IMG/VR virus record: IMGVR_UViG_3300020465_000009
Location: 6,978 to 70,977 of that record
DNA: 64,000 bases
Strand: one strand, 5' to 3'
Source: a virus
In this document: in pieces, positions 1 to 64,000 of the stretch
Layout: every line of letters starts with the position of its first letter
How positions within the stretch are numbered: the first letter of the stretch is position 1
Translations under genes and position numbers: made by a program
The notes under the pieces: model-generated
What the model saw: only the letters and a program-made list of their open reading frames with translations
What the model was told of the DNA's origin: nothing
Database searches by the model: none

Positions 1-962
1 AAGCCTGTTGCCAGTTGTGGAGAAAGTTTTGTAATGGTTCCTGCAAACCCTTCAAGTCTCTGCCTTGTTTCGTCAGTTTGCATTGTCAAGAATGCTTGGA
101 ATCTTTCGTTGGACCTTGCCATTTCAATCCCATCCATTACTTGATCTCTTTGTAATCCTGTAACTTTTGCCAACCCGTCTAATGCTTTTGCAAAGTTCAT
201 TGAACTTTGTATTCTTTGTTGGGCAGTCATGTTTTCCAATGTTCCGGCTCTTCTTGCTCCTTCTAAGTTTGTAAGCATTGTCTCGTTGATTTCGTCAACT
301 GTGAAACCTAGTGGTGCAAGTGTTTGTATTCCAAATTTTCTGAAGTCGTTTGCAAGTCTACCAAATTGTTTTGCCCCTTCAGACGTTGTCCCAAACATTG
401 CCGCTAACTGTTCTGAATTCTGTTTTACTAAATTTGCGAAATCATCCAATGGTAATCCTGCTTGGTTGGCCGCAATCCTCATATCGATAATGCTTTGACC
501 AAACGATGCACCTGATTGTGCTAGTCCTCTAAATGTTTCTATGCTGACGTCTAATCTATTTCCAAGGAAGCCAAGTAGGTCACCTGTTCTACCAAGTCCT
601 TTGAAATTGTCTGATAAAGCACTGATACTGCCTTCACCCTTGAAGGCCGCTTTTGCCAAACCAAATACTGCGTCACCGGTTTTCTTGAAACCACTTGCTA
701 AAACCTCAGAAGCCTTTATCAACTTTTCAGTTGAACTTATTTGGTCATCTATCTGCTTGAGTTGTGCTTTCTCTAGTTCGCCTATTTCTTTTTTCTTGAG
801 AACCTGTACTTTTAGGTATTTGAGTTCACGGAGTTTAAGTTCCATGGCGTCTTTGTTAGTTTTCGCCTCTTTTAGGCGATCGTTGTATAACCTTTGTCGA
901 GCCTCCCTTAACTTGGGATCATCAATTACCGATTCTAACAGTTCTTTTATTTCGTTGTCCAT
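1..962 (-). CDS. tape measure-like protein (partial, runs off window start)
   Basis: Not in the ORF track. Manual minus-strand translation from ATG at 962 (MDNEIKELLESVIDDPKLREARQRL...ETFRGLAQSGASFGQSIIDMRIAANQAGLPLDDF...LDGLAKVTGLQRDQ) is open to base 1. Helical Ala/Gln/Lys-rich composition; TATAAATA upstream on the minus strand; adjacent to a chaperone-like pair. Confidence 0.7.
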   Translation of the reverse strand, partial: MDNEIKELLESVIDDPKLREARQRLYNDRLKEAKTNKDAMELKLRELKYLKVQVLKKKEIGELEKAQLKQIDDQISSTEKLIKASEVLASGFKKTGDAVFGLAKAAFKGEGSISALSDNFKGLGRTGDLLGFLGNRLDVSIETFRGLAQSGASFGQSIIDMRIAANQAGLPLDDFANLVKQNSEQLAAMFGTTSEGAKQFGRLANDFRKFGIQTLAPLGFTVDEINETMLTNLEGARRAGTLENMTAQQRIQSSMNFAKALDGLAKVTGLQRDQVMDGIEMARSNERFQAFLTMQTDETRQRLEGFAGTITKLSPQLATG

Positions 963-990
963 GCTTTATTATTACCCCATTATATACGCA

Positions 991-998
991 TATAAATA
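991..998 (+). promoter_or_regulatory. T4-type late promoter TATAAATA
   Basis: Exact T4 gp55 consensus upstream of the ORF at 1034. Confidence 0.65.
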
Positions 999-1027
999 TT
1001 GACATACATACACTTGTATAGTACTAT
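999..1027 (+). promoter_or_regulatory. sigma70-like promoter
   Basis: TTGACA (999-1004), 17-nt spacer, TACTAT (1022-1027); ATG at 1034. Confidence 0.45.
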
Positions 1028-1032
1028 TTATA
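1025..1032 (-). promoter_or_regulatory. T4-type late promoter TATAAATA for tape measure gene
   Basis: TATTTATA on the plus strand equals TATAAATA on the minus strand, upstream of ATG 962. Confidence 0.65.
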
Positions 1033-1033
1033 G

Positions 1034-1897
1034 ATGGAAAAAATGACAGAAAATACCAACCCGTTACACAAATACTTTAGGACTCCTAGTATATATGTGT
1101 CACTACCATGTGGGGCAACATATGACCCGAAAGTGTTAGAGATGCCTCAGTCAGGAGAAATAGGTGTTATGCCTATGACTGCCAAGGACGAGATCATATT
1201 TAAAACACCTGACGCATTGATGAACGGACAGGGTGTAGTGGATGTGATACAGAGTTGTATTCCGGCAATCAAAGATGCATGGCAACTTAAAAATTATGAC
1301 CTTGACACAGTATTGATTGCGATCAGAATAGCAACTTATGGCGAAATGATGGACATGAATTACACTGTGCCTGGTACGTCAGTCAAAGTGGATCACAGTT
1401 TGAACTTGCCTGCACTATTAGAAAATATTAAAAGTGTTAGAATTGAAGACACAATCACATTGAAAGATGGATTAAAAATTACAGTTGAGCCGTTGGTGTA
1501 CAAAGACATCACACAGACAGCATTGACAACTTTCCAACAACAGAAGATGTTTAGCCAGGTAAGCAACTCGCAGGCACCTGATGTTGAGAAGACTAAAAAA
1601 TTTAATGAAGCATTCAATCACTTGAATGAACTGACAACAGAGTTGATGATGAAAAACATCAGCAAGATCACAATACCGGATGGCACAGTCGTTGAAGACA
1701 AGACACAGATCAAACAATTTATTGAGAACGCAAACGCAGTCATGGTAAATGAAATCACAGAAAAACTTGCTGACATAAGATCACAGGGATCTGTTAAACC
1801 ATTAAAAATGAAAGCAACCGAGGAGCAGATCAAGATAGGTGCACCTGCCAACTACGATGTTCCTATTACATTTGATACTGCAAATTTTTTCGTATAA
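1034..1897 (+). CDS. baseplate hub assembly / tail assembly chaperone (T4 gp26-like)
   Basis: NPL..YFR.P.IY..LP, MTAKDE...KTPDAL.NG and D.D.VLIAIRIATYG motifs typical of gp26-like proteins of large myoviruses. Confidence 0.7.
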   Translation: MEKMTENTNPLHKYFRTPSIYVSLPCGATYDPKVLEMPQSGEIGVMPMTAKDEIIFKTPDALMNGQGVVDVIQSCIPAIKDAWQLKNYDLDTVLIAIRIATYGEMMDMNYTVPGTSVKVDHSLNLPALLENIKSVRIEDTITLKDGLKITVEPLVYKDITQTALTTFQQQKMFSQVSNSQAPDVEKTKKFNEAFNHLNELTTELMMKNISKITIPDGTVVEDKTQIKQFIENANAVMVNEITEKLADIRSQGSVKPLKMKATEEQIKIGAPANYDVPITFDTANFFV

Positions 1898-1899
1898 CT

Positions 1900-2121
1900 T
1901 TGCTGTCACAAGTGGATTCTGACATTGTCAAGACACTTAAGGACATGGAAAACACAGCAAAAGATATCAAGATGGATATTTTTAGATTGTGTTGGTATAT
2001 GCGTGGCGGACTCACCTACTCAGAAGCAACTTCTTTGAGTCCAGACGAGCGTCAAATCATTGGTAAAATAGTTAAGGAAAACATCGAAACTACCAAAAAA
2101 ACGGGTCAACCTTTCTTCTAG
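1900..2121 (+). CDS. gp51-like / frameshift extension of upstream chaperone
   Basis: WYMRGG..YSEA..LS..ER motif; TTG start without an obvious SD; lies in the -1 frame behind a slippery sequence. Confidence 0.6.
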   Translation: MLSQVDSDIVKTLKDMENTAKDIKMDIFRLCWYMRGGLTYSEATSLSPDERQIIGKIVKENIETTKKTGQPFF

Positions 2122-2173
2122 AATATAGTATACTTTAATAGTATTTGAATATGCAGATAATTAACACTTACAT

Positions 2174-2509
2174 ATGTCCGAAAGAGATCTAGTCAAAGAA
2201 CTCAAAGCACAAATCGTCGACCTCACAGCAGACCGAGACGATGCTCTGGCGAAAGTAAAGTCCAAAGAATCACGTATGAAACAGGTGTTGATTAAATTGG
2301 AACACGCCACGCAGGATGTTCAGGCAACTGGCCACAAAATTGGTGAACAGAACAAAATGATCTCGGAACTTCAGGCCAAACTCAATACCAAGGAAGAGTT
2401 ACTGCAAGAAGCATTAACTAAAATAAAGATGCTCAAAGGACATGATGATTCAACAGAAGAAACAGACCAAGAAGAACCGCAAGAAGAAGACACCGACAGA
2501 GAAGATTAG
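2174..2509 (+). CDS. hypothetical coiled-coil protein with acidic tail
   Basis: 111-aa ORF with heptad-like pattern; late-promoter-like GATAATTA just upstream. Confidence 0.6.
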   Translation: MSERDLVKELKAQIVDLTADRDDALAKVKSKESRMKQVLIKLEHATQDVQATGHKIGEQNKMISELQAKLNTKEELLQEALTKIKMLKGHDDSTEETDQEEPQEEDTDRED

Positions 2510-2987
2510 GACATGGTTGGATGAGTTCGTAACCAAACCAAATCCGGTCTTTGGAAACTTGCCACCTTGCCCTTTCGCTAGGAAGGCCATATTGGACAAC
2601 AAGGTGCATTTCATAGAGATGCCTCCCATAACAACATATTCAACACTGTATCAGTTCATATGCGAAGCGGACTTCGAAGAGATAGACGTGTTGTGCATGA
2701 TCATAGAGCCTGACAGGTTGACTGCAAAAGAGACCGTGGAACTGGCGCATGACCTAAATCAATATTTCATGAGCAAGGACGTGGTTGTGTTGGAGGATCA
2801 TCCCGACATAGATGAACGTGTCAAGGACGTGAGATTGAACAACGGTGAGTACATACTGTTCCTTGTGCAAAGTTTGAGCAAGTTGAACAAGTTCAGCAAG
2901 ATGCTGGAATCAGGCCCCTACTATAAGAACTGGAGCAAAAGTTATCTTAAAGATGTGAAAGGTTTTCGACATCCGAAAACAAAGTAA
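2442..2987 (+). CDS. DUF1415-like protein
   Basis: W...FV..PN..F.NLPPCPFARKA resembles the DUF1415 LCPFA motif; paralogous domain at 53493. Confidence 0.5.
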   Translation: MMIQQKKQTKKNRKKKTPTEKIRTWLDEFVTKPNPVFGNLPPCPFARKAILDNKVHFIEMPPITTYSTLYQFICEADFEEIDVLCMIIEPDRLTAKETVELAHDLNQYFMSKDVVVLEDHPDIDERVKDVRLNNGEYILFLVQSLSKLNKFSKMLESGPYYKNWSKSYLKDVKGFRHPKTK

Positions 2988-3708
2988 GCCTGCTGTCTCT
3001 TCTACACAGTTTCTTGTATAATTTTTTATCGGTGCTCCACTCGGTACCGGTCCACCATTCAAAACCCTTCCATGATGCCTTGTATTCCGAACTCTTCTCG
3101 TAGCCACTGCCCAGGTAGTAGTGTGACACACAGTTCTCCCGTGCCCAAGACAATTCCATGTCCAGTGACAATGCACTTATGGGAATACTGTTGGCGTGGA
3201 TGACGCTCTCAACTCCCTGCAACATGGTTGGATTTTCTTCCTTCGCCTGTGCTGTGAGTATGTCCTCTTGGTACTTGTAGTATTTCTGTTTGGTGAATCC
3301 CACTATGTTGTCCGGACTGTCGATGTAAAATATCAGGAACCTGTCTCGGTCATGGTAAAAACGGAACGGATCGTAGTCCGCGCCAAATTTTTTATCCTTC
3401 ATGTACTGTCTGTATATCTTGGGCAGTCCCAACAGCGACACCATCTCGTTAGCCTCTATCGTTTTCATGCCCAGCGGTTTGCCATTGTGTTCGAACTTGC
3501 GGAACCGCGGTTCGTATTTGCGTAAATCTATTCTAGTGCTACGTGATTGGTACCACACTTCTTTGTTTTTGTAATCGTGGTCCAGTGCCAACCAACCCTG
3601 CTCAACTGCGTCGTCCTCTTCTTCAGGTTGCACGATAGCCATGGGTCGGCATATTACTAAATCTTGATCTTCCTGTTTGCCCAAAACGTGATCGAATATC
3701 AGTTCCAT
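2947..3708 (-). CDS. ATE/Bpt-like aminoacyl-tRNA-protein transferase (GNAT fold)
   Basis: C-terminal ELSWARE....HYYLGSGYEKSSEYKA..KGFEWW resembles the ATE_C YYLG...YK motif; N-terminal GW...WYQSRSTRI. ATG at 3708 preferred over TTG 3714. Confidence 0.55.
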   Translation of the reverse strand: MELIFDHVLGKQEDQDLVICRPMAIVQPEEEDDAVEQGWLALDHDYKNKEVWYQSRSTRIDLRKYEPRFRKFEHNGKPLGMKTIEANEMVSLLGLPKIYRQYMKDKKFGADYDPFRFYHDRDRFLIFYIDSPDNIVGFTKQKYYKYQEDILTAQAKEENPTMLQGVESVIHANSIPISALSLDMELSWARENCVSHYYLGSGYEKSSEYKASWKGFEWWTGTEWSTDKKLYKKLCRRDSRLTLFSDVENLSHL

Positions 3709-3724
3709 ATACAATACTTAAGGT

Positions 3725-4150
3725 CAACTCAAAGATGGCTTACAGCCATCTGAAACATCGCTACGCTCGTTTCCTTTTCTTAATTTACGCATCTGTAAAA
3801 AAACTAAACGCACAATGCGTACTCTTGTAGTAGATGAGCAGTCACAATTCGGCTATTTCTAGCCGAACCGACTTGAACTTGTAGTGAGTTCGCAGTCACC
3901 GTACATCGTTGCCGTAGCCGGGCGGTTGTGCTGTACCCGTTCACTCATTCATCCAACGCGAGTAGATATAACCTTTGTACGATAATTCTATATCTACTTG
4001 GGGTTGCTTTTTCCCAGAGCCCCATCATTTTTGCATTTGCATCAAGGGATTCACCTGTCGCTTGTTAAGCCGCATTTCCCTGCTCACTTTCGAGATGCTA
4101 TGTTTTTGCCTATGAATTTCAGTTTAAGATTGATTTGTGCCTATCGCTGT
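3725..4150 (-). ncRNA. putative large structured non-coding RNA (or structured origin element)
   Basis: No ORF of 60 aa or more in an otherwise gene-dense genome. Many hairpins, e.g. 3733-3751, 3848-3867 (GAAA tetraloop on the minus strand), 3919-3939, 3961-3998, 3999-4024, 4045-4081. Confidence 0.6.
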
Positions 4151-4193
4151 TATATAGTACTATAATGATTAGTACTAAAGGATATTTGAGTTG

Positions 4194-4637
4194 ATGTCAA
4201 TGGAAAATTGGATTTACCAATCTAAAACAATAGAATCACTACCAGAAGACTGTGTTGGATTTGTTTACCAAATTACAAATACAACTAACGGTAGGATGTA
4301 TATTGGTAAAAAACTTGCGAAGTTCAGCAAATCACGTAAACCGTTGAAGGGCAGAGTTAACAAAAGACGTTACAAAATTGAAAGTGATTGGAAGGATTAT
4401 TACGGTTCCAGTGATGCCTTGCACGAAGATATCAATAAACTAGGCAAGGACAAATTCAAAAGAGAGATACTTTATTATTGTAAATCCAAAGCAGAATTAT
4501 CATACGTAGAAGCAAGGGAGCAGTTCGCTAGAAAAGTTTTAGAATCGGAAGATTATTACAATGGTCATATCAGGGTTAGGATACATGGCTCTGGTATTAT
4601 GAGAGAAAAGAAAAGCAAAGGAATTTTAAATGATTAA
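4194..4637 (+). CDS. GIY-YIG endonuclease (Seg/DenA-like)
   Basis: GFVY-QITN-TNGRMYIGKK and YYGSS...F.REIL...ELSYVE...YYNG motifs. Confidence 0.85.
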   Translation: MSMENWIYQSKTIESLPEDCVGFVYQITNTTNGRMYIGKKLAKFSKSRKPLKGRVNKRRYKIESDWKDYYGSSDALHEDINKLGKDKFKREILYYCKSKAELSYVEAREQFARKVLESEDYYNGHIRVRIHGSGIMREKKSKGILND

Positions 4638-5373
4638 AATTTTGAGATTTATAGGCGGGTTCGGCGGCGATAACATTATCAAGATGGCAGTTGATAGTGA
4701 CAGCACATTGTTGTCCAGTGTTAACTTTGAGGGTCTAAAAATAAACGGAGTTCAAAAAGATGACCCAATGCCAAAAGAAAAACGTATGTACGGAATGGAA
4801 CAAGTTTACAATCTATGGGACGAAAAAACAATTGACGTTGAAGCATTGAAAAAAGAGATAGAAAGTCTTAAAGCACAAAATACCAAAATGATTATTAAAA
4901 GTCATTTGTATATTGATGCGTTCGATGACGTAACTGTAGATATTATTCCAACACCAAAAACTTTGTCTTGGGCATTAAGTTGTAATTGGTTGAAAACAAG
5001 CACTAGGTACACACATCCATTGGAATTTCCTATACCAGATCAAGAAGTTAAAGAAAGATTCATTCTTTACCAAACAGCACAGAGGTTGATACAAGTTATG
5101 CGTAATGATAGTGCAACACCTAAAATTTATATAGACGATCTATTCAAAGATTTCAAACAACTGCAAAGTGTTTGTGGCGATGCCGGAATAAAACTTAATA
5201 ATCATTGCGAGAAATGGCACAAGAACTGGCAGGAGAAGAATAGAAAGTATTTGCCTTCGCAAATTTACAAAGATATGTTGGAAGAAGAATCTCCAAACTA
5301 CAATCACATAGATCTATCCAGGATTGAAAAATATACCTTGCTGGCTTTAAAGGGAAGTTTTAAAATTATATAA
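4630..5373 (+). CDS. hypothetical protein
   Basis: 247-aa ORF overlapping the GIY-YIG stop; N-terminal GGFGGD loop; function not recognised. Confidence 0.6.
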   Translation: MIKILRFIGGFGGDNIIKMAVDSDSTLLSSVNFEGLKINGVQKDDPMPKEKRMYGMEQVYNLWDEKTIDVEALKKEIESLKAQNTKMIIKSHLYIDAFDDVTVDIIPTPKTLSWALSCNWLKTSTRYTHPLEFPIPDQEVKERFILYQTAQRLIQVMRNDSATPKIYIDDLFKDFKQLQSVCGDAGIKLNNHCEKWHKNWQEKNRKYLPSQIYKDMLEEESPNYNHIDLSRIEKYTLLALKGSFKII

Positions 5374-5402
5374 AAAAAGCCTCCACGTTAGCAGAGGCTT
5401 TA
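5372..5402. terminator. intrinsic terminator between convergent genes
   Basis: AAAGCCTC...GAGGCTTT stem with an A7 run, giving a U-tract on the minus strand downstream of the Hc1-like gene. Confidence 0.65.
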
Positions 5403-5430
5403 GTTTAAGATTGGATCCAATCAGCAATAA

Positions 5431-5622
5431 TTACGCCGCAGTTTTTGCCGCGTTTTTAGCCTCTTGAATTTCTTTTCTTCTTGCTTTGATCAATTTAGAA
5501 AGATTCGCAAGTGCTTTTCTGGCTCTAGTCGCAGAAGCCTTAACACCTTTCTCTGTGAACTTACCGTTCTCTTCAGAGTAATTTTGAATCTCTGTCATGA
5601 TCGACTCATGTGTTTGTGACAT
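5431..5622 (-). CDS. histone H1-like Hc1 family nucleoid protein
   Basis: KF.EKGVKASATRARKAL..L.KL.K.RRKEIQE.KN matches the Hc1 family pattern; AAGGAAGG SD upstream. Confidence 0.75.
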   Translation of the reverse strand: MSQTHESIMTEIQNYSEENGKFTEKGVKASATRARKALANLSKLIKARRKEIQEAKNAAKTAA

Positions 5623-5709
5623 ATTATCTGTCCTTCCTTATTCGTACGATATAATTAATTAACATATGTTTAATTTAAGCACATAAGAACTGGTTTTGTC
5701 AATCATTTT

Positions 5710-7485
5710 CTAAACAATAATTTCCACGTCATTTGCATAATTGGTAAAACCATTTTCTTTGGTAACTTTTAGTATCGAATTTACTCTGCCTACCAACTCA
5801 TCTTTGTGTGAAATTAAGAAAATATTTTTGTTCTGCGTTCTGCTCATCTCTTTTAACACTGCCATTGAACTTTCAACACCCGAAATATCCATTCCTGCAT
5901 CTATAAGTTCGTCAATAAACAACAAGTTGATCTGTTGATAAAGGCTTTCCCAAACATCTCTGAACGCCCAACTTAAACTTAATATCAATCTATTTCTTTC
6001 ACCTCTGCTTAAATTATCAAAGTCTAGTTCTCTACCAAGTTCTTCAATCTGCACAGTTAAATCGCTTTGGAAAACCACTGTGTGTGGTAATTTAACTTTT
6101 CCTAAATAAAATGCTAGACGCTGATTCAAGTATGTTAAGTTTTGTTCTATAATTCTTGTTCTAATGAATGAATCTTTTGCAGTTAACAATTTGTATAAAA
6201 ATTCTTGGTGCCTATGCAAGTCTTCCAGTTCATTAACAATACCATAATCAATTTTTTGTATTGCACTTTTATTAAGTTCTTCTATTTGTTCTGCGTATGG
6301 ATCTTCTTTTTCTGTTGCTTGTTTTAGTTGTCGTTTGAGATCCTTCAACGATGCTTTGTGATTGTATGCCTCGTCCATTGTGTCGTAATAGGTATCTGGT
6401 ATTTGTCCTATATCACCAATTTCGTCTATGCCCTGTTGCACTAATACAAGATCACTTTTTAACTTATTTGTATATTCTACAGATTCGGTTAAGTTTTGTT
6501 TCAACTGATCCACCAAATGAGTATGTTTCTCATCGTTGAGCGGTTGTTCGCAAGTTGGACATTTTGATGTTTTTGCAAATTCTAAGTCTTTGTTTGTTTT
6601 TTCAACACTAGTTTCTGCTTTTGTCAAGGCATCCTCGTGATATGCTTTTTCTTTTTGTAGTCCTCGTAGTGCAGTTTGGTTTTCTTTGTGTGATTGTAAT
6701 TTTTTGTGTAGATCTAGTTCTGCTTTTATATCTACTTTTTCTAGTTCTGTAATAGCCTCGTTGAAACTTTTTATATCATCTTCTTTTTGTTTTTGCCATG
6801 CACTGCTTCTTAGTTTTAGGCTTTCTATTGATTCTTGTATTTTTTCATTTGATGCAATTTTACTATCAATTCTCATTTTTTCTTCGGTCATTTGTGTTTT
6901 AGTTGCTTTTTGTTTTTCTTTTAACAAGTCTGCTTTTTGTGATAATAAAGTTATACCAAGCAACTGCTCTATAATTTCTCTTTGCTCTGCTTGTTTCGTA
7001 CCAAGAAACGGCAAAGTGTAGGTATTCAACGTGATTATATTTTTAAACATTGCCAAAGTCATGCCTAGCAATTTGTTTATTTCTAATTGTGTTTCTCTGT
7101 TCTCACCTTGTGCTTCGTTGTCTTCCGTATTTTGTTCTATGTCGTTAGCATAAAATTTGAATATTTGTGGCTTTCTGCCTCTTTCTATTGTGTAATCGAT
7201 ATTGTTTTTTGTAAACTTAACACTCACCAACATATTTTTTTCATTAGTTTTGTTTACAAGATTGTCTCTTCTGATGTTTGTTAATGCTTCTCCGAAGAAC
7301 ACGTATGACAGAGCATTTATAATTGTTGTTTTACCAGTACCATTTCTAGCACCTGCATCGTCTCCTCCTAAATCCATGTTCTCACCTATGACAAGAACTA
7401 AATTTTTATCATTAAATTTTATACTTTGTGCGGCATTTCCCACACTCATAAAATTTTTAACTGTAAGTTCTTTAACGGTTAGCAT
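5710..7485 (-). CDS. gp46: recombination endonuclease subunit, Rad50/SbcC-like (T4 gp46)
   Basis: KNFMS, Walker A NGTGKTT, CPTC zinc hook, LSRGE signature, LFIDE Walker B, ISH. Confidence 0.92.
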   Translation of the reverse strand: MLTVKELTVKNFMSVGNAAQSIKFNDKNLVLVIGENMDLGGDDAGARNGTGKTTIINALSYVFFGEALTNIRRDNLVNKTNEKNMLVSVKFTKNNIDYTIERGRKPQIFKFYANDIEQNTEDNEAQGENRETQLEINKLLGMTLAMFKNIITLNTYTLPFLGTKQAEQREIIEQLLGITLLSQKADLLKEKQKATKTQMTEEKMRIDSKIASNEKIQESIESLKLRSSAWQKQKEDDIKSFNEAITELEKVDIKAELDLHKKLQSHKENQTALRGLQKEKAYHEDALTKAETSVEKTNKDLEFAKTSKCPTCEQPLNDEKHTHLVDQLKQNLTESVEYTNKLKSDLVLVQQGIDEIGDIGQIPDTYYDTMDEAYNHKASLKDLKRQLKQATEKEDPYAEQIEELNKSAIQKIDYGIVNELEDLHRHQEFLYKLLTAKDSFIRTRIIEQNLTYLNQRLAFYLGKVKLPHTVVFQSDLTVQIEELGRELDFDNLSRGERNRLILSLSWAFRDVWESLYQQINLLFIDELIDAGMDISGVESSMAVLKEMSRTQNKNIFLISHKDELVGRVNSILKVTKENGFTNYANDVEIIV

Positions 7486-7621
7486 TCTTTTTCTTCCATT
7501 TTAAATAACCTTTTAACCAATCTGCTCTATCTAATCTTCTTGCAAAGTCAAAAATCGGTTGCTCCTGTTCCTCTTTTTTAGTTAATATTTTCCAAAGTTT
7601 TCTTTTACTAATTGTTGACAT
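7472..7621 (-). CDS. small hypothetical protein (49 aa)
   Basis: Manual translation MSTISKRKLWKILTKKEEQEQPIFDFARRLDRADWLKGYLKWKKKNANR; overlaps the gp47 stop and gp46 start, filling the gap. Confidence 0.45.
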   Translation of the reverse strand: MSTISKRKLWKILTKKEEQEQPIFDFARRLDRADWLKGYLKWKKKNANR

Positions 7622-8630
7622 CCAAATCATTATAGATTGCTGTTAATATATTTTTGTCATATGTTTCAGAATCTACTCCTTGTAGTTGTGATATAACAAT
7701 TTGATCTACGGAATCAAATTTTTGCACTTCAACGTTTGGTTGTTGTGCCTGGTCAATTTGTTCAGGAATCAACTGTAATTCTCTTAATTGATATTTCTCT
7801 ATAAATGTTTCTCTTATAAAATTTGCTTCTTCGTATGAAATTTTTATATCTAAAGTAACTCTCACATACATTTTTGCTTTTAGGTATTTGTCTGGATCAG
7901 CAAGTAGTTCACTTATTTTAATTGTGATATATCTTGGCATATCCGGCCAGTTGATATATTTTGGCTTTTGTCCATATTCTATAATCATCATGCCTCTATC
8001 ATCATCCCAAGCATCTGCGTAGTTGTGTGGAAATGCGTTACCCATGTAAGTTACATTTGCGTTTTGTTGCCTTTTGTGGAAGTGTCCAGTGAATACTTCG
8101 CCACAGTTTTTAAAATGTTCTGTTTTAATTGTGCCAACGTCTGGCATCTCTACCATTGCATTCATTTTAAAATATGGAAGTTCAAAATGTCCAAATACAT
8201 ATTTTTGATTCATACTTGCAATTTTTTTGTATTCATCGCCAACGATCCATGGAATTATTGCAACGTCATCCTCAACTATCCATTCATTTACTATGTGTAT
8301 GTTTGGTATATTTCTTATAAACTCCATGGAGTTTATTTCTCTTTTTTCTCTGTAAAACAAATCATGATTGCCCATGATCACATACACTTTTTCAAATGCT
8401 TGTCCTAATCTTTCCATGTTTGAAACTGTGTAGTTCATTGTGGAAACATTTGTTGATGATCTGTGGTGGTGCCAGTCGCCTAGAAATATACAAGTTTCAC
8501 AACCTTGTGCTTTGGCTTGTTCAATAAACCAATAAATGAATTCTTCACAGTCGTCATTGTGTACACGACTGTTTCCTTTCATCCCAAAGTGTATGTCAGT
8601 GAAACAAGCAACTTTTTTAAAAAATGCCAT
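7608..8630 (-). CDS. gp47: recombination endonuclease subunit, Mre11/SbcD-like (T4 gp47)
   Basis: Metallophosphoesterase motifs DIHFG, LGD, GNHD, GHFH; adjacent to gp46. Confidence 0.92.
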   Translation of the reverse strand: MAFFKKVACFTDIHFGMKGNSRVHNDDCEEFIYWFIEQAKAQGCETCIFLGDWHHHRSSTNVSTMNYTVSNMERLGQAFEKVYVIMGNHDLFYREKREINSMEFIRNIPNIHIVNEWIVEDDVAIIPWIVGDEYKKIASMNQKYVFGHFELPYFKMNAMVEMPDVGTIKTEHFKNCGEVFTGHFHKRQQNANVTYMGNAFPHNYADAWDDDRGMMIIEYGQKPKYINWPDMPRYITIKISELLADPDKYLKAKMYVRVTLDIKISYEEANFIRETFIEKYQLRELQLIPEQIDQAQQPNVEVQKFDSVDQIVISQLQGVDSETYDKNILTAIYNDLDVNN

Positions 8631-9610
8631 TAGTACCTTTTTTTGATTGTTGGTTTATGCTTACTGATATCAAGAGTTTTGTAACCAACCTCCTCAAAAT
8701 TTTCTTTTGTCAATTTTCCAGTTTTTTTCAATGCTTTATTCAGTTTAGCAATACCTGTTTTATTTACAGTCTTAACTTCGCCGTGTGCATTTTTCATTCT
8801 GTCTTTGTAGGTGATTGTCTGTGTGGTGTTATTTTGTTGTCTAGTAAATGACGGCATCATATTATTTTGCTCTAACAAGTCGTCTCTGATGTTTTGATTT
8901 TTCTTTTCTATGTTTAGAATTCTTGTAAAACTGTTTGTTATAGCGGCAGTATAATATGCAAATGGATTCTCTGACTTGCTTTCGTCAAACTGTAAACCAA
9001 TTTGTGATAATTGCATCAATGCTTGTGATTGCATTTCGTCGTTGTATGTGTAACCTCTCCAGTTTGATCTTGTGCCATAACGTTCGCAAAGTTTCATAAA
9101 CATCATTGCTAAACTGTTTGTAATTTTTCCATGGTCGCAAGAGAAGTGACCATTACTCATTCCGCCAATCCAATGCGATTTGCCAACACATTTTGGTTTG
9201 CCTTTCTTGTCCAGTCTATAATGTTGGAATGGAGGAAAGTTTACTTTTGTGTGCCTATCGGATTCTTGTTTTGGATTCTTTTTACGTTCAAGGTCTTCCG
9301 GGATATGCTCAAAAGACATTACCCTAAACACCAAATCTGTTTTGTCAATTTTTCTTGTTGATACAGTATAATCCTGCATCTTAATTTTTTTCAATCCAGA
9401 TTCTTTTGCTTCTTCCCAGGCTTGTTGCGTTAATTTTTTTGCTTTATTTTTCCTTGCGTTTGCTATTGCAGATGCATTGATTTTTTTGATACTAGGAACA
9501 ATCAAATCATAGGAAGAATCTTCTTTTTCCACGTATGAACAATATGTGTTTTTGCTGGCGTGTATTTGCGCCAATAAATCTCTGTTGTTTAGATACTTTA
9601 CTCTTTTCAT
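8630..9610 (-). CDS. gp55: late-transcription sigma factor (T4 gp55-like)
   Basis: YLNN.DLL..I, NWRGYTY.DEM...A, FD..KS.NPFAYYT...NSF.R....EK motifs; T4-like synteny with gp47/gp46. Confidence 0.8.
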   Translation of the reverse strand: MKRVKYLNNRDLLAQIHASKNTYCSYVEKEDSSYDLIVPSIKKINASAIANARKNKAKKLTQQAWEEAKESGLKKIKMQDYTVSTRKIDKTDLVFRVMSFEHIPEDLERKKNPKQESDRHTKVNFPPFQHYRLDKKGKPKCVGKSHWIGGMSNGHFSCDHGKITNSLAMMFMKLCERYGTRSNWRGYTYNDEMQSQALMQLSQIGLQFDESKSENPFAYYTAAITNSFTRILNIEKKNQNIRDDLLEQNNMMPSFTRQQNNTTQTITYKDRMKNAHGEVKTVNKTGIAKLNKALKKTGKLTKENFEEVGYKTLDISKHKPTIKKRY

Positions 9611-9677
9611 AATTTTCCTAATGTTAATGTGTAAAAACCAGTGCCGTAAGGGAATTAAATGCGCCTATAATTGTGCC

Positions 9678-9685
9678 TATAAATA
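9678..9685 (+). promoter_or_regulatory. T4-type late promoter TATAAATA
   Basis: Consensus in the divergent intergenic region, upstream of the structural operon. Confidence 0.7.
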
Positions 9686-9726
9686 TGTTTTAAGTATACA
9701 AAATTATACAAGGAAGAGCAACCGAA

Positions 9727-10572
9727 ATGGCAGACAACTTTATAGGAAAAGCAATAGAGACAGGTTCAAACATTTATAACCGAACCATAGGTAGACTATT
9801 GGGCGCCGGCATCGGTAAAGATTTTAAGATAGCACAGGCCCAAGCAACATGGGTAGGAAGATCTGCAGGCGAAAAGGATTGGAGAGTAAAATTAACTTTA
9901 CCACCAATGTCAGATCTTAGACACGAATTTTTTAACAACAACGCACTTCTTAGACCGTTACAAGACGCAGGTGGATTTCACTGGCCTCTTACACCGTCTA
10001 TGGTTATACAGCACACTGCAAATTATAATGCATTGGCTCAAACACACAGCAACTATCCTTTCCAGGCTTATCAAAATTCACAAGTTGACCAATTAAACAT
10101 CATTGGTGAGTTTCCTGTACAGAATACAGAAGACGCAAGGTATTGGGTCGCAACGATAAATTTTTTACGTGGCATCACTAAAATGTTTTTTGGAAAACAA
10201 ACAATGGGGCAGGACAACTACAAAGGCAATCCGCCTCCAATAATGCACTTGAATGGATATGGAGATCATATGTTTAGAAACGTTCCTGTAATAGTAAACA
10301 CATTTAACGTTGAACTTAGAGCAGGTACAGATTACATTTCTACAAACGACGATGTGTACAGTGCAAGATCAACCAACACAGAAGTCGCAAGTTTAGTTAG
10401 AAAAGGAATTATAGAAGACAACGAAATATCGGCTACATGGGCACCAACATTATCAAACATATCAGTTCTAGTAACTCCTATCTACTCTAGAGATACAATT
10501 GGTAGATTCAATTTACAAAAATTCATGCGTGGAGAACTGAACGGTAAGGGCGACGAAATAGGATTTATCTAA
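9727..10572 (+). CDS. baseplate/tail tube initiator-like protein (gp48/gp54-like)
   Basis: P.TP......ANY...THSNY...YQNS and G.PPP...LNGYG motifs; first gene of the baseplate cluster. Confidence 0.55.
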   Translation: MADNFIGKAIETGSNIYNRTIGRLLGAGIGKDFKIAQAQATWVGRSAGEKDWRVKLTLPPMSDLRHEFFNNNALLRPLQDAGGFHWPLTPSMVIQHTANYNALAQTHSNYPFQAYQNSQVDQLNIIGEFPVQNTEDARYWVATINFLRGITKMFFGKQTMGQDNYKGNPPPIMHLNGYGDHMFRNVPVIVNTFNVELRAGTDYISTNDDVYSARSTNTEVASLVRKGIIEDNEISATWAPTLSNISVLVTPIYSRDTIGRFNLQKFMRGELNGKGDEIGFI

Positions 10573-10871
10573 TGGCAAAATATTCAAGAACATCTCCTTA
10601 TTTTGAAACAGACCAAAATAAATTATATTTAGATCTATTAAAGCCTAGGACTATCACAGCCGAAGCAGACGACGAAACATATACAATCGAAAGAACCTAT
10701 GCTTATAGACCTGATCTACTTGCATTTGACTTATATGGTACACCAAGACTTTGGTGGGTATTTGCACAAAGAAATGCCGACGAAATTGAAGATCCTATCT
10801 ATGATTTCAAACCAGGCACAGTAATAAGATTACCAAAGCCAGAAAATGTCAAAGCAGATCTAGGATTATAA
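10572..10871 (+). CDS. gp53: baseplate wedge subunit, LysM-like (T4 gp53-like)
   Basis: YRPDLLAFDLYG...LWWVF..RN...DPIYDF..G..I.LP. Confidence 0.75.
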   Translation: MAKYSRTSPYFETDQNKLYLDLLKPRTITAEADDETYTIERTYAYRPDLLAFDLYGTPRLWWVFAQRNADEIEDPIYDFKPGTVIRLPKPENVKADLGL

Positions 10872-10872
10872 G

Positions 10873-13080
10873 ATGGCAGAAAAAAATATCCTACATAAAT
10901 TTGCATCTTATAATTGCTTGTTCACGATTTCATCTTGCAACGACAAAGAATTACAAAACAGATCATACTTCAAGAATCCATTGAAAAACATAGTGGCAAG
11001 GTCTGGAGGTATAAGTGACGCAGAAGTTTCTGCCAATCAGTTGGTAGCGGAGGCCGAGGCGGCGAGGGCAAATCAGGATATACCGGCATTGGCACGTCAA
11101 AAAGTTTATGATGACAAAATGGTTTACATCAAAGACAGACAGATATCGGAAAAAGTTTTAGAAAAAGGCAGAGATATATTCATTGAGAACGTCAATATAT
11201 TAAGCACAGCAAGTCCAAGTTTTGAGCGTAACCTAGGTACTTTTACAAAGATAGATATGGCATTGGTCGAACCATATGGAATAAGCCTGATTGAAAAATT
11301 ACGTGGAGCAACCGCAAAAGAAGGTTATATAGATTATCTTGATGCACCAATGTTGCTTACCTTACAAATTAAAGGACAAGACGAAAACGGAAATTTCACA
11401 ACAACAAAAGAAGAAACAATCACAAGAAAAATTCCTATATTAATTGCTAGGGTAGAATTTGATGTAACGGAGTCAGGTACAGAATATAGATTAGAAGCAC
11501 TTCCTTACTGCGAAATGGGATATGATGATAGGTTTAAATTTCCGAGAAGAGATGTACAAGCCTTCATTCCGCATGGTGGCACATATCAAGACTGGGCCGA
11601 TTCGGTAGAATTTGCTATCAACAGTTCAGGAAATGCAGACGAAACTGCAAGGTCACAAATGGATGTGGAAATAGCAGAATCAACTAGGAAGTTGCCAGAC
11701 GTGTACAAATTTCACCTGCACCCAGAACTTAGGGGCAAATTAACATATGATAAAATGTCCAAAGAACAGATCAGAGCAGAAGGAACACCATTGAGTGATA
11801 ATAAAGAGTTTGCAGAACTAATCGATGGAGCGTCAAAGGTACCACCTTACAAAGGAGGTGCACAAAAAGGAATAACGCATAAGTTCAGCGATTCTTTTCC
11901 TCAAGCAATAGAAAATATTGTGCAACTATCAGACTTCTATAGAGAAGTATTAGAAAATTGGACTGAAAAATTTGCAACTGCCCAAGGAATATCCACTACG
12001 ATTGCTCCCAACACTCCGTTTGCCAGAGACAAAACAACAAAGGAATTAATTGGTGATCTTAAAAAATTGAAACCAACAGATGATGTAAAGTCGTATGCCA
12101 GACAAAATCAATTTGTGGACTGGTTTAGAATAGTAGTGACCGTTTCGCAAGAAACAGGTACAGCAAATTTTGATCCAATCACTCGTATGCATCCAAAAAC
12201 AATTAATTACACAGTGGTGCCTTATAAGGTTCACATCAATAAATTTTTACAACCAGGATTGCATTTAGCAAAACCAAAAGATGTGGAAAAAAATGTAAGA
12301 AAAAATTACAACTATATCTTTACTGGAGAAAACCTTGATGTGTTAGGATTCAATATAAACTACAAAGCGGCATTCTTTGTGCGTAATGTTAGACCCACTT
12401 ACAAAACCGATCAGGAAAAAGGCGGATTGGACAATAAAAAAGATTCAAACTCATGGTTCTCAGAATTAGTAGGGGGAAATAAATCAGATCAATATAACTT
12501 AAAAACCTTGTCAGAAGAAACTAAACTTCCTTTCAACCTTAGAGGAGCACCTTCCAATATAAAAAGTAAAAATGCAGTAGACGAAAGTGTGCCTCCGAGA
12601 ATGTCAGCATTCATGGACTATCTAACAAATCCAGATGCAGATATGCTTCAACTGGACATGGAAATTTTAGGTGACCCTGCATACATATCAGAAGATTCTT
12701 TTGATCCATCTTTGCAAAATGCATTCAAACCAGTGGATTCGGATTTCGATCTAGGCAAACAGCAATTTAAATATAATAGTTATATGCCAATTATAGGATT
12801 AAATTTTAGATTTCCTGGAGATCCACAGGAACAGAAAGGTGTATATTTTGATAGACCTGCACAAAATACTGACACATCTGGAATGATGTTTAACGGTTTA
12901 TACCAATTGGTTAAAGTGGACAGCAAATTTGAAGGCGGCAAGTTCACACAGGACTTGAGACTGGTGAGATTATTGAATCAAGATTCTACAGAAAAAACAG
13001 ATGCTTCACAAGCCAAAGATGTACATAAAATAAATGTCAATGACATAGACCAAGCAGGCAGAATTAGGGGAGGCTTATAA
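10873..13080 (+). CDS. baseplate hub / tail protein (gp27-like)
   Basis: Sits between gp53 and gp5; C-terminal EILGDP and G.Y....V.S.F.GG.FTQ.L.L.R motifs. Confidence 0.6.
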   Translation: MAEKNILHKFASYNCLFTISSCNDKELQNRSYFKNPLKNIVARSGGISDAEVSANQLVAEAEAARANQDIPALARQKVYDDKMVYIKDRQISEKVLEKGRDIFIENVNILSTASPSFERNLGTFTKIDMALVEPYGISLIEKLRGATAKEGYIDYLDAPMLLTLQIKGQDENGNFTTTKEETITRKIPILIARVEFDVTESGTEYRLEALPYCEMGYDDRFKFPRRDVQAFIPHGGTYQDWADSVEFAINSSGNADETARSQMDVEIAESTRKLPDVYKFHLHPELRGKLTYDKMSKEQIRAEGTPLSDNKEFAELIDGASKVPPYKGGAQKGITHKFSDSFPQAIENIVQLSDFYREVLENWTEKFATAQGISTTIAPNTPFARDKTTKELIGDLKKLKPTDDVKSYARQNQFVDWFRIVVTVSQETGTANFDPITRMHPKTINYTVVPYKVHINKFLQPGLHLAKPKDVEKNVRKNYNYIFTGENLDVLGFNINYKAAFFVRNVRPTYKTDQEKGGLDNKKDSNSWFSELVGGNKSDQYNLKTLSEETKLPFNLRGAPSNIKSKNAVDESVPPRMSAFMDYLTNPDADMLQLDMEILGDPAYISEDSFDPSLQNAFKPVDSDFDLGKQQFKYNSYMPIIGLNFRFPGDPQEQKGVYFDRPAQNTDTSGMMFNGLYQLVKVDSKFEGGKFTQDLRLVRLLNQDSTEKTDASQAKDVHKINVNDIDQAGRIRGGL

Positions 13081-15272
13081 TGGCATACAAAACATCATTT
13101 GGTTTCACAGACACACAAGATAATCAAAAAGATTTTAATGAAAAATTCAAGTCTATTGATACAGGACCATACATAGGACAGGTAAAATACAATGTCGATC
13201 CGTTGAGAATGGGTAGATTGGGAGTTAACATTCCTGCACTAACTAAAGCGGAAAATCCAAAAATGGATGACATAGTGTGGTGCCAGTATCTTTCTCCATT
13301 CGCTGGAGCAAAGCCTTACAAGGCAGTAAGCAGTACTGATCCATTCAAACAAGAAACTAACCAACACTCGTATGGTATGTGGGCAGTTCCGCCAGACATA
13401 GACACATCTGTGGTAGTGATTTTTGTAAAAGGTGAAAATAAAGTAGAATCTGCATTTTGGATAGGTTGTGTGCAAGAGCCAGGCACAAACCAAATGATAC
13501 CAGGCATGGGTTCAAACTCAAACAACAGTTTAAGCACAGAGGCGGCCGGCGACATGGGCAGTGGAGATCCATCACAACTTTATGGAACACAACAATTACC
13601 TGTAACAGAAAGAAACAGAAAAGTACAATCTGGAGAAAAAGGAGCATACGACGATTTCCCTTCAAGGAAATATCCTGTCAATGAGGACCTTGCAGATCAA
13701 TTAAAGAAACAAGGACTTATACGAGACCCTGTTAGAGGTACAACAACTTCGAGTGCAACCAGAGAATCACCTAGTGCAGTGTTTGGATGGAGTACTCCGG
13801 GTAGAGTCAGAGGAGACTCACGTGAACTTAATGTTGGCGCACAGGAGGCCAAGACAAAAACAGATAGGCATCACGGTCATTCTTTTGTAATGGATGACGG
13901 AGAAAAAGGTGGAAGCAACCAGTTATTAAGAATGCGTACATCTTCAGGACACCAAATTTTAATGCACGATTCGGATCAAACAATCTACATCAGTCACGCA
14001 TCTGGAAATTCTTACATAGAGATGGACAAAGAAGGAAAAGTCGACATATACTCAGGTATAGGTGGAATCAATATGCGTACTGAAGGCGACATGAATATAC
14101 ACTGTGATGGAAACTTTAATGTCCACGCAAGGAATATGATCAGGATGGCCACTGAAGGTGAGTATGTACAAAGCGGAAAATATTTAATGAACCTTGGACA
14201 CAACGGTGTGTTCACAAGTGCTCAGGAAGGTGGTGTAAGAACATACGGTAAGCAAGGCATCAGTATGTACGGTGCCAGCACAATGATAGGAGCCGGTGGA
14301 TCAGTTCACCTGGCAGGATCGGCAGTGCATTTGAACTCCACTTTCGCTTCAGCAGAATGGGGACCAACATGGCTTACTCCAGAAGCGGCCACAGTAAACC
14401 CAAGATTAGAAAATGATGTTGAACTTACAGTAAAAGGATCAAGCGGACAAGTGGGAATATTGAAACCAGGCACAAGAAAAACAAGAACAACTGTGCATAA
14501 TTTTGTGCATCACGAACCGAGATTTAGATTGTCTGCATTTAATTCTACGACAGGACCTTGGAACGATTCTGAGTACACAACAAAAGCAAGAACTCCAGGC
14601 ACTAAAGAATTTATAGAACAGAGAAACAGAGAGTCTGACATAGAGTCTATTAAATTAGGACAACTACAGGCAGATGCTCTTGCTTACGCAAAATGGAAAA
14701 TGGGTAACAGCACAAATGTACAAAAGGCTTCCGAGGCATTAAAATTATTCAGTCAAGATTATAATAAAACATATAATATATCAAATGTACTGAAAACTGC
14801 GGCACCATTTATTCCTGACAGCAAAAAAGGTGCACTTGTACAAGAAGTAATAGACGTTGTGGGTGATAAAGATTTACAACTATTTGCAAATCAAATATTC
14901 ACAAACGCATCGGGAGATGTCTTTACACTAAAAGGTTCAAAAATTAGTAAAAATTTAAGTTCAATGAACAATGTTATAGGTGATGCAACAAACAACTTGT
15001 CTGCTATAAACAAATCAATCAAAGGTGTTACCAATGATGTATACTCCACTGTCGACGGTGTAGTAGATTTAGAGAACGCGGCATCAATATTCAATGACGT
15101 TTCATCTTTGACACAAACATACACAATGGTCAAATCAGGTAGGATCACAAGTGTAGGACAAGCAAAAATGTTAATAACAAGTGCTGGTAACACAATAAAA
15201 AGTTTATCTAGTGGAATTTCAAATATAGACTTTAAAAATATAGGATCAAAAATTAAGGGATTTTTTAGTTAA
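13080..15272 (+). CDS. gp5: baseplate central spike protein (T4 gp5-like, OB fold plus beta-helix)
   Basis: DPLRMGRL.V.IP, SYGMW.VPPD, GHSFVMDDG, RT.SGHQILMHD and beta-helix repeats; no lysozyme motif recognised. Confidence 0.75.
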   Translation: MAYKTSFGFTDTQDNQKDFNEKFKSIDTGPYIGQVKYNVDPLRMGRLGVNIPALTKAENPKMDDIVWCQYLSPFAGAKPYKAVSSTDPFKQETNQHSYGMWAVPPDIDTSVVVIFVKGENKVESAFWIGCVQEPGTNQMIPGMGSNSNNSLSTEAAGDMGSGDPSQLYGTQQLPVTERNRKVQSGEKGAYDDFPSRKYPVNEDLADQLKKQGLIRDPVRGTTTSSATRESPSAVFGWSTPGRVRGDSRELNVGAQEAKTKTDRHHGHSFVMDDGEKGGSNQLLRMRTSSGHQILMHDSDQTIYISHASGNSYIEMDKEGKVDIYSGIGGINMRTEGDMNIHCDGNFNVHARNMIRMATEGEYVQSGKYLMNLGHNGVFTSAQEGGVRTYGKQGISMYGASTMIGAGGSVHLAGSAVHLNSTFASAEWGPTWLTPEAATVNPRLENDVELTVKGSSGQVGILKPGTRKTRTTVHNFVHHEPRFRLSAFNSTTGPWNDSEYTTKARTPGTKEFIEQRNRESDIESIKLGQLQADALAYAKWKMGNSTNVQKASEALKLFSQDYNKTYNISNVLKTAAPFIPDSKKGALVQEVIDVVGDKDLQLFANQIFTNASGDVFTLKGSKISKNLSSMNNVIGDATNNLSAINKSIKGVTNDVYSTVDGVVDLENAASIFNDVSSLTQTYTMVKSGRITSVGQAKMLITSAGNTIKSLSSGISNIDFKNIGSKIKGFFS

Positions 15273-15284
15273 TAAATATTTTAT

Positions 15285-15701
15285 ATGGCATACGTATCAA
15301 GCACAAACACAGGTGGAAGTCAAGGAAACAGAGTTACCTTTAGGGGTTTCAGTAGCAAAGCATCTGAGGCCAATTACAAATTGTATGATTTCGAGTGTGC
15401 TAAACAAGATCTGCTCAACAGACTTACTATACGTAAGGGAGAAAGAGTTGAGAATCCAGAATTTGGCACAATCATATACGATTTGTTGTTTGAACAGTTT
15501 ACAGATTCTCTCAAAGAAGCAGTCACAGACGATATAACGCAAAATTTGAACGCCGATCCTCGTATAGGAGTTGAGGAAATAAGAGTAACTGAAGCAGAGC
15601 ATGGCATAGCGATTCAGGCATCAATACGTTATGTACCGTTAGATATCACAGAAAAAATGCAGTTTATCTTCACTGAAGATATGGCAAACGATCTAATATA
15701 A
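15285..15701 (+). CDS. gp25: baseplate wedge subunit (gp25/GPW family)
   Basis: KQDLLN...RKGERV.NPEFGTIIYDLLFE...DPR. Confidence 0.88.
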   Translation: MAYVSSTNTGGSQGNRVTFRGFSSKASEANYKLYDFECAKQDLLNRLTIRKGERVENPEFGTIIYDLLFEQFTDSLKEAVTDDITQNLNADPRIGVEEIRVTEAEHGIAIQASIRYVPLDITEKMQFIFTEDMANDLI

Positions 15702-15721
15702 TATACGCATATTATTAATAC

Positions 15722-15729
15722 TATAAATA
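15722..15729 (+). promoter_or_regulatory. T4-type late promoter TATAAATA
   Basis: Consensus upstream of the gp6-like gene. Confidence 0.65.
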
Positions 15730-15743
15730 TCGTTGTATACGAT

Positions 15744-18700
15744 ATGGCCACAACAGATAGACAAAACAGATTACTTGTAGCGGAAGATTGGACAAAGATC
15801 TACCAGGCTTTTCAACAGGCTGATTTCAAATCTTATGACTTTGAAACACTGCGTAGAACAATGGTCAATTATCTGCGTGAAAATTATCCTGATGATTTCA
15901 ACGATTACGTAGAAAGTTCAGAATATGTTGCGTTGCTTGATCTGATTGCCTATATCGCTCAGGCACTTGCATTCAGAGTTGACCTCAATGCTAGAGAAAA
16001 CTTTTTAGCAACTGCCGAAAGAAGAGATTCTATTTTAAGATTAGCACGTTTAATCAATTACAATGTAAAAAGAAATCAACCAGCAACAGGATTGTTAAAA
16101 ATTGATACTGTTACTACCACAGAAGACGTAAGAGATTCAACAGGAAATAATTTAGCAAACCAAACAATCGTTTGGAACGATTCTATTAACTCTAATTACA
16201 GAGAACAGTTCATTTCTATCATGAGTGCGGCAAACACCACAGGACAAACTTTTGGAAAACCAAGAGAAGCAGGTAACATCGGTGGAATACAAACAGACAT
16301 TTACACATTATCATCAAATCAAACAGATTTGCCTCTTTTTAAATTTACAAAAAATATTGGTGGTGTTAGTAGGAATTTTGAAGTGGTCCCGTCAGCAATT
16401 ACAGGATCAGAATCAATATTTGAAAATGAGCCAATTGTGGGAACTGGTTTAACTTATGCTTACAGACAAGACGGCGCAGGAGATTCATCAAACAACACAG
16501 GGTTCTTCTTTTTGTTCAAACAAGGAAATATATCGTTCCAAGATTTTTCAATTGAAAACTCTACAACAAATTTAACGCAACCTATCGGAGCACAAAATAT
16601 CAACAATTCAGATGTGTGGTTATACAAACTAGACGACTTGAATCAAATATCAGAAAAATGGACACAGGTTCCTTCACTTTCAGGAAACAACGCCATATAC
16701 AATTCATTATCAAAAAACGTAAGAAATATTTACAATGTAATTACTAGAGATGGTGATGCCATTGATTTAGCATTTGGTGATGGAAACTTTTCCAATATTC
16801 CATTAGGAAATTTTAGATGTTACTACAGAACAAGTGATAATGAAAAATTTTCAATTACACCTTCTGATATGCAACGTATTAATCTTGCAATTCCGTATAT
16901 TGATAAAAACGGATCACAACAAACACTTACAGTTACAGCATCACTAAAACAAAGTATCTACAATTCAACTGCGTCAGAAAGCAATGATTCTATTAGAGAC
17001 AAAGCACCACAAACATTTTACTCGCAAAATAGAATGGTTACAGCAGAAGACTATCAAGTTGTACCTTTATCTGCATCACAGGAAATTATTAAAGTAAGAT
17101 CCGTAAACAGAACAGCATCTGGCGTTTCTAGACAGAAAGAAATTTTAGATCCTACTGGTGCTTACTCGAGTTTGAGTATATTTGCGGAAGATGGTATTTT
17201 GTACAGAGAAGAAAAAAATAACACTTTTACTTTTACATTCAAAAACAAAAATAATATTTTAGACACCATTAATTCTAAAGTCGAAGCAAAATTAAAATTG
17301 CCATACAGCAGACAGTTTTACTACTTAAAATACGGAACTAAAAATTTAGCAACTTTGTCGGCTACGTGGAATTCAACAACTACAAGCACAAATTTAAACA
17401 CTGGATATTTTACAACAGGCACAGGTGCATTAAAAACAGGAATCTATGCAACATCAAATTTAAAATATGCTAAAGCAGGTTCGTTAATAAAGTTCACTTC
17501 ACCGAACACAAACAAATTCTTAAATGGAAAATTTGTTGCAAGTTCAACAGATAACGCCACTGATAGAGAATGGGCAAAAATAGGCGAAGTAGAAGGTGAT
17601 GGCGCTAATAACGGTACAGGTAATTTGGAGACCGGAGTAGGTCCAATATCACTAACTGACATAATTCCAAACGGTGCTGTGCTTAACGCAGTCATTCCTG
17701 CTTTTACAATAAACTTTACAACTGCTTTGAAAAACGATTTAATTGATAGAGTTAATGCTTATGAAAATTTTGCATTGAGATATGATCAGGAAAACGAAGA
17801 ATGGAAAGTGATTACGTCTACAAATGTTAGTACAAGCACAGTATTTGGTTTAGGTAACGCAGGATCAACTACAGGTACAAATTTAGATCAAAGTTGGTGG
17901 TTTAATTTTACAAATGACGGCAATACATACACAGTTACATACAGATCACTAGATTACATATTTGAATCCGAAAAACAAAATAAATTTCACTATGATGTTG
18001 AAGAAAAAATTTACGATTATAAAACTGGACTAGCAGTAAAAGACACTGTAAAACTTCTTAAAACAAACAGTTTAGTATCAACAGGAAATTCAATAGGTTA
18101 TCCTTTACAATGGCAAATTGTAGACACAGTAACAGAAGCAGACGGATACCAGGACAACGCAAAAGTAAAAGTAGGTTTTTACGACGCCGATGATGATGGT
18201 GTTGTTGACAATCCAGAATTATTTGATATTTGTGTAGAACCTGACACTTCGCCTACCACAAAATTTGTCTTTTTCGAAAAATATCTTTCGTACAATAATA
18301 TAGAAAGATTTAGACCATATGCGGCAACAAACTTTGTTGTAGCAGAAAAAGAAGCAGACATTACATTAAGTTCTGCAACTTATTCAAACGATCAGTTATT
18401 TTATTTTTATGATCAAGCGGAAGACGTTGTGAAAAAATACAATTCAACAACAAACACTTTAACTACAACAACAGATTATTATGGCAGACGTGGAAGAAGC
18501 AGTCTGTTATTCCAATACAAACATAATGCAGGGCAAGAAACAAGAATTGATCCAAGTGTTTCAAACATAATTGATTGTTATATGCTTGAAAGATCTTATG
18601 ACAACCTATATAGAATATGGTTACAGGACGGCGGAACAAAACCAACTCCAAGCACACCTGACCAATTGAGAATAAGTTATTCCGGATCTTTGAATCCTTT

Positions 18701-19232
18701 GAAATCACTTAACGATCAAATTGTTTATCATCCTGTAAAATACAGAATATTATTTGGGCAATATGCTGACGAAAGTTTACAAGCAACATTTAAAGTAGTG
18801 AAAAATCCAGGAACAAACATATCTAATGCTGTTATCAAAACAAGGGTAGTAGCGGCAATAAATGAATATTTTGCTTTGGATAATTGGGATTTTGGAGATA
18901 GTTTTTATTTCACAGAACTAGCCGCATATATTCACCAACAATTGGCACCAGATTTATTGACAGTAGTAATTGTGCCAAATCAGTCAGGACAGACTTTTGG
19001 AAGTTTATTCCAAATATCAAGTGCGACAGACGAAATTTTTATCAGTGGGGCCACCGTTGATGATGTTTCAATTATAAGTGCCTTAGGAGCAAACCAATTA
19101 GTTGCATCAGGCACAGTAGTTACATCTACAGGAACGACATCAAGCACAACAACTACATCAGGATCAGCAGTGTCAGGCTCTACTACATCAGGATCCGGTT
19201 CAAGTACCGGCAGTAGTGGGGCAGGATACTAA
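15744..19232 (+). CDS. gp6: baseplate wedge subunit (T4 gp6-like)
   Basis: DF.SYDFE.LR, LLDL.AY....L.FR.DLN.RENFL.TA.RR.S..LA and ES..SIR..AP....SQNR.VTAEDY motifs. Confidence 0.85.
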   Translation: MATTDRQNRLLVAEDWTKIYQAFQQADFKSYDFETLRRTMVNYLRENYPDDFNDYVESSEYVALLDLIAYIAQALAFRVDLNARENFLATAERRDSILRLARLINYNVKRNQPATGLLKIDTVTTTEDVRDSTGNNLANQTIVWNDSINSNYREQFISIMSAANTTGQTFGKPREAGNIGGIQTDIYTLSSNQTDLPLFKFTKNIGGVSRNFEVVPSAITGSESIFENEPIVGTGLTYAYRQDGAGDSSNNTGFFFLFKQGNISFQDFSIENSTTNLTQPIGAQNINNSDVWLYKLDDLNQISEKWTQVPSLSGNNAIYNSLSKNVRNIYNVITRDGDAIDLAFGDGNFSNIPLGNFRCYYRTSDNEKFSITPSDMQRINLAIPYIDKNGSQQTLTVTASLKQSIYNSTASESNDSIRDKAPQTFYSQNRMVTAEDYQVVPLSASQEIIKVRSVNRTASGVSRQKEILDPTGAYSSLSIFAEDGILYREEKNNTFTFTFKNKNNILDTINSKVEAKLKLPYSRQFYYLKYGTKNLATLSATWNSTTTSTNLNTGYFTTGTGALKTGIYATSNLKYAKAGSLIKFTSPNTNKFLNGKFVASSTDNATDREWAKIGEVEGDGANNGTGNLETGVGPISLTDIIPNGAVLNAVIPAFTINFTTALKNDLIDRVNAYENFALRYDQENEEWKVITSTNVSTSTVFGLGNAGSTTGTNLDQSWWFNFTNDGNTYTVTYRSLDYIFESEKQNKFHYDVEEKIYDYKTGLAVKDTVKLLKTNSLVSTGNSIGYPLQWQIVDTVTEADGYQDNAKVKVGFYDADDDGVVDNPELFDICVEPDTSPTTKFVFFEKYLSYNNIERFRPYAATNFVVAEKEADITLSSATYSNDQLFYFYDQAEDVVKKYNSTTNTLTTTTDYYGRRGRSSLLFQYKHNAGQETRIDPSVSNIIDCYMLERSYDNLYRIWLQDGGTKPTPSTPDQLRISYSGSLNPLKSLNDQIVYHPVKYRILFGQYADESLQATFKVVKNPGTNISNAVIKTRVVAAINEYFALDNWDFGDSFYFTELAAYIHQQLAPDLLTVVIVPNQSGQTFGSLFQISSATDEIFISGATVDDVSIISALGANQLVASGTVVTSTGTTSSTTTTSGSAVSGSTTSGSGSSTGSSGAGY

Positions 19233-22200
19233 TGGCAGATAATCCACTTAACTCAAGAGCAAACCAAGAAGTTGTAAGTCTAGACAACGGAAAAACTACT
19301 TTCAGAAGAAGTATAGCACACCTTCCTGTTGTTTTCCAAACAGATTCTAACCATAGATTTTTATCAAGCACAATAGATCCTTTGATTCAGAAAGGCGCAT
19401 TAGAAAGACTAGATGGATTTATAGGAAAACAAGATGCTAATACAAGAGTAACAAGTGACACTTATATAAGTGCAACAAGCAGAGATAGAATGGCTTATCA
19501 ATTAGAGCCTACTGTAACTTACACAAACAAAGATACAACATCTATAAATCCTGAAGACCAAGTTTTATTTTCAGGCACGTATGATGATTACATTAATCAA
19601 TTAAAATATTTAGGTGGCAAGGTAGACAATCATGATAGATTGCATGACTCCAATGTCTATTCTTGGAATCCGTCCGTAGATTTAGACAAGTTAATTAATT
19701 ACAGAGAATACTATTGGTTACCGATTGGACCAAACAGTATATTAATTGATGACGTTGGACCAAATGCTGTAACTGAAATAAATGTTACTGCTGTTAAAGG
19801 TGCATTTAAATTTAGTACAACAGGTGATTCAGAAAATCCAAACATAAAATTATACAAAGGAAACACTTATAAGTTCAATGTTGATGCAAAAGGTCATTCA
19901 TTCAAAATCATGACCGAACCTTACAAAGAAGGTATTGCAGAAGATGGATCAACATCAGTGATATATTCCACAGGTGTTACAAACCAAGGTGCCGACAACG
20001 GCACAGTAACTTTTACAGTGCCAACAACTGCTCCGGATGTTTTATACTATCAATGCGGAAATCACAGTGCAATGAACGGAATATTTAATGTTGCTAAAGT
20101 TGAAACAAATTCAAAAATTGATGTTGCAAAAGAAATTTTAGGTGCAAAACGTCACCAATTAAGAACACTTGAAATATCAAATGGTATGAGAATAAAGTTT
20201 GGCAACAATGTTACAGATGCAACAGGCTACGCAAACAGAGAATTTTATGTTGAAGGGGTTGGAGAATCAATTACATTAACTCCTGTAGAAGATTTAATTA
20301 CACCTGAGAGTTATGCAACAACAAGCACTATACCATTTGACAGATATATTTTTGATTCTAAACCATATTCAAAAGCATTTTATCTACCAGAGAAACTTGA
20401 TTACATTACAATTAAAAGAGATTCCCCGGACAGAAATGCATGGTCAAGATACAATAGATGGTTTCATAGATCTGTAATTGAAAAATCTGCAGAAGTAAAT
20501 GGATACACACCTAACCTAGACGAAACTAAAAGAGCAAAAAGACCAATTATTGAATTTGACTCAGGTATAGAATTATTTAATCACGGAAAAATTGCCAAAA
20601 AGTCTGTAACTTTATTTGACACAACAACATTAGATGCATTTAGCACTGTAAGTAATTCCGCAGGGTACATTGTAGACGGTGTTGCACTTGCTGACGGTAT
20701 GAGAGTTGTGTTCGCCAAAGACACAGACCCAATAGTAAAAAATAAAATTTATAAAGTTAATTTTGTTCTTGCCTCAGATTCAACAAAGGTTATAAACTTA
20801 ACTGAAGAGTCAGATGCAGTTGCATCACGAGGTGAAAGTGTATTTGTTGAATTTGGTGAAGACAATCAAGGGAAAACATTTTATTTTGATCATGATGCCG
20901 ACAGTGCATTGACTTGGCAAGATTCTCAGGAAAAAACAAAATTAAATCAAAGTCCGCTTTTTAATTTATATGATAATAATCATGTGCTGATAAATGACGC
21001 TCAAACTTATCCAAGTAGTTCGTTTACTGGTTCTAAAATTTTTAGTTTCCAAACATCCGATTCGGCAACAGAAGATACTGTGCTTGGAATGAAAATTAAG
21101 TACAACACAATTAATAATGTTGGAGATATTGTTTTTGATTCCGATCATACAGACGGAACTTTTACATACAGAAACGGAAATTCAACCGAAACAAAAAATT
21201 TAGCAGAAACACATTTACATTATAACAAAAGTTTAACATCTCATGACTCGGTTGGTGCATGGACAAAGAGACCAACAGGAGCCAAACAAAGGGTTATAAG
21301 AACTTACTTTGTAGATGCTACCGAGAAAAAATTATTTCCTATAGATTTTTATAAAAATTCAGTGGACTTAACTGATCTTGAAGTAAGTGTTTTAGTAAAT
21401 GGTAGTAGAAAAAATTTAGATACAGATTATAAAATTGTAGATGGAACAACATTCAAATACATTCAATTTACAAAAGATCAAACAGTTGGCGATAGAATTG
21501 TTATTAAATGTTACAGCAAAGCGGCAAAAGTTTCCGACAAAGGAATTTATGAGGTCCCGGAAAATTTAGAATTCAATGGCTTGAATGAAAAGACAGGATC
21601 TTTTACATATGGACAGATTGTAAGACATACGCAGGATTTATTTGATAAAGCAACGTATGTGACTGGAGTTTTTCCTGGCGCATCGACATTGAGAGATTAT
21701 CCAGAGGCATATAACGCAGGTGGAACAATCATACAACACGAAGGAAGTTTGGTTCCTGCTGTATTCAATTTAATTGACAAAGAAGCAAATTTAATCAATG
21801 CAATGAACTATTGTGCGATTGAATATGAAAAATTTTACAACAGTTTTTTAACTTACACAATGGATTCACCTTACGAGGGTGTAGCCGCGGACAGAGTAGA
21901 TGAAATATTAGGAGCCATTAATCAAGATAGAACAGCATCTTTTCCTTTCTTTTATGACGACATGATAGGACACGGTGAGGCAAAAACTTTGAGAACATTC
22001 ACAGTTGCAGATGCAAATGATACTGATTATGCTATAGATTCACAATTTAGTTCAACTACTTTAAGCAACAGAGCAGTGTACGTTTATGTAAATGATGTTC
22101 AATTGGTATTGGATCATGATTATACGTTTAGTACAACCGATGATACAATTTCTATATCAAAAACACTTGCAGTGGGTGATATCATAAAAATTTATGATTA

Positions 22201-25200
22201 TTCCAATACAACTGGTAGTTTTATTCCACCAACTCCAAGTAAATTAGGAATATATCCAAAAACAAAACCTGAAAAACTTACAGACGACACTTATATTACA
22301 AACACCGATGTAATTGTAAAGCATGATGGTTCAAGGATAAAAGCATATGGTGATTACAGAGATGATTTAATATTAGAACTTGAAAAAAGAATTTACAACA
22401 ATATTAAAGTTTCTTATGACGCAGAAAAATTAGATCCAAACTCTATCATACCTAGCATTTTCCAAACTACAGAATATACTTTAGATGAAGTTAATGATGT
22501 CATAGGAAAAGATTTTTTCACATGGGCAGGCAGAAACAATATTAGATATATCACAAATGATACTTACAGAGAGCCGGAGCCATTTACATATAACTACGCA
22601 TCATCACTAGGAAAAATTGACGGCAAATTTTTACAAGGACATTGGCGAGCAATATACAAATATGTGTATGACACAGATCGTCCTCATACTCACCCATGGG
22701 AAATGATGGGTCATGCTGAAAAACCTAGCGATTGGGAAAGCACTTACGGTTCAGCACCATACACAGCAGGTAACAGTATTCTTTGGGACGCTGTTGCAGG
22801 TATGTCTGGTAGATATGGCAAGTCAGAAATCAAATCTTATCTACCTGTCGACGATCAAGGTAATCTAAAAAATCCAATACAGATTGGACTTGTAAAAGAT
22901 CTGGATCTGTTTATGAGACAAAGGAATTGGAAGTTTGGAGATCATTCACCCGCGGAAACGGCTTGGAGAAGATCAAGTGCGTATCCTTTCAGCATAGTAA
23001 AAATGATGGCGGTGTTGAAACCTGCCAAATTCTTTAGTATCTTTTTAGATAATTCAAGACTCAAAACAAATGTATCGAATAATTTAATTGACAACGACAC
23101 AGGTATTAGACAAACACTTTCAGGCGCAAAATATCATTTAGAAACAATCACAAATACTGCAACAGGTGTTGTTACAAGATATCAAACAGCAGGTTATCAA
23201 CCTTGGATAGTGAACTATCTGATTCATCAAGGATTAGATCCTAAAACTTTTTACTACGATAAAATGAAAAATCTTAAAGTTCAATTAGGATACAAACTAG
23301 GTGGGTTTACAGATAAAGAAAATATCAAGGTAATGCTTGATAGTATATCTCCTGGTTCTTCAGCAGGTTCAAAATTTATACCCGATGAGAACTACAAAGT
23401 TTTATTTAGAACTTCGAACCCGGTAAACACATACCAATATTCAGGTGTGTTGATTGAAAAAAATACTGAACTGTCAGAAGACGGGTCAACACTTGTAGGC
23501 GGTTATAGGGTAATTGGATACAGTGCAGAAAATCCTTATTTTACTTTTTATCAACCTATTAGAGGAGGTATTACAGGTAAAGTTGAAGTTGGGGGTGCTA
23601 GAGCAGAAAAATTTGCTTCATTCCTTCAAGACGCACAGGTTATTCCTTATGGTCATGTGTTTATGGAAATACAGGATGTCGTTGACTTTTTATTTGGTTA
23701 CGGAAAATATTTAGAAGAACAAGGATTTACTTTTGACAAATTTTCTAAAGAAATCGGTGAAGTACAAAATTTTGATACATCAGTAAAAGAATTTTTATAT
23801 TGGACGACACAAAACTGGTCGCATGGATCAGCAATAACTTTATCTCCCGGTGCTGAAAATTTAATGCTTACAACAAAAAATAGTGTTGTTGGAAAATTAC
23901 GAGGACTATCAGGAAACTATTCAGTATTAGATGCAGGCGGTAAGAAATTTGATCCAAGAGATATTTCTGTTAAAAAATTAGGAAATATTTTTGATATGTC
24001 TTCTATTGGCAAGGAAGGTATATTCAATGCTGAGATGTTAAGTGTACAAAAAGAGCATTTAATTTTATTTGATAACAAGACTGTGTTTAGTGACATATTA
24101 TATGATCCAAAAACTGGATTTAGGCAACAAAGACTTAAACTGATAGGATGGAAAACAGGTGAATGGAATGGAGACTTCTCTGCTCCTGGATTTGTTTATG
24201 ATTCTGCAAAAGTAAATTATTGGACAGCGAACCAAGATTATAAAATTGGTGACACAGTAGAATATCAAGGTAAGTTTTATGTAGCGAAAGTTAATCATAC
24301 ATCATCTAGTAATTTTGAAACTGAAAAATTTATATACAAAACAGAAAAACCTGCTCCACAGTTATTGCCTAACTTTGAATACAAAATTTCACAATTTAAA
24401 GATTTTTACAATCTTGAAACCAACAACTTTGACGAAACGCAACAAACTCTTGCACAAAAATTAATCGGATATCAAAGCAGGGATTATTTAGAGAACCTAT
24501 TTGCTAATGATATTTCTCAATACAAATTTTATCAAGGATATATCCGAGAAAAAGGTACCAAAAATGCTATAGATAAACTATTAAAAGCACAGTACCAAAA
24601 CCAAGATATATCTATCGACCTTTATCCGGAATGGATGATAAGAACTGGCGATATAGGAAATTCAGATGCTAAAAAAAGTGTACAGGTTGAATTCACAGCA
24701 TCAGAAAATTGTGGCACAATACAAAGTATAGAACTTTTAGATAACACAGTTGACTCTCCACAATATGCACGTTCTAAGGTTTCTTATCTAGATACCTTGT
24801 ATGATAAACCTATTGATTATACACCATCTAGTACATTTAGTCAGTTAGATTATTCAGGCGTTGGCATAGATAGAGAAACTCAACAATTATTGCCGACTGC
24901 TGGATATCCACAAGTAACACAGGTACAACATTCAGCATTCCATATCAAAGACTTGAAAAATCTTGATGTGAACAATGTGTCTGGAGCGGAATTAATTTGG
25001 GTAGCAAGTAAACACAATCATGACTGGGACGTATTTAGAATAACTGAAGCAGATTTCAGAATTAAAAATATTACACCTATGAACGAAGCAACGCAGTTAA
25101 AAATACAATTTACTGAAGCACATAGTTTACAACAAGCATCAAACACAACAACTGCCGATTATTTTGCGGTGTCCAATAGTAAATCAAATGATTTAAATGC

Positions 25201-28200
25201 TGTTCATCAAGTCAAATCGGTTGAAAGCAAGGATACTATTATAATAGATTACGCAGGAAATACAAATTTTATTCCAACAGTCGCTGACGGATCAACGGCT
25301 GACACATTTGGCAACGTTTACAAATTCATAAGTGTACGTTTGAGTTCAATGGATGCTGTCAATGACAAGTTGTCATTTTTAGAATATAAACCAGAAGACA
25401 CAGTTATAAACAGGGTTGGTGACAAAGTATTTGCCGATGCCGATTCTGAAGGTTTATGGAAAGTATATGAAAAAGTAAATGCTTACACTAGCCAAGTAAC
25501 AAAATCACCTGATGTCATAGACAATCAAGATTACGGTTACAACATTGTTGCCAGAAACGATGGAAGAACAGTGGTAGTTGCGGCTCCTACAAAAGGACAA
25601 GGAACTTTACATTTCTTATTTAGAGCACAATCAGGATCAACATTTAGTTCAAGCACAAATGACGCATTAGGCACAGTGGTAAACGAAGGTGCTGGAAGTA
25701 GTTTCAGTGTACAAAACTCTGCAACTATGACCGACAACAACGATAATACTAGTAAACTTGGTTACTCATTATCGATGAGTACAGATGAAAATTTTGTTGT
25801 TGCAGGTGCACCTTACACGAACACAGTTGATTCAGACGGAAGTACAAGACAAATAGATTCAGGACTTATAAAAGTTTATGTATGGGACACTGCAACTTTC
25901 AAATATTCTTTATTAAACACTATCAATCCTCCAACAGATGGTTCAACTTCAAATGAAAATTTAAATTTTGGTTGGTCGCATAAAATTTCAGAACCTGGAG
26001 ACAGTGTAAGAAGCACTCCAACAAAATACTTGTTTGTAAGTGCACCTGGACATTTGACAGATACGGGTAGAGTTTATGTTTATAAATGGGGAGTAGGCGC
26101 AGACGGATCAACATATGATACATGGACACAAACATCAGTAATTGAAGCACCCGACGGTGGTAGCAACCAAAGATTTGGACATATAGTCCAAGCAAACGAC
26201 AATGGAGATATTATTGCAATATCTTCCAAATCACCCGGCACTGCTGGAAAAGTTGAAATATTTGTAAGACAAGGCCATACAAATGACGGTAGTACATCTG
26301 ATACATTTAATTTGGTGCAAACATTAACAGGAATATCAGCAGACGGATCTTCACTGAACACTGCATTTGGTGAATCAATGACAATGAGTAAGGATGGAAA
26401 AACTTTAGCAATAGGTTCTCCTGGATACGACGATAGTGTTGACGCAGATGCAGGTGCGGTACACATTTACAAATGGAACGCAGACGGTTCCACAAACACT
26501 TACACTTTAGATCAAACAGTGATATCTCCGGAGAAAAAATCAAATCAAAAATTTGGAACATCTTTAGATATTAATGATAGTGCTACAAGAATTATTGTTG
26601 GAGCCGCAGGTGTGTCGAGTGATAAAGAATTAAGGTTAGATTCTGGGTCAACAAGTTTTGACTTGCAGGCAACTACAATTATAGATCAAAACGTTGGATC
26701 TGGTGGTGCTTACACATTAACAAAATACAATACAAAATTTGTCATAGACGAAAGATTGATTACAAGTTCGGTATCTTCGGACGATGATTTTGGAAGAGGA
26801 GTTTGTGTTATAGACCAATCAGTGTTTGTAGGTGCTCCTGAAGATGATGGAAACATAAGCACAGATGGTAGCACTCTTGCTTCTAATGATGGAACTCTAA
26901 CAATATATGATTGCAATGAATTAAACACATATGCCTGGAAGGCAATTACAAGTGAGACGCCTTTAATAGATAAAGATAGAATAGGTGAAGCATTTGTATT
27001 CAATAAAGATTCAAATTCAATAACAGATTATTTAAATTACTACGATCCAGTCAAAGGAAGATTGTTAGGTGTAGCAGAAAGAGAAATTTCATTCAAAACA
27101 TCACTCGATCCTGCAAGGTACAATTATGGCACATCAGATACCAGCAAGATTGCATGGGGTGAAGATCATTTAGGCGAAGTTTGGTGGGATCTAAGCAAAG
27201 TAAAATGGTTATGGTATGAGCAACACACTCAAGAATACAAAGCAAACAACTGGGGTAAACTATTTCCTGGTGCAGAGATACATTGTTATGAATGGGTAGA
27301 ATCAATTTATCCACCTTCTGAATATTTGATACAATCTAGATCAACAGACGGAGTAGCGGCAGGGATAACCGGAATACCTTACAAAACAGATGATTCCGCA
27401 GTAACAATTAAACAAAAATATGATTCTCGAAAAGACGGATTCGTAAATTATTATTATTTCTGGGTTAGAAACAAAAGCAGTCTTCCAACAAAAAGTGTTG
27501 TTAAGAGACGTATACCAGTAACAACGTTAGAATTAACAATTAGCAATCCTTCAACATCAGGAATTCCTTATTTTGGAGTCACAGATAAAAATAAAGTTTT
27601 AGTGTTTAATTGTGAGAATCTTGTTGTGCCTGGTTCTTCTGTCTTTAATTTTGACTTTAGAAATATCAATTTTGATGGAGATTCATATTCTGTTTGGAAA
27701 CTTATAAGAGAAGATGACAAGAACTTTAGTGTAAACAGCACAATTGAAACTAAATGGTGGGATTCGTTATGTGGTGTAAACACAGCAGGTGATAAAGTAC
27801 CTGATCCGGATCTTAGAGAGAATTTAAAATATGGAAACAGACAGAGACCAAGACAAAGTTGGTATAGAGATAGATTTAGTGCATTGAAACAAATAATTGA
27901 TTATGCAAATACTGTTTTAAAAGAAAATGAATTCGCAGGAAGTTTTGATCTAACAAATTTAAATTCTGAGGATCCAGAACCAACACTTGCATCTGGACAA
28001 TATGATACATCTGTAGATACATATGCAGATTTAACTTATATAAACACTGCTGACATATCAGGTGATGCAAATTATCTAGTGAAATCAGATGAGACAGTAC
28101 AAGGACTTTGGTCAGTGTACAAATGGTCTCAGGCTGGAAAAATATTTACTAGAACAGATACACAAACTTACAAGACATCGAGATATTGGTCATATGCAGA

Positions 28201-31200
28201 TTGGTATGCGTCTGGTTTTGATGCAAACACTATAATAGAGAAACAAATTAATTATCAGTATGAATTAGATTCTACAGATGCCAAAATTGATGCCATTGTA
28301 AAAGTTTTACAAGCAGACACAGGCGGTTGGAAATTATTCAAAAAAACTTCTTCTGGATGGACAAACGTTGGTACTGAAAATGGAACTATTCAGTTGAGTA
28401 CAAAACTTTATGATTATACACAAGATGACACAGGATTTGCTGGAGAAGATAGGTTTGATGATAACACTTTTGACCAAGAACCTACAACAGAAACTAGAAA
28501 AATTTTAGAAGCATTAAAAAATGATTTATTCACTGGAGAATTTGCAATTTACTATAACAAATTATTCTTCATAGGACTAAGAACTGTACTCAGCGAACAA
28601 ACATATGTTGATTGGATGTTCAAAACATCATTTGTAAATGCTAAAAACAGTATCAGACAACTTGACCAAAGAAAAAATTACGAAGTTGGAACAGATGCAT
28701 GGGTAGAATCTTACATAAAAGAAGTAAAACCATTTGCAACAAAATTACGAGAATACAAAATTGGTTACAATAAGCAAGAGGACATGGATGGAATATTCAC
28801 AGACTTTGATAATCCTCCTTTTTATGATCCTCTTAATGCAAAAATTAGAAACGTAGATTTAAATGTAGATACTGCAAAACTTTCACTTTACCCATGGAAG
28901 ATGTACAATGATAGTTACAAAAAATATGTAAAATCAATTACAGTGACATCGGGTGGTTCGGGTTATACACACGTACCTACTGTTACAATTATAGGCGGAA
29001 CTACAGGTGCAAGAGGTCCATTCCAATTATTAGGCACTAGCAGTTCGGGAAGTACTTCTGGAACTTATGGATATTTTTATCCATTGTTTACTAGTGAACA
29101 AAATGCAGAAATTTGGGATAGTCAAAATGGTGGCTCCGGAGTTGCACATAGTCATACTTTTGATGAGTATCCTGGAGTTACTTTTTATATGCCTAACAGT
29201 TCAATGAACCATGGTAAAACACAGGCATCATTGTTATATAAAACTTACGAGACTGATGTGTCTCAGGCAAAAGCCACTGCAAAAATTGTAAATGGCAAAG
29301 TAACTTCTATAACGGTTACTGATATTGGTGGAAACTATACTTCAACACCAACAGTTATTATATCAGGTGGTACAGCGACAGGAGTAAATCCATCAGACCA
29401 GGCAAAAGCATACGCATATTTAGAAAATGACTTGGTTAGAGATTTCAATACAACAATTAAATTTGATAGAGTGCTATCAACTTCTAGAGTAAAAGATTGG
29501 ACTGCACTTGCAAGTTACGTTTATGGCGACCTAATTAGATACAACAACGAATTGTATAGAGCAACAAGTGCCTTTACAGCAACATCAGACTTCGATGAAA
29601 ACGAAGATAAAGTCCAAAGGATTTATGGAGACGAAACTGGATTAACTGCATCAGATAGAACTAAAGGTTTCTACACACCCGGTGATGGAATGCCAGGCAA
29701 CGAATTAAATCAATTAATGGACGGAGTTGACTATGGCGGAACAATGGTTACTGGATTATTGTTCAATGAAGGTAAAGGTTGGAACAACTTTAGTTGGGAC
29801 ACAGTTGGTTGGGATAGATTTAACACATCCAACATACAAACTTTCTACGCAGATGGATCAACAGCAACATATACATTCAAAACTGCTCCTGCATCTTCAA
29901 AAGCATATCAAGTTTATGTTTCTGAGAACGACAGCACAAAAAGAAGATTGAGTGATGTGTTTAGAGGCGACGGATCAACTACTGCATTTACATTAAGCAC
30001 TGTGCCAAACGAAGGCGCAATGATCGAATTTATACCATTTGACGAAGATGGAGTTACAACACCTACAGATGACAGAACACTGGATAATGTGATTAGTGGC
30101 GGATTATTTAGAACTGCGTTAGGTACTGCTCCATCTGATATCATATTGGAAGGAGACGAATTTGTTTCTCCAGAAACAAGTTACGCCCCAGAAGAAGCAG
30201 TACCGGGACAAATATTCGACACAGTAGATATAAAAGTTTATACTGCTCCGGAATCAGGTGTGCCATTTATATCAGATACATCAAGCATTGGTGACGGAAA
30301 CACAAAAGTTTTCAAACTTGGTGATTATCCTGGAACACTTGCATCAGTAACTGTCAGTGTCGACGGAGTTATTAAAAGATTAACTACAGATTACACTGTA
30401 AACGTAAAAACTAAAAAAATAATTTTTGGAACAGCACCGGCCAATAATTCTGTTATAGGAATAAAAACTTTTGCAATATCAGGTGAGAACTATAGAGTGT
30501 TAGACACTATTGTTGGTGATGGTAGTACAGCGACTTATACAACAAGCACAAGGGGTGAATTTAATTTAGATTCAACATCTTCTGAGATGTTCGTAACAAT
30601 AGATGGTGTGCCAACAGTTGCATTTACAAGTAGCACAACAGCAAATACAATTACAATAACTTTCAGTTCTGCACCAGCAGTGAATAGTTTAATACAAATA
30701 GCAGGATTCAATAAATCAACAACTTCATCTAGAAGTTACGCAAGTATCAGAAGAGAAGTAATCACTTACGATGGTTCAACCAACGTAATAGGTTTAACAT
30801 ATCCTCCTGGTGCAATAGGACCATACTCAGGACTGACCATGTTAGAGATAGCAGGAAAAATGTTACGTGGTCCGGACAATTCATATTATATGGGAGACGG
30901 TAGCACTTATACATATGGAGTATCGTCTAGTGTTGGCGAAGATTCAACAGTAGATCCTGCAAAAACAATTACAAGTGCAAGTCAAGTACAAGTGTTTGTA
31001 AATGGTGTAGAGAAAAATTTAAACACTCACTATACCGTTGACATTTCAAACCAAAATGTAAACTTTGTTACTGGAAGTGTGCCTACAGCAACAGATGTAA
31101 TTGCAATAAGCACATTAGTTGATAATCATTACACTGCATCAGGCACAGATATTACTTTGAATACAACACAATTAGGTACCGATGGTTTCACAGTCACTTC

Positions 31201-32140
31201 AGGTACGACAATAGTTGCCACAACATTTAACAATGCACTTGGTATGAAATTAAGAAGAGAAGTGCTTGAAGGAAAATCAAATGGAATATTTAAATTAAGA
31301 TTTGAACCTCTTAATTCCAGTTATGCATTTGCTTGGTTAAATGGAGTTCAATTAAATGCAGGAAAAGATTACTTGATAGAAGGAAACACTTTAACTGTGT
31401 ATGGCAAAACAATAGTGTCATCTGACAGATTAGATGTTATGTATTTTGCATTAGAATCAGCAACAGGTTCAACAGGATTTAGAATATTCAAAGATATGCT
31501 TAACAGAACATTTTACAAACGTATATCTAAGAAAAATACTACAACATTGAAAACAAGATTACATATGGAAGACAAAGACTTTAAGGTTGAAGATGAAGGA
31601 GCAGTGCCAGAACCTGATATTGCTTCTAATACACCTGGTGTGGTCTTCATAGACAAAGAAAGAATTGAATACTTTATTAAATCAGGGAACAAAATATCTC
31701 AAATTAGAAGAGGTACCCTTGGAACAGGAATTAAGGACCATAGTTCAGGCGCAGAAGTGGTAGACGCATCTGGAACACAAACTATACCTTATGCTGATAC
31801 TGTGTATACTGACACTTATACTGGTGACGGTAGCACAACAGCATTTACCACAACACAAACCATAACCTCCGCTAGTCAATTAGACATATTCATTGGTGGC
31901 CAACGATTGTTGTTGACTAGCGAGGACGGTTCAACCGTTAATTACACTGCATCTGGAACAACTGTTACTTTAACAGGCACAGCACCAGCATCAGGAGTAC
32001 AAGTTAAAATATTACACAAGAAAGGACAGGTTTGGTACACTGCTTTAGATGGTAATCCAGCAGATGGCAAAGGATTACAAGCATCTACTACGCAACAGGC
32101 TAAATTCATAGCAGGAGAGCCAACAAATTCACCTGAATAA
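19232..32140 (+). CDS. giant baseplate/fibre structural protein (4302 aa)
   Basis: Follows gp6. Contains a cupredoxin-like motif, CBM5/12-like repeats, FG-GAP-like propeller repeats and GDGST-type beta-sandwich repeats. Confidence 0.75.
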   Translation: MADNPLNSRANQEVVSLDNGKTTFRRSIAHLPVVFQTDSNHRFLSSTIDPLIQKGALERLDGFIGKQDANTRVTSDTYISATSRDRMAYQLEPTVTYTNKDTTSINPEDQVLFSGTYDDYINQLKYLGGKVDNHDRLHDSNVYSWNPSVDLDKLINYREYYWLPIGPNSILIDDVGPNAVTEINVTAVKGAFKFSTTGDSENPNIKLYKGNTYKFNVDAKGHSFKIMTEPYKEGIAEDGSTSVIYSTGVTNQGADNGTVTFTVPTTAPDVLYYQCGNHSAMNGIFNVAKVETNSKIDVAKEILGAKRHQLRTLEISNGMRIKFGNNVTDATGYANREFYVEGVGESITLTPVEDLITPESYATTSTIPFDRYIFDSKPYSKAFYLPEKLDYITIKRDSPDRNAWSRYNRWFHRSVIEKSAEVNGYTPNLDETKRAKRPIIEFDSGIELFNHGKIAKKSVTLFDTTTLDAFSTVSNSAGYIVDGVALADGMRVVFAKDTDPIVKNKIYKVNFVLASDSTKVINLTEESDAVASRGESVFVEFGEDNQGKTFYFDHDADSALTWQDSQEKTKLNQSPLFNLYDNNHVLINDAQTYPSSSFTGSKIFSFQTSDSATEDTVLGMKIKYNTINNVGDIVFDSDHTDGTFTYRNGNSTETKNLAETHLHYNKSLTSHDSVGAWTKRPTGAKQRVIRTYFVDATEKKLFPIDFYKNSVDLTDLEVSVLVNGSRKNLDTDYKIVDGTTFKYIQFTKDQTVGDRIVIKCYSKAAKVSDKGIYEVPENLEFNGLNEKTGSFTYGQIVRHTQDLFDKATYVTGVFPGASTLRDYPEAYNAGGTIIQHEGSLVPAVFNLIDKEANLINAMNYCAIEYEKFYNSFLTYTMDSPYEGVAADRVDEILGAINQDRTASFPFFYDDMIGHGEAKTLRTFTVADANDTDYAIDSQFSSTTLSNRAVYVYVNDVQLVLDHDYTFSTTDDTISISKTLAVGDIIKIYDYSNTTGSFIPPTPSKLGIYPKTKPEKLTDDTYITNTDVIVKHDGSRIKAYGDYRDDLILELEKRIYNNIKVSYDAEKLDPNSIIPSIFQTTEYTLDEVNDVIGKDFFTWAGRNNIRYITNDTYREPEPFTYNYASSLGKIDGKFLQGHWRAIYKYVYDTDRPHTHPWEMMGHAEKPSDWESTYGSAPYTAGNSILWDAVAGMSGRYGKSEIKSYLPVDDQGNLKNPIQIGLVKDLDLFMRQRNWKFGDHSPAETAWRRSSAYPFSIVKMMAVLKPAKFFSIFLDNSRLKTNVSNNLIDNDTGIRQTLSGAKYHLETITNTATGVVTRYQTAGYQPWIVNYLIHQGLDPKTFYYDKMKNLKVQLGYKLGGFTDKENIKVMLDSISPGSSAGSKFIPDENYKVLFRTSNPVNTYQYSGVLIEKNTELSEDGSTLVGGYRVIGYSAENPYFTFYQPIRGGITGKVEVGGARAEKFASFLQDAQVIPYGHVFMEIQDVVDFLFGYGKYLEEQGFTFDKFSKEIGEVQNFDTSVKEFLYWTTQNWSHGSAITLSPGAENLMLTTKNSVVGKLRGLSGNYSVLDAGGKKFDPRDISVKKLGNIFDMSSIGKEGIFNAEMLSVQKEHLILFDNKTVFSDILYDPKTGFRQQRLKLIGWKTGEWNGDFSAPGFVYDSAKVNYWTANQDYKIGDTVEYQGKFYVAKVNHTSSSNFETEKFIYKTEKPAPQLLPNFEYKISQFKDFYNLETNNFDETQQTLAQKLIGYQSRDYLENLFANDISQYKFYQGYIREKGTKNAIDKLLKAQYQNQDISIDLYPEWMIRTGDIGNSDAKKSVQVEFTASENCGTIQSIELLDNTVDSPQYARSKVSYLDTLYDKPIDYTPSSTFSQLDYSGVGIDRETQQLLPTAGYPQVTQVQHSAFHIKDLKNLDVNNVSGAELIWVASKHNHDWDVFRITEADFRIKNITPMNEATQLKIQFTEAHSLQQASNTTTADYFAVSNSKSNDLNAVHQVKSVESKDTIIIDYAGNTNFIPTVADGSTADTFGNVYKFISVRLSSMDAVNDKLSFLEYKPEDTVINRVGDKVFADADSEGLWKVYEKVNAYTSQVTKSPDVIDNQDYGYNIVARNDGRTVVVAAPTKGQGTLHFLFRAQSGSTFSSSTNDALGTVVNEGAGSSFSVQNSATMTDNNDNTSKLGYSLSMSTDENFVVAGAPYTNTVDSDGSTRQIDSGLIKVYVWDTATFKYSLLNTINPPTDGSTSNENLNFGWSHKISEPGDSVRSTPTKYLFVSAPGHLTDTGRVYVYKWGVGADGSTYDTWTQTSVIEAPDGGSNQRFGHIVQANDNGDIIAISSKSPGTAGKVEIFVRQGHTNDGSTSDTFNLVQTLTGISADGSSLNTAFGESMTMSKDGKTLAIGSPGYDDSVDADAGAVHIYKWNADGSTNTYTLDQTVISPEKKSNQKFGTSLDINDSATRIIVGAAGVSSDKELRLDSGSTSFDLQATTIIDQNVGSGGAYTLTKYNTKFVIDERLITSSVSSDDDFGRGVCVIDQSVFVGAPEDDGNISTDGSTLASNDGTLTIYDCNELNTYAWKAITSETPLIDKDRIGEAFVFNKDSNSITDYLNYYDPVKGRLLGVAEREISFKTSLDPARYNYGTSDTSKIAWGEDHLGEVWWDLSKVKWLWYEQHTQEYKANNWGKLFPGAEIHCYEWVESIYPPSEYLIQSRSTDGVAAGITGIPYKTDDSAVTIKQKYDSRKDGFVNYYYFWVRNKSSLPTKSVVKRRIPVTTLELTISNPSTSGIPYFGVTDKNKVLVFNCENLVVPGSSVFNFDFRNINFDGDSYSVWKLIREDDKNFSVNSTIETKWWDSLCGVNTAGDKVPDPDLRENLKYGNRQRPRQSWYRDRFSALKQIIDYANTVLKENEFAGSFDLTNLNSEDPEPTLASGQYDTSVDTYADLTYINTADISGDANYLVKSDETVQGLWSVYKWSQAGKIFTRTDTQTYKTSRYWSYADWYASGFDANTIIEKQINYQYELDSTDAKIDAIVKVLQADTGGWKLFKKTSSGWTNVGTENGTIQLSTKLYDYTQDDTGFAGEDRFDDNTFDQEPTTETRKILEALKNDLFTGEFAIYYNKLFFIGLRTVLSEQTYVDWMFKTSFVNAKNSIRQLDQRKNYEVGTDAWVESYIKEVKPFATKLREYKIGYNKQEDMDGIFTDFDNPPFYDPLNAKIRNVDLNVDTAKLSLYPWKMYNDSYKKYVKSITVTSGGSGYTHVPTVTIIGGTTGARGPFQLLGTSSSGSTSGTYGYFYPLFTSEQNAEIWDSQNGGSGVAHSHTFDEYPGVTFYMPNSSMNHGKTQASLLYKTYETDVSQAKATAKIVNGKVTSITVTDIGGNYTSTPTVIISGGTATGVNPSDQAKAYAYLENDLVRDFNTTIKFDRVLSTSRVKDWTALASYVYGDLIRYNNELYRATSAFTATSDFDENEDKVQRIYGDETGLTASDRTKGFYTPGDGMPGNELNQLMDGVDYGGTMVTGLLFNEGKGWNNFSWDTVGWDRFNTSNIQTFYADGSTATYTFKTAPASSKAYQVYVSENDSTKRRLSDVFRGDGSTTAFTLSTVPNEGAMIEFIPFDEDGVTTPTDDRTLDNVISGGLFRTALGTAPSDIILEGDEFVSPETSYAPEEAVPGQIFDTVDIKVYTAPESGVPFISDTSSIGDGNTKVFKLGDYPGTLASVTVSVDGVIKRLTTDYTVNVKTKKIIFGTAPANNSVIGIKTFAISGENYRVLDTIVGDGSTATYTTSTRGEFNLDSTSSEMFVTIDGVPTVAFTSSTTANTITITFSSAPAVNSLIQIAGFNKSTTSSRSYASIRREVITYDGSTNVIGLTYPPGAIGPYSGLTMLEIAGKMLRGPDNSYYMGDGSTYTYGVSSSVGEDSTVDPAKTITSASQVQVFVNGVEKNLNTHYTVDISNQNVNFVTGSVPTATDVIAISTLVDNHYTASGTDITLNTTQLGTDGFTVTSGTTIVATTFNNALGMKLRREVLEGKSNGIFKLRFEPLNSSYAFAWLNGVQLNAGKDYLIEGNTLTVYGKTIVSSDRLDVMYFALESATGSTGFRIFKDMLNRTFYKRISKKNTTTLKTRLHMEDKDFKVEDEGAVPEPDIASNTPGVVFIDKERIEYFIKSGNKISQIRRGTLGTGIKDHSSGAEVVDASGTQTIPYADTVYTDTYTGDGSTTAFTTTQTITSASQLDIFIGGQRLLLTSEDGSTVNYTASGTTVTLTGTAPASGVQVKILHKKGQVWYTALDGNPADGKGLQASTTQQAKFIAGEPTNSPE

Positions 32141-32150
32141 ATACACTAGG

Positions 32151-32876
32151 ATGACTGAAGAAACTAAACAAACAGAACATAAAGAAGAGAACAAGAAGCC
32201 ACAAGATCATAACGGAGTTATGATGACTGGACATATTAAAATATGGGATCCAGAATCAGGTGAAGTAATTGTGGACAAAAGAAATGCTATACATTATGAA
32301 AATATGTCACAAGCATTGGCAAATTCATTAGCAAATAAAACAACAGGTTTCGTACACGAAATGGCGTTGGGTAATGGTGGTACATCCGTCGATCCAACAG
32401 GAATTATAACTTACCTTACGCCAAATTCAACAGGATCAAATGCCACTCTTTACAATCAAACTTATTACAAAGTCATAGATGACAATTCATCTACAAACAA
32501 AGACACTTCAAAAAACAAAATGGAAGTGAGACACACAGCAGGAAACAAATACACAGACATAGTAGTTACTTGCACACTTGATTATGGAGAGCCAACAGGA
32601 CAATCAGCATTTGATAATACAACTAATTTCAATGGAGATTATGTGTTTGATGAACTAGGATTAAAAAGTTGGGAAGGAACAGAGAACGGGTCAACAAATA
32701 AATTACTGACACACGTTATTTTTCACCCTGTACAAAAATCATTGAACAGATTAATCCAAATTGATTATACTTTAAGAATACAAAGTTTAACAACATTTAC
32801 TGAAACAAGTGACACTGCTGTTACTACATCAAATACTGTGAGTGGTACAACATCAGGAAGTAACACTGGATATTAA
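32151..32876 (+). CDS. virion structural protein (baseplate-associated)
   Basis: GHIKIWDP...KRNAIHYEN, C.LDYGEP, FDELGL, LLTHVIFHPVQKSLNR; TAAATA upstream. Confidence 0.6.
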   Translation: MTEETKQTEHKEENKKPQDHNGVMMTGHIKIWDPESGEVIVDKRNAIHYENMSQALANSLANKTTGFVHEMALGNGGTSVDPTGIITYLTPNSTGSNATLYNQTYYKVIDDNSSTNKDTSKNKMEVRHTAGNKYTDIVVTCTLDYGEPTGQSAFDNTTNFNGDYVFDELGLKSWEGTENGSTNKLLTHVIFHPVQKSLNRLIQIDYTLRIQSLTTFTETSDTAVTTSNTVSGTTSGSNTGY

Positions 32877-32879
32877 TAA

Positions 32880-34388
32880 ATGGCATATACAGTAAACAAA
32901 ACAAACAGTTCGGCATCACCAAACCAATACACGGTGCAAGATAATGCAGTTAATGATCAAACAGATCTAAGTCTTATCGGTAAAGGTTATGCAGGATATG
33001 GCGAATTGATTGCTGAAAACTTTTTGCATCTATTAGAAAATTTTGCAAACACTAGTCAACCGACAAAACCTTTGTTAGGACAGATGTGGTATGACAGCAC
33101 AGCAGGTAGAATAAAAGTATACACTGGATCATCTTTTGTTCCGGTAGGCGGAACAGTCCCATATCAGTCTTCTGCACCAGGAACATTGGTTCAAGGGGAC
33201 CTTTGGATAGACAGCGATACAGGACAACTTTATTTTTACAACGGATCAACAAGTATACTTGTTGGACCACCTTCATCGACAGGTACAACAAATGGTTTTG
33301 TTTACGATTCAATTTTAGATAGCACGGACACATCACAAAATATTACTAAATGGTATAATAACGGAAATTTAATTGCTACAATCAGTGCAACAAGTTTTAC
33401 ACCAAAATCTGCTTTAGCAGGATTCACAACTGTTTCAAAAGGAATAACTTTATCAACAGACATCACTGACAACAAATATAACGGAACTGCAACAGACTCA
33501 GATAAACTTGGTGGAGTAGCGGCGGCAAACTTTTTAAGATCCGACGCAAATGATACTACATCTGGAACACTAGGAGTAGTTACAGATTCAGGTATGACTG
33601 TGGGTACTGACAGTGATTTATCTATCACAGTTGACGGCACAGGTGTTGTATTTGCAAACACAGTGCAGAATACAAACATGAGTTTCAAAACAAATGCTGG
33701 CGGTACAGTCACAACAATGGTGACATTAGACGGTACAAATTCAAGAGTTGGCATATTAACAGCATCTCCAACAGAGGCTTTAGAAGTAAACGGCACAGTG
33801 AAGGCTACTACATTTAACGGAAACCTAACAGGAACAGTATCAGGTGACGTATCTGGAAATGTTACTAGCACAGGTGCAAACTCAATGACAACATTAACAA
33901 TGGGCGGAACACTTACTACAAAAAATATTTTGCCAGATGCAACAACAAGTTATGACATAGGTTCGACTGCTAAAAAATACAATACTGTATATGCAAAAGC
34001 AACATCGGCTGAATACGCCGACTTGGCTGAAAAATATGAATCCGATTCAGAATATGAAGTAGGCACAGTTATGATATTTGGTGGAGAAAAAGAAATTACA
34101 CAATCAACAATCTCAAATGACACTAGAGTTTGTGGAGTAATAAGTGAAGATCCTGCTTACTTAATGAATAGCGGATCTGAGGGTCAAGCAGTAGCACTTG
34201 TAGGAAAAGTTAAATGTAAAGTACATGGTGTTGTTGCAAAAGGTGACCTTTTGACTACTTGCGGAACACATCCAGGCTGTGCCCAAAAGGCAATAAGTCC
34301 GGTATTAGGTTCAATAGTAGGAAAAGCAATGGAAAGCAAAGATGATGCTGGAGAAAGTGTCATTTTAATAAGTGTTGGAAGGTTATAA
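32880..34388 (+). CDS. tail fibre-like protein with C-terminal chaperone-like domain
   Basis: N-terminal LIGKGYAGYGE...LLENFA shared with 34399 and 39104; C-terminal YADLAE.Y...PAYLMN...VAL.G.V domain (peptidase G2/IMC-like). Confidence 0.65.
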   Translation: MAYTVNKTNSSASPNQYTVQDNAVNDQTDLSLIGKGYAGYGELIAENFLHLLENFANTSQPTKPLLGQMWYDSTAGRIKVYTGSSFVPVGGTVPYQSSAPGTLVQGDLWIDSDTGQLYFYNGSTSILVGPPSSTGTTNGFVYDSILDSTDTSQNITKWYNNGNLIATISATSFTPKSALAGFTTVSKGITLSTDITDNKYNGTATDSDKLGGVAAANFLRSDANDTTSGTLGVVTDSGMTVGTDSDLSITVDGTGVVFANTVQNTNMSFKTNAGGTVTTMVTLDGTNSRVGILTASPTEALEVNGTVKATTFNGNLTGTVSGDVSGNVTSTGANSMTTLTMGGTLTTKNILPDATTSYDIGSTAKKYNTVYAKATSAEYADLAEKYESDSEYEVGTVMIFGGEKEITQSTISNDTRVCGVISEDPAYLMNSGSEGQAVALVGKVKCKVHGVVAKGDLLTTCGTHPGCAQKAISPVLGSIVGKAMESKDDAGESVILISVGRL

Positions 34389-34391
34389 ATA
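34384..34391 (+). promoter_or_regulatory. T4-type late promoter TATAAATA
   Basis: Consensus 7 nt upstream of ATG 34399. Confidence 0.65.
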
Positions 34392-34398
34392 CTAGCAA

Positions 34399-35796
34399 AT
34401 GGCGTACATAATTAACAAAACAGACGGGTCAGCAGTAACTACAATTACAGACGGTACTATTGATAACACTACATCTTTAACACTGTTTGGAAAAAGTTAT
34501 TCTGGGTTTGGTGAATTACTAAACGAAAACCTTGTAAAATTATTAGAGAATTCAGCAGGTACATCTGCACCAGCGGCACCTTTGACAGGTGAATTATATT
34601 TCGACACATCAACAGCACAATTAAAAGTTTATGACGGTGCTAATTTCAAACCAACTGGGGGTGCAAAATCACAATCATCACAACCAACTTCTGCCAGTGC
34701 AGGAGACCTTTGGATGGATTCAGATGATGACCAATTATATGTTTACACAGGATCAGCATGGCAACTTGTTGGACCTCAATTTACAAAAGGACAAGGTTTA
34801 TCTGGTTGGCAAGTAGAAACTATACAGGACAACGGTGGTGTCAACAAAACTGTTGCGTCAATGTATGTGGGAACTACAAGGGTAGCAATACTATCTAAAG
34901 AAACTTTCACACCGGGATCAGCACAGTCTGGTTTCGCTTCAATTAAATCAGGTATAACATTAAATTCAACATTAGGGGCAGTATTTGAAGGATCAACTGC
35001 TTCGGCGGCGGCGATAGATGTATCAGGAACAACGAATACAAGTGCATCAGTTATTGCAGGTGGTAACTTTTTAAGATCAGACGCGGCAGACACTACAACA
35101 GGACAACTGACAGTTGACGTAGATGCAGGTGTTAGAATAGGTGATCAACAAGAACTTGTTATTTCGGTATCAAGTAATGATGTCACAGTAGCACAAACAA
35201 AACAAGACAAAGATTTAAAATTTACAGTTAATGATGGCGGATCAACTAAAACTCCAATACAATTAGTAGGAGCAACAGGCGGAATAAGCCTTACAGGTGA
35301 CGTAACAATTACAGGAAACTTAAATGTTTCAGGAGAATATGAAAACACTTCAGGTGAAATCAACCTATTAAATGACCAATTCTTAAAATTAGGAAATGGT
35401 TCACCAAACAATGATGGTGGTATTATAGTAGAAACAAGTGATACAGATGACGCAAGACTATTTTGGGACGAGTCAGCGAGTCAATGGGTAGCAGGTTTTG
35501 GTGCATCATATTCACAAATTATAAGAGATACAGATGCAGTTACAGATGGTAACGCAAATAAAGAAAAAGTTTTAAAAACAACAGCGGCTGGATTACTTAC
35601 AATCACAAACATTAATTTGGCGGCAGTAGGTTCAGCAATAACAACTTCAGATACTTCAAGTGTTGCAGTACCGACAGTAGGTCAAGTTGCGACATATGGA
35701 AACCTATGGGGCGGATCAGCGAAGTATGTAAACACTTCTGCTCCTACTTCAGGTGACGGTAACAACGGAGACTTCTGGTTCGTAAGGGAGGCATAA
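34399..35796 (+). CDS. tail fibre-like protein
   Basis: Paralogue of 32880 and 39104 (MAY.IN.T.G, GK.Y.GFGE.LNEN..KLLE, NFLRSD); ends with APTSGDG.NGDFWF. Confidence 0.65.
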   Translation: MAYIINKTDGSAVTTITDGTIDNTTSLTLFGKSYSGFGELLNENLVKLLENSAGTSAPAAPLTGELYFDTSTAQLKVYDGANFKPTGGAKSQSSQPTSASAGDLWMDSDDDQLYVYTGSAWQLVGPQFTKGQGLSGWQVETIQDNGGVNKTVASMYVGTTRVAILSKETFTPGSAQSGFASIKSGITLNSTLGAVFEGSTASAAAIDVSGTTNTSASVIAGGNFLRSDAADTTTGQLTVDVDAGVRIGDQQELVISVSSNDVTVAQTKQDKDLKFTVNDGGSTKTPIQLVGATGGISLTGDVTITGNLNVSGEYENTSGEINLLNDQFLKLGNGSPNNDGGIIVETSDTDDARLFWDESASQWVAGFGASYSQIIRDTDAVTDGNANKEKVLKTTAAGLLTITNINLAAVGSAITTSDTSSVAVPTVGQVATYGNLWGGSAKYVNTSAPTSGDGNNGDFWFVREA

Positions 35797-35802
35797 TCCT
35801 TT

Positions 35803-37230
35803 ATGGTTGCTTTAGTCAAAACATTTAATTACACAGGAACAGTACAAGAAGCAGAAATACTGCCAGGCACTACTTCTATAGACATATATCTATGGGGCGG
35901 CGGTGGCGGCGGTGGAGGACCTGACGACAATCCAGGAGGTGGAGGCGCTTCGGCAGGTCACGTCAAGCACACAGGTTATACAATAAGTGCTTCAGCAGTT
36001 GGTACAACACTCAAAGTTGCAGTAGGCGGCGCGGGTGCAGGTGGATCATCAGGAGGTGGTGCACCAGGCGGATCCAACGGAAAAGGTTTAACAGGATATT
36101 CAGGCGGTGTAGGCGGATCAGCAGGTCCAAGACCATATTCAGGTGGTGGCGGAGGTGGCGGAGGTGCCACTATCGTCAGCATTGATGGCACAGTTACTCA
36201 CGTTGCAGGTGGCGGCGGTGGAGGTGCTGGTGCAGGTAATCACTCTGGATCGGTTCCTGGTATAAATTCAAATTCAGCAACATCAAACTCACCGGCCACA
36301 CATGGTGAAAATGGTGCATCTCACTCTGGAGACGGAGGAGGTGGTGGTGCTGGTGGTGGTGGAGCCGCTGGCGGAAAAGGTGGATCTGGTGGATCTGGAG
36401 ACAATTCAGGTACTGGAGGATATTCAGGTTCGAACTTAACTCAGACAGGCGGAACAACAGGTTCAGGTTCTGGAAGAACACCAGACGGAACAGGCGAAAG
36501 TTATTATGCTTCGGGTGTTGGTACAGGTGGAAGTCCAGCAGGTACAGGTGGAAACGGATTAGCAGTAATTGTTTTCAATATTGGAGTACAAGCATCAACA
36601 AAAGTAAGCGGTGCATGGAAAGACATTAACAGCATCTTCACAAAAGTAGGCGGTACATGGAAACAGGTTACAGCAGGTTATTACAAAGTTGGCGGTGCCT
36701 GGAAGGCATTATTCAATTCAGGTATAAACTTTACATCAACAGCGGCAGGTTTTGGTGACAGTTCAGGGTCATCACCATCGGGTTCAGGTGGATCAGGTGG
36801 CGGTGGTTGTTTCATTGCTGGAACTCCAGTAACAATGGCAGACGGATCATTCAAAGCAGTTGAACTTGTAGACATAGGTGATGAAGTAGCAGTTGGAGGC
36901 AAAGTGTTTGCAACTGGTAAGTTCTTAATAGACAATCTATACGAATACAAAGGCATACACGTTTCGGGAACGCACATGGTCAAAGAAGATGGTAAATGGA
37001 CTAGAGTTGAAAACAGCAAACACGGTGTATCTCTAGGCGACGATGATGCAATAGTTTATGTGTTTGGAAGTGAAAACAGAAGAATTATAATTAACGGAAT
37101 AGAGTTCACAGACTACTTTGAATTAAGTGAACAACAAGAATTAACCAACCACGGCGAAAAGTTCTTTAGTAATTGGCAAGATCATGATAGACAGATACAT
37201 GATAAAAATGTTAATATACTAAATGCTTGA
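35803..37230 (+). CDS. glycine-rich virion protein with C-terminal Hint domain
   Basis: Gly-rich domain, three KVxGxWK repeats, then GG|CFIAGTPVTMADG...V.IGD.V and VSGTH (Hint blocks A and B). Confidence 0.75.
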   Translation: MVALVKTFNYTGTVQEAEILPGTTSIDIYLWGGGGGGGGPDDNPGGGGASAGHVKHTGYTISASAVGTTLKVAVGGAGAGGSSGGGAPGGSNGKGLTGYSGGVGGSAGPRPYSGGGGGGGGATIVSIDGTVTHVAGGGGGGAGAGNHSGSVPGINSNSATSNSPATHGENGASHSGDGGGGGAGGGGAAGGKGGSGGSGDNSGTGGYSGSNLTQTGGTTGSGSGRTPDGTGESYYASGVGTGGSPAGTGGNGLAVIVFNIGVQASTKVSGAWKDINSIFTKVGGTWKQVTAGYYKVGGAWKALFNSGINFTSTAAGFGDSSGSSPSGSGGSGGGGCFIAGTPVTMADGSFKAVELVDIGDEVAVGGKVFATGKFLIDNLYEYKGIHVSGTHMVKEDGKWTRVENSKHGVSLGDDDAIVYVFGSENRRIIINGIEFTDYFELSEQQELTNHGEKFFSNWQDHDRQIHDKNVNILNA

Positions 37231-37894
37231 TAAATCATTTTACATCGGTAGACAGGGCGAATGCTTTAGGCAACTAGATAAGCATTGGCAAAATATCAAA
37301 CACGAATTTGACACACAACCAAACAAAGTATTTTTAGATCCAGAGGATTTTTCGGACAGTGTACGAGGATTACCAGAGGATTTTGACGATCGCTCAGGAG
37401 ACTATGTGCATGGTCAATGGCAGGCATTGGGAATACAGTCCGGAGATCACGAAGGACAAAAGTTTGAAGATTATCCTATACTATATGATATATTAAGAAA
37501 ATTTCCATACAAAACAAACGTGGCGATAATGACGGTTGGCCCAGACACAAAAATTGGTAATCATACTGACAACGAAGGTGGTTGGAGATACCAAATGTGT
37601 ATCGAAGATGGTGGAGGAGATCAAAGCGGTATGTATGTTATGAATTTGGAAACAAAAAAACAAGAACTATACACTTGGAAATCAGGTGATGCATATGTTT
37701 TCCAACCTGGACTACAATTACACAATGGATTCAATAACAATCCCGGACACAGAACCACTTTGCTTATTGACTTTTTCAAAGAATCCGAGTACACTAAAGA
37801 AGCATTTGAAAAATATTACCAAAACTATTCAGAGTGTTTTGAAGGTTTGGAAAATTTAGTGGACGTGTATGAACAAAGAAAACGAAAAAAATAG
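37223..37894 (+). CDS. aspartyl/asparaginyl beta-hydroxylase-like 2OG-Fe(II) oxygenase
   Basis: P.TKI..HTD, W..G...VF....LHNG.N....R..LLID. Confidence 0.7.
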   Translation: MLDKSFYIGRQGECFRQLDKHWQNIKHEFDTQPNKVFLDPEDFSDSVRGLPEDFDDRSGDYVHGQWQALGIQSGDHEGQKFEDYPILYDILRKFPYKTNVAIMTVGPDTKIGNHTDNEGGWRYQMCIEDGGGDQSGMYVMNLETKKQELYTWKSGDAYVFQPGLQLHNGFNNNPGHRTTLLIDFFKESEYTKEAFEKYYQNYSECFEGLENLVDVYEQRKRKK

Positions 37895-38447
37895 AATATT
37901 CATAACTGGTCATACCAGAGGTATTGGCAAAGCGGTTTTTGATTTTTTCAAGGACAAAGGATTTCATTGCGAAGGCGTTAGCACATCAACCGGTTTTGAT
38001 GTTGACAAAGATTGCGATCACATTGTTAGTATGATGCAAAACTTTAATCACATAGTGCTGAACGCATACAAAGGCAAAAGCCAAAAAGAAATGTTAAAGA
38101 AACTTATAAAAAATTATCAAAACGAAAATAAAAAGATTGCAGTAATTACAAGCACATCTGGAACATCAATTGGCGCCGATCCAGATCACACATCTCCAAC
38201 GTACATACAATATTGTCAAGACAAAAAAGATTTAATGCAATATATAGAAGCAATACAGCAAGATCTGTATTCGAAGCCAATGAACATATATGATATATGT
38301 CCAGACACAGTAAAAACTGATATGTCAGAAGGACTATGGGAAGATTGGCCAAAACTTCAGGCACAGGAAGTAGCGGAATGCGTTTGGATTTGTTTCAACA
38401 AGGATTTTAACATTAATAGGATGGTGATACAAAAACATGAACATTAG
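37869..38447 (+). CDS. short-chain dehydrogenase/reductase
   Basis: ITGHTRGIG Rossmann motif, YxxxK (YCQDK), ICPD.V.TDM. Confidence 0.7.
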   Translation: MNKENEKNRIFITGHTRGIGKAVFDFFKDKGFHCEGVSTSTGFDVDKDCDHIVSMMQNFNHIVLNAYKGKSQKEMLKKLIKNYQNENKKIAVITSTSGTSIGADPDHTSPTYIQYCQDKKDLMQYIEAIQQDLYSKPMNIYDICPDTVKTDMSEGLWEDWPKLQAQEVAECVWICFNKDFNINRMVIQKHEH

Positions 38448-38901
38448 AAAATGGAACTTAGATAAAGATTATGATACTTTAGTGCAATGGTGGACCGATT
38501 GGAAGTTTGGCGTAGTGCCAAAAGAGTGTCTACCACCGGAAGGGATAATGGTAGAAAATGATGGTGTTCCTATATGTGCTGGTGGATTATATGTTGGCGA
38601 AGGAACACAATTTGCTTTTATGGAATGGATAGTGGCAGATAAAAATGCAAACAAAAGATCAGTGCATACTGCGTTGAAAATGTGTATTGATGCTCTGATT
38701 GATTTAGCAAAGGCAAAGGGTATCAAATTGGTATATACAGCCACTAAAGAAAGAGAACTGCACAAAAGATATACAAAATTCCATAAATTTATACTAGCGG
38801 AAACTAATGTACACACATTTCTACGTGATTTAGATGGAAAATACAGCGAAGATTTACATTGGATATCCGATGACGAGCAATACAATAAGACTAATAAATA
38901 A
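38437..38901 (+). CDS. GNAT-like hypothetical protein
   Basis: DY..L..WW..W, LP..G.MVE.DG.PICAG.LY, A..EWIV pattern of phage acetyltransferase-like proteins. Confidence 0.5.
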   Translation: MNIRKWNLDKDYDTLVQWWTDWKFGVVPKECLPPEGIMVENDGVPICAGGLYVGEGTQFAFMEWIVADKNANKRSVHTALKMCIDALIDLAKAKGIKLVYTATKERELHKRYTKFHKFILAETNVHTFLRDLDGKYSEDLHWISDDEQYNKTNK

Positions 38902-38920
38902 GCATAAGGAGTACATTTAA

Positions 38921-39097
38921 ATGGCAACAAAACAAGAAGTCGCAGACTACATTAACGCAAATTGGGAGTCAACTTTTACGGCAGATGACGAGAAAAAGAT
39001 CGATCAAATGCTTACACCAGAGTTAGCAGAAATCCTAATCAAACTTGTGGGTGATGTTAGTTTCTTGGTTGAAGTTAGAGACAACAAATCAAACTAG
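38921..39097 (+). CDS. small acidic protein (58 aa)
   Basis: Below the track cutoff: MATKQEVADYINANWESTFTADDEKKIDQMLTPELAEILIKLVGDVSFLVEVRDNKSN; AATAAATA and TAAGGAG SD upstream. Confidence 0.7.
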   Translation: MATKQEVADYINANWESTFTADDEKKIDQMLTPELAEILIKLVGDVSFLVEVRDNKSN

Positions 39098-39103
39098 GAA
39101 AAA

Positions 39104-40756
39104 ATGGCGTATAAAATTAACAACACATTCGGGACGCAAATAGTCTCACTTGCAGACGGTACATTAGATACCGCTACAACGGATCTTGCACTTTTTGGAA
39201 AAGGGTATGCAGGATTTGGTGAGAAACTTAACGAAAACCTTGTTAAACTTTTAGAACATTTTAATAATACTTCAGCGCCGACAAAAAAGATTCAAGGTCA
39301 ATTATGGTTTGACCAAACAAATAAACAAATTAACGTTTACACAGGAACAAAATGGAAGCCGGTTGGATCACCAACTAACTCCACGTCATCACCTACAAAT
39401 GCAGTATTAGGTGACACATGGTTTGACACAACAAATAATCAGTTGTATGTTTACAACGGATCTGCTTGGACACTAATTGGACCAACCACAGTAGCAGGTT
39501 CTGGTGTAACACAAATGGTTTCTGAAACAGTTCAGGACAACACAGGTGTAAACAAGTCAATATTAAAAGCAGTTACAAATGACTCTGTGGTTTATATTGT
39601 AAGTGCAGAAGCATTTACGCCATCATCTACAGAAACAAATGCCGCGGCATTGATCACGGCAGGTTTTGCAACTGTATCAAAAGGTATCACACTATCAACT
39701 GCGATATCTTCTAACAAATTAACTGGTACAGCAGACGATAGTGATAAACTTGGCGGAGTTACAGCGGCCAATTATCTAAGATCAAATACAAATGATACCA
39801 CAACAGGTACACTAGGAATTTTAAGTGACGGAACAGCACTAACTTTAGGTGCTGGATCGGACATCACAATGAATGTCACAAGTGACAATTTAACTTTTGC
39901 ACAGAACACACAAGACAAAGATATAATTTTCACAGTAAATTATTCAGGCACAACAACAACATTGATGACACTAGACGGTTCGACTGGTAGATTAGAACTT
40001 CCATCAGTGGGTGATTTAAGGGTCAAAGGAAATTTAACAATTGATGGTACTACTACCACAGTTGCAACTTCAACATTAAGAGTTGAAGACAACATGATCG
40101 AACTAAACAGAAACGTTTCTTCAAATTCAGGAATGCCAAACTTTACAGGATTGAAAGTTAACAGAGGATCTACATCGTTAGCAACTGAACAAGACCTATT
40201 TTGGGTTTGGGACGAAACTTTTGCTGATGACGGAACTACAATTTATGGTGGAGCAGGCGGTGCCTGGACAGCATTCAAATCAGGTGGTGGAGATGATGCC
40301 GAATTATCAGCGGCAACTTTGGTCGATATCAGAGCAAATGTAGTCCATGCAACAACTACAACGGCTTTATACGCCGACTTGGCTGAAAGATATGCAAGTG
40401 ATATGCCATTACAAGCGGGTGATGTAGTGATGCTTGGCGGCACAGAAGAGATTACAAAATGTGATAAGGAACTTTGTGATAACGTTTTTGGAGTAGTAAG
40501 TGATTCACCGGCATTTTTAATGAACGCATCTGCTGGTAACAATGAAAGTCATCCAATGGTAGCATTAAAAGGACGTGTTTTTGTTAAAATTCAGGGCAAA
40601 GGACAGGCAGGAGACCGTATAGTGAGTGCTGGAAATGGTGCGGCCAAAGTGGCTGGCCTGGACGAATGCACCGCTTTTAATGTATTGGGCAGACTAATTA
40701 AGGATAAATACAACGAAGACATAACACTAACAGAATGCGTGATAGGAGTTAAATAA
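39104..40756 (+). CDS. tail fibre-like protein with C-terminal chaperone-like domain
   Basis: Paralogue of 32880; YADLAERY...PAFLMN...VALKGRV domain. Confidence 0.65.
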   Translation: MAYKINNTFGTQIVSLADGTLDTATTDLALFGKGYAGFGEKLNENLVKLLEHFNNTSAPTKKIQGQLWFDQTNKQINVYTGTKWKPVGSPTNSTSSPTNAVLGDTWFDTTNNQLYVYNGSAWTLIGPTTVAGSGVTQMVSETVQDNTGVNKSILKAVTNDSVVYIVSAEAFTPSSTETNAAALITAGFATVSKGITLSTAISSNKLTGTADDSDKLGGVTAANYLRSNTNDTTTGTLGILSDGTALTLGAGSDITMNVTSDNLTFAQNTQDKDIIFTVNYSGTTTTLMTLDGSTGRLELPSVGDLRVKGNLTIDGTTTTVATSTLRVEDNMIELNRNVSSNSGMPNFTGLKVNRGSTSLATEQDLFWVWDETFADDGTTIYGGAGGAWTAFKSGGGDDAELSAATLVDIRANVVHATTTTALYADLAERYASDMPLQAGDVVMLGGTEEITKCDKELCDNVFGVVSDSPAFLMNASAGNNESHPMVALKGRVFVKIQGKGQAGDRIVSAGNGAAKVAGLDECTAFNVLGRLIKDKYNEDITLTECVIGVK

Positions 40757-40761
40757 GACAT

Positions 40762-41751
40762 ATGGCATACCAAACAGGTGATACAATATTAGATGACGAG
40801 TACAACTTATTCATAAGTGGATCAAGTGCTACTCAATACGGAATTAACCACATAATGGGCACAGGTAACGCAGGTTACGGACTGGGCCAAACAGAATTAG
40901 CGACAACAACAGCAGGTGTAACAATCCAAGCGGCACAGTGGAACTCATTATTCACAGCAATGGACAATGTTGCAAATCACACAAACAGATCATTAACTTC
41001 AACAGCGGCAAGATCCGCAGGTGATCCTATCGCGGCGGTATCAGCACTATCAACAGACTTGAACAACTTGGCGGCAGATGTCGTAGGTGGTTCAGTAAGT
41101 GCAACAGCAGTTTCAGAAGGCAGTGAAGATCAATCATTAGTAGCATCAGCAGTATATGATACATCACACATATGTGAAGCGTCATTTACGTTCGCAGGTG
41201 GTAACGAAGCAAGATGGTTCTTCAACGCAGGCGGTAAGTTAAGAATGAAACTTACTAACACAGCAACAAACTCAACATCAAAAGACACTTCAGTATCAGG
41301 AATTATAACTTCAATAGGTACTTTTGATATTGCATCAACAACTTCAGCAAGATCAGGTTCGGGTGACACTGCAACAACAGAAGCGACAACAACTGGTTAC
41401 TACGATTTAGGAACTTCTTACACTACACTTTTACACATTGAAGAATCAGCAGGAACTTATACTAACAACATAGAAGTTAAGTATGAGGCTAAAGTAAGTT
41501 CAGCACACGGTGACGGTCTAGGTAACAACGGTGACGTGGTTACTGTTAAGGCTTCAGTACTATTGAACGATGGTACAAGATCAGACTACACTTCAGGTAA
41601 TACTTCAGGCGTAAACGTTGAGGCAGAAGCGGCAGGTCCAACAGACTTTGCTTTCCACACAGTGGATCCAACTACTGCACAAGGACTTTCGACTGTTTAC
41701 ACATCAATCACAGTAGCAAGTGTATCTAACGCAATCGTTAACAACGATTAA
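40762..41751 (+). CDS. virion structural protein (Ser/Thr/Ala-rich)
   Basis: MAY..GD.I...YN, GYGLGQ, AR.FFNAGG motifs; TAAATA upstream. Confidence 0.55.
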   Translation: MAYQTGDTILDDEYNLFISGSSATQYGINHIMGTGNAGYGLGQTELATTTAGVTIQAAQWNSLFTAMDNVANHTNRSLTSTAARSAGDPIAAVSALSTDLNNLAADVVGGSVSATAVSEGSEDQSLVASAVYDTSHICEASFTFAGGNEARWFFNAGGKLRMKLTNTATNSTSKDTSVSGIITSIGTFDIASTTSARSGSGDTATTEATTTGYYDLGTSYTTLLHIEESAGTYTNNIEVKYEAKVSSAHGDGLGNNGDVVTVKASVLLNDGTRSDYTSGNTSGVNVEAEAAGPTDFAFHTVDPTTAQGLSTVYTSITVASVSNAIVNND

Positions 41752-41804
41752 TTTTTCCAAATAGTAATAATAACTATTCGCAAGGCCAATTCGTCTGGTC
41801 GTAA

Positions 41805-41833
41805 TTGACTTTACCAATAATTAATTGTATAAT
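41805..41833 (+). promoter_or_regulatory. sigma70-type promoter heading the modification operon
   Basis: TTGACT (41805-10), 17 nt, TATAAT (41828-33); ATG at 41839. Confidence 0.7.
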
Positions 41834-41838
41834 AAGTT

Positions 41839-42156
41839 ATGGATATTGGCAAACTTCTTAAAGATTCAGATCTATCACATGATCTGGCACAGCACAAAAA
41901 AAATGCTCTAGAAAGATTAAAGTCTAGACAAATAATCGCCTATGAAGGAAGGTTATTCCGTGCTGATTCTCAAACTATCAATTTGGTTCAGACGTTCAAG
42001 GCTCATCAAGATTCCTTTTACATCTTAGACACCAATGATAATCCTTGCCATATCACTAATCCAACCGAGTTCTTAGGATTGTTGATGGAAAGAAACCAAG
42101 AAGCACTTAACACATATCATCAATTATTCGAGGACCTCAAGACAAAGAGGTTTTAA
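41839..42156 (+). CDS. hypothetical protein
   Basis: 105-aa ORF with YEG.LF.A...LD.N.NP..I pattern; first gene of a tightly packed operon. Confidence 0.65.
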   Translation: MDIGKLLKDSDLSHDLAQHKKNALERLKSRQIIAYEGRLFRADSQTINLVQTFKAHQDSFYILDTNDNPCHITNPTEFLGLLMERNQEALNTYHQLFEDLKTKRF

Positions 42157-42921
42157 ATGTCAAAAGGAGTTTTACTCTACTGTTTTGACACGCCAGAAGT
42201 TGCGTATCATAAGATGGCCGAACGATGTGTTGAACAGATCAAAGAACATCTTGGATTGGAGATCACCATTGTTACGAATTCTGAGACCTATGACAAGTTC
42301 AAACCATTGGGATTCATCAATTACAAAATCATAGAAAACAGCACAGGTAATCGCAGGGCATATAGAGGCAAAAATATTGCATGGAACAATCTTGAAAGAA
42401 CAAATGCGTATGATGATTCACCATACGATACCACAATACTGATGGACTGTGATTATTTTGTGTTCACTGATAACCTATTGACATACCTGGACACAGATTA
42501 TGAACTATTGATGCATGACAAGGTGCATGACCTCACAGGCAAGGATTTAATACTGCAAAAAAATGAAGCCACTTTGCCAATAGTTTGGGCAACTGTGACA
42601 ATTTTCAAAAAGACCAAGTACACCAAAACCTTTTTTGACTTGGTATCACATATAAAACAACACTGGTTGCATTATAAAAACCTATACAGAATAATTTTTT
42701 CCAATTACAGGAACGATTATGCTTTTGCTATTGCATTACATCAGTTGAATGGATTCAAAGCAAACAAAAATTTTATTCCAAGTTCTATGAGTATGTTGGC
42801 ACATGAAGTTGATGTATTAGATATGCCAAAAGATGGGTGTGTCTACAAGCACAAGGGCACAGTGGGATATGTGAAAAAACAAGATATCCATGTAATGGAC
42901 AAGGAGTTTTTAAATGTTTAA
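42157..42921 (+). CDS. glycosyltransferase-like (GT-A fold)
   Basis: SPYD.TILMDCDY (DxD motif), WAT...F.K, YRND.AF.IA. Confidence 0.6.
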   Translation: MSKGVLLYCFDTPEVAYHKMAERCVEQIKEHLGLEITIVTNSETYDKFKPLGFINYKIIENSTGNRRAYRGKNIAWNNLERTNAYDDSPYDTTILMDCDYFVFTDNLLTYLDTDYELLMHDKVHDLTGKDLILQKNEATLPIVWATVTIFKKTKYTKTFFDLVSHIKQHWLHYKNLYRIIFSNYRNDYAFAIALHQLNGFKANKNFIPSSMSMLAHEVDVLDMPKDGCVYKHKGTVGYVKKQDIHVMDKEFLNV

Positions 42922-43714
42922 GGGGTACATCTGGTTTGCACAAAACAATTCAACTACAGACTACATAGAATTGAGCAAAAGGCTCGCTATTTCAATCAAG
43001 TCTTATAACCAAATTAATAAGGTATGTGTGATAACGGACCGACCTGTCGAATGCAAGGAGTTTGATTATGTGAAAGTGCTTGATAAAGATCACAGCAAAA
43101 ATCAAGAATGGAAAATGAATAACGAATGGCAAGTTTTTAAACTTTCGCCGTTCACCCACAACATCAAATTAGAAGCAGATATGCTTTTCACAAGCAACAC
43201 AGACTGGTGGTGGAACCATCTGCATCAAAACAATTTAGTATTTTCTTACAACTGTAGAAATTATCAAGACAAGACTATAAAGGACACTCCTTACAGAGAA
43301 CTTTTTAAGGTTAATCAACTGCCAAATGTTTATAATGGACTGACTTATTTTAGAAGAAGTATACAAGCGGAACAATTTTTTAAAATTTGTAGAACAATCA
43401 CTTTGAATTGGAAAGAAGTTTCTAAAAAAATGCTGATTAATTGCCATGACCCCGAACCCACAACAGATGTTGTGTATGCATTGGCACTTAAGATCATGGA
43501 TCCATTACAGGAAAACAAAATTGAGTATGATTGGTTTAATTTTGTCCACAACAAAAATGCAATTAACAATTTGTCGCCAGTTTACAACAACGATCAATAT
43601 CTGAATCCAATAAAAGTGGGAAATAAAACATATGTTGGTGGCTACAGGCAAGACAGAATATGGCATTATTACAACAAAGGGTTACCTAAGGAGTTAGATG
43701 AGCGAGTTTTTTAA
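42914..43714 (+). CDS. glycosyltransferase-like (GT-A fold), paralogue of 42157
   Basis: AQN...DY...LA.SIK, SPF...IKLEADML, LPNVY....YF, TDVVYALA. Confidence 0.55.
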   Translation: MFKGYIWFAQNNSTTDYIELSKRLAISIKSYNQINKVCVITDRPVECKEFDYVKVLDKDHSKNQEWKMNNEWQVFKLSPFTHNIKLEADMLFTSNTDWWWNHLHQNNLVFSYNCRNYQDKTIKDTPYRELFKVNQLPNVYNGLTYFRRSIQAEQFFKICRTITLNWKEVSKKMLINCHDPEPTTDVVYALALKIMDPLQENKIEYDWFNFVHNKNAINNLSPVYNNDQYLNPIKVGNKTYVGGYRQDRIWHYYNKGLPKELDERVF

Positions 43715-43982
43715 AGCAATGGCGGAGTTCAAACCAACTCCAAAAAAGAAGCACTACTTCAAAAACACTGAAGTGACTCTCAAACAATACCAAGAGATAC
43801 AATTTCATGGAGAGGATAATTTTGAAATTGTAAATGGCAAAGTGCAACGTAAAAAAATTGTACCAAAAGAACAAAATCAAACTGTATTGGTACAAAGCAC
43901 AGAAGGTTTCGTGTTTAAAAACAAAGATCCATATTGGGTTGAAGGCATAGGCAAGGAAGGATATACATGGAAGACAAAGTAA
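43698..43982 (+). CDS. hypothetical protein
   Basis: 94-aa ORF overlapping both neighbours. Confidence 0.55.
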   Translation: MSEFFKAMAEFKPTPKKKHYFKNTEVTLKQYQEIQFHGEDNFEIVNGKVQRKKIVPKEQNQTVLVQSTEGFVFKNKDPYWVEGIGKEGYTWKTK

Positions 43983-44860
43983 GAGTGACAGATTTAGATT
44001 TTGTTTATATCAGTTTCAAGGAGCCTAACAAGGAAGAAAATTGGGCAGATCTTTTGAGCAAGGTGCCATGGGCGAAACGTGTTGATGGTGTGGTGGGATT
44101 TGATAACGCACACAAGGCCGCGGCAGAAAAGGCAGAAACTGATTTCTTTATCAGTGTGGATGGAGACAACATAATAGATGAAAGTTTTTTATTGCAAACT
44201 TTGGACTTTAGCAAAACAAATAAAAATGCTGTACACCGTTGGCGGGCGAAAAACAGTGTGAATGGTCTAACATATGGCAATGGCGGATTAGTTGGTTGGC
44301 CAAAGGAAACCTGCCTGCGAATGAAGACACACGAAAACGCGGAAGACGAAAAAGCAAAGATAGATTTTTGTTGGACTGTGCCACACGAGAACTTGCATAA
44401 TGTATACAGCGAGACAATTATCAACGCAACAGCACAGCAGGCATTTGTGGCAGGTTACAGAGAAGGTGTAAAAATGAGTTTGGACCAGGGACAACCTATA
44501 AAGCCTTCCGGCTTCGGTAAAAAACTGCAACAATCTAATTTAAGAAACTTGCTTGTATGGATGACCATTGGTGCAGATGTTGACAATGGCAAGTATGCGA
44601 TGCTGGGTGCAAGGACAGGATGTTATGCCACAACAATTAGAGAGACAGACATATTAAAAGTACGTGACCTAGATCTACTGACAAAACAATTTATTATAGA
44701 CGAAATAGATGTGGAACAGGAGTTGCAAACTTATGGAGAATCACTACGACAACAATTAGACATACCTGTTGCAGAATACAACGAACAACAAAGCGAATTT
44801 TTTAAATTTTGTATGCCTAGGCACACAAACAAAGGAGTACAGGATCGTGAGTACAAGTAA
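43967..44860 (+). CDS. glycosyltransferase-like protein
   Basis: D..YIS..EPN.EENW, RV.GV.G.D.AH.AAA, FISVDGDN (DxD), N.VNGL.YGNGG; paralogous to the C-terminus of 60259. Confidence 0.6.
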   Translation: MEDKVRVTDLDFVYISFKEPNKEENWADLLSKVPWAKRVDGVVGFDNAHKAAAEKAETDFFISVDGDNIIDESFLLQTLDFSKTNKNAVHRWRAKNSVNGLTYGNGGLVGWPKETCLRMKTHENAEDEKAKIDFCWTVPHENLHNVYSETIINATAQQAFVAGYREGVKMSLDQGQPIKPSGFGKKLQQSNLRNLLVWMTIGADVDNGKYAMLGARTGCYATTIRETDILKVRDLDLLTKQFIIDEIDVEQELQTYGESLRQQLDIPVAEYNEQQSEFFKFCMPRHTNKGVQDREYK

Positions 44861-46217
44861 GTACAAGTCAGATGCTTTAGCGGCAAAGGAGAAATTGAAA
44901 GAGATATCTCCAACGTTTTGCCTTGCAAAATGGAATCAGGTGTCATTGCACCTTCCCACAGGACTTACTAATTCATGCTATCACCCACCTTTGCACAAGA
45001 TAGATGCAGACGCAGTCAAACTAAATCCTGCGGCACTGCACAACACAGCAGAAAAATTAGATCAAAGATTTAAGATGCTTCAAGGAGAACGTCCCGATGG
45101 ATGTTCGTATTGCTGGAAGATAGAGGACACCGGAGAGATGTCGGACAGACATTATAGATCGGGTGAGCCATGGGCCATGCAGGACTTTGAAGCGATCAAA
45201 CAGAATCCAATGACGACTAGTTGGACGCCGAGGTATGTGGAGGTTAACTTTAACAATGCCTGCAACTTAAAATGCAGTTATTGTTCTCCGCAATTCTCAA
45301 CAACGTGGGGACAGGAGATTGACAGATATGGCCAATATCCTACATCTCCTCCCCACAATGCACCAGAGCACTTCCAAGGTCGTAGAAGGCCAATACCCAA
45401 CAGAGAGGAAAATCCATACGTGGATGCTTTCTGGAAATGGTGGCCTACACTATACAAAAATTTAAAACACTTCAGGATGACGGGCGGAGAACCAATGATG
45501 GACAACAACACTTACAAGGTGTTGCAGTACATTATAGATAATCCAAAACCAGATTTGCATTTGAACGTCACTAGCAATATGTGTCCGCCAAACGATAAGT
45601 TGAAAAACAAGTACTTTGACATGATGAAAAAGATATGTTTAGAAGAAAAAGTTGAACACGTGATGCAGTTTGTCAGTGTTGATTCATATGGCAAACAAGC
45701 AGAATACATACGTCATGGGTTGGACTACGACAGAATGATAGGCAATGTTGATGAATTTTTAGAACGTATTCCACACAGGAACAGTGTAACATTTATTATT
45801 ACATATAACAATTTGAGTGTAACAGGACTAGGTGCCTTGTTGGAAGAAATAAAACAATTAAGGGAAAAGCATTCAAAGGACTATCAGAGAGTATGGTTTG
45901 ATATACCGTTGTTAAGGCAACCGCAATGGCAACAAATCACTTTGCTTCCAGAAAGTTATCAGGAGATCCATAAAAGCAACATAGACATGATGCAAAAATT
46001 ATCCGGCGATGAACACGGATTTGAGGCATTTAGAGATTTTGAAATTCAAAAGATGTTGCGAAATCTCGCATATTGGAAAAAGAACGCGGACGCAAGTACG
46101 CAACAAAAAAAGAACTTTTACGCATTTTTCTCGGAACACGATCGAAGACGCGGCACAAACTTTGAGAATACATTTCCGGAAATGCTAGAATTTTGGGAGG
46201 AGTGTAGAAACGCATGA
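44847..46217 (+). CDS. radical SAM protein with N-terminal SPASM/twitch-like Cys domain
   Basis: CNLKCSYC, TGGEP, N-terminal FC..KW..SC.H..CSYCW; GTG at 44847 preferred as start. Confidence 0.85.
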   Translation: MSTSKYKSDALAAKEKLKEISPTFCLAKWNQVSLHLPTGLTNSCYHPPLHKIDADAVKLNPAALHNTAEKLDQRFKMLQGERPDGCSYCWKIEDTGEMSDRHYRSGEPWAMQDFEAIKQNPMTTSWTPRYVEVNFNNACNLKCSYCSPQFSTTWGQEIDRYGQYPTSPPHNAPEHFQGRRRPIPNREENPYVDAFWKWWPTLYKNLKHFRMTGGEPMMDNNTYKVLQYIIDNPKPDLHLNVTSNMCPPNDKLKNKYFDMMKKICLEEKVEHVMQFVSVDSYGKQAEYIRHGLDYDRMIGNVDEFLERIPHRNSVTFIITYNNLSVTGLGALLEEIKQLREKHSKDYQRVWFDIPLLRQPQWQQITLLPESYQEIHKSNIDMMQKLSGDEHGFEAFRDFEIQKMLRNLAYWKKNADASTQQKKNFYAFFSEHDRRRGTNFENTFPEMLEFWEECRNA

Positions 46218-46945
46218 TAATTTGTCACGGATGTAGTTTTACAAAATACAAATGGTCAACATGGCCTAATTTTATTAGTTGGTTCAAACCATCTAGTGTG
46301 AAAAATTTCGGATTCAGTGCAAGTGGCAATGAAACTATTGCAAGAGGTGTAGTAAACAGTGTAATGAAATATAAAGATATAGAACATATGTACGTTATGT
46401 GGTCAGGATCTGACAGATATGAAATTGTTCGAGATACTGAAGAGGATTTACAACATGAACTGGCCACGTACTCTAGATTTGATCCGGACTTTGACTGGTG
46501 TGTATGGTTTGGTGGACATCCTGATAGTAAAAAACATGAAGAATATCAAAAACATTTTTTAAATGAAGGACAAAATTGGTTTAGGACACTAGAAAAAATA
46601 TTGTATACCCAAATGTTTTTACAAAAACACAATATAGATTACACAATGATGATTTACAAAGCAGATGTATTAAGACATAAAAATTTATCAAATGCAGAAC
46701 AATCTTTGTACAACCAAATAGATTGGACAAAATTTAAGTTCTACAAAGACAAATTAGGTATGTGGGAATTTGCACATGAACTTTATCCAGACGAATTCGC
46801 CGAAGATAGCGATCAACATCCTTTACCCTTGACACATTACCATTGGGTAAAAGATGTAATTTTTAAAAGTAATGTTGAACCACCAGAGGAAGAATACAAA
46901 AAATTGACACAATGGAAGATCTTGAATATAAAAAACAAATACTAG
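46214..46945 (+). CDS. SGNH/GDSL-like hydrolase or acyltransferase
   Basis: GCSFT block I, SGNE.IAR, MWSG..R, D.HP...H. Confidence 0.55.
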   Translation: MIICHGCSFTKYKWSTWPNFISWFKPSSVKNFGFSASGNETIARGVVNSVMKYKDIEHMYVMWSGSDRYEIVRDTEEDLQHELATYSRFDPDFDWCVWFGGHPDSKKHEEYQKHFLNEGQNWFRTLEKILYTQMFLQKHNIDYTMMIYKADVLRHKNLSNAEQSLYNQIDWTKFKFYKDKLGMWEFAHELYPDEFAEDSDQHPLPLTHYHWVKDVIFKSNVEPPEEEYKKLTQWKILNIKNKY

Positions 46946-48255
46946 ATACAAAATCTGCAAGTTTCTGCGGTGCAAAATGGTACAATGCTACTATATGGTT
47001 AGGCTCTGGCCAAACTACAAGTTGTCACCACCCACTTCCTCACGCAATAGATTTAGAAGCAATCAAAACTAATCCTAGTGCAATACACAATACTTGGCAA
47101 AAGAAAAAACAACGAAAACAAATGCAGTGTGGCGAAAGACCTGCAGGTTGTGAATACTGTTGGAAGATAGAAGATATGGGCAGAGATGCAATATCGGATA
47201 GAGTATACAAATCAAGAATACATTCAAATGAAGCCTTAGACGAAGCATATAGATCTGATCCAGAAACAGATTGGAATTTAAAAACTTTAGAAATTGCTTT
47301 TGACAGGACTTGTAATTTTGCTTGTTCGTATTGTAATCCTGCGTTCAGCACAACTTGGGCAAGGGATATAAAACAAAAAGGTCCATACAAAAATATGACA
47401 TCAGACGGACGTAATCATTTTACCCATGCACACGATTCTGCAGAACCATATAAAAAAGATGAAACCAATCCGTATGTTGAAGCATTTTATAAATGGTGGG
47501 AAACAGACTTGCACAAAAGTTTAGAAGAATTAAGAATCACAGGCGGTGAACCTATGATGTCACCTAATCTATGGAGATTGCTGGATTGGATAGAAACACA
47601 GGGTGAAAAGATGAATCCTAATATGCGTATTGCAATTAATTCAAACCTAGGTGCAAAACAACAAATTATTGATAGATTCAAAGACAAACTTAAAGGATTT
47701 AAAAACTTTCACTTGTATACAAGCAATGAAGCGACATTCGGACAAGCAGAATACATAAGAGATGGCTTAAATTATGGCGACTGGCACAGCAATTTTTTAC
47801 ATATGATGGTGGATAAAGTTCCATCTGAAATACACAACATGGCAACAATTAACGCACTGTGTTTGGAGTCATTACCTGAGTTCTTAGAAAAATTAGTGTG
47901 GTTTAAAAGTGCAAGTAAAGTATATGGACCATCAGTCAACTTTACACTTAATATTTTGCGTTTTCCTAGTTTTCAATCACCATTAGTACTGCCGGATGAA
48001 CTGAGAAATAAATTTAAGACCAACATTGAACAGTTTTTAAATAACAATAAAAAGTTCTTAGAAGAGATGGAAATTAATCACACACAACGATTAATCGACT
48101 ATCTTGATGTTGTTAAAACACCACACGCCGGAGCGGCAGTGCAAAGTAAACTACAACAAGATTTTAAAAAATTCTATCAACAATACGATCTAAGGAGAGG
48201 AAAAGATTTTGTTAAGACTTTTCCAATAATAGGAGAATGGTACCGTGGCATATGA
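46912..48255 (+). CDS. radical SAM protein with N-terminal SPASM/twitch-like Cys domain
   Basis: CNFACSYC, TGGEP, FCGAKW..SCHH..CEYCW. Confidence 0.85.
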   Translation: MEDLEYKKQILDTKSASFCGAKWYNATIWLGSGQTTSCHHPLPHAIDLEAIKTNPSAIHNTWQKKKQRKQMQCGERPAGCEYCWKIEDMGRDAISDRVYKSRIHSNEALDEAYRSDPETDWNLKTLEIAFDRTCNFACSYCNPAFSTTWARDIKQKGPYKNMTSDGRNHFTHAHDSAEPYKKDETNPYVEAFYKWWETDLHKSLEELRITGGEPMMSPNLWRLLDWIETQGEKMNPNMRIAINSNLGAKQQIIDRFKDKLKGFKNFHLYTSNEATFGQAEYIRDGLNYGDWHSNFLHMMVDKVPSEIHNMATINALCLESLPEFLEKLVWFKSASKVYGPSVNFTLNILRFPSFQSPLVLPDELRNKFKTNIEQFLNNNKKFLEEMEINHTQRLIDYLDVVKTPHAGAAVQSKLQQDFKKFYQQYDLRRGKDFVKTFPIIGEWYRGI

Positions 48256-49543
48256 GTACGGGGCGAAAGAGCCTGAAAAATTAAAAATTAAAGATATGAC
48301 TCCAGAGCAAAAGGAGTTGTTGATTGAGAGTGATACTTTTTGTATGCTACCATGGATGCACCTACACGCCTTTCCGGATGGTAGGGCATATCCTTGCTGT
48401 TTTGCTTTAGACAAGTTACCAGTAGGAGATGTAAACAAACAATCAATGGAAGAGATTTGGAACGGAGACAAAATGAAAAAAATGCGTCTCAATATGTTGC
48501 AAAACAAACCATCCAAAGAGTGTTTCAAATGTTATGACCAAGAAAAATCAGGTTTCTTCAGTTTACGTTTAAGTTCAAACAAACATTTTGGACATAACAT
48601 TGATATGACTAAAACAACACAACAAGATGGATCGGCAGACTTTGTTATAAAATATTGGGATATACGTTTTAGTAATTTATGTAATATGGCTTGTAGAAGT
48701 TGTGGTACATGGTTTAGTTCTAATTGGTACGAAGATCATAAGAAACTGACAGGTAGTCCACCACCTCACGCAAAAATAATGAGGGCAGGTAGGACTTCTA
48801 ATGATATATGGGAACAGTTGTTAAAACAATTCGACCATGTTGAACAATTTTATTTTGCAGGTGGTGAACCAATTATCATGGAAGAACACTATAGAATATT
48901 AAAAGAATTAGATAAAAGAAAAATGTATCACGTAAGATTAATTTATAATACTAATTTTAGTAAAACAAAATTTAAAGATATAGATGTTTTCGAATTATGG
49001 AATAAGTTTGATTCAGTTTCAATAGGTGCAAGTTTAGATGCCGAGGGAGCCAGAGGAGAATTAATGCGTAAAGGAACTAAATGGGATGAAACAGTTGCAA
49101 ACAGAAAACGTATGTTGGAAGTTTGTCCACAAGTTGATTTTTATATTAGTTCAACAGTAGGATTAGTTAATGCTTTACACGTTCCTGATTTTCATAAGAA
49201 TTGGGTAGAACAAGGATTAATTAAACCTCAAGATTTCAATTTCAATTTATTGCAGTTTCCATTATGGCAAAGAATGGACCTACTTCCGCAAGAATTCAAA
49301 GAACAAGTTAAACAGAAATATGAAGAACACATGGTATGGCTTAAAACAAAGGATCATTTGACAAGAGCAACTAAAGGTTATGAAAGTGCTTTAGATTACA
49401 TGATGAGGAGAGATAAAACAGATAAACTGCCTTTATTTTTCCAAAACACAAGACGTTATGACGAAATTAGAAATGAAAACTTTTTAGATATATTTCCGGA
49501 ATGGAAGGAGTTATTTGACAAATATGAGACACCGAAGACCTAA
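48245..49543 (+). CDS. radical SAM protein with N-terminal SPASM/twitch-like Cys domain
   Basis: CNMACRSC, AGGEP, FCMLPW..PCC..EIWN..CFKCY. Confidence 0.85.
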   Translation: MAYEYGAKEPEKLKIKDMTPEQKELLIESDTFCMLPWMHLHAFPDGRAYPCCFALDKLPVGDVNKQSMEEIWNGDKMKKMRLNMLQNKPSKECFKCYDQEKSGFFSLRLSSNKHFGHNIDMTKTTQQDGSADFVIKYWDIRFSNLCNMACRSCGTWFSSNWYEDHKKLTGSPPPHAKIMRAGRTSNDIWEQLLKQFDHVEQFYFAGGEPIIMEEHYRILKELDKRKMYHVRLIYNTNFSKTKFKDIDVFELWNKFDSVSIGASLDAEGARGELMRKGTKWDETVANRKRMLEVCPQVDFYISSTVGLVNALHVPDFHKNWVEQGLIKPQDFNFNLLQFPLWQRMDLLPQEFKEQVKQKYEEHMVWLKTKDHLTRATKGYESALDYMMRRDKTDKLPLFFQNTRRYDEIRNENFLDIFPEWKELFDKYETPKT

Positions 49544-50138
49544 AGATTTTGGAGATAAGTGTGCATTGTGGTTTACAATGAGATTGAGATGGATCGCAGA
49601 TACATTTTTTGCCAAAAGATACGGACATAGAGCAGTTGTTTTAGAAACAGTTGCAGGTGTTCCGGGAATGGTAGCAGGTATGTGGAATCACCTTCGTAGT
49701 TTACGAAAAATGAAACCTGACGACAGAGGTTGGATAAGAACACTTCTTGCAGAAGCGGAAAATGAACGTATGCATCTAATGATATTCATAGAAATTGCAA
49801 AACCTAATTGGTTTGAACGTTGGATGATTATTACAGCACAATTTTTATTCTGGCATTTTTATATGTTTTTGTATATATTCTTTCCAAAAGTAGCACATAG
49901 AATGGTAGGATATTTTGAGGAACAAGCAGTAATAAGTTATACATCATATCTAAAAGCCATTGACTTGGGCAAAATAGAAAATATTGATGCTCCTGATATC
50001 GCAAAAAATTACTATAGGTTAGGTCCTAATGCAAAGTTAAGAGAAGTTGTTAAAGCAGTACGAGAAGATGAAAGAGGTCATGCACAGGAAAATCATAAAA
50101 TGGCCGATTACATAAAGGATGGCAATGACGAGAGTTAA
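49515..50138 (+). CDS. aox: alternative oxidase (ubiquinol oxidase, di-iron carboxylate)
   Basis: LETVAGVPGMV, HL.SLR, GWI..LL.EAENERMHL, HR.VGY.EEQA..SY, VREDERGH: all AOX iron-ligand motifs present. Confidence 0.92.
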   Translation: MTNMRHRRPKDFGDKCALWFTMRLRWIADTFFAKRYGHRAVVLETVAGVPGMVAGMWNHLRSLRKMKPDDRGWIRTLLAEAENERMHLMIFIEIAKPNWFERWMIITAQFLFWHFYMFLYIFFPKVAHRMVGYFEEQAVISYTSYLKAIDLGKIENIDAPDIAKNYYRLGPNAKLREVVKAVREDERGHAQENHKMADYIKDGNDES

Positions 50139-51459
50139 ACCAAAAGACGGAAACAAAACATTTTGTATGGCGCCATGGACTCATACCTATCTGTCGCCAC
50201 AAATGGAAAGACGTTTGTGTTGCAGTTCTCGTGAATCTTCTACTAATTTTAAACAGTATATTGATACATTTGATCCTAAGGGCAACAACGACAAAATGAA
50301 TTTACAGACACTAGATCAACACTGGAACTCCGATTACATGAAATCGGTTAGAGTAAAACTTATGGCCGGTGAAGAGATACCACAGTGTGCTGTGTGTAAT
50401 CACAAACTATTGAATGAGCAAGTATACAGACAGCATTTTAATTGGTTGTACAGGAACAAAATAGAAGAGGCATTCGCGTCAACAGACGATACAGGTCATA
50501 CAACAATGAAAACCGAAAGTTTTGATTACAGGTTTTCGAATCTTTGTAATTTTAGTTGTAGAATGTGTGGAGATATGTTAAGCAGTAGTTGGGAAACAGA
50601 AAACAAAAAGCACGGCAAAGGTGACTATGAACGTTATAGGATTTGGGGAAGGAAAGACATCAAAGAACAACTAGCAAAATTCCATGATCAACAGATTGTA
50701 AAAGAATTCACAGAAGCAGTTGAAGAAAAACGCATCACTGAATTATATTGGTGCGGTGGAGAACCCTTGATGTGGAAAATACATTGGGAAGCAATGAAAA
50801 GAATAGTAGAACTTGGATACCAGGACCAAGTTTTAGCAAGATATAATTCTAATATGAGCAGAATACAATATTACAAGTACAACTTATTTGATGACATTTT
50901 AAAACATTATCCTAATTTTCAAATATGTGCATCAATTGACGGAACAGGTGAAGTGGGAGAATACATTAGGACAGGATTGAAATATGATGTATGGCTTGAA
51001 AACGTAAAATACGGTTTGAAATTTGCCGACCAGGCGAAAAAAAGAATACAATTAGATCTCACAATTACAATGCCGGGACTGTTTGATTTAGAAAACATGG
51101 TACATCTAAGCAATAATTTACAGACTGAACTGTTGACAAAACAAGTATTCAATTTCTCAAACGACAATGCAATGGCTCCTCTTTTTATGCCATACGATAT
51201 TATGAGCGAGATAATAGACGATGCAAGGGACAAAACTATAAAATATAAAAATAAAAATTTAAACAATTTCTTTCAACAATTAGATGAGATGCAGTCACAA
51301 AAAAGAAATAACGAATTAGTGTACAACGAAAAGGAATACAAAGAAGGACAGAAAAATGGAAAAGCGGAAGTTGAACGTTTGGACAGAATACGTGGTACAG
51401 ATATTAAAAAAATATTAGGTAAAAACAAAAAGGCTTTAGAATGGTGGACAAGTATTTAA
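50119..51459 (+). CDS. radical SAM protein with N-terminal SPASM/twitch-like Cys domain
   Basis: CNFSCRMC, CGGEP, FCMAPW..LCC..CAVC. Confidence 0.85.
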   Translation: MAMTRVKPKDGNKTFCMAPWTHTYLSPQMERRLCCSSRESSTNFKQYIDTFDPKGNNDKMNLQTLDQHWNSDYMKSVRVKLMAGEEIPQCAVCNHKLLNEQVYRQHFNWLYRNKIEEAFASTDDTGHTTMKTESFDYRFSNLCNFSCRMCGDMLSSSWETENKKHGKGDYERYRIWGRKDIKEQLAKFHDQQIVKEFTEAVEEKRITELYWCGGEPLMWKIHWEAMKRIVELGYQDQVLARYNSNMSRIQYYKYNLFDDILKHYPNFQICASIDGTGEVGEYIRTGLKYDVWLENVKYGLKFADQAKKRIQLDLTITMPGLFDLENMVHLSNNLQTELLTKQVFNFSNDNAMAPLFMPYDIMSEIIDDARDKTIKYKNKNLNNFFQQLDEMQSQKRNNELVYNEKEYKEGQKNGKAEVERLDRIRGTDIKKILGKNKKALEWWTSI

Positions 51460-52613
51460 AAACAAATGTGTGTCCATTACCTTGGACGCATTTAGAAATT
51501 GATGTAAACGGTGGTGCTTCGCCATGCTGTTTATACAAAGGTAGTATTCCAAATGTTAAGGTGTACGAAACAGATTTAAAAAAAATACAAAACAGTGAAT
51601 ATATGGAAAATTTAAGGCAACAGTTTAAGGACGGAATACGCCCTACAAATTGCCAAAGTTGTTGGCAGGAAGAAGATGCGGGTAAAACGTCCAAACGTAT
51701 GAATTCACTTTACAAAATGAAAAATAGTTTAACAAATTGGAATACTGATAGCGAGCCAACACTGAAATTTATAGACTTTAAGTTAGGCAACGTTTGTAAT
51801 TTGAAATGTAGGATTTGTGGTAGTTGGAGTTCTAGCAAATGGGCACAGGAAGAACTTGACTACGGAGAAAATCCAGTGGCAAGAAAAAATTTGACAGAGG
51901 GTGGATGGCCAAAAAAATATCCTAAGTTTTTTGATGACGTCAAAGACAGTCTTAAAGAAGCAGAATTTTTTGAATTCACAGGCGGAGAGCCTTTTATGAT
52001 ACAGAATCATTTTAAAATATTGAAGCATTGTGTTGAAAAAGGTTATGCTAAAAACCAAGACATACACTACAATACAAATGGTACGCAATTACCTCCGCCA
52101 CAGGTATTTGATCTATTAAAAAATTTCAAGCGAGTAGAAGTAGCATTTAGTATAGACGATGTAGGTGAACCTTTTGAATATCAACGACATCCTGCAAAAT
52201 GGGTAAAAGTAAATGAAAATTTAATTGAATGGAAAAAAATGCAAACACCTAATATGGAATTTCAAATATGCAGTACAATAAACATCTTTAATATTTTAAG
52301 TCTTGCAAAATTAAACTTATGGGTAAGACAGTTTCAACCTAAATTCTTTTATGTGAACACTTGTTTTGATCCGGACGTTTTTAATATACAGACTTTGCCA
52401 CAACAGGTCAAAAACATAGTAACAGATAGATATAAGGATCTTAAAGATTTTCAAGGCACTATTAATTTTATGAACAGTATTGATAGAGACACACAAGAAA
52501 TAAGAGAGCAACGAAAAGAGAGGATTATGAAAGCAGACAAATATAGGAACGAAAATTTTGGAGAAGTGTTTCCACTATTAGATAAAATGTTGGGAGTATA
52601 TCATGGAACATAA
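51441..52613 (+). CDS. radical SAM protein with N-terminal SPASM/twitch-like Cys domain
   Basis: CNLKCRIC, TGGEP, NTNG, VCPLPW..PCC..CQSCW. Confidence 0.85.
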   Translation: MVDKYLKTNVCPLPWTHLEIDVNGGASPCCLYKGSIPNVKVYETDLKKIQNSEYMENLRQQFKDGIRPTNCQSCWQEEDAGKTSKRMNSLYKMKNSLTNWNTDSEPTLKFIDFKLGNVCNLKCRICGSWSSSKWAQEELDYGENPVARKNLTEGGWPKKYPKFFDDVKDSLKEAEFFEFTGGEPFMIQNHFKILKHCVEKGYAKNQDIHYNTNGTQLPPPQVFDLLKNFKRVEVAFSIDDVGEPFEYQRHPAKWVKVNENLIEWKKMQTPNMEFQICSTINIFNILSLAKLNLWVRQFQPKFFYVNTCFDPDVFNIQTLPQQVKNIVTDRYKDLKDFQGTINFMNSIDRDTQEIREQRKERIMKADKYRNENFGEVFPLLDKMLGVYHGT

Positions 52614-53418
52614 ACTTGTAATAGCAGGCGGTGATTCCTTCACTTTTGGACATGAATTGTCTGACGATGATAATGGCAAAAGAGCATCAAGAGTGAGTTG
52701 GGCATACAAATTGTTCCAGGAAATACCAAACTGGGCAAATGGTTATGATTTTTTGAATACTGCCAAAGGCGGCATAGGTAACAGTGCTATTGCCCGTAAA
52801 GTTTTTGATTGCGTAAGTATGCATCAGCACAAACAAAAATATGTTTTTGTGATGTGGAGTTTTGCATCAAGATACGATTGGGCCATGCCAAGACACAAAC
52901 TACTTGAAGACACACGTTGGGCAACTATCACGCCATGGGATACAAGCGATGGCATAGATGAGGCAAACAGAATATTGTCAAGCAACGAACCCCATCTCGA
53001 AGGGTGGAGACAAAGACGTGAAGAAATGCAAGAAACCAAAGTGGGTCCTTTTGCTGACAATCTTTATAGGTACGGTGCAAACAGGTACCATGAAACTTAC
53101 CTTAGTTGGAAAAGCATAATTTGGTTACAAAATATATTGGAAAAGAAAAAAATACCATATCTGTTTACCTTGGCCGACAACTCATTGTTTTACGACCAAG
53201 AGAACCTTGTGTTCCAAGATGACCGATTGATGAAATCAATGTACAAAGAAATAGATTTTACCAATTGGTTTTCTTTTGGTGAACGAATGATGGGATTTAA
53301 CCAATGGACTTTATTGAACGATTACCAAAGGGGAGTGACACATCCGCTTGACCAGGCACACTATGATGCTGTAAAATTAATGAAACCCAAACTAGATGAG
53401 ATATTGACGTATGTTTAA
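52603..53418 (+). CDS. SGNH/GDSL-like hydrolase or acyltransferase
   Basis: GDSFTFG, GGIGN.AIAR, MWS...R, THPL..AH. Confidence 0.6.
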   Translation: MEHKLVIAGGDSFTFGHELSDDDNGKRASRVSWAYKLFQEIPNWANGYDFLNTAKGGIGNSAIARKVFDCVSMHQHKQKYVFVMWSFASRYDWAMPRHKLLEDTRWATITPWDTSDGIDEANRILSSNEPHLEGWRQRREEMQETKVGPFADNLYRYGANRYHETYLSWKSIIWLQNILEKKKIPYLFTLADNSLFYDQENLVFQDDRLMKSMYKEIDFTNWFSFGERMMGFNQWTLLNDYQRGVTHPLDQAHYDAVKLMKPKLDEILTYV

Positions 53419-53506
53419 AACCGTGTACAATTATATAAAAAGCAAGTATTTGCGTTGGAAAAAGTTAAGAGAACAAAAGAAAAAAGATCCTTATGTATAC
53501 AAGTAG
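53411..53506 (+). CDS. basic microprotein (31 aa, DP(Y/F)(V/I)YK C-terminus)
   Basis: MFKTVYNYIKSKYLRWKKLREQKKKDPYVYK; overlaps the upstream stop; paralogue at 54679. Confidence 0.6.
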   Translation: MFKTVYNYIKSKYLRWKKLREQKKKDPYVYK

Positions 53507-54686
53507 TGTGTTGCAACAGGTAAAGAAAGATTTAGAGTCATGGACCACAAACTTTGTGGAAGCCAGTAATGAATTCTATGGCGGCAATTTTCCAGTTTGT
53601 CCATATGCCAGACAGGCAAGAATTAAAGGGCAGACAACATATGCTTTGTATCCAGGAGGCAACATCAAGGAGTTCATACAAAATTCAGTGAATAAGTTGA
53701 TCGAAAATGACGAACACAAACAGATGTTAATTGTTTTGCCACCCAGGGCAAAATGGACAATTGGTATGGATAAAATGATATACAACATCAACAAAAGGAT
53801 TATTCCTTTAAATTATTTTGCACTGAAAGGCAGTGCTAACGGATCTAAAAGCAGTTACCCCGGATTGTTAAACAAAGGAGAATATCAATTGATAGGACTG
53901 AACACATTAGACAAAGTGCTTGAAGGAGTAGAATGGCTCAAGCAAAAAGGCTACTACAAAAATTGGAGTGAGCAACACTACAACGACATAGTTGTAAGAC
54001 GACAACGTATGTACGACAAGTATGGAAAACAAGATATCAAGGCTTTCTACGACAAAAACAACTTTCCAGGCAAGTATTCGGCAAATGACCTTTTAGAATA
54101 CTACAATGGAAATAGGTATCTAAATTTTATACAGCAATACATATCAGGAAGATTTACAGTGCTTGATGCAGGTTGTGGCACAGGATTCACAACAAATTAT
54201 TTTGCTAGGAAAAATACAGATTTAAAATTTACAGGAATAGATTTTGCAGAAAGTATCACATGGGCAGAGAAAATTAGCAGTGAATTGCAGTTAAGGAATA
54301 CAAATTACATCAAGGCAGATTTAAATGATTTTGAATCAGATACAAAATATAATGTAGTGTTGTGCCAAGGGGTATTACATCACATTCCTGCCTATAACAA
54401 AGTATTAAAAAAATTACAAGGAATGGTCAATAGCAACGGACTATTCATAATAGGTTTATATCATCCATGGGGGAAGATGTTACAAAGACTTTTACCAACG
54501 CAATATCAAAGTAATGTGTTGGAAGAAGACCAAGAAAAAAATCCTTTTGAATTATCATTTACAAAAAAAGAAGTTGTAAAGATGTTCAAAGGATACACAC
54601 TAATAGACAGCCACCCTTCGGCTCTAATGAATTGGAGGAACGGAGGATTGACTGTTTATGTTTTTAGAAAGGCAAAATATGTTTAA
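53493..54686 (+). CDS. DUF1415-like domain fused to class I SAM-dependent methyltransferase
   Basis: N-terminal PVCPYARQA...YYKNWS; C-terminal VLDAGCGTG, GIDF, GVLHH. True start may be GTG 53508. Confidence 0.75.
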   Translation: MYTSSVLQQVKKDLESWTTNFVEASNEFYGGNFPVCPYARQARIKGQTTYALYPGGNIKEFIQNSVNKLIENDEHKQMLIVLPPRAKWTIGMDKMIYNINKRIIPLNYFALKGSANGSKSSYPGLLNKGEYQLIGLNTLDKVLEGVEWLKQKGYYKNWSEQHYNDIVVRRQRMYDKYGKQDIKAFYDKNNFPGKYSANDLLEYYNGNRYLNFIQQYISGRFTVLDAGCGTGFTTNYFARKNTDLKFTGIDFAESITWAEKISSELQLRNTNYIKADLNDFESDTKYNVVLCQGVLHHIPAYNKVLKKLQGMVNSNGLFIIGLYHPWGKMLQRLLPTQYQSNVLEEDQEKNPFELSFTKKEVVKMFKGYTLIDSHPSALMNWRNGGLTVYVFRKAKYV

Positions 54687-54783
54687 TTGGATTAAGAAAA
54701 TCTATAACAAGATCAAATCAGAAATTGCTTATAGAAAAAGACTGAAAGAACTTAAGAAAAAAGACCCGTTCATTTACAAATAG
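54679..54783 (+). CDS. basic microprotein (34 aa, DPFIYK C-terminus)
   Basis: MFNWIKKIYNKIKSEIAYRKRLKELKKKDPFIYK. Confidence 0.65.
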   Translation: MFNWIKKIYNKIKSEIAYRKRLKELKKKDPFIYK

Positions 54784-54791
54784 GATAAAGA

Positions 54792-55361
54792 ATGGAAAAA
54801 CTAAAAGAAGAAATACTTAAAAGGTTTTCTAAGGAAAAGAAACCGGTTTATGAACTTATAGAATTGCACGATATAGATTGTGCAGAAGATCCTGTACGTC
54901 CAGAACTTGACCTTAAGTTTAGAACTTCGTATGGTAGAAAGATATATGGCCTCAAAGACGAAGAAGGAGATATAGCGGCAATTATGTGTTTTGCATTTAC
55001 ACATGATGTTCCAAAAACTGTAGATGAGATGGACAAATTGAGTAAAGATGCTGTCCTTCAAGCAACACATAGAGCAGGGGTGCAAGGCACTATTGCTATT
55101 GCTTATACAGTATGGGCCAAGAAGAGAGGTGGCGGCCGTGCAATAGTGAATGAAGTTTACAAAATGGTTAAGAAGTCAAGCAATCTAAACAGGTTGGTAA
55201 CACTATCACCATTGACAGACATGGCTAGGAACTTTCATTTAAAAAATGGTGCAAAGGAATTACAGGTAAACGAGACAACACAAAATTTTGAATATGATAT
55301 TGAATTGGAAGAATGGGAAAAATATTTAGAAAGGGCGAAAAAGTTTTTTAGAATATCATGA
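54792..55361 (+). CDS. GNAT-fold protein resembling malonyl-CoA decarboxylase C-terminal domain
   Basis: AIAYTVW, VTLSP and ARNFHLKNGA resemble the MCD TLSP and FHLxNGA motifs. Confidence 0.5.
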   Translation: MEKLKEEILKRFSKEKKPVYELIELHDIDCAEDPVRPELDLKFRTSYGRKIYGLKDEEGDIAAIMCFAFTHDVPKTVDEMDKLSKDAVLQATHRAGVQGTIAIAYTVWAKKRGGGRAIVNEVYKMVKKSSNLNRLVTLSPLTDMARNFHLKNGAKELQVNETTQNFEYDIELEEWEKYLERAKKFFRIS

Positions 55362-55693
55362 ACTGTTTAGGATTATTTTTAGCCGTATCAATGCACGTGG
55401 GACTTGAAGCAAATTATAATAACATCCATCCCCACGCAAGATGTACAGTAGACAACAAGATTGCAGGTGTATTTTATAATTCGGAGGACCGTGTTAGTGG
55501 GTATATCGGTAGAGAATTTGAATTAGATGAATATTGGAATCTTGAAATAGGATTGGTGACAGGTTACAAAACAGCAGACGTACTTCCTATGGTCAGATAC
55601 AAGACTGGCGGTTTTTTCCTTGCACCAGCATATGAAAAGCATAACGGCAAAGAAAATTTTGGATTAGTATTAGGTTGGGAAATAGGAAAATGA
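55358..55693 (+). CDS. hypothetical protein, possible small beta-barrel
   Basis: Hydrophobic N-terminus, alternating beta-strand pattern, G.VTGY motif. Confidence 0.45.
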   Translation: MNCLGLFLAVSMHVGLEANYNNIHPHARCTVDNKIAGVFYNSEDRVSGYIGREFELDEYWNLEIGLVTGYKTADVLPMVRYKTGGFFLAPAYEKHNGKENFGLVLGWEIGK

Positions 55694-56073
55694 GAGAAGA
55701 TCTAATGGTACAACAACAGGTTAAAAGTAAATGGCAACACATGGTTGGAGTAATATGCCTCAATCAAACATACAGAAAACAAGTGAAACAAGTTTTGCCT
55801 AAATTGTTTAAAAGATATCCAAACCCTGTTGCATTTATAAGAGGCAGACAGAAAACACAAGAAAATATGCTCAAACCTTTGGGTATGTGGAAAGTGAGAG
55901 CAAAAAGACTTAGAAACATGAGTATAGATTTTTTAACATGGAATGGAAAAGAAGCATCAGATTTACATGGTATAGGAAAATACGGAAGTGACAGTTATAA
56001 AATTTTTTACAAAAATGAAATTCCTGCTGATGTGCAGGACAAAGAATTAAGAAAGTATATTGCACAGTTATGA
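55690..56073 (+). CDS. HhH-GPD DNA glycosylase, MBD4-like
   Basis: I.LNQT, YP.P, LKPLG...RAK, LHGIGKYG.DSY.IF, D..L.KY closely follow the MBD4 catalytic domain as recalled. Confidence 0.75.
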   Translation: MREDLMVQQQVKSKWQHMVGVICLNQTYRKQVKQVLPKLFKRYPNPVAFIRGRQKTQENMLKPLGMWKVRAKRLRNMSIDFLTWNGKEASDLHGIGKYGSDSYKIFYKNEIPADVQDKELRKYIAQL

Positions 56074-56513
56074 AAATTTTAATTATGGGACTACCAGGAT
56101 CAGGAAAGACAACTTTAGCAAAAATTCTTGCACCTCGACTTAATGCAATACATCTAAACGCAGACGAGGTACGTAAGCAAGTAAATGATTGGGACTTCTC
56201 CCCAACGGGTAGAACTAGACAAGCGGATAGAATGAAATCATATGCAGAAAAATGGATAAAAGAAAATAGAAATGTAGTGGCCGATTTCATATGTCCTACA
56301 GAACAAACTCGTAAAGACTTTGATCCTGATTATACCATATGGATGGACACAATAAAAGAGAGTCAATACGAAGATACTAACAAGATGTTTGAGCAACCAA
56401 AAGAATATGATTACAAAGTCACTCATAAAGATGCTATGATGTGGGCATTTATGATAATGAATGACATCAGAGATAAAGGAGGCGTTGGACCACATGATCA
56501 AATGGGACAATAA
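56070..56513 (+). CDS. adenylyl-sulfate (APS) kinase-like P-loop kinase
   Basis: MGLPGSGKTTLA, ADEVR, DFS..GR..QA.R, FICP...R, FE.P. Confidence 0.7.
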   Translation: MKILIMGLPGSGKTTLAKILAPRLNAIHLNADEVRKQVNDWDFSPTGRTRQADRMKSYAEKWIKENRNVVADFICPTEQTRKDFDPDYTIWMDTIKESQYEDTNKMFEQPKEYDYKVTHKDAMMWAFMIMNDIRDKGGVGPHDQMGQ

Positions 56514-56862
56514 AAAACCTACTGCACAGATGCTTGGAAGATGGCAACCATTCCACGATGGCCATTACAAATTGTTTGAGCAAATAGTGAAGAAAACAGG
56601 CCAAGTGCTTATTATGGTAAGAGATGTGCAAGGAGTAGACGACAATCCTTTTGATTTTGACACAGTAAAAAACAATATTGAAGAAAAATTAAATCCAAAA
56701 TACGAAGGACAATTTAAAATTATCCTAGTACCAAACATAACAAATATATGCTACGGTAGAGGAGTAGGATATAAAATTGAAGAAATTGTTTTAGATGAAG
56801 AAACACAAAAAATATCAGCAACCAAAATTAGACAAACAATGAGAGACGAAGGAAAATTATGA
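56494..56862 (+). CDS. HIGH-family nucleotidyltransferase (cytidyltransferase-like)
   Basis: GRWQPFHDGH, NPF, ISATKIR; AGGAGG SD before ATG 56494. Confidence 0.7.
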   Translation: MIKWDNKKPTAQMLGRWQPFHDGHYKLFEQIVKKTGQVLIMVRDVQGVDDNPFDFDTVKNNIEEKLNPKYEGQFKIILVPNITNICYGRGVGYKIEEIVLDEETQKISATKIRQTMRDEGKL

Positions 56863-58310
56863 GAATTTTAGGTATTAATTGCATGAACCACGATGCCGCT
56901 ATGGCAGTTGTGGATGGCGACAAAATATTATGGGCCGCTCATGCAGAACGTTACTCCAAGGTTAAAAATGATCATTATCTGAATTGGCAAATTGTAAATG
57001 AAGCAATGAAATATGGTCCTTTTAACAAAGTTGTTTATTATGAAAAACCTTTATTAAAAAAAACAAGGCAGTTTTTTGCAGGGCAGTATGATATCGCTTT
57101 AAGTTATACAGAAATGCCGCAGTGGCATTTGGATCACTTTAACATAAAAATAGACGAGTACGTAAAGCATCATGATAGCCATGCCGCGGCAGGATATTTC
57201 ACTTCTCCCTTCAAAGATGCAGTGGTACTGACAGTTGATGCAATAGGCGAGTGGGATACAGTATCTATAAGTGTTGCCTGTGGAAACGAAATTATCAGAA
57301 AAGAAACAATCAAATATCCACACAGCATAGGAATACTTTACAGTGCATTCACACATCGTTGCGGACTTAAACCTGCAGAAGAAGAATACATCTTGATGGG
57401 TATGGCCGCATATGGCAAACCAAAATACAAAGATGACATATACAATGATTTTGTAGAACAAAGTCCGTTCAAACTAAAAAAGAATCTTCATAGAGGATTA
57501 AGTGATTGGAAACCTGAAGCAGATGTCATGGATCTTGCCGCAAGTATACAATCTGTGACAGAAGAATGTCTTGCAAGTTTGTGGCACAGAGCAAGTAAGT
57601 ATGGATCACGTAATTTGGTATATGCAGGCGGAGTTGCACTTAATTGTGCGGCCAATAGAGTACTTGCAAATCTAGAATTGTTTGATAACATATGGATAAT
57701 ACCAAATCCCGGAGACGCAGGAAGTTCATTAGGTTGCATTGCCGCCAGTGAAAAGATGCACTTGAATTGGAAAAATCCTTTCTTGGGTCATAACATAGAA
57801 GGAGAATATCCTGTAGATAAAATTATAAAAGAATTAAAAGAAAATAAGATGGTCGGAGTTGCAAATGGCAGAGCAGAGTTTGGACCAAGAGCACTTGGTA
57901 ATAGATCACTACTGGCAGATCCGAGAGGTCCGGAAGTTAAAGATTTGGTAAATGCAATCAAGAAAAGACAGAAGTTTAGACCGTTTGCTCCTGCCATATT
58001 AGAGGAGGATGTGCATGAGTATTTTACCCTACCTACCGCCGTCAAAAACACCCCCTATATGCAATTTACAGCGGCGTGTACGCATGGTAAAGACTTTCCT
58101 GCCATAATACACTACGATAACACAAGTCGCGTACAAACCGTCTCTAAAAGCGATAACGAAGGGTTTTACGAACTGCTTAAAGCATGGAAAAAGGAAACAG
58201 GATGTCCAATGCTTTTAAACACGAGTTTGAATATCAAGGGTCAACCAATAGTAAATGACGTAGAAGATGGTAAAGCATTTACCAAGAAATATGGAGTAAA
58301 AGTAGTTTAA
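56859..58310 (+). CDS. carbamoyltransferase (NodU/CmcH family)
   Basis: ILGI...HD.A, HH.SHAA, D.IGE, MGMAAYG, GGVALNC, E.GPRALGNRS, FRPFAP, LNTSLN. Confidence 0.92.
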   Translation: MRILGINCMNHDAAMAVVDGDKILWAAHAERYSKVKNDHYLNWQIVNEAMKYGPFNKVVYYEKPLLKKTRQFFAGQYDIALSYTEMPQWHLDHFNIKIDEYVKHHDSHAAAGYFTSPFKDAVVLTVDAIGEWDTVSISVACGNEIIRKETIKYPHSIGILYSAFTHRCGLKPAEEEYILMGMAAYGKPKYKDDIYNDFVEQSPFKLKKNLHRGLSDWKPEADVMDLAASIQSVTEECLASLWHRASKYGSRNLVYAGGVALNCAANRVLANLELFDNIWIIPNPGDAGSSLGCIAASEKMHLNWKNPFLGHNIEGEYPVDKIIKELKENKMVGVANGRAEFGPRALGNRSLLADPRGPEVKDLVNAIKKRQKFRPFAPAILEEDVHEYFTLPTAVKNTPYMQFTAACTHGKDFPAIIHYDNTSRVQTVSKSDNEGFYELLKAWKKETGCPMLLNTSLNIKGQPIVNDVEDGKAFTKKYGVKVV

Positions 58311-59254
58311 TGAAAATATTGATCACAGGCGGAAACGGGTTCATTGGATCCAAGATTGTTGAACTGCTAGGTAGAAAACATTCCATTACAATCTTAGATA
58401 ATGACGACACTTACGGACTCATAAAAATAGAAGAACTGAGAAAATTATACAAGTGGAGACAAAGGAATTGGGGCGACAATGTCAGCAGGCTAGTGGGAGA
58501 CGTGAGAGATCAAATGGCTGGCCTAAGAGCATTCAAGACTGTGCCTGATCTAGTAATACATCTTGCATCTTACCCTAGGGCAAAAATCGTAAACACAAAT
58601 CCAGTCGAAGGTGTAAGTCAAATTGTAGACGGAACAACAAATATGTTATGGCACGCCAAAAAATTTGGCACTAAAAAATTTGTTTACATAAGCAGTTCTA
58701 TGGTGTATGGACATTTCACAGACAACACAAAGGAAGACGCAAGTACAAAGCCAATCAACATATACGGAGAGGCAAAATTAACAGGTGAAAGATTAGTCAA
58801 ACTTTTTTGTAAAGATAGTGAAATGGATTACAATATAATTAGACCAAGCGGAGTATATGGTCCTGGCGATTTACCCGACAGAGTCATAAGCAAATTTTTT
58901 GAAGCGGCAATGACTAATAAAGACTTAAATGTACACAACGGAGCCAATAAAGTTGATTTCACTTACAGGAAAGATGCCGCACAAGGTATTATAGATGTTT
59001 CATTATCAAAAGAAAACAATCAAAGTTTTAACATCACTTACGGAAATGCTCGTACTTTATTAGACGCCGCACAAACAATAGTAAAAATTACTAATAGCAA
59101 AAGCAAAATTGTTGACACTGGTAGGAATAGTTTGTATCCAGATCGAGGCACACTTAATATTGATAAAGCAAGACAACTTGTAAATTACAAACCAACAATG
59201 TCGTTAGAGAATGGATTAGAAAGTTATTATGGATGGCTACAAAATAAAATATAA
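58310..59254 (+). CDS. NAD-dependent epimerase/dehydratase
   Basis: ITGGNGFIG, HLA, ISSSMVYG, YGEAK, VYGPG, DFTY..D. Confidence 0.9.
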   Translation: MKILITGGNGFIGSKIVELLGRKHSITILDNDDTYGLIKIEELRKLYKWRQRNWGDNVSRLVGDVRDQMAGLRAFKTVPDLVIHLASYPRAKIVNTNPVEGVSQIVDGTTNMLWHAKKFGTKKFVYISSSMVYGHFTDNTKEDASTKPINIYGEAKLTGERLVKLFCKDSEMDYNIIRPSGVYGPGDLPDRVISKFFEAAMTNKDLNVHNGANKVDFTYRKDAAQGIIDVSLSKENNQSFNITYGNARTLLDAAQTIVKITNSKSKIVDTGRNSLYPDRGTLNIDKARQLVNYKPTMSLENGLESYYGWLQNKI

Positions 59255-60266
59255 TGGCATTGATAGGTTATACAACGACTACTCCTGGAGACTCAACAGG
59301 AGAGCAAAACAAGTATGGAATACAGGTCAGGTCCTGCAGGGGCAGTACCTAACAGAGTTAGAAACTACAATAGCAAAAAAATACAAAAGAGAATACGCAG
59401 TAGGAGTAGCAAGTGCAACGGATGGTTTATTCTTTGCTATGAAGAGTTTAGGCATAGGTACAGGTCATACTGTAATGTGTCCAGTGTTAAGTTACAAAGC
59501 CACATCAGGTGCCATAAAGAGAACTGGTGCAAATGTACAATACGTTGATACAGACAAATATGGAAATATAGGAGACCTTGAGTACAAAGAAGTACCTGAT
59601 GCTGTTTTATACGTAAACCTTTTTGGAAATACAGCACAGTACGATACATTAAAAACATATTGCACTAAACACAAGATACCTTTGATAGAAGATGCCGCAC
59701 AATCTCAAGGCGCATCATACAAAAGAATACCCTCTGGCAAGTTGGGTGATGTAAGTGTATTCAGTTTTGATCCAATGAAAAATATGCCTAGTTTTGGCGG
59801 AGGTGGAATGGTACTAACCGATAACAAAGAACAATACAATAAAATTATTTCTTTGAGAAAAAGCGAAATGTATAACAGTTTAATTGCTGAAGATCATGCA
59901 AATCAATTGTTGTTGATACTAGATAAATTTGACAAACTACAAAGAGCAAGGAAAAAAGTTTATAAAAGATACAAAGATAATATGCCAAACTGTACTTTCT
60001 TGATAGATGAATCGGAGAAACCAAGTTATCATAAACTTGTGATGCTTACAGATAACAGAGACGAACTTGCTTTATTTTTAACCAAAAACGGAATAGAGAC
60101 AAAGGTGCATTATTCAAAAATATTAGATGATAAAAAAGTTGGAGATTTTCAATATCCAATGGCAGAAGGTATGTGTCAAAAAGTTTTAAGTCTTCCAATT
60201 TATCCACATTTAAAATTTGAAGAAGTTGATTATATATGTGAAACTATAGGAAAGTTCAATGTTTGA
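59229..60266 (+). CDS. DegT/DnrJ/EryC1/StrS PLP-dependent aminotransferase
   Basis: SATDGL, IEDAAQ, FSFDPMKN..GGGG, LSLPIYP.L. Confidence 0.9.
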   Translation: MDGYKIKYNGIDRLYNDYSWRLNRRAKQVWNTGQVLQGQYLTELETTIAKKYKREYAVGVASATDGLFFAMKSLGIGTGHTVMCPVLSYKATSGAIKRTGANVQYVDTDKYGNIGDLEYKEVPDAVLYVNLFGNTAQYDTLKTYCTKHKIPLIEDAAQSQGASYKRIPSGKLGDVSVFSFDPMKNMPSFGGGGMVLTDNKEQYNKIISLRKSEMYNSLIAEDHANQLLLILDKFDKLQRARKKVYKRYKDNMPNCTFLIDESEKPSYHKLVMLTDNRDELALFLTKNGIETKVHYSKILDDKKVGDFQYPMAEGMCQKVLSLPIYPHLKFEEVDYICETIGKFNV

Positions 60267-61578
60267 TTCTATACAGATTAGGTTTCCAGGTTTAAAAGAA
60301 TGGCCCTCGCCATTTGCACATTCGAGACAAGTCCCTTTTGTTCAAAGTTATTTTAATGTGATCAAAAGTTGCATCGGAGATATCCAGACAGAGTATTTTT
60401 GGGTATTCCCGTCATTCATGAGTTTATGGGAAGGCATTGACTTTACCTTTATACCTGAGCAACACGAAAAAGATCAAATACACGTATGGTATTCCACACA
60501 CCGTAAAGCAGGAATGAATAAAGAGGGTAATGTGTTTTTAATACCAACTAAAAAATTTAAAGAACAGATGCAAGGATTAAAATTCCTGAGAGACTATAAG
60601 GACATTAATTATCACCCAGTTGAAGATCTATGGTATCCCACATTTACTAGATACCATTCAATATTAGGTGACATGGTCAACACATACAACAATACTGATT
60701 TGGCTTTATATAAATGGATTTCAAACAATCAATATAACACAGTACCTAAACCTAACTTCTTTCCTAGTTTTTGGGAAGACGTTAAATGCTATACGTTTGG
60801 AAAACATAATGACTTTATACTGGCTCCCGGCGGCAAGAGTATTAAACAATTTTACGACTTTGATAGAATGGTCAATGCACCGTATGATTATGATGTTAAA
60901 CCAATGGACATTATTTTTGTATCCTATGACGAACCAGACGCAGAGCAGAAGTATAACGAATTGAAAACCAAATATCCTAGGGCAAAGTGGAGCAAGGGAG
61001 TAAAAGGAAGAACACAGGCATATCAAGCCGCCGCAAACATGAGTGATACAGAATTCTTTTTCACAGTATGGCCAAAACTTGATTTGGTTGATAGTTTTGA
61101 TTTTACGTTCCAACCCGATAGATTAAAAAACCGTTGTCACTATATTTTCCATGCAAAAAATCCTGTAAACGGATTAGAGTATGGACACGGTGCAGTATTA
61201 TTGTATAATAAAAAACTAGTGCTTGAACACAACAAGCCTGGTATTGATTTCACTTTGAGTCAATCGCATGATACAGTTCCTATAATGAGTGCAATTAACA
61301 ACTTCAACAAAACACCATTAATGGCATGGCGTACTACATTTAGAGAGGTGCTAAAATTGAATATGCTTAAACAGACCGTTGAAACAAAATTTAGAATAAA
61401 AAAATGGTGCGAGTTGGGAGTTGGAGAAAATGCAGATTGGGTACACAAAGGATCACAAGATGCTATGCAGTATTTCAAAGACAATCAGCACAATCCTAAA
61501 GAATTGTTCAAATCATATGAATTAGAATGGTTGAATGATTATTTTGAATCTAAGTATTCAGTCGAAAAGATTTCTTAA
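60259..61578 (+). CDS. glycosyltransferase-like protein
   Basis: C-terminal DIIFVSYDEP, GVKGR..A..AAA, NPVNGLEYGHG, AWR..FRE domain paralogous to 43967. Confidence 0.55.
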   Translation: MFDSIQIRFPGLKEWPSPFAHSRQVPFVQSYFNVIKSCIGDIQTEYFWVFPSFMSLWEGIDFTFIPEQHEKDQIHVWYSTHRKAGMNKEGNVFLIPTKKFKEQMQGLKFLRDYKDINYHPVEDLWYPTFTRYHSILGDMVNTYNNTDLALYKWISNNQYNTVPKPNFFPSFWEDVKCYTFGKHNDFILAPGGKSIKQFYDFDRMVNAPYDYDVKPMDIIFVSYDEPDAEQKYNELKTKYPRAKWSKGVKGRTQAYQAAANMSDTEFFFTVWPKLDLVDSFDFTFQPDRLKNRCHYIFHAKNPVNGLEYGHGAVLLYNKKLVLEHNKPGIDFTLSQSHDTVPIMSAINNFNKTPLMAWRTTFREVLKLNMLKQTVETKFRIKKWCELGVGENADWVHKGSQDAMQYFKDNQHNPKELFKSYELEWLNDYFESKYSVEKIS

Positions 61579-61894
61579 GAACGTTATCAGTTTTCTTTTC
61601 CATATCTCTTTTAAGCAAAGGAACATCAAACTTCAGTTCAACAGTCTTTATTTTTAAGTAGTTTTTTTTGATACTACTAGCAAGGAATCTTGCTATTGAT
61701 GATTGCTTTTTTACTTTTAACTCTTTTTGTATATCGAAATGTATAGTGATATTATTTTTGAGTATGATGTTTACAAATTTCAAATATTTCACGGGCATAT
61801 TTGTGAAGTGGATTCCGTCTAATACTTCGGGCCATTCCTTCACAAACTCTCTCGTAAGAGCCACCCATGATTTATTTTTTTGATTTTTTGGCAT
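61550..61894 (-). CDS. hypothetical protein
   Basis: WPEV...I....P.KYL pattern; last gene of the minus-strand unit. Confidence 0.6.
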   Translation of the reverse strand: MPKNQKNKSWVALTREFVKEWPEVLDGIHFTNMPVKYLKFVNIILKNNITIHFDIQKELKVKKQSSIARFLASSIKKNYLKIKTVELKFDVPLLKRDMEKKTDNVLKKSFRLNT

Positions 61895-62405
61895 CAGATT
61901 TTTTTGTTTCTTTTTTCTCTGTTGCCTCTGAATCGTCTGCTACTGTAAGTTCAGCAACTGATACACCACGTTCTTTTGCTATTTGCTCATTAAGTTTGTT
62001 AAGAGCAATTTTACCTTCCGGTGTTGCACCATACGTAACTGTAATTTCTTTTGTTGAAAACTTTTTAAGGTATCCATCATTGTGTAATACAGATAACATA
62101 TTTGTTCCATCTGGGAATGATTGTCTTCCAAGATATGATCCTAGTTCAAACTCGGCCTGTCCGCCTTGTGATTCAACTGCTCTCATTAGTGCATTGTGGT
62201 ATACATCAGGTAAAAATTTTGTTCCTACAACAAGACAGTTATTTGGTTCACCAGGTACTGTTCTGTACACTATAACCACTTTCGCTTTAGACTCGTCAGC
62301 AAGTTCTCCAACGTGTTTAAAAAAAGTTCTTGTTACAGATCCTTCTTGACCAGTTGGTTCAGTATCCATCGCCATCGATTCGTTAACGTTCATTAATCTT
62401 GCCAT
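61872..62405 (-). CDS. hypothetical protein
   Basis: KHVG...KV.IVYRT.PG..CLVV; GGAGG SD before ATG 62405. Confidence 0.65.
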   Translation of the reverse strand: MARLMNVNESMAMDTEPTGQEGSVTRTFFKHVGELADESKAKVVIVYRTVPGEPNNCLVVGTKFLPDVYHNALMRAVESQGGQAEFELGSYLGRQSFPDGTNMLSVLHNDGYLKKFSTKEITVTYGATPEGKIALNKLNEQIAKERGVSVAELTVADDSEATEKKETKKSDAKKSKK

Positions 62406-62406
62406 G

Positions 62407-62691
62407 TTATTTTCCTCCTGCGGATGCTTCTTCTTTTTTCTCTTCTTTTGGTGCAACCTTACTTAAGAATGCTTGAAGTTTGTTATACAACAAACCTACG
62501 CCTGCCATTTCATTGGCACGAAAGGCACCTCTTGTCGAGGCAACATCTATGATTGTGGCTACACTTTTTAAATCGCCAATTGATAATGCACCACCGTCTT
62601 GTTGAGCATTACCTCCTGCTGGAGACTGTCCACCAATTGGTGCTTGAGCAGTATCCGGTGCTGGCGTTTTAGTTCTAGTTTTCTTTGCCAT
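62407..62691 (-). CDS. hypothetical protein
   Basis: LSI.DL....IID.AS.RGAF.A.E...VG.LYNKL.AFL; AAGGA SD. Confidence 0.65.
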   Translation of the reverse strand: MAKKTRTKTPAPDTAQAPIGGQSPAGGNAQQDGGALSIGDLKSVATIIDVASTRGAFRANEMAGVGLLYNKLQAFLSKVAPKEEKKEEASAGGK

Positions 62692-62735
62692 GTTTTTGTT
62701 TCCTTTATTAATTGCAATTAATATAATATACGCAT

Positions 62736-62765
62736 ATTATACTATAAAGTAGTTATCGTGGTCAA
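62736..62765 (-). promoter_or_regulatory. sigma70-type promoter
   Basis: Minus strand TTGACC, 18 nt, TATAAT upstream of 62691. Confidence 0.55.
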
Positions 62766-62774
62766 CAGGTAATT

Positions 62775-63035
62775 TTAACGAGATTGAGCCAATCCTGAAA
62801 GTCCAAACAGGGTAAGGTCACCTGCATTTTCAAATCCTATTACTTTCACCTGGCTTGTTCTATCTTTTGTGAAATAAATGTCATCTACTATACAATAACG
62901 ACCTGTACAGTAATTGTAGATCCATTCTTCTATCTTTACCATTTCATATTCATTTGCTTTTACCACAGTATTAACAAAATGTTTTGGTAAAAAATTAATT
63001 TTTCTTTGGTAAAAATTTTGTGGATTAATCTTCAT
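62775..63035 (-). CDS. hypothetical protein
   Basis: 86-aa ORF (INP.N, WI...C.GRY, IGFE) overlapping the VWA gene stop. Confidence 0.6.
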   Translation of the reverse strand: MKINPQNFYQRKINFLPKHFVNTVVKANEYEMVKIEEWIYNYCTGRYCIVDDIYFTKDRTSQVKVIGFENAGDLTLFGLSGLAQSR

Positions 63036-64000
63036 ATTGAACAGTCATCCCCCACGGTGCTTCAATATTTCTATCATATGGATTGTTAATTAAAAATATT
63101 GTATCGCAATAATCAGGATCACCCCAACTGTTAAATGGCCAACCATCCGTAAACATTACAAATTTCTTTGGCACAATACCTTCTTCTTTCATGTAAGACC
63201 AGTTGCATTCGAACTCTGTACCACCACCATTACCTAGTTTGTAATCTAGCAATTCGTCTGCGTTATCAGGAGTGAATACTTTTGGATTGAATACTTCTGT
63301 ATCAAAAGTCCAAAGATGTATTCTAAAGTCTTTGTATTGGTCCATTATGTTTTTAACTTCTGTAAGAAATTCTTTACATTGTTGATTGCTTATACTACCA
63401 GATGCATCGAGAGCCAAGCATATATCAATCATCTCATCATTGTTTTGACCAGGCAATATAGCAGATGTATGCCATGATTTTCTACTAGGTCTCATCCAAG
63501 TATAGTCCGACTTCATTGTGCTCATTATCTGTTGTTGCAATATTTCTCTCCAATCCATCTTAGGTTCAGTGAGATCCTTGATCATTTTTTGTATAGATCC
63601 AGGTAGGTTTCCTGCTCCTGTAGATTGTGCGGCACTTATCATTGCTTCTTTCATTTCGTCTTTAATCTTCTTTAATTCTTCTTTACTGTATACTGGAGCA
63701 CCTTTGCCTTTTTGTTTCTTTTTATCTTTATTTTGATCTTTGCCATCACCCGGCCATTGCTGGTGATCGTCCATTAGTTGTCCCATCTTCTCCAACATCT
63801 TCTTGCCGTTCTTTTTGGCCTGTTTCATGATGTCGTCGTATATTCTTTCTGAAGTCCAATCTTTGTATTTGTCATCTTGGAAACCTTTGTTCTCACCTTT
63901 TTTACCAGTAGGCATATCACCTATTTGATAATCTTTAAGAATCTGGTTTACGGCATAGTCCGCCGCAATATTCCAAAGTTGTGGATCCCTGTCTCCTATT
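63025..64000 (-). CDS. DUF2201-like metallopeptidase/VWA domain protein (5' end outside window)
   Basis: Frame open to the window end (…WNIAADYAVNQ…); W.RPSR, DASGSI MIDAS motif, GGGTEF, FTDG. Confidence 0.8.
   Translation of the reverse strand, partial: IGDRDPQLWNIAADYAVNQILKDYQIGDMPTGKKGENKGFQDDKYKDWTSERIYDDIMKQAKKNGKKMLEKMGQLMDDHQQWPGDGKDQNKDKKKQKGKGAPVYSKEELKKIKDEMKEAMISAAQSTGAGNLPGSIQKMIKDLTEPKMDWREILQQQIMSTMKSDYTWMRPSRKSWHTSAILPGQNNDEMIDICLALDASGSISNQQCKEFLTEVKNIMDQYKDFRIHLWTFDTEVFNPKVFTPDNADELLDYKLGNGGGTEFECNWSYMKEEGIVPKKFVMFTDGWPFNSWGDPDYCDTIFLINNPYDRNIEAPWGMTVQYED

Follow-up and report, generated by a model that had tools for sequence, protein, structure and literature searches.

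The window analysed in this work, i.e. the whole stretch of 64 kb of DNA considered, is a fragment of the genome of an uncultured T4-like phage and carries genes encoding gp46/gp47-like nuclease subunits and a gp55-like late sigma factor, together with baseplate genes. As judged from the gp46-like protein (49.9% identity), the top cultured relative is PA5oct, a jumbo phage of Pseudomonas. The record to which the window belongs is rated 15% complete, and the rating of related records of 96–197 kb, 27–55%, implies that these phages are very large. The region of interest is a gap (positions 3709–4199) located between replication/recombination genes on one side and baseplate genes on the other, and bordered by a minus-strand gene with its ATG at 3708 and by a plus-strand gene of homing type, encoding a SegE-like GIY-YIG nuclease, with its ATG at 4200. 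With 486 nt, it is the largest gap of the window between ORFs of at least 90 amino acids, the runners-up being 343 and 337 nt long. This agrees with the initial annotation, which had singled out this ORF-free region from its letters alone and proposed that it encodes an uncharacterised structured RNA on the minus strand, possibly acting with the adjacent nuclease or with the transferase downstream.

The element is not an isolated occurrence. At a related locus (L002), the gap aligns far better than the protein, which is 68% identical, and compensatory changes are visible in two of the stems listed by the initial annotation. An exact 22-mer taken from the gap and searched against IMG/VR returned 117 loci, and an independent gapped pattern drawn from a different part of the element returned at least 118, of which 111 had enough sequence. 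Among the matches listed for the latter, these 111 usable loci divide into 102 true members and 9 chance hits; 63 of the members have the 22-mer, 35 carry a C-G to U-A variant at the base of the hairpin that it encodes (P8, see below), and 4 have other variants of one or two bases. The whole element is spanned by 156 loci with 97 distinct sequences, and the IMG/VR contigs that carry the family, from uncultured marine T4-like jumbo phages, number well over 100. Each of five long records (5/5) contains exactly one copy. The RNA is better conserved than the flanking proteins, its 22-mer being invariant where the proteins are about 62% identical. On the other hand, a blastn search of 50,697 records of cultured phages gave no match to the element or to the 2.5-kb stretch around it, and the syntenic region of PA5oct gave no nhmmer match at E ≤ 100. 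Among prokaryotes (one genome per species), the 22-mer was encountered in two short MAG contigs only, which are probably binned phage DNA and give no hint of a host.

Comparison of these sequences reveals an RNA gene on the minus strand, about 415 nt in length, whose product is conserved and intricately folded. Two sets of homologues were considered, an alignment of 80 sequences (A2) and a larger set of 88 composed of the window and 87 of the 97 distinct sequences, near-duplicates being dropped. The resulting model has 80 pairs in 15 helices, and its features are an 8-bp pseudoknot, a three-way junction, and several GNRA loops; RNAalifold, applied to the 80 sequences, proposes 58 pairs, with compensatory changes in 33 of them. 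In A2, 96.2% of the cells are paired versus 84.2% after shuffling (a value reached in 0 of 500 shuffles), 47 pairs change on both sides versus 35.2 in the shuffles, and the covariation score is 0.396 versus 0.168. Sliding the partners by one to three columns leaves 32–38% of cells paired and a score of at most 0.088. In the set of 88, standard pairs occupy 97.3% of the cells and double changes affect 48 pairs. The covariation among relatives that the initial annotation had named as a check is therefore present, with 47–48 pairs changing on both sides. Furthermore, over the 80 pairs and 88 sequences, G-U or U-G combinations fill 693 cells and A-C or C-A combinations 51, and therefore the RNA is the minus strand. 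The initial annotation had come to the same strand, in part by way of a U-G wobble in P8, which is lost in three variant sequences.

The proof of the RNA is comparative, not thermodynamic. Indeed, the folding energy of the window sequence alone has a z-score of −1.12 for the RNA strand (equalled by 12 of 100 shuffles) and of −2.32 for the opposite strand. This slightly better folding of the opposite strand in isolation, the invariant 22-bp core, and the location between replication/recombination and baseplate genes, with a homing-type nuclease adjoining, could be taken to mean that the conservation operates at the DNA level, as in a replication origin, a packaging site, or a homing-endonuclease target. 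We regard this as very improbable, because 47–48 pairs are kept by compensatory changes, the excess of G-U over A-C is sensible only for one strand as RNA, and the pseudoknot, which involves a hairpin loop, covaries as well.

All the parts of the RNA described hereafter lie on the minus strand and are given from 5' to 3', so that positions decrease. All six stems drawn by the initial annotation are found where it placed them, and each is backed by relatives; they correspond to P3, P5, P6, P8, the inner part of P10, and P12. P2, P7, P9, P11, the pseudoknot, and a pair of twin repeats had been overlooked. The 5' region contains a first AUAGGCA motif (4138–4144), conserved in the family, and a second motif, CAUAGGCA (4107–4114), the AGGC of which is invariant in 80 sequences. 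It is followed by the P2-P3-P4 domain (4039–4098), whose internal loops are conserved. P2 (4098–4094 with 4043–4039) is 99.3% paired with double-sided changes in three pairs, and P3 (4081–4077 with 4049–4045; the annotated stem 4045–4081) is 96.6% paired with double-sided changes in four. P4 (about 4070–4060) is a variable hairpin drawn by eye, poorly aligned and 62% paired. P5 (3999–4024, with 4024–4020 facing 4003–3999) is 99.1% paired and encloses P5a (4016–4015 with 4006–4005), which is 100% paired and in which one pair is GC in 41 sequences and UA in 39.

The central part of the RNA is organised around P6 and a three-way junction. P6 (3961–3998) is a long variable hairpin of 11 pairs (3998–3988 with 3971–3961), 96.8% paired and with double changes in nine of them. 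Its loop, AUCGUACA (3983–3976), pairs with a strand located 70 nt downstream, UGUACGGU (3898–3905), to form the pseudoknot. The eight pairs of this pseudoknot are 98.4–98.6% paired, six of them with double changes, versus 16–46% in slid controls, and in a scan for stacked covarying columns it is the second strongest signal of the alignment. The junction (3907–3958) associates P7, P8, and P9. P7 (3958–3955 with 3910–3907) is 98.9% paired with one-sided changes only, and P9 (3918–3911), a mini-hairpin with a tetraloop, is 100% paired with both pairs covarying. P8 (3939–3935 with 3923–3919; the annotated stem 3919–3939) has an 11-nt loop; it is invariant in the 80 sequences, but these were found with its own 22-mer, and among the matches listed its basal C-G is replaced by U-A in 35 of the 111 independently found loci.

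The 3' part contains P10 (3845–3870), a hairpin of 11 pairs closed by a GAAA tetraloop, which the initial annotation had seen at 3848–3867; it is 99.5% paired with five double changes and is flanked by repeat A, GACUGCGAACUCACUACAAG (3878–3897), and repeat B, UGACUGCUCAUCUACUACAAG (3824–3844). Next comes a terminator-like hairpin, T (3820–3808), with a U run (3797–3820 altogether), which was detected by a terminator scan, is 81–86% paired, and is optional in the family, being missing from 5 of 80 homologues; UGCGU words recur downstream of it. P11 (3752–3773), with an inner GUA(A) mini-hairpin, P11a, has five pairs, 98.6% paired, all five with double changes. Lastly, P12 (3751–3733; 3730–3751 with the UUU that follows) is 92.8% paired in the 88 sequences and shows double-sided changes in four pairs. 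The weaker parts of the model are hairpin T, P12 in A2 (85% paired), P4 owing to its poor alignment, and P7 owing to its one-sided changes. A GGUGA/UCACC hairpin drawn by eye was rejected, as were P1-type pairings between the 5' end and the stretch after P10; they show no covariation or clash with P10 and the pseudoknot.

Repeats A and B deserve a closer description. Both are formally single-stranded segments of about 20 nt (3897–3878 and 3844–3824) with the pattern GACUGC, four bases, CU, a variable triplet, and ACA. In every one of 110 loci, the variable bases of A are identical to those of B of the same RNA. From one lineage to another, by contrast, they change, the triplets being ACC, GCC, AGC, AGU, and ACU, alongside longer variants. 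This co-variation is of the same sense and is not that of base pairing. No complementary partner of A/B was found in the RNA itself or, at the 110 loci, within 1500 nt on either side of it. Likewise, the flanks contain no conserved 8-mer complement (the best one occurs in 12 of 48 loci), and the sense strand of the window genes contains no partner. TGACTGC shows no enrichment over the window, with 10 occurrences versus 6.6 expected. Two 5' AGGCA motifs could pair with the UGACU of A and of B around a G-A mismatch; because all the bases concerned are invariant, this pairing is beyond covariation testing. RNAalifold also pairs the UAG of the second 5' motif with the CUG of repeat B, where no covariation is possible either.

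The signals found on both sides of the conserved block, which extends from about 4145 to 3730, are consistent with a transcription unit. A promoter-like arrangement, TTGNNN-N15-18-TA(T/A)A(A/T)(A/T), is present in 40 of 60 distinct upstream sequences, its hexamer ending 9–11 nt before the first conserved GGC, and a −10-like part can be made out by eye in every one of the 60. In the window, the −10-like hexamer is TATATA (4152–4157, minus strand), 9–11 nt ahead of the first GGC of the RNA. At the other end, the P12 hairpin occurs in 74 of 81 distinct tails, with at least three T in the next five nucleotides for 37 of these 74, and P12 with its UUU is likely the 3' terminator. With these ends, the RNA would run from about 4146 to 3730 (gene at 3730–4146), which gives the length of about 415 nt, and a shorter RNA of about 350 nt, with its 3' end at 3797, is perhaps produced too. 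Two observations go against a unit of its own, namely that half of the P12 hairpins have no clear U run and that the window itself has no well-spaced −35.

No conserved reading frame was detected in this family. The longest stop-free stretch falls in each of the six frames (in 39, 28, 9, 7, 4, and 1 of 88 sequences), and the variability has no three-base period. Marine metatranscriptome contigs from four runs and two studies cover the element. Three of them are identical, over 3633–4117, 3968–4199, and 3947–4111, with stops at 4117 and 4111 in one study and at 4199 in the other, and positions 3854–3917 are skipped by one contig. The element is thus present in metatranscriptome contigs, a kind of data that the initial annotation had suggested as a check, but contigs can give neither strand, nor level, nor ends of a transcript. 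In run X1, coverage extends to the flanking genes, so that carry-over of DNA could account for the contigs, which offer weak support for expression.

The sequence was then compared with known RNA families. With Rfam 15 (4227 models), the 64-kb window gave no match at the gathering threshold, and at E ≤ 10 the only match on positions 3500–4400 is CRISPR-DR6 at 4369–4384, outside the element; this comparison, too, had been named beforehand by the initial annotation. Six divergent loci of the family gave three weak matches at E ≤ 1, none within the element. ARAGORN identified no tRNA or tmRNA gene in the window. A likeness to conserved regions of RNase P, considered for an internal loop and the loop of P8, was discarded, as the words in question are missing from two real RNase P RNAs (L321 and L322), comparison with which gives chance words of 6–12 nt only, with E of 3 or more. 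A likeness of the P8 loop to 16S rRNA was dropped as well, since it comes down to a shared word of 8 nt, of which about nine are expected by chance for RNAs of such lengths. The statement of the initial annotation that the element matches no tRNA, tmRNA, RNase P, or group I intron therefore holds.

The last of these nevertheless calls for attention. Group I introns with GIY-YIG endonucleases occur in T4-type phages, and T4 has free-standing Seg endonucleases. The present RNA, folded, endowed with a pseudoknot and GNRA loops, and located beside a SegE-type GIY-YIG gene in a T4-like phage, could accordingly be viewed as a degenerate or atypical known ribozyme, either a group I intron remnant tied to that gene or an RNase P-like RNA. 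We consider such a descent most improbable. Apart from the chance-level comparison with RNase P, no Rfam model, group I introns included, reaches even an E-value of 10 on the element, and there are no same-strand exons: upstream are found the promoter-like site and an opposite-strand gene, and downstream either an intact gene start or convergent genes. Furthermore, the sole supported pseudoknot connects a hairpin loop to a downstream strand, a topology that would seem to differ from that of group I introns, with their P3-P7 pseudoknot and guanosine-binding site. Finally, the nuclease gene is on the opposite strand, outside the RNA, and is a conserved single-copy gene rather than a sporadic one.

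The neighborhood of the RNA was examined over 99 distinct loci, with a required flank of at least 720 nt upstream (64 loci) or at least 1000 nt downstream (56 loci). The divergent neighbor in the window, the SegE-like GIY-YIG gene (4200–4637, plus strand), matches PF19835 with an E-value of 9.5e-38 and a score of 129.6 bits for a cut-off of 25. The 247-aa ORF beyond it has no family match. The upstream slot is occupied by a SegE-like gene in 52 of the 64 loci, by a distant homolog of the 253-aa protein described below in 4, and by other genes in 8, among which a radical SAM protein, an amidinotransferase-like protein, and unknowns. In the five long records, the SegE-like gene is single-copy (one PF19835 match above cut-off in each) and lies 60 nt to 2.8 kb from the RNA.

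This proximity, within 3 kb of the RNA in 5/5 long records, invites the idea that the RNA is a guide, a cofactor, or an inhibitor partner of the nuclease, with A and B as specificity elements. The size of the SegE-like proteins, 146–148 aa, which leaves little beyond a catalytic domain modelled over 123 positions, would suit such a partnership, as would the resemblance of A/B to a programmable sequence, variable between lineages yet identical within each RNA. However, all loci share one syntenic region, and adjacencies are for this reason not independent evidence of a functional tie. In addition, another gene is in the slot at 12 of 64 loci, 4 of which carry the most divergent RNAs, and the flanks contain no sequence that matches or complements A/B. 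A simple explanation for the placement of the nuclease gene, which calls for no partnership, is that free-standing homing endonucleases usually adjoin very conserved targets, their genes settling beside very conserved sequences. We know of no RNA-guided GIY-YIG enzyme. The pairing of RNA and nuclease is thus held to be quite unlikely, and of the proposal made in the initial annotation, the uncharacterised structured RNA is borne out by the comparative evidence whereas the partnership with the nuclease or the transferase is not.

On its other side, the RNA is directly followed on the same strand by a gene (2947–3708, minus strand) coding for a 253-aa protein with a predicted GNAT fold, and not by a gp51-like gene as the initial annotation had it. 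The protein belongs to no Pfam, NCBIfam, or PHROG family and has no tblastn match in cultured phages; at least 407 homologs are found in marine metagenomes. For its AlphaFold model, which is of middling confidence (mean pLDDT 68.7), the best Foldseek match is human ATE1 (E = 2e-4), and VIA-align gives a Z-score of 10.5 with an MprF-type domain (132 residues) and of 9.6 with ATE1 (206 residues). The model would place the protein nearest to GNAT-fold aminoacyl-tRNA-dependent transferases, which is to be taken as a lead at the level of the fold. This gene is optional in the family: of the 56 loci, 39 have it in the downstream slot with the orientation of the RNA, and in the other 17 convergent baseplate-side genes directly follow the RNA. 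No promoter was seen between the RNA and the gene, which is probably reached by read-through from the RNA.

Such an arrangement raises the possibility of a cis-acting 5' leader, i.e. a large riboswitch or a tRNA- or metabolite-sensing attenuator that would control the 253-aa gene through the T and P12 hairpins. Like riboswitch and T-box leaders, the RNA lies upstream of a same-strand gene in most loci and possesses a pseudoknot and an internal terminator-like hairpin, here with its U run and the UGCGU words recurring after it. Seen from the protein, the association is frequent: among the best 80 of 170 relatives, 68 have at least 450 nt upstream; in 58 of these the gene directly adjoins the RNA, in 7 the RNA is found further upstream, and in 3 it does not occur within 1.5 kb. 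The predicted resemblance in fold to aminoacyl-tRNA-dependent transferases would moreover make tRNA sensing conceivable. On the other hand, a leader is expected always to directly precede a same-strand gene, and the persistence of the RNA in 17 of 56 loci where no such gene follows argues that it is more than a leader. Besides, a distant homolog of the 253-aa protein is located upstream of the RNA and on the opposite strand in 4 loci, hairpin T is absent in 5 of 80 homologs although these possess the gene, and the RNA, with its invariant 22-mer, is far better conserved than the protein (about 62% identity). It is also much larger than most aptamers and matches no T-box or riboswitch model. We view a role as a cis-acting leader as rather unlikely.

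Other large or repeat-bearing RNAs offer points of comparison. GOLLD and ROOL are reported to be large ornate RNAs, often borne by phages or prophages (10.1101/2024.12.08.627333). The present RNA is comparable to them in being large, phage-borne, non-coding, and composed of many helices with a pseudoknot, GNRA loops, and strongly conserved unpaired nucleotides. It is distinct from them in that it matches no Rfam model, is shorter (about 415 nt), has no tRNA genes nearby (over 64 kb), and belongs to marine T4-like jumbo phages. To our knowledge, the biochemical function of GOLLD and ROOL is not known. As for the repeats, short repeats serve template jumping in DRT2-type systems. DRT2-type defense reverse transcriptases are described as using template RNAs (10.64898/2026.09.22.753630), and the direct repeats A and B likewise flank a short structured segment, so that a jump back of a nascent copy would be conceivable in principle. 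The difference is that repeats of 20 nt are embedded here in a much larger fold and that no reverse transcriptase was found. Indeed, the five long records (27–55% complete) have no RVT_1 match and the window ORFs have none, and the idea was set aside.

Candidate structured RNAs of 29–151 nt have been extracted from IMG/VR by Fremin et al. 2023 (PMC10690425). Like ours, that work draws on IMG/VR and relies on covariation between phage genes. Given the size of those candidates, at most 151 nt, only pieces of the RNA could be listed there, and fragments of it may figure unnamed in the catalog. The 22-mer was not found in six of the supplementary files of that study, files 1, 2, and 4 (with alignments) being outside this search. 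A literature search found no published description of the RNA. Taken with the comparisons above, the RNA family and its architecture are new and match no known RNA family or system, a claim that excludes the mechanism.

The reading that we favor, with a probability of roughly 60%, is that of a free-standing family of structured non-coding RNAs with its own transcription, acting in trans and using A and B as twin recognition sites. The RNA would be driven by its own sigma70-like promoter and end at the P12 hairpin and U run, and read-through would serve the 253-aa gene where this gene is present. The identical segments A and B would be twin recognition sites for one partner, possibly a nucleic acid or a dimeric protein. 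The action in trans, in which the RNA would serve as a scaffold for a ribonucleoprotein or resemble a ribozyme instead of regulating in cis, is put forward more tentatively, with somewhat less than even confidence. Most of the weight of the composite comes from the parts that were observed, i.e. a conserved and intricately folded RNA of the minus strand, present in a single copy per record and not bound to any one neighbor.

A bolder and improbable extension of this favored reading is that the RNA represents a new class of large phage ribozyme or ribonucleoprotein RNA whose twin 20-nt strands are programmable recognition elements; one form of it would be that of guides for the GIY-YIG nuclease, and, if true, this would be the first RNA-directed GIY-YIG enzyme. 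Few classes of large RNAs with intricate folds are known from bacteria and phages; each of them has either led to new biochemistry or persisted as a well-known puzzle. The RNA described here is abundant in marine viromes, and has unusually rich covariation, including that of a pseudoknot. Besides prompting the question of why giant marine phages should need it, this RNA offers RNA biologists a defined target, amenable to alignment, on which structures can be determined and binding or cleavage assayed.

The RNA, a structured minus-strand RNA gene of about 415 nt (window 3730..4146), contains twin 20-nt repeats that are single-stranded and lie at window 3824-3844 and 3878-3897 (-). Across the 110 loci examined, the two repeats of any one RNA have identical variable bases, which vary from one lineage to another. 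No pairing partner for them was found within the RNA, within 1500 nt on either side of it in the 110 loci, or in the window. In X2, one of the four marine metatranscriptome runs with contigs covering the RNA, one contig skips 62 bases (window 3854-3917), passing from the loop of hairpin P9 to the loop of hairpin P10. This contig is single, of low depth, and has a short side of 25 nt; it may originate in a relative or reflect an assembly error.

In the window, the RNA is preceded by a divergent SegE-like GIY-YIG gene (4200..4637, +), which in 8 of 64 loci is replaced by varied accessory genes (L061, L070, L027, L072, L011, and L060 being the loci named for them). These genes encode, among others, a radical-SAM protein, a protein that ends with an amidinotransferase-like GGxHC motif, and several proteins of unknown function. 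The slot upstream of the RNA looks like a hyperplastic region. The SegE-like gene overlaps at its stop with the start of a 247-aa ORF (window 4630-5370, +), which has no family match in Pfam, NCBIfam, or PHROG and was found, among the loci examined, only in the window and in the related locus L002, with 54% identity.

A single ORF of about 4300 codons occupies window 19232-32137 (+), amid baseplate and tail genes. Further on lies a cluster (window 45075-52610 and 56859-60263, both +) that encodes four radical-SAM-like proteins and, after these, has genes for carbamoyltransferase, nucleotide-sugar epimerase, and aminotransferase; it resembles an island for modification or biosynthesis. At the end of the window, an HNH endonuclease gene (63028-63999, -; phrog_1314, E 1.9e-84) is a second homing-type nuclease of the phage. 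In the related phage locus L019, a weak preQ1-II riboswitch-like match (2721-2825, -; 34.3 bits, E 0.011, where the gathering score is 47) lies about 1 kb away from the RNA.

The RNA, the gene beside it for a 253-aa protein (window 2947-3708, -), and the next gene, for a 181-aa protein (2442-2984, +), share a G+C content of 44-47% (window 2550-4050), against 30-39% in the surroundings, which may be the sign of a module of different origin or may merely be the own composition of the RNA and its neighbors. The two genes travel as a pair and are jointly inverted in L004, L007, L042, and L074. The 181-aa gene matches phrog_28122, which also matches the N terminus of a distant 397-aa methyltransferase-like protein (window 53493-54683, +). 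The 253-aa protein has no match in Pfam, NCBIfam, or PHROG families, and marine metagenomes hold at least 407 homologs of it. In its predicted fold, it comes closest to the aminoacyl-tRNA-dependent GNAT-fold transferases (MprF C-domain, ATE1, and FemX-like); if this is true, it would be a type of enzyme uncommon in phages.
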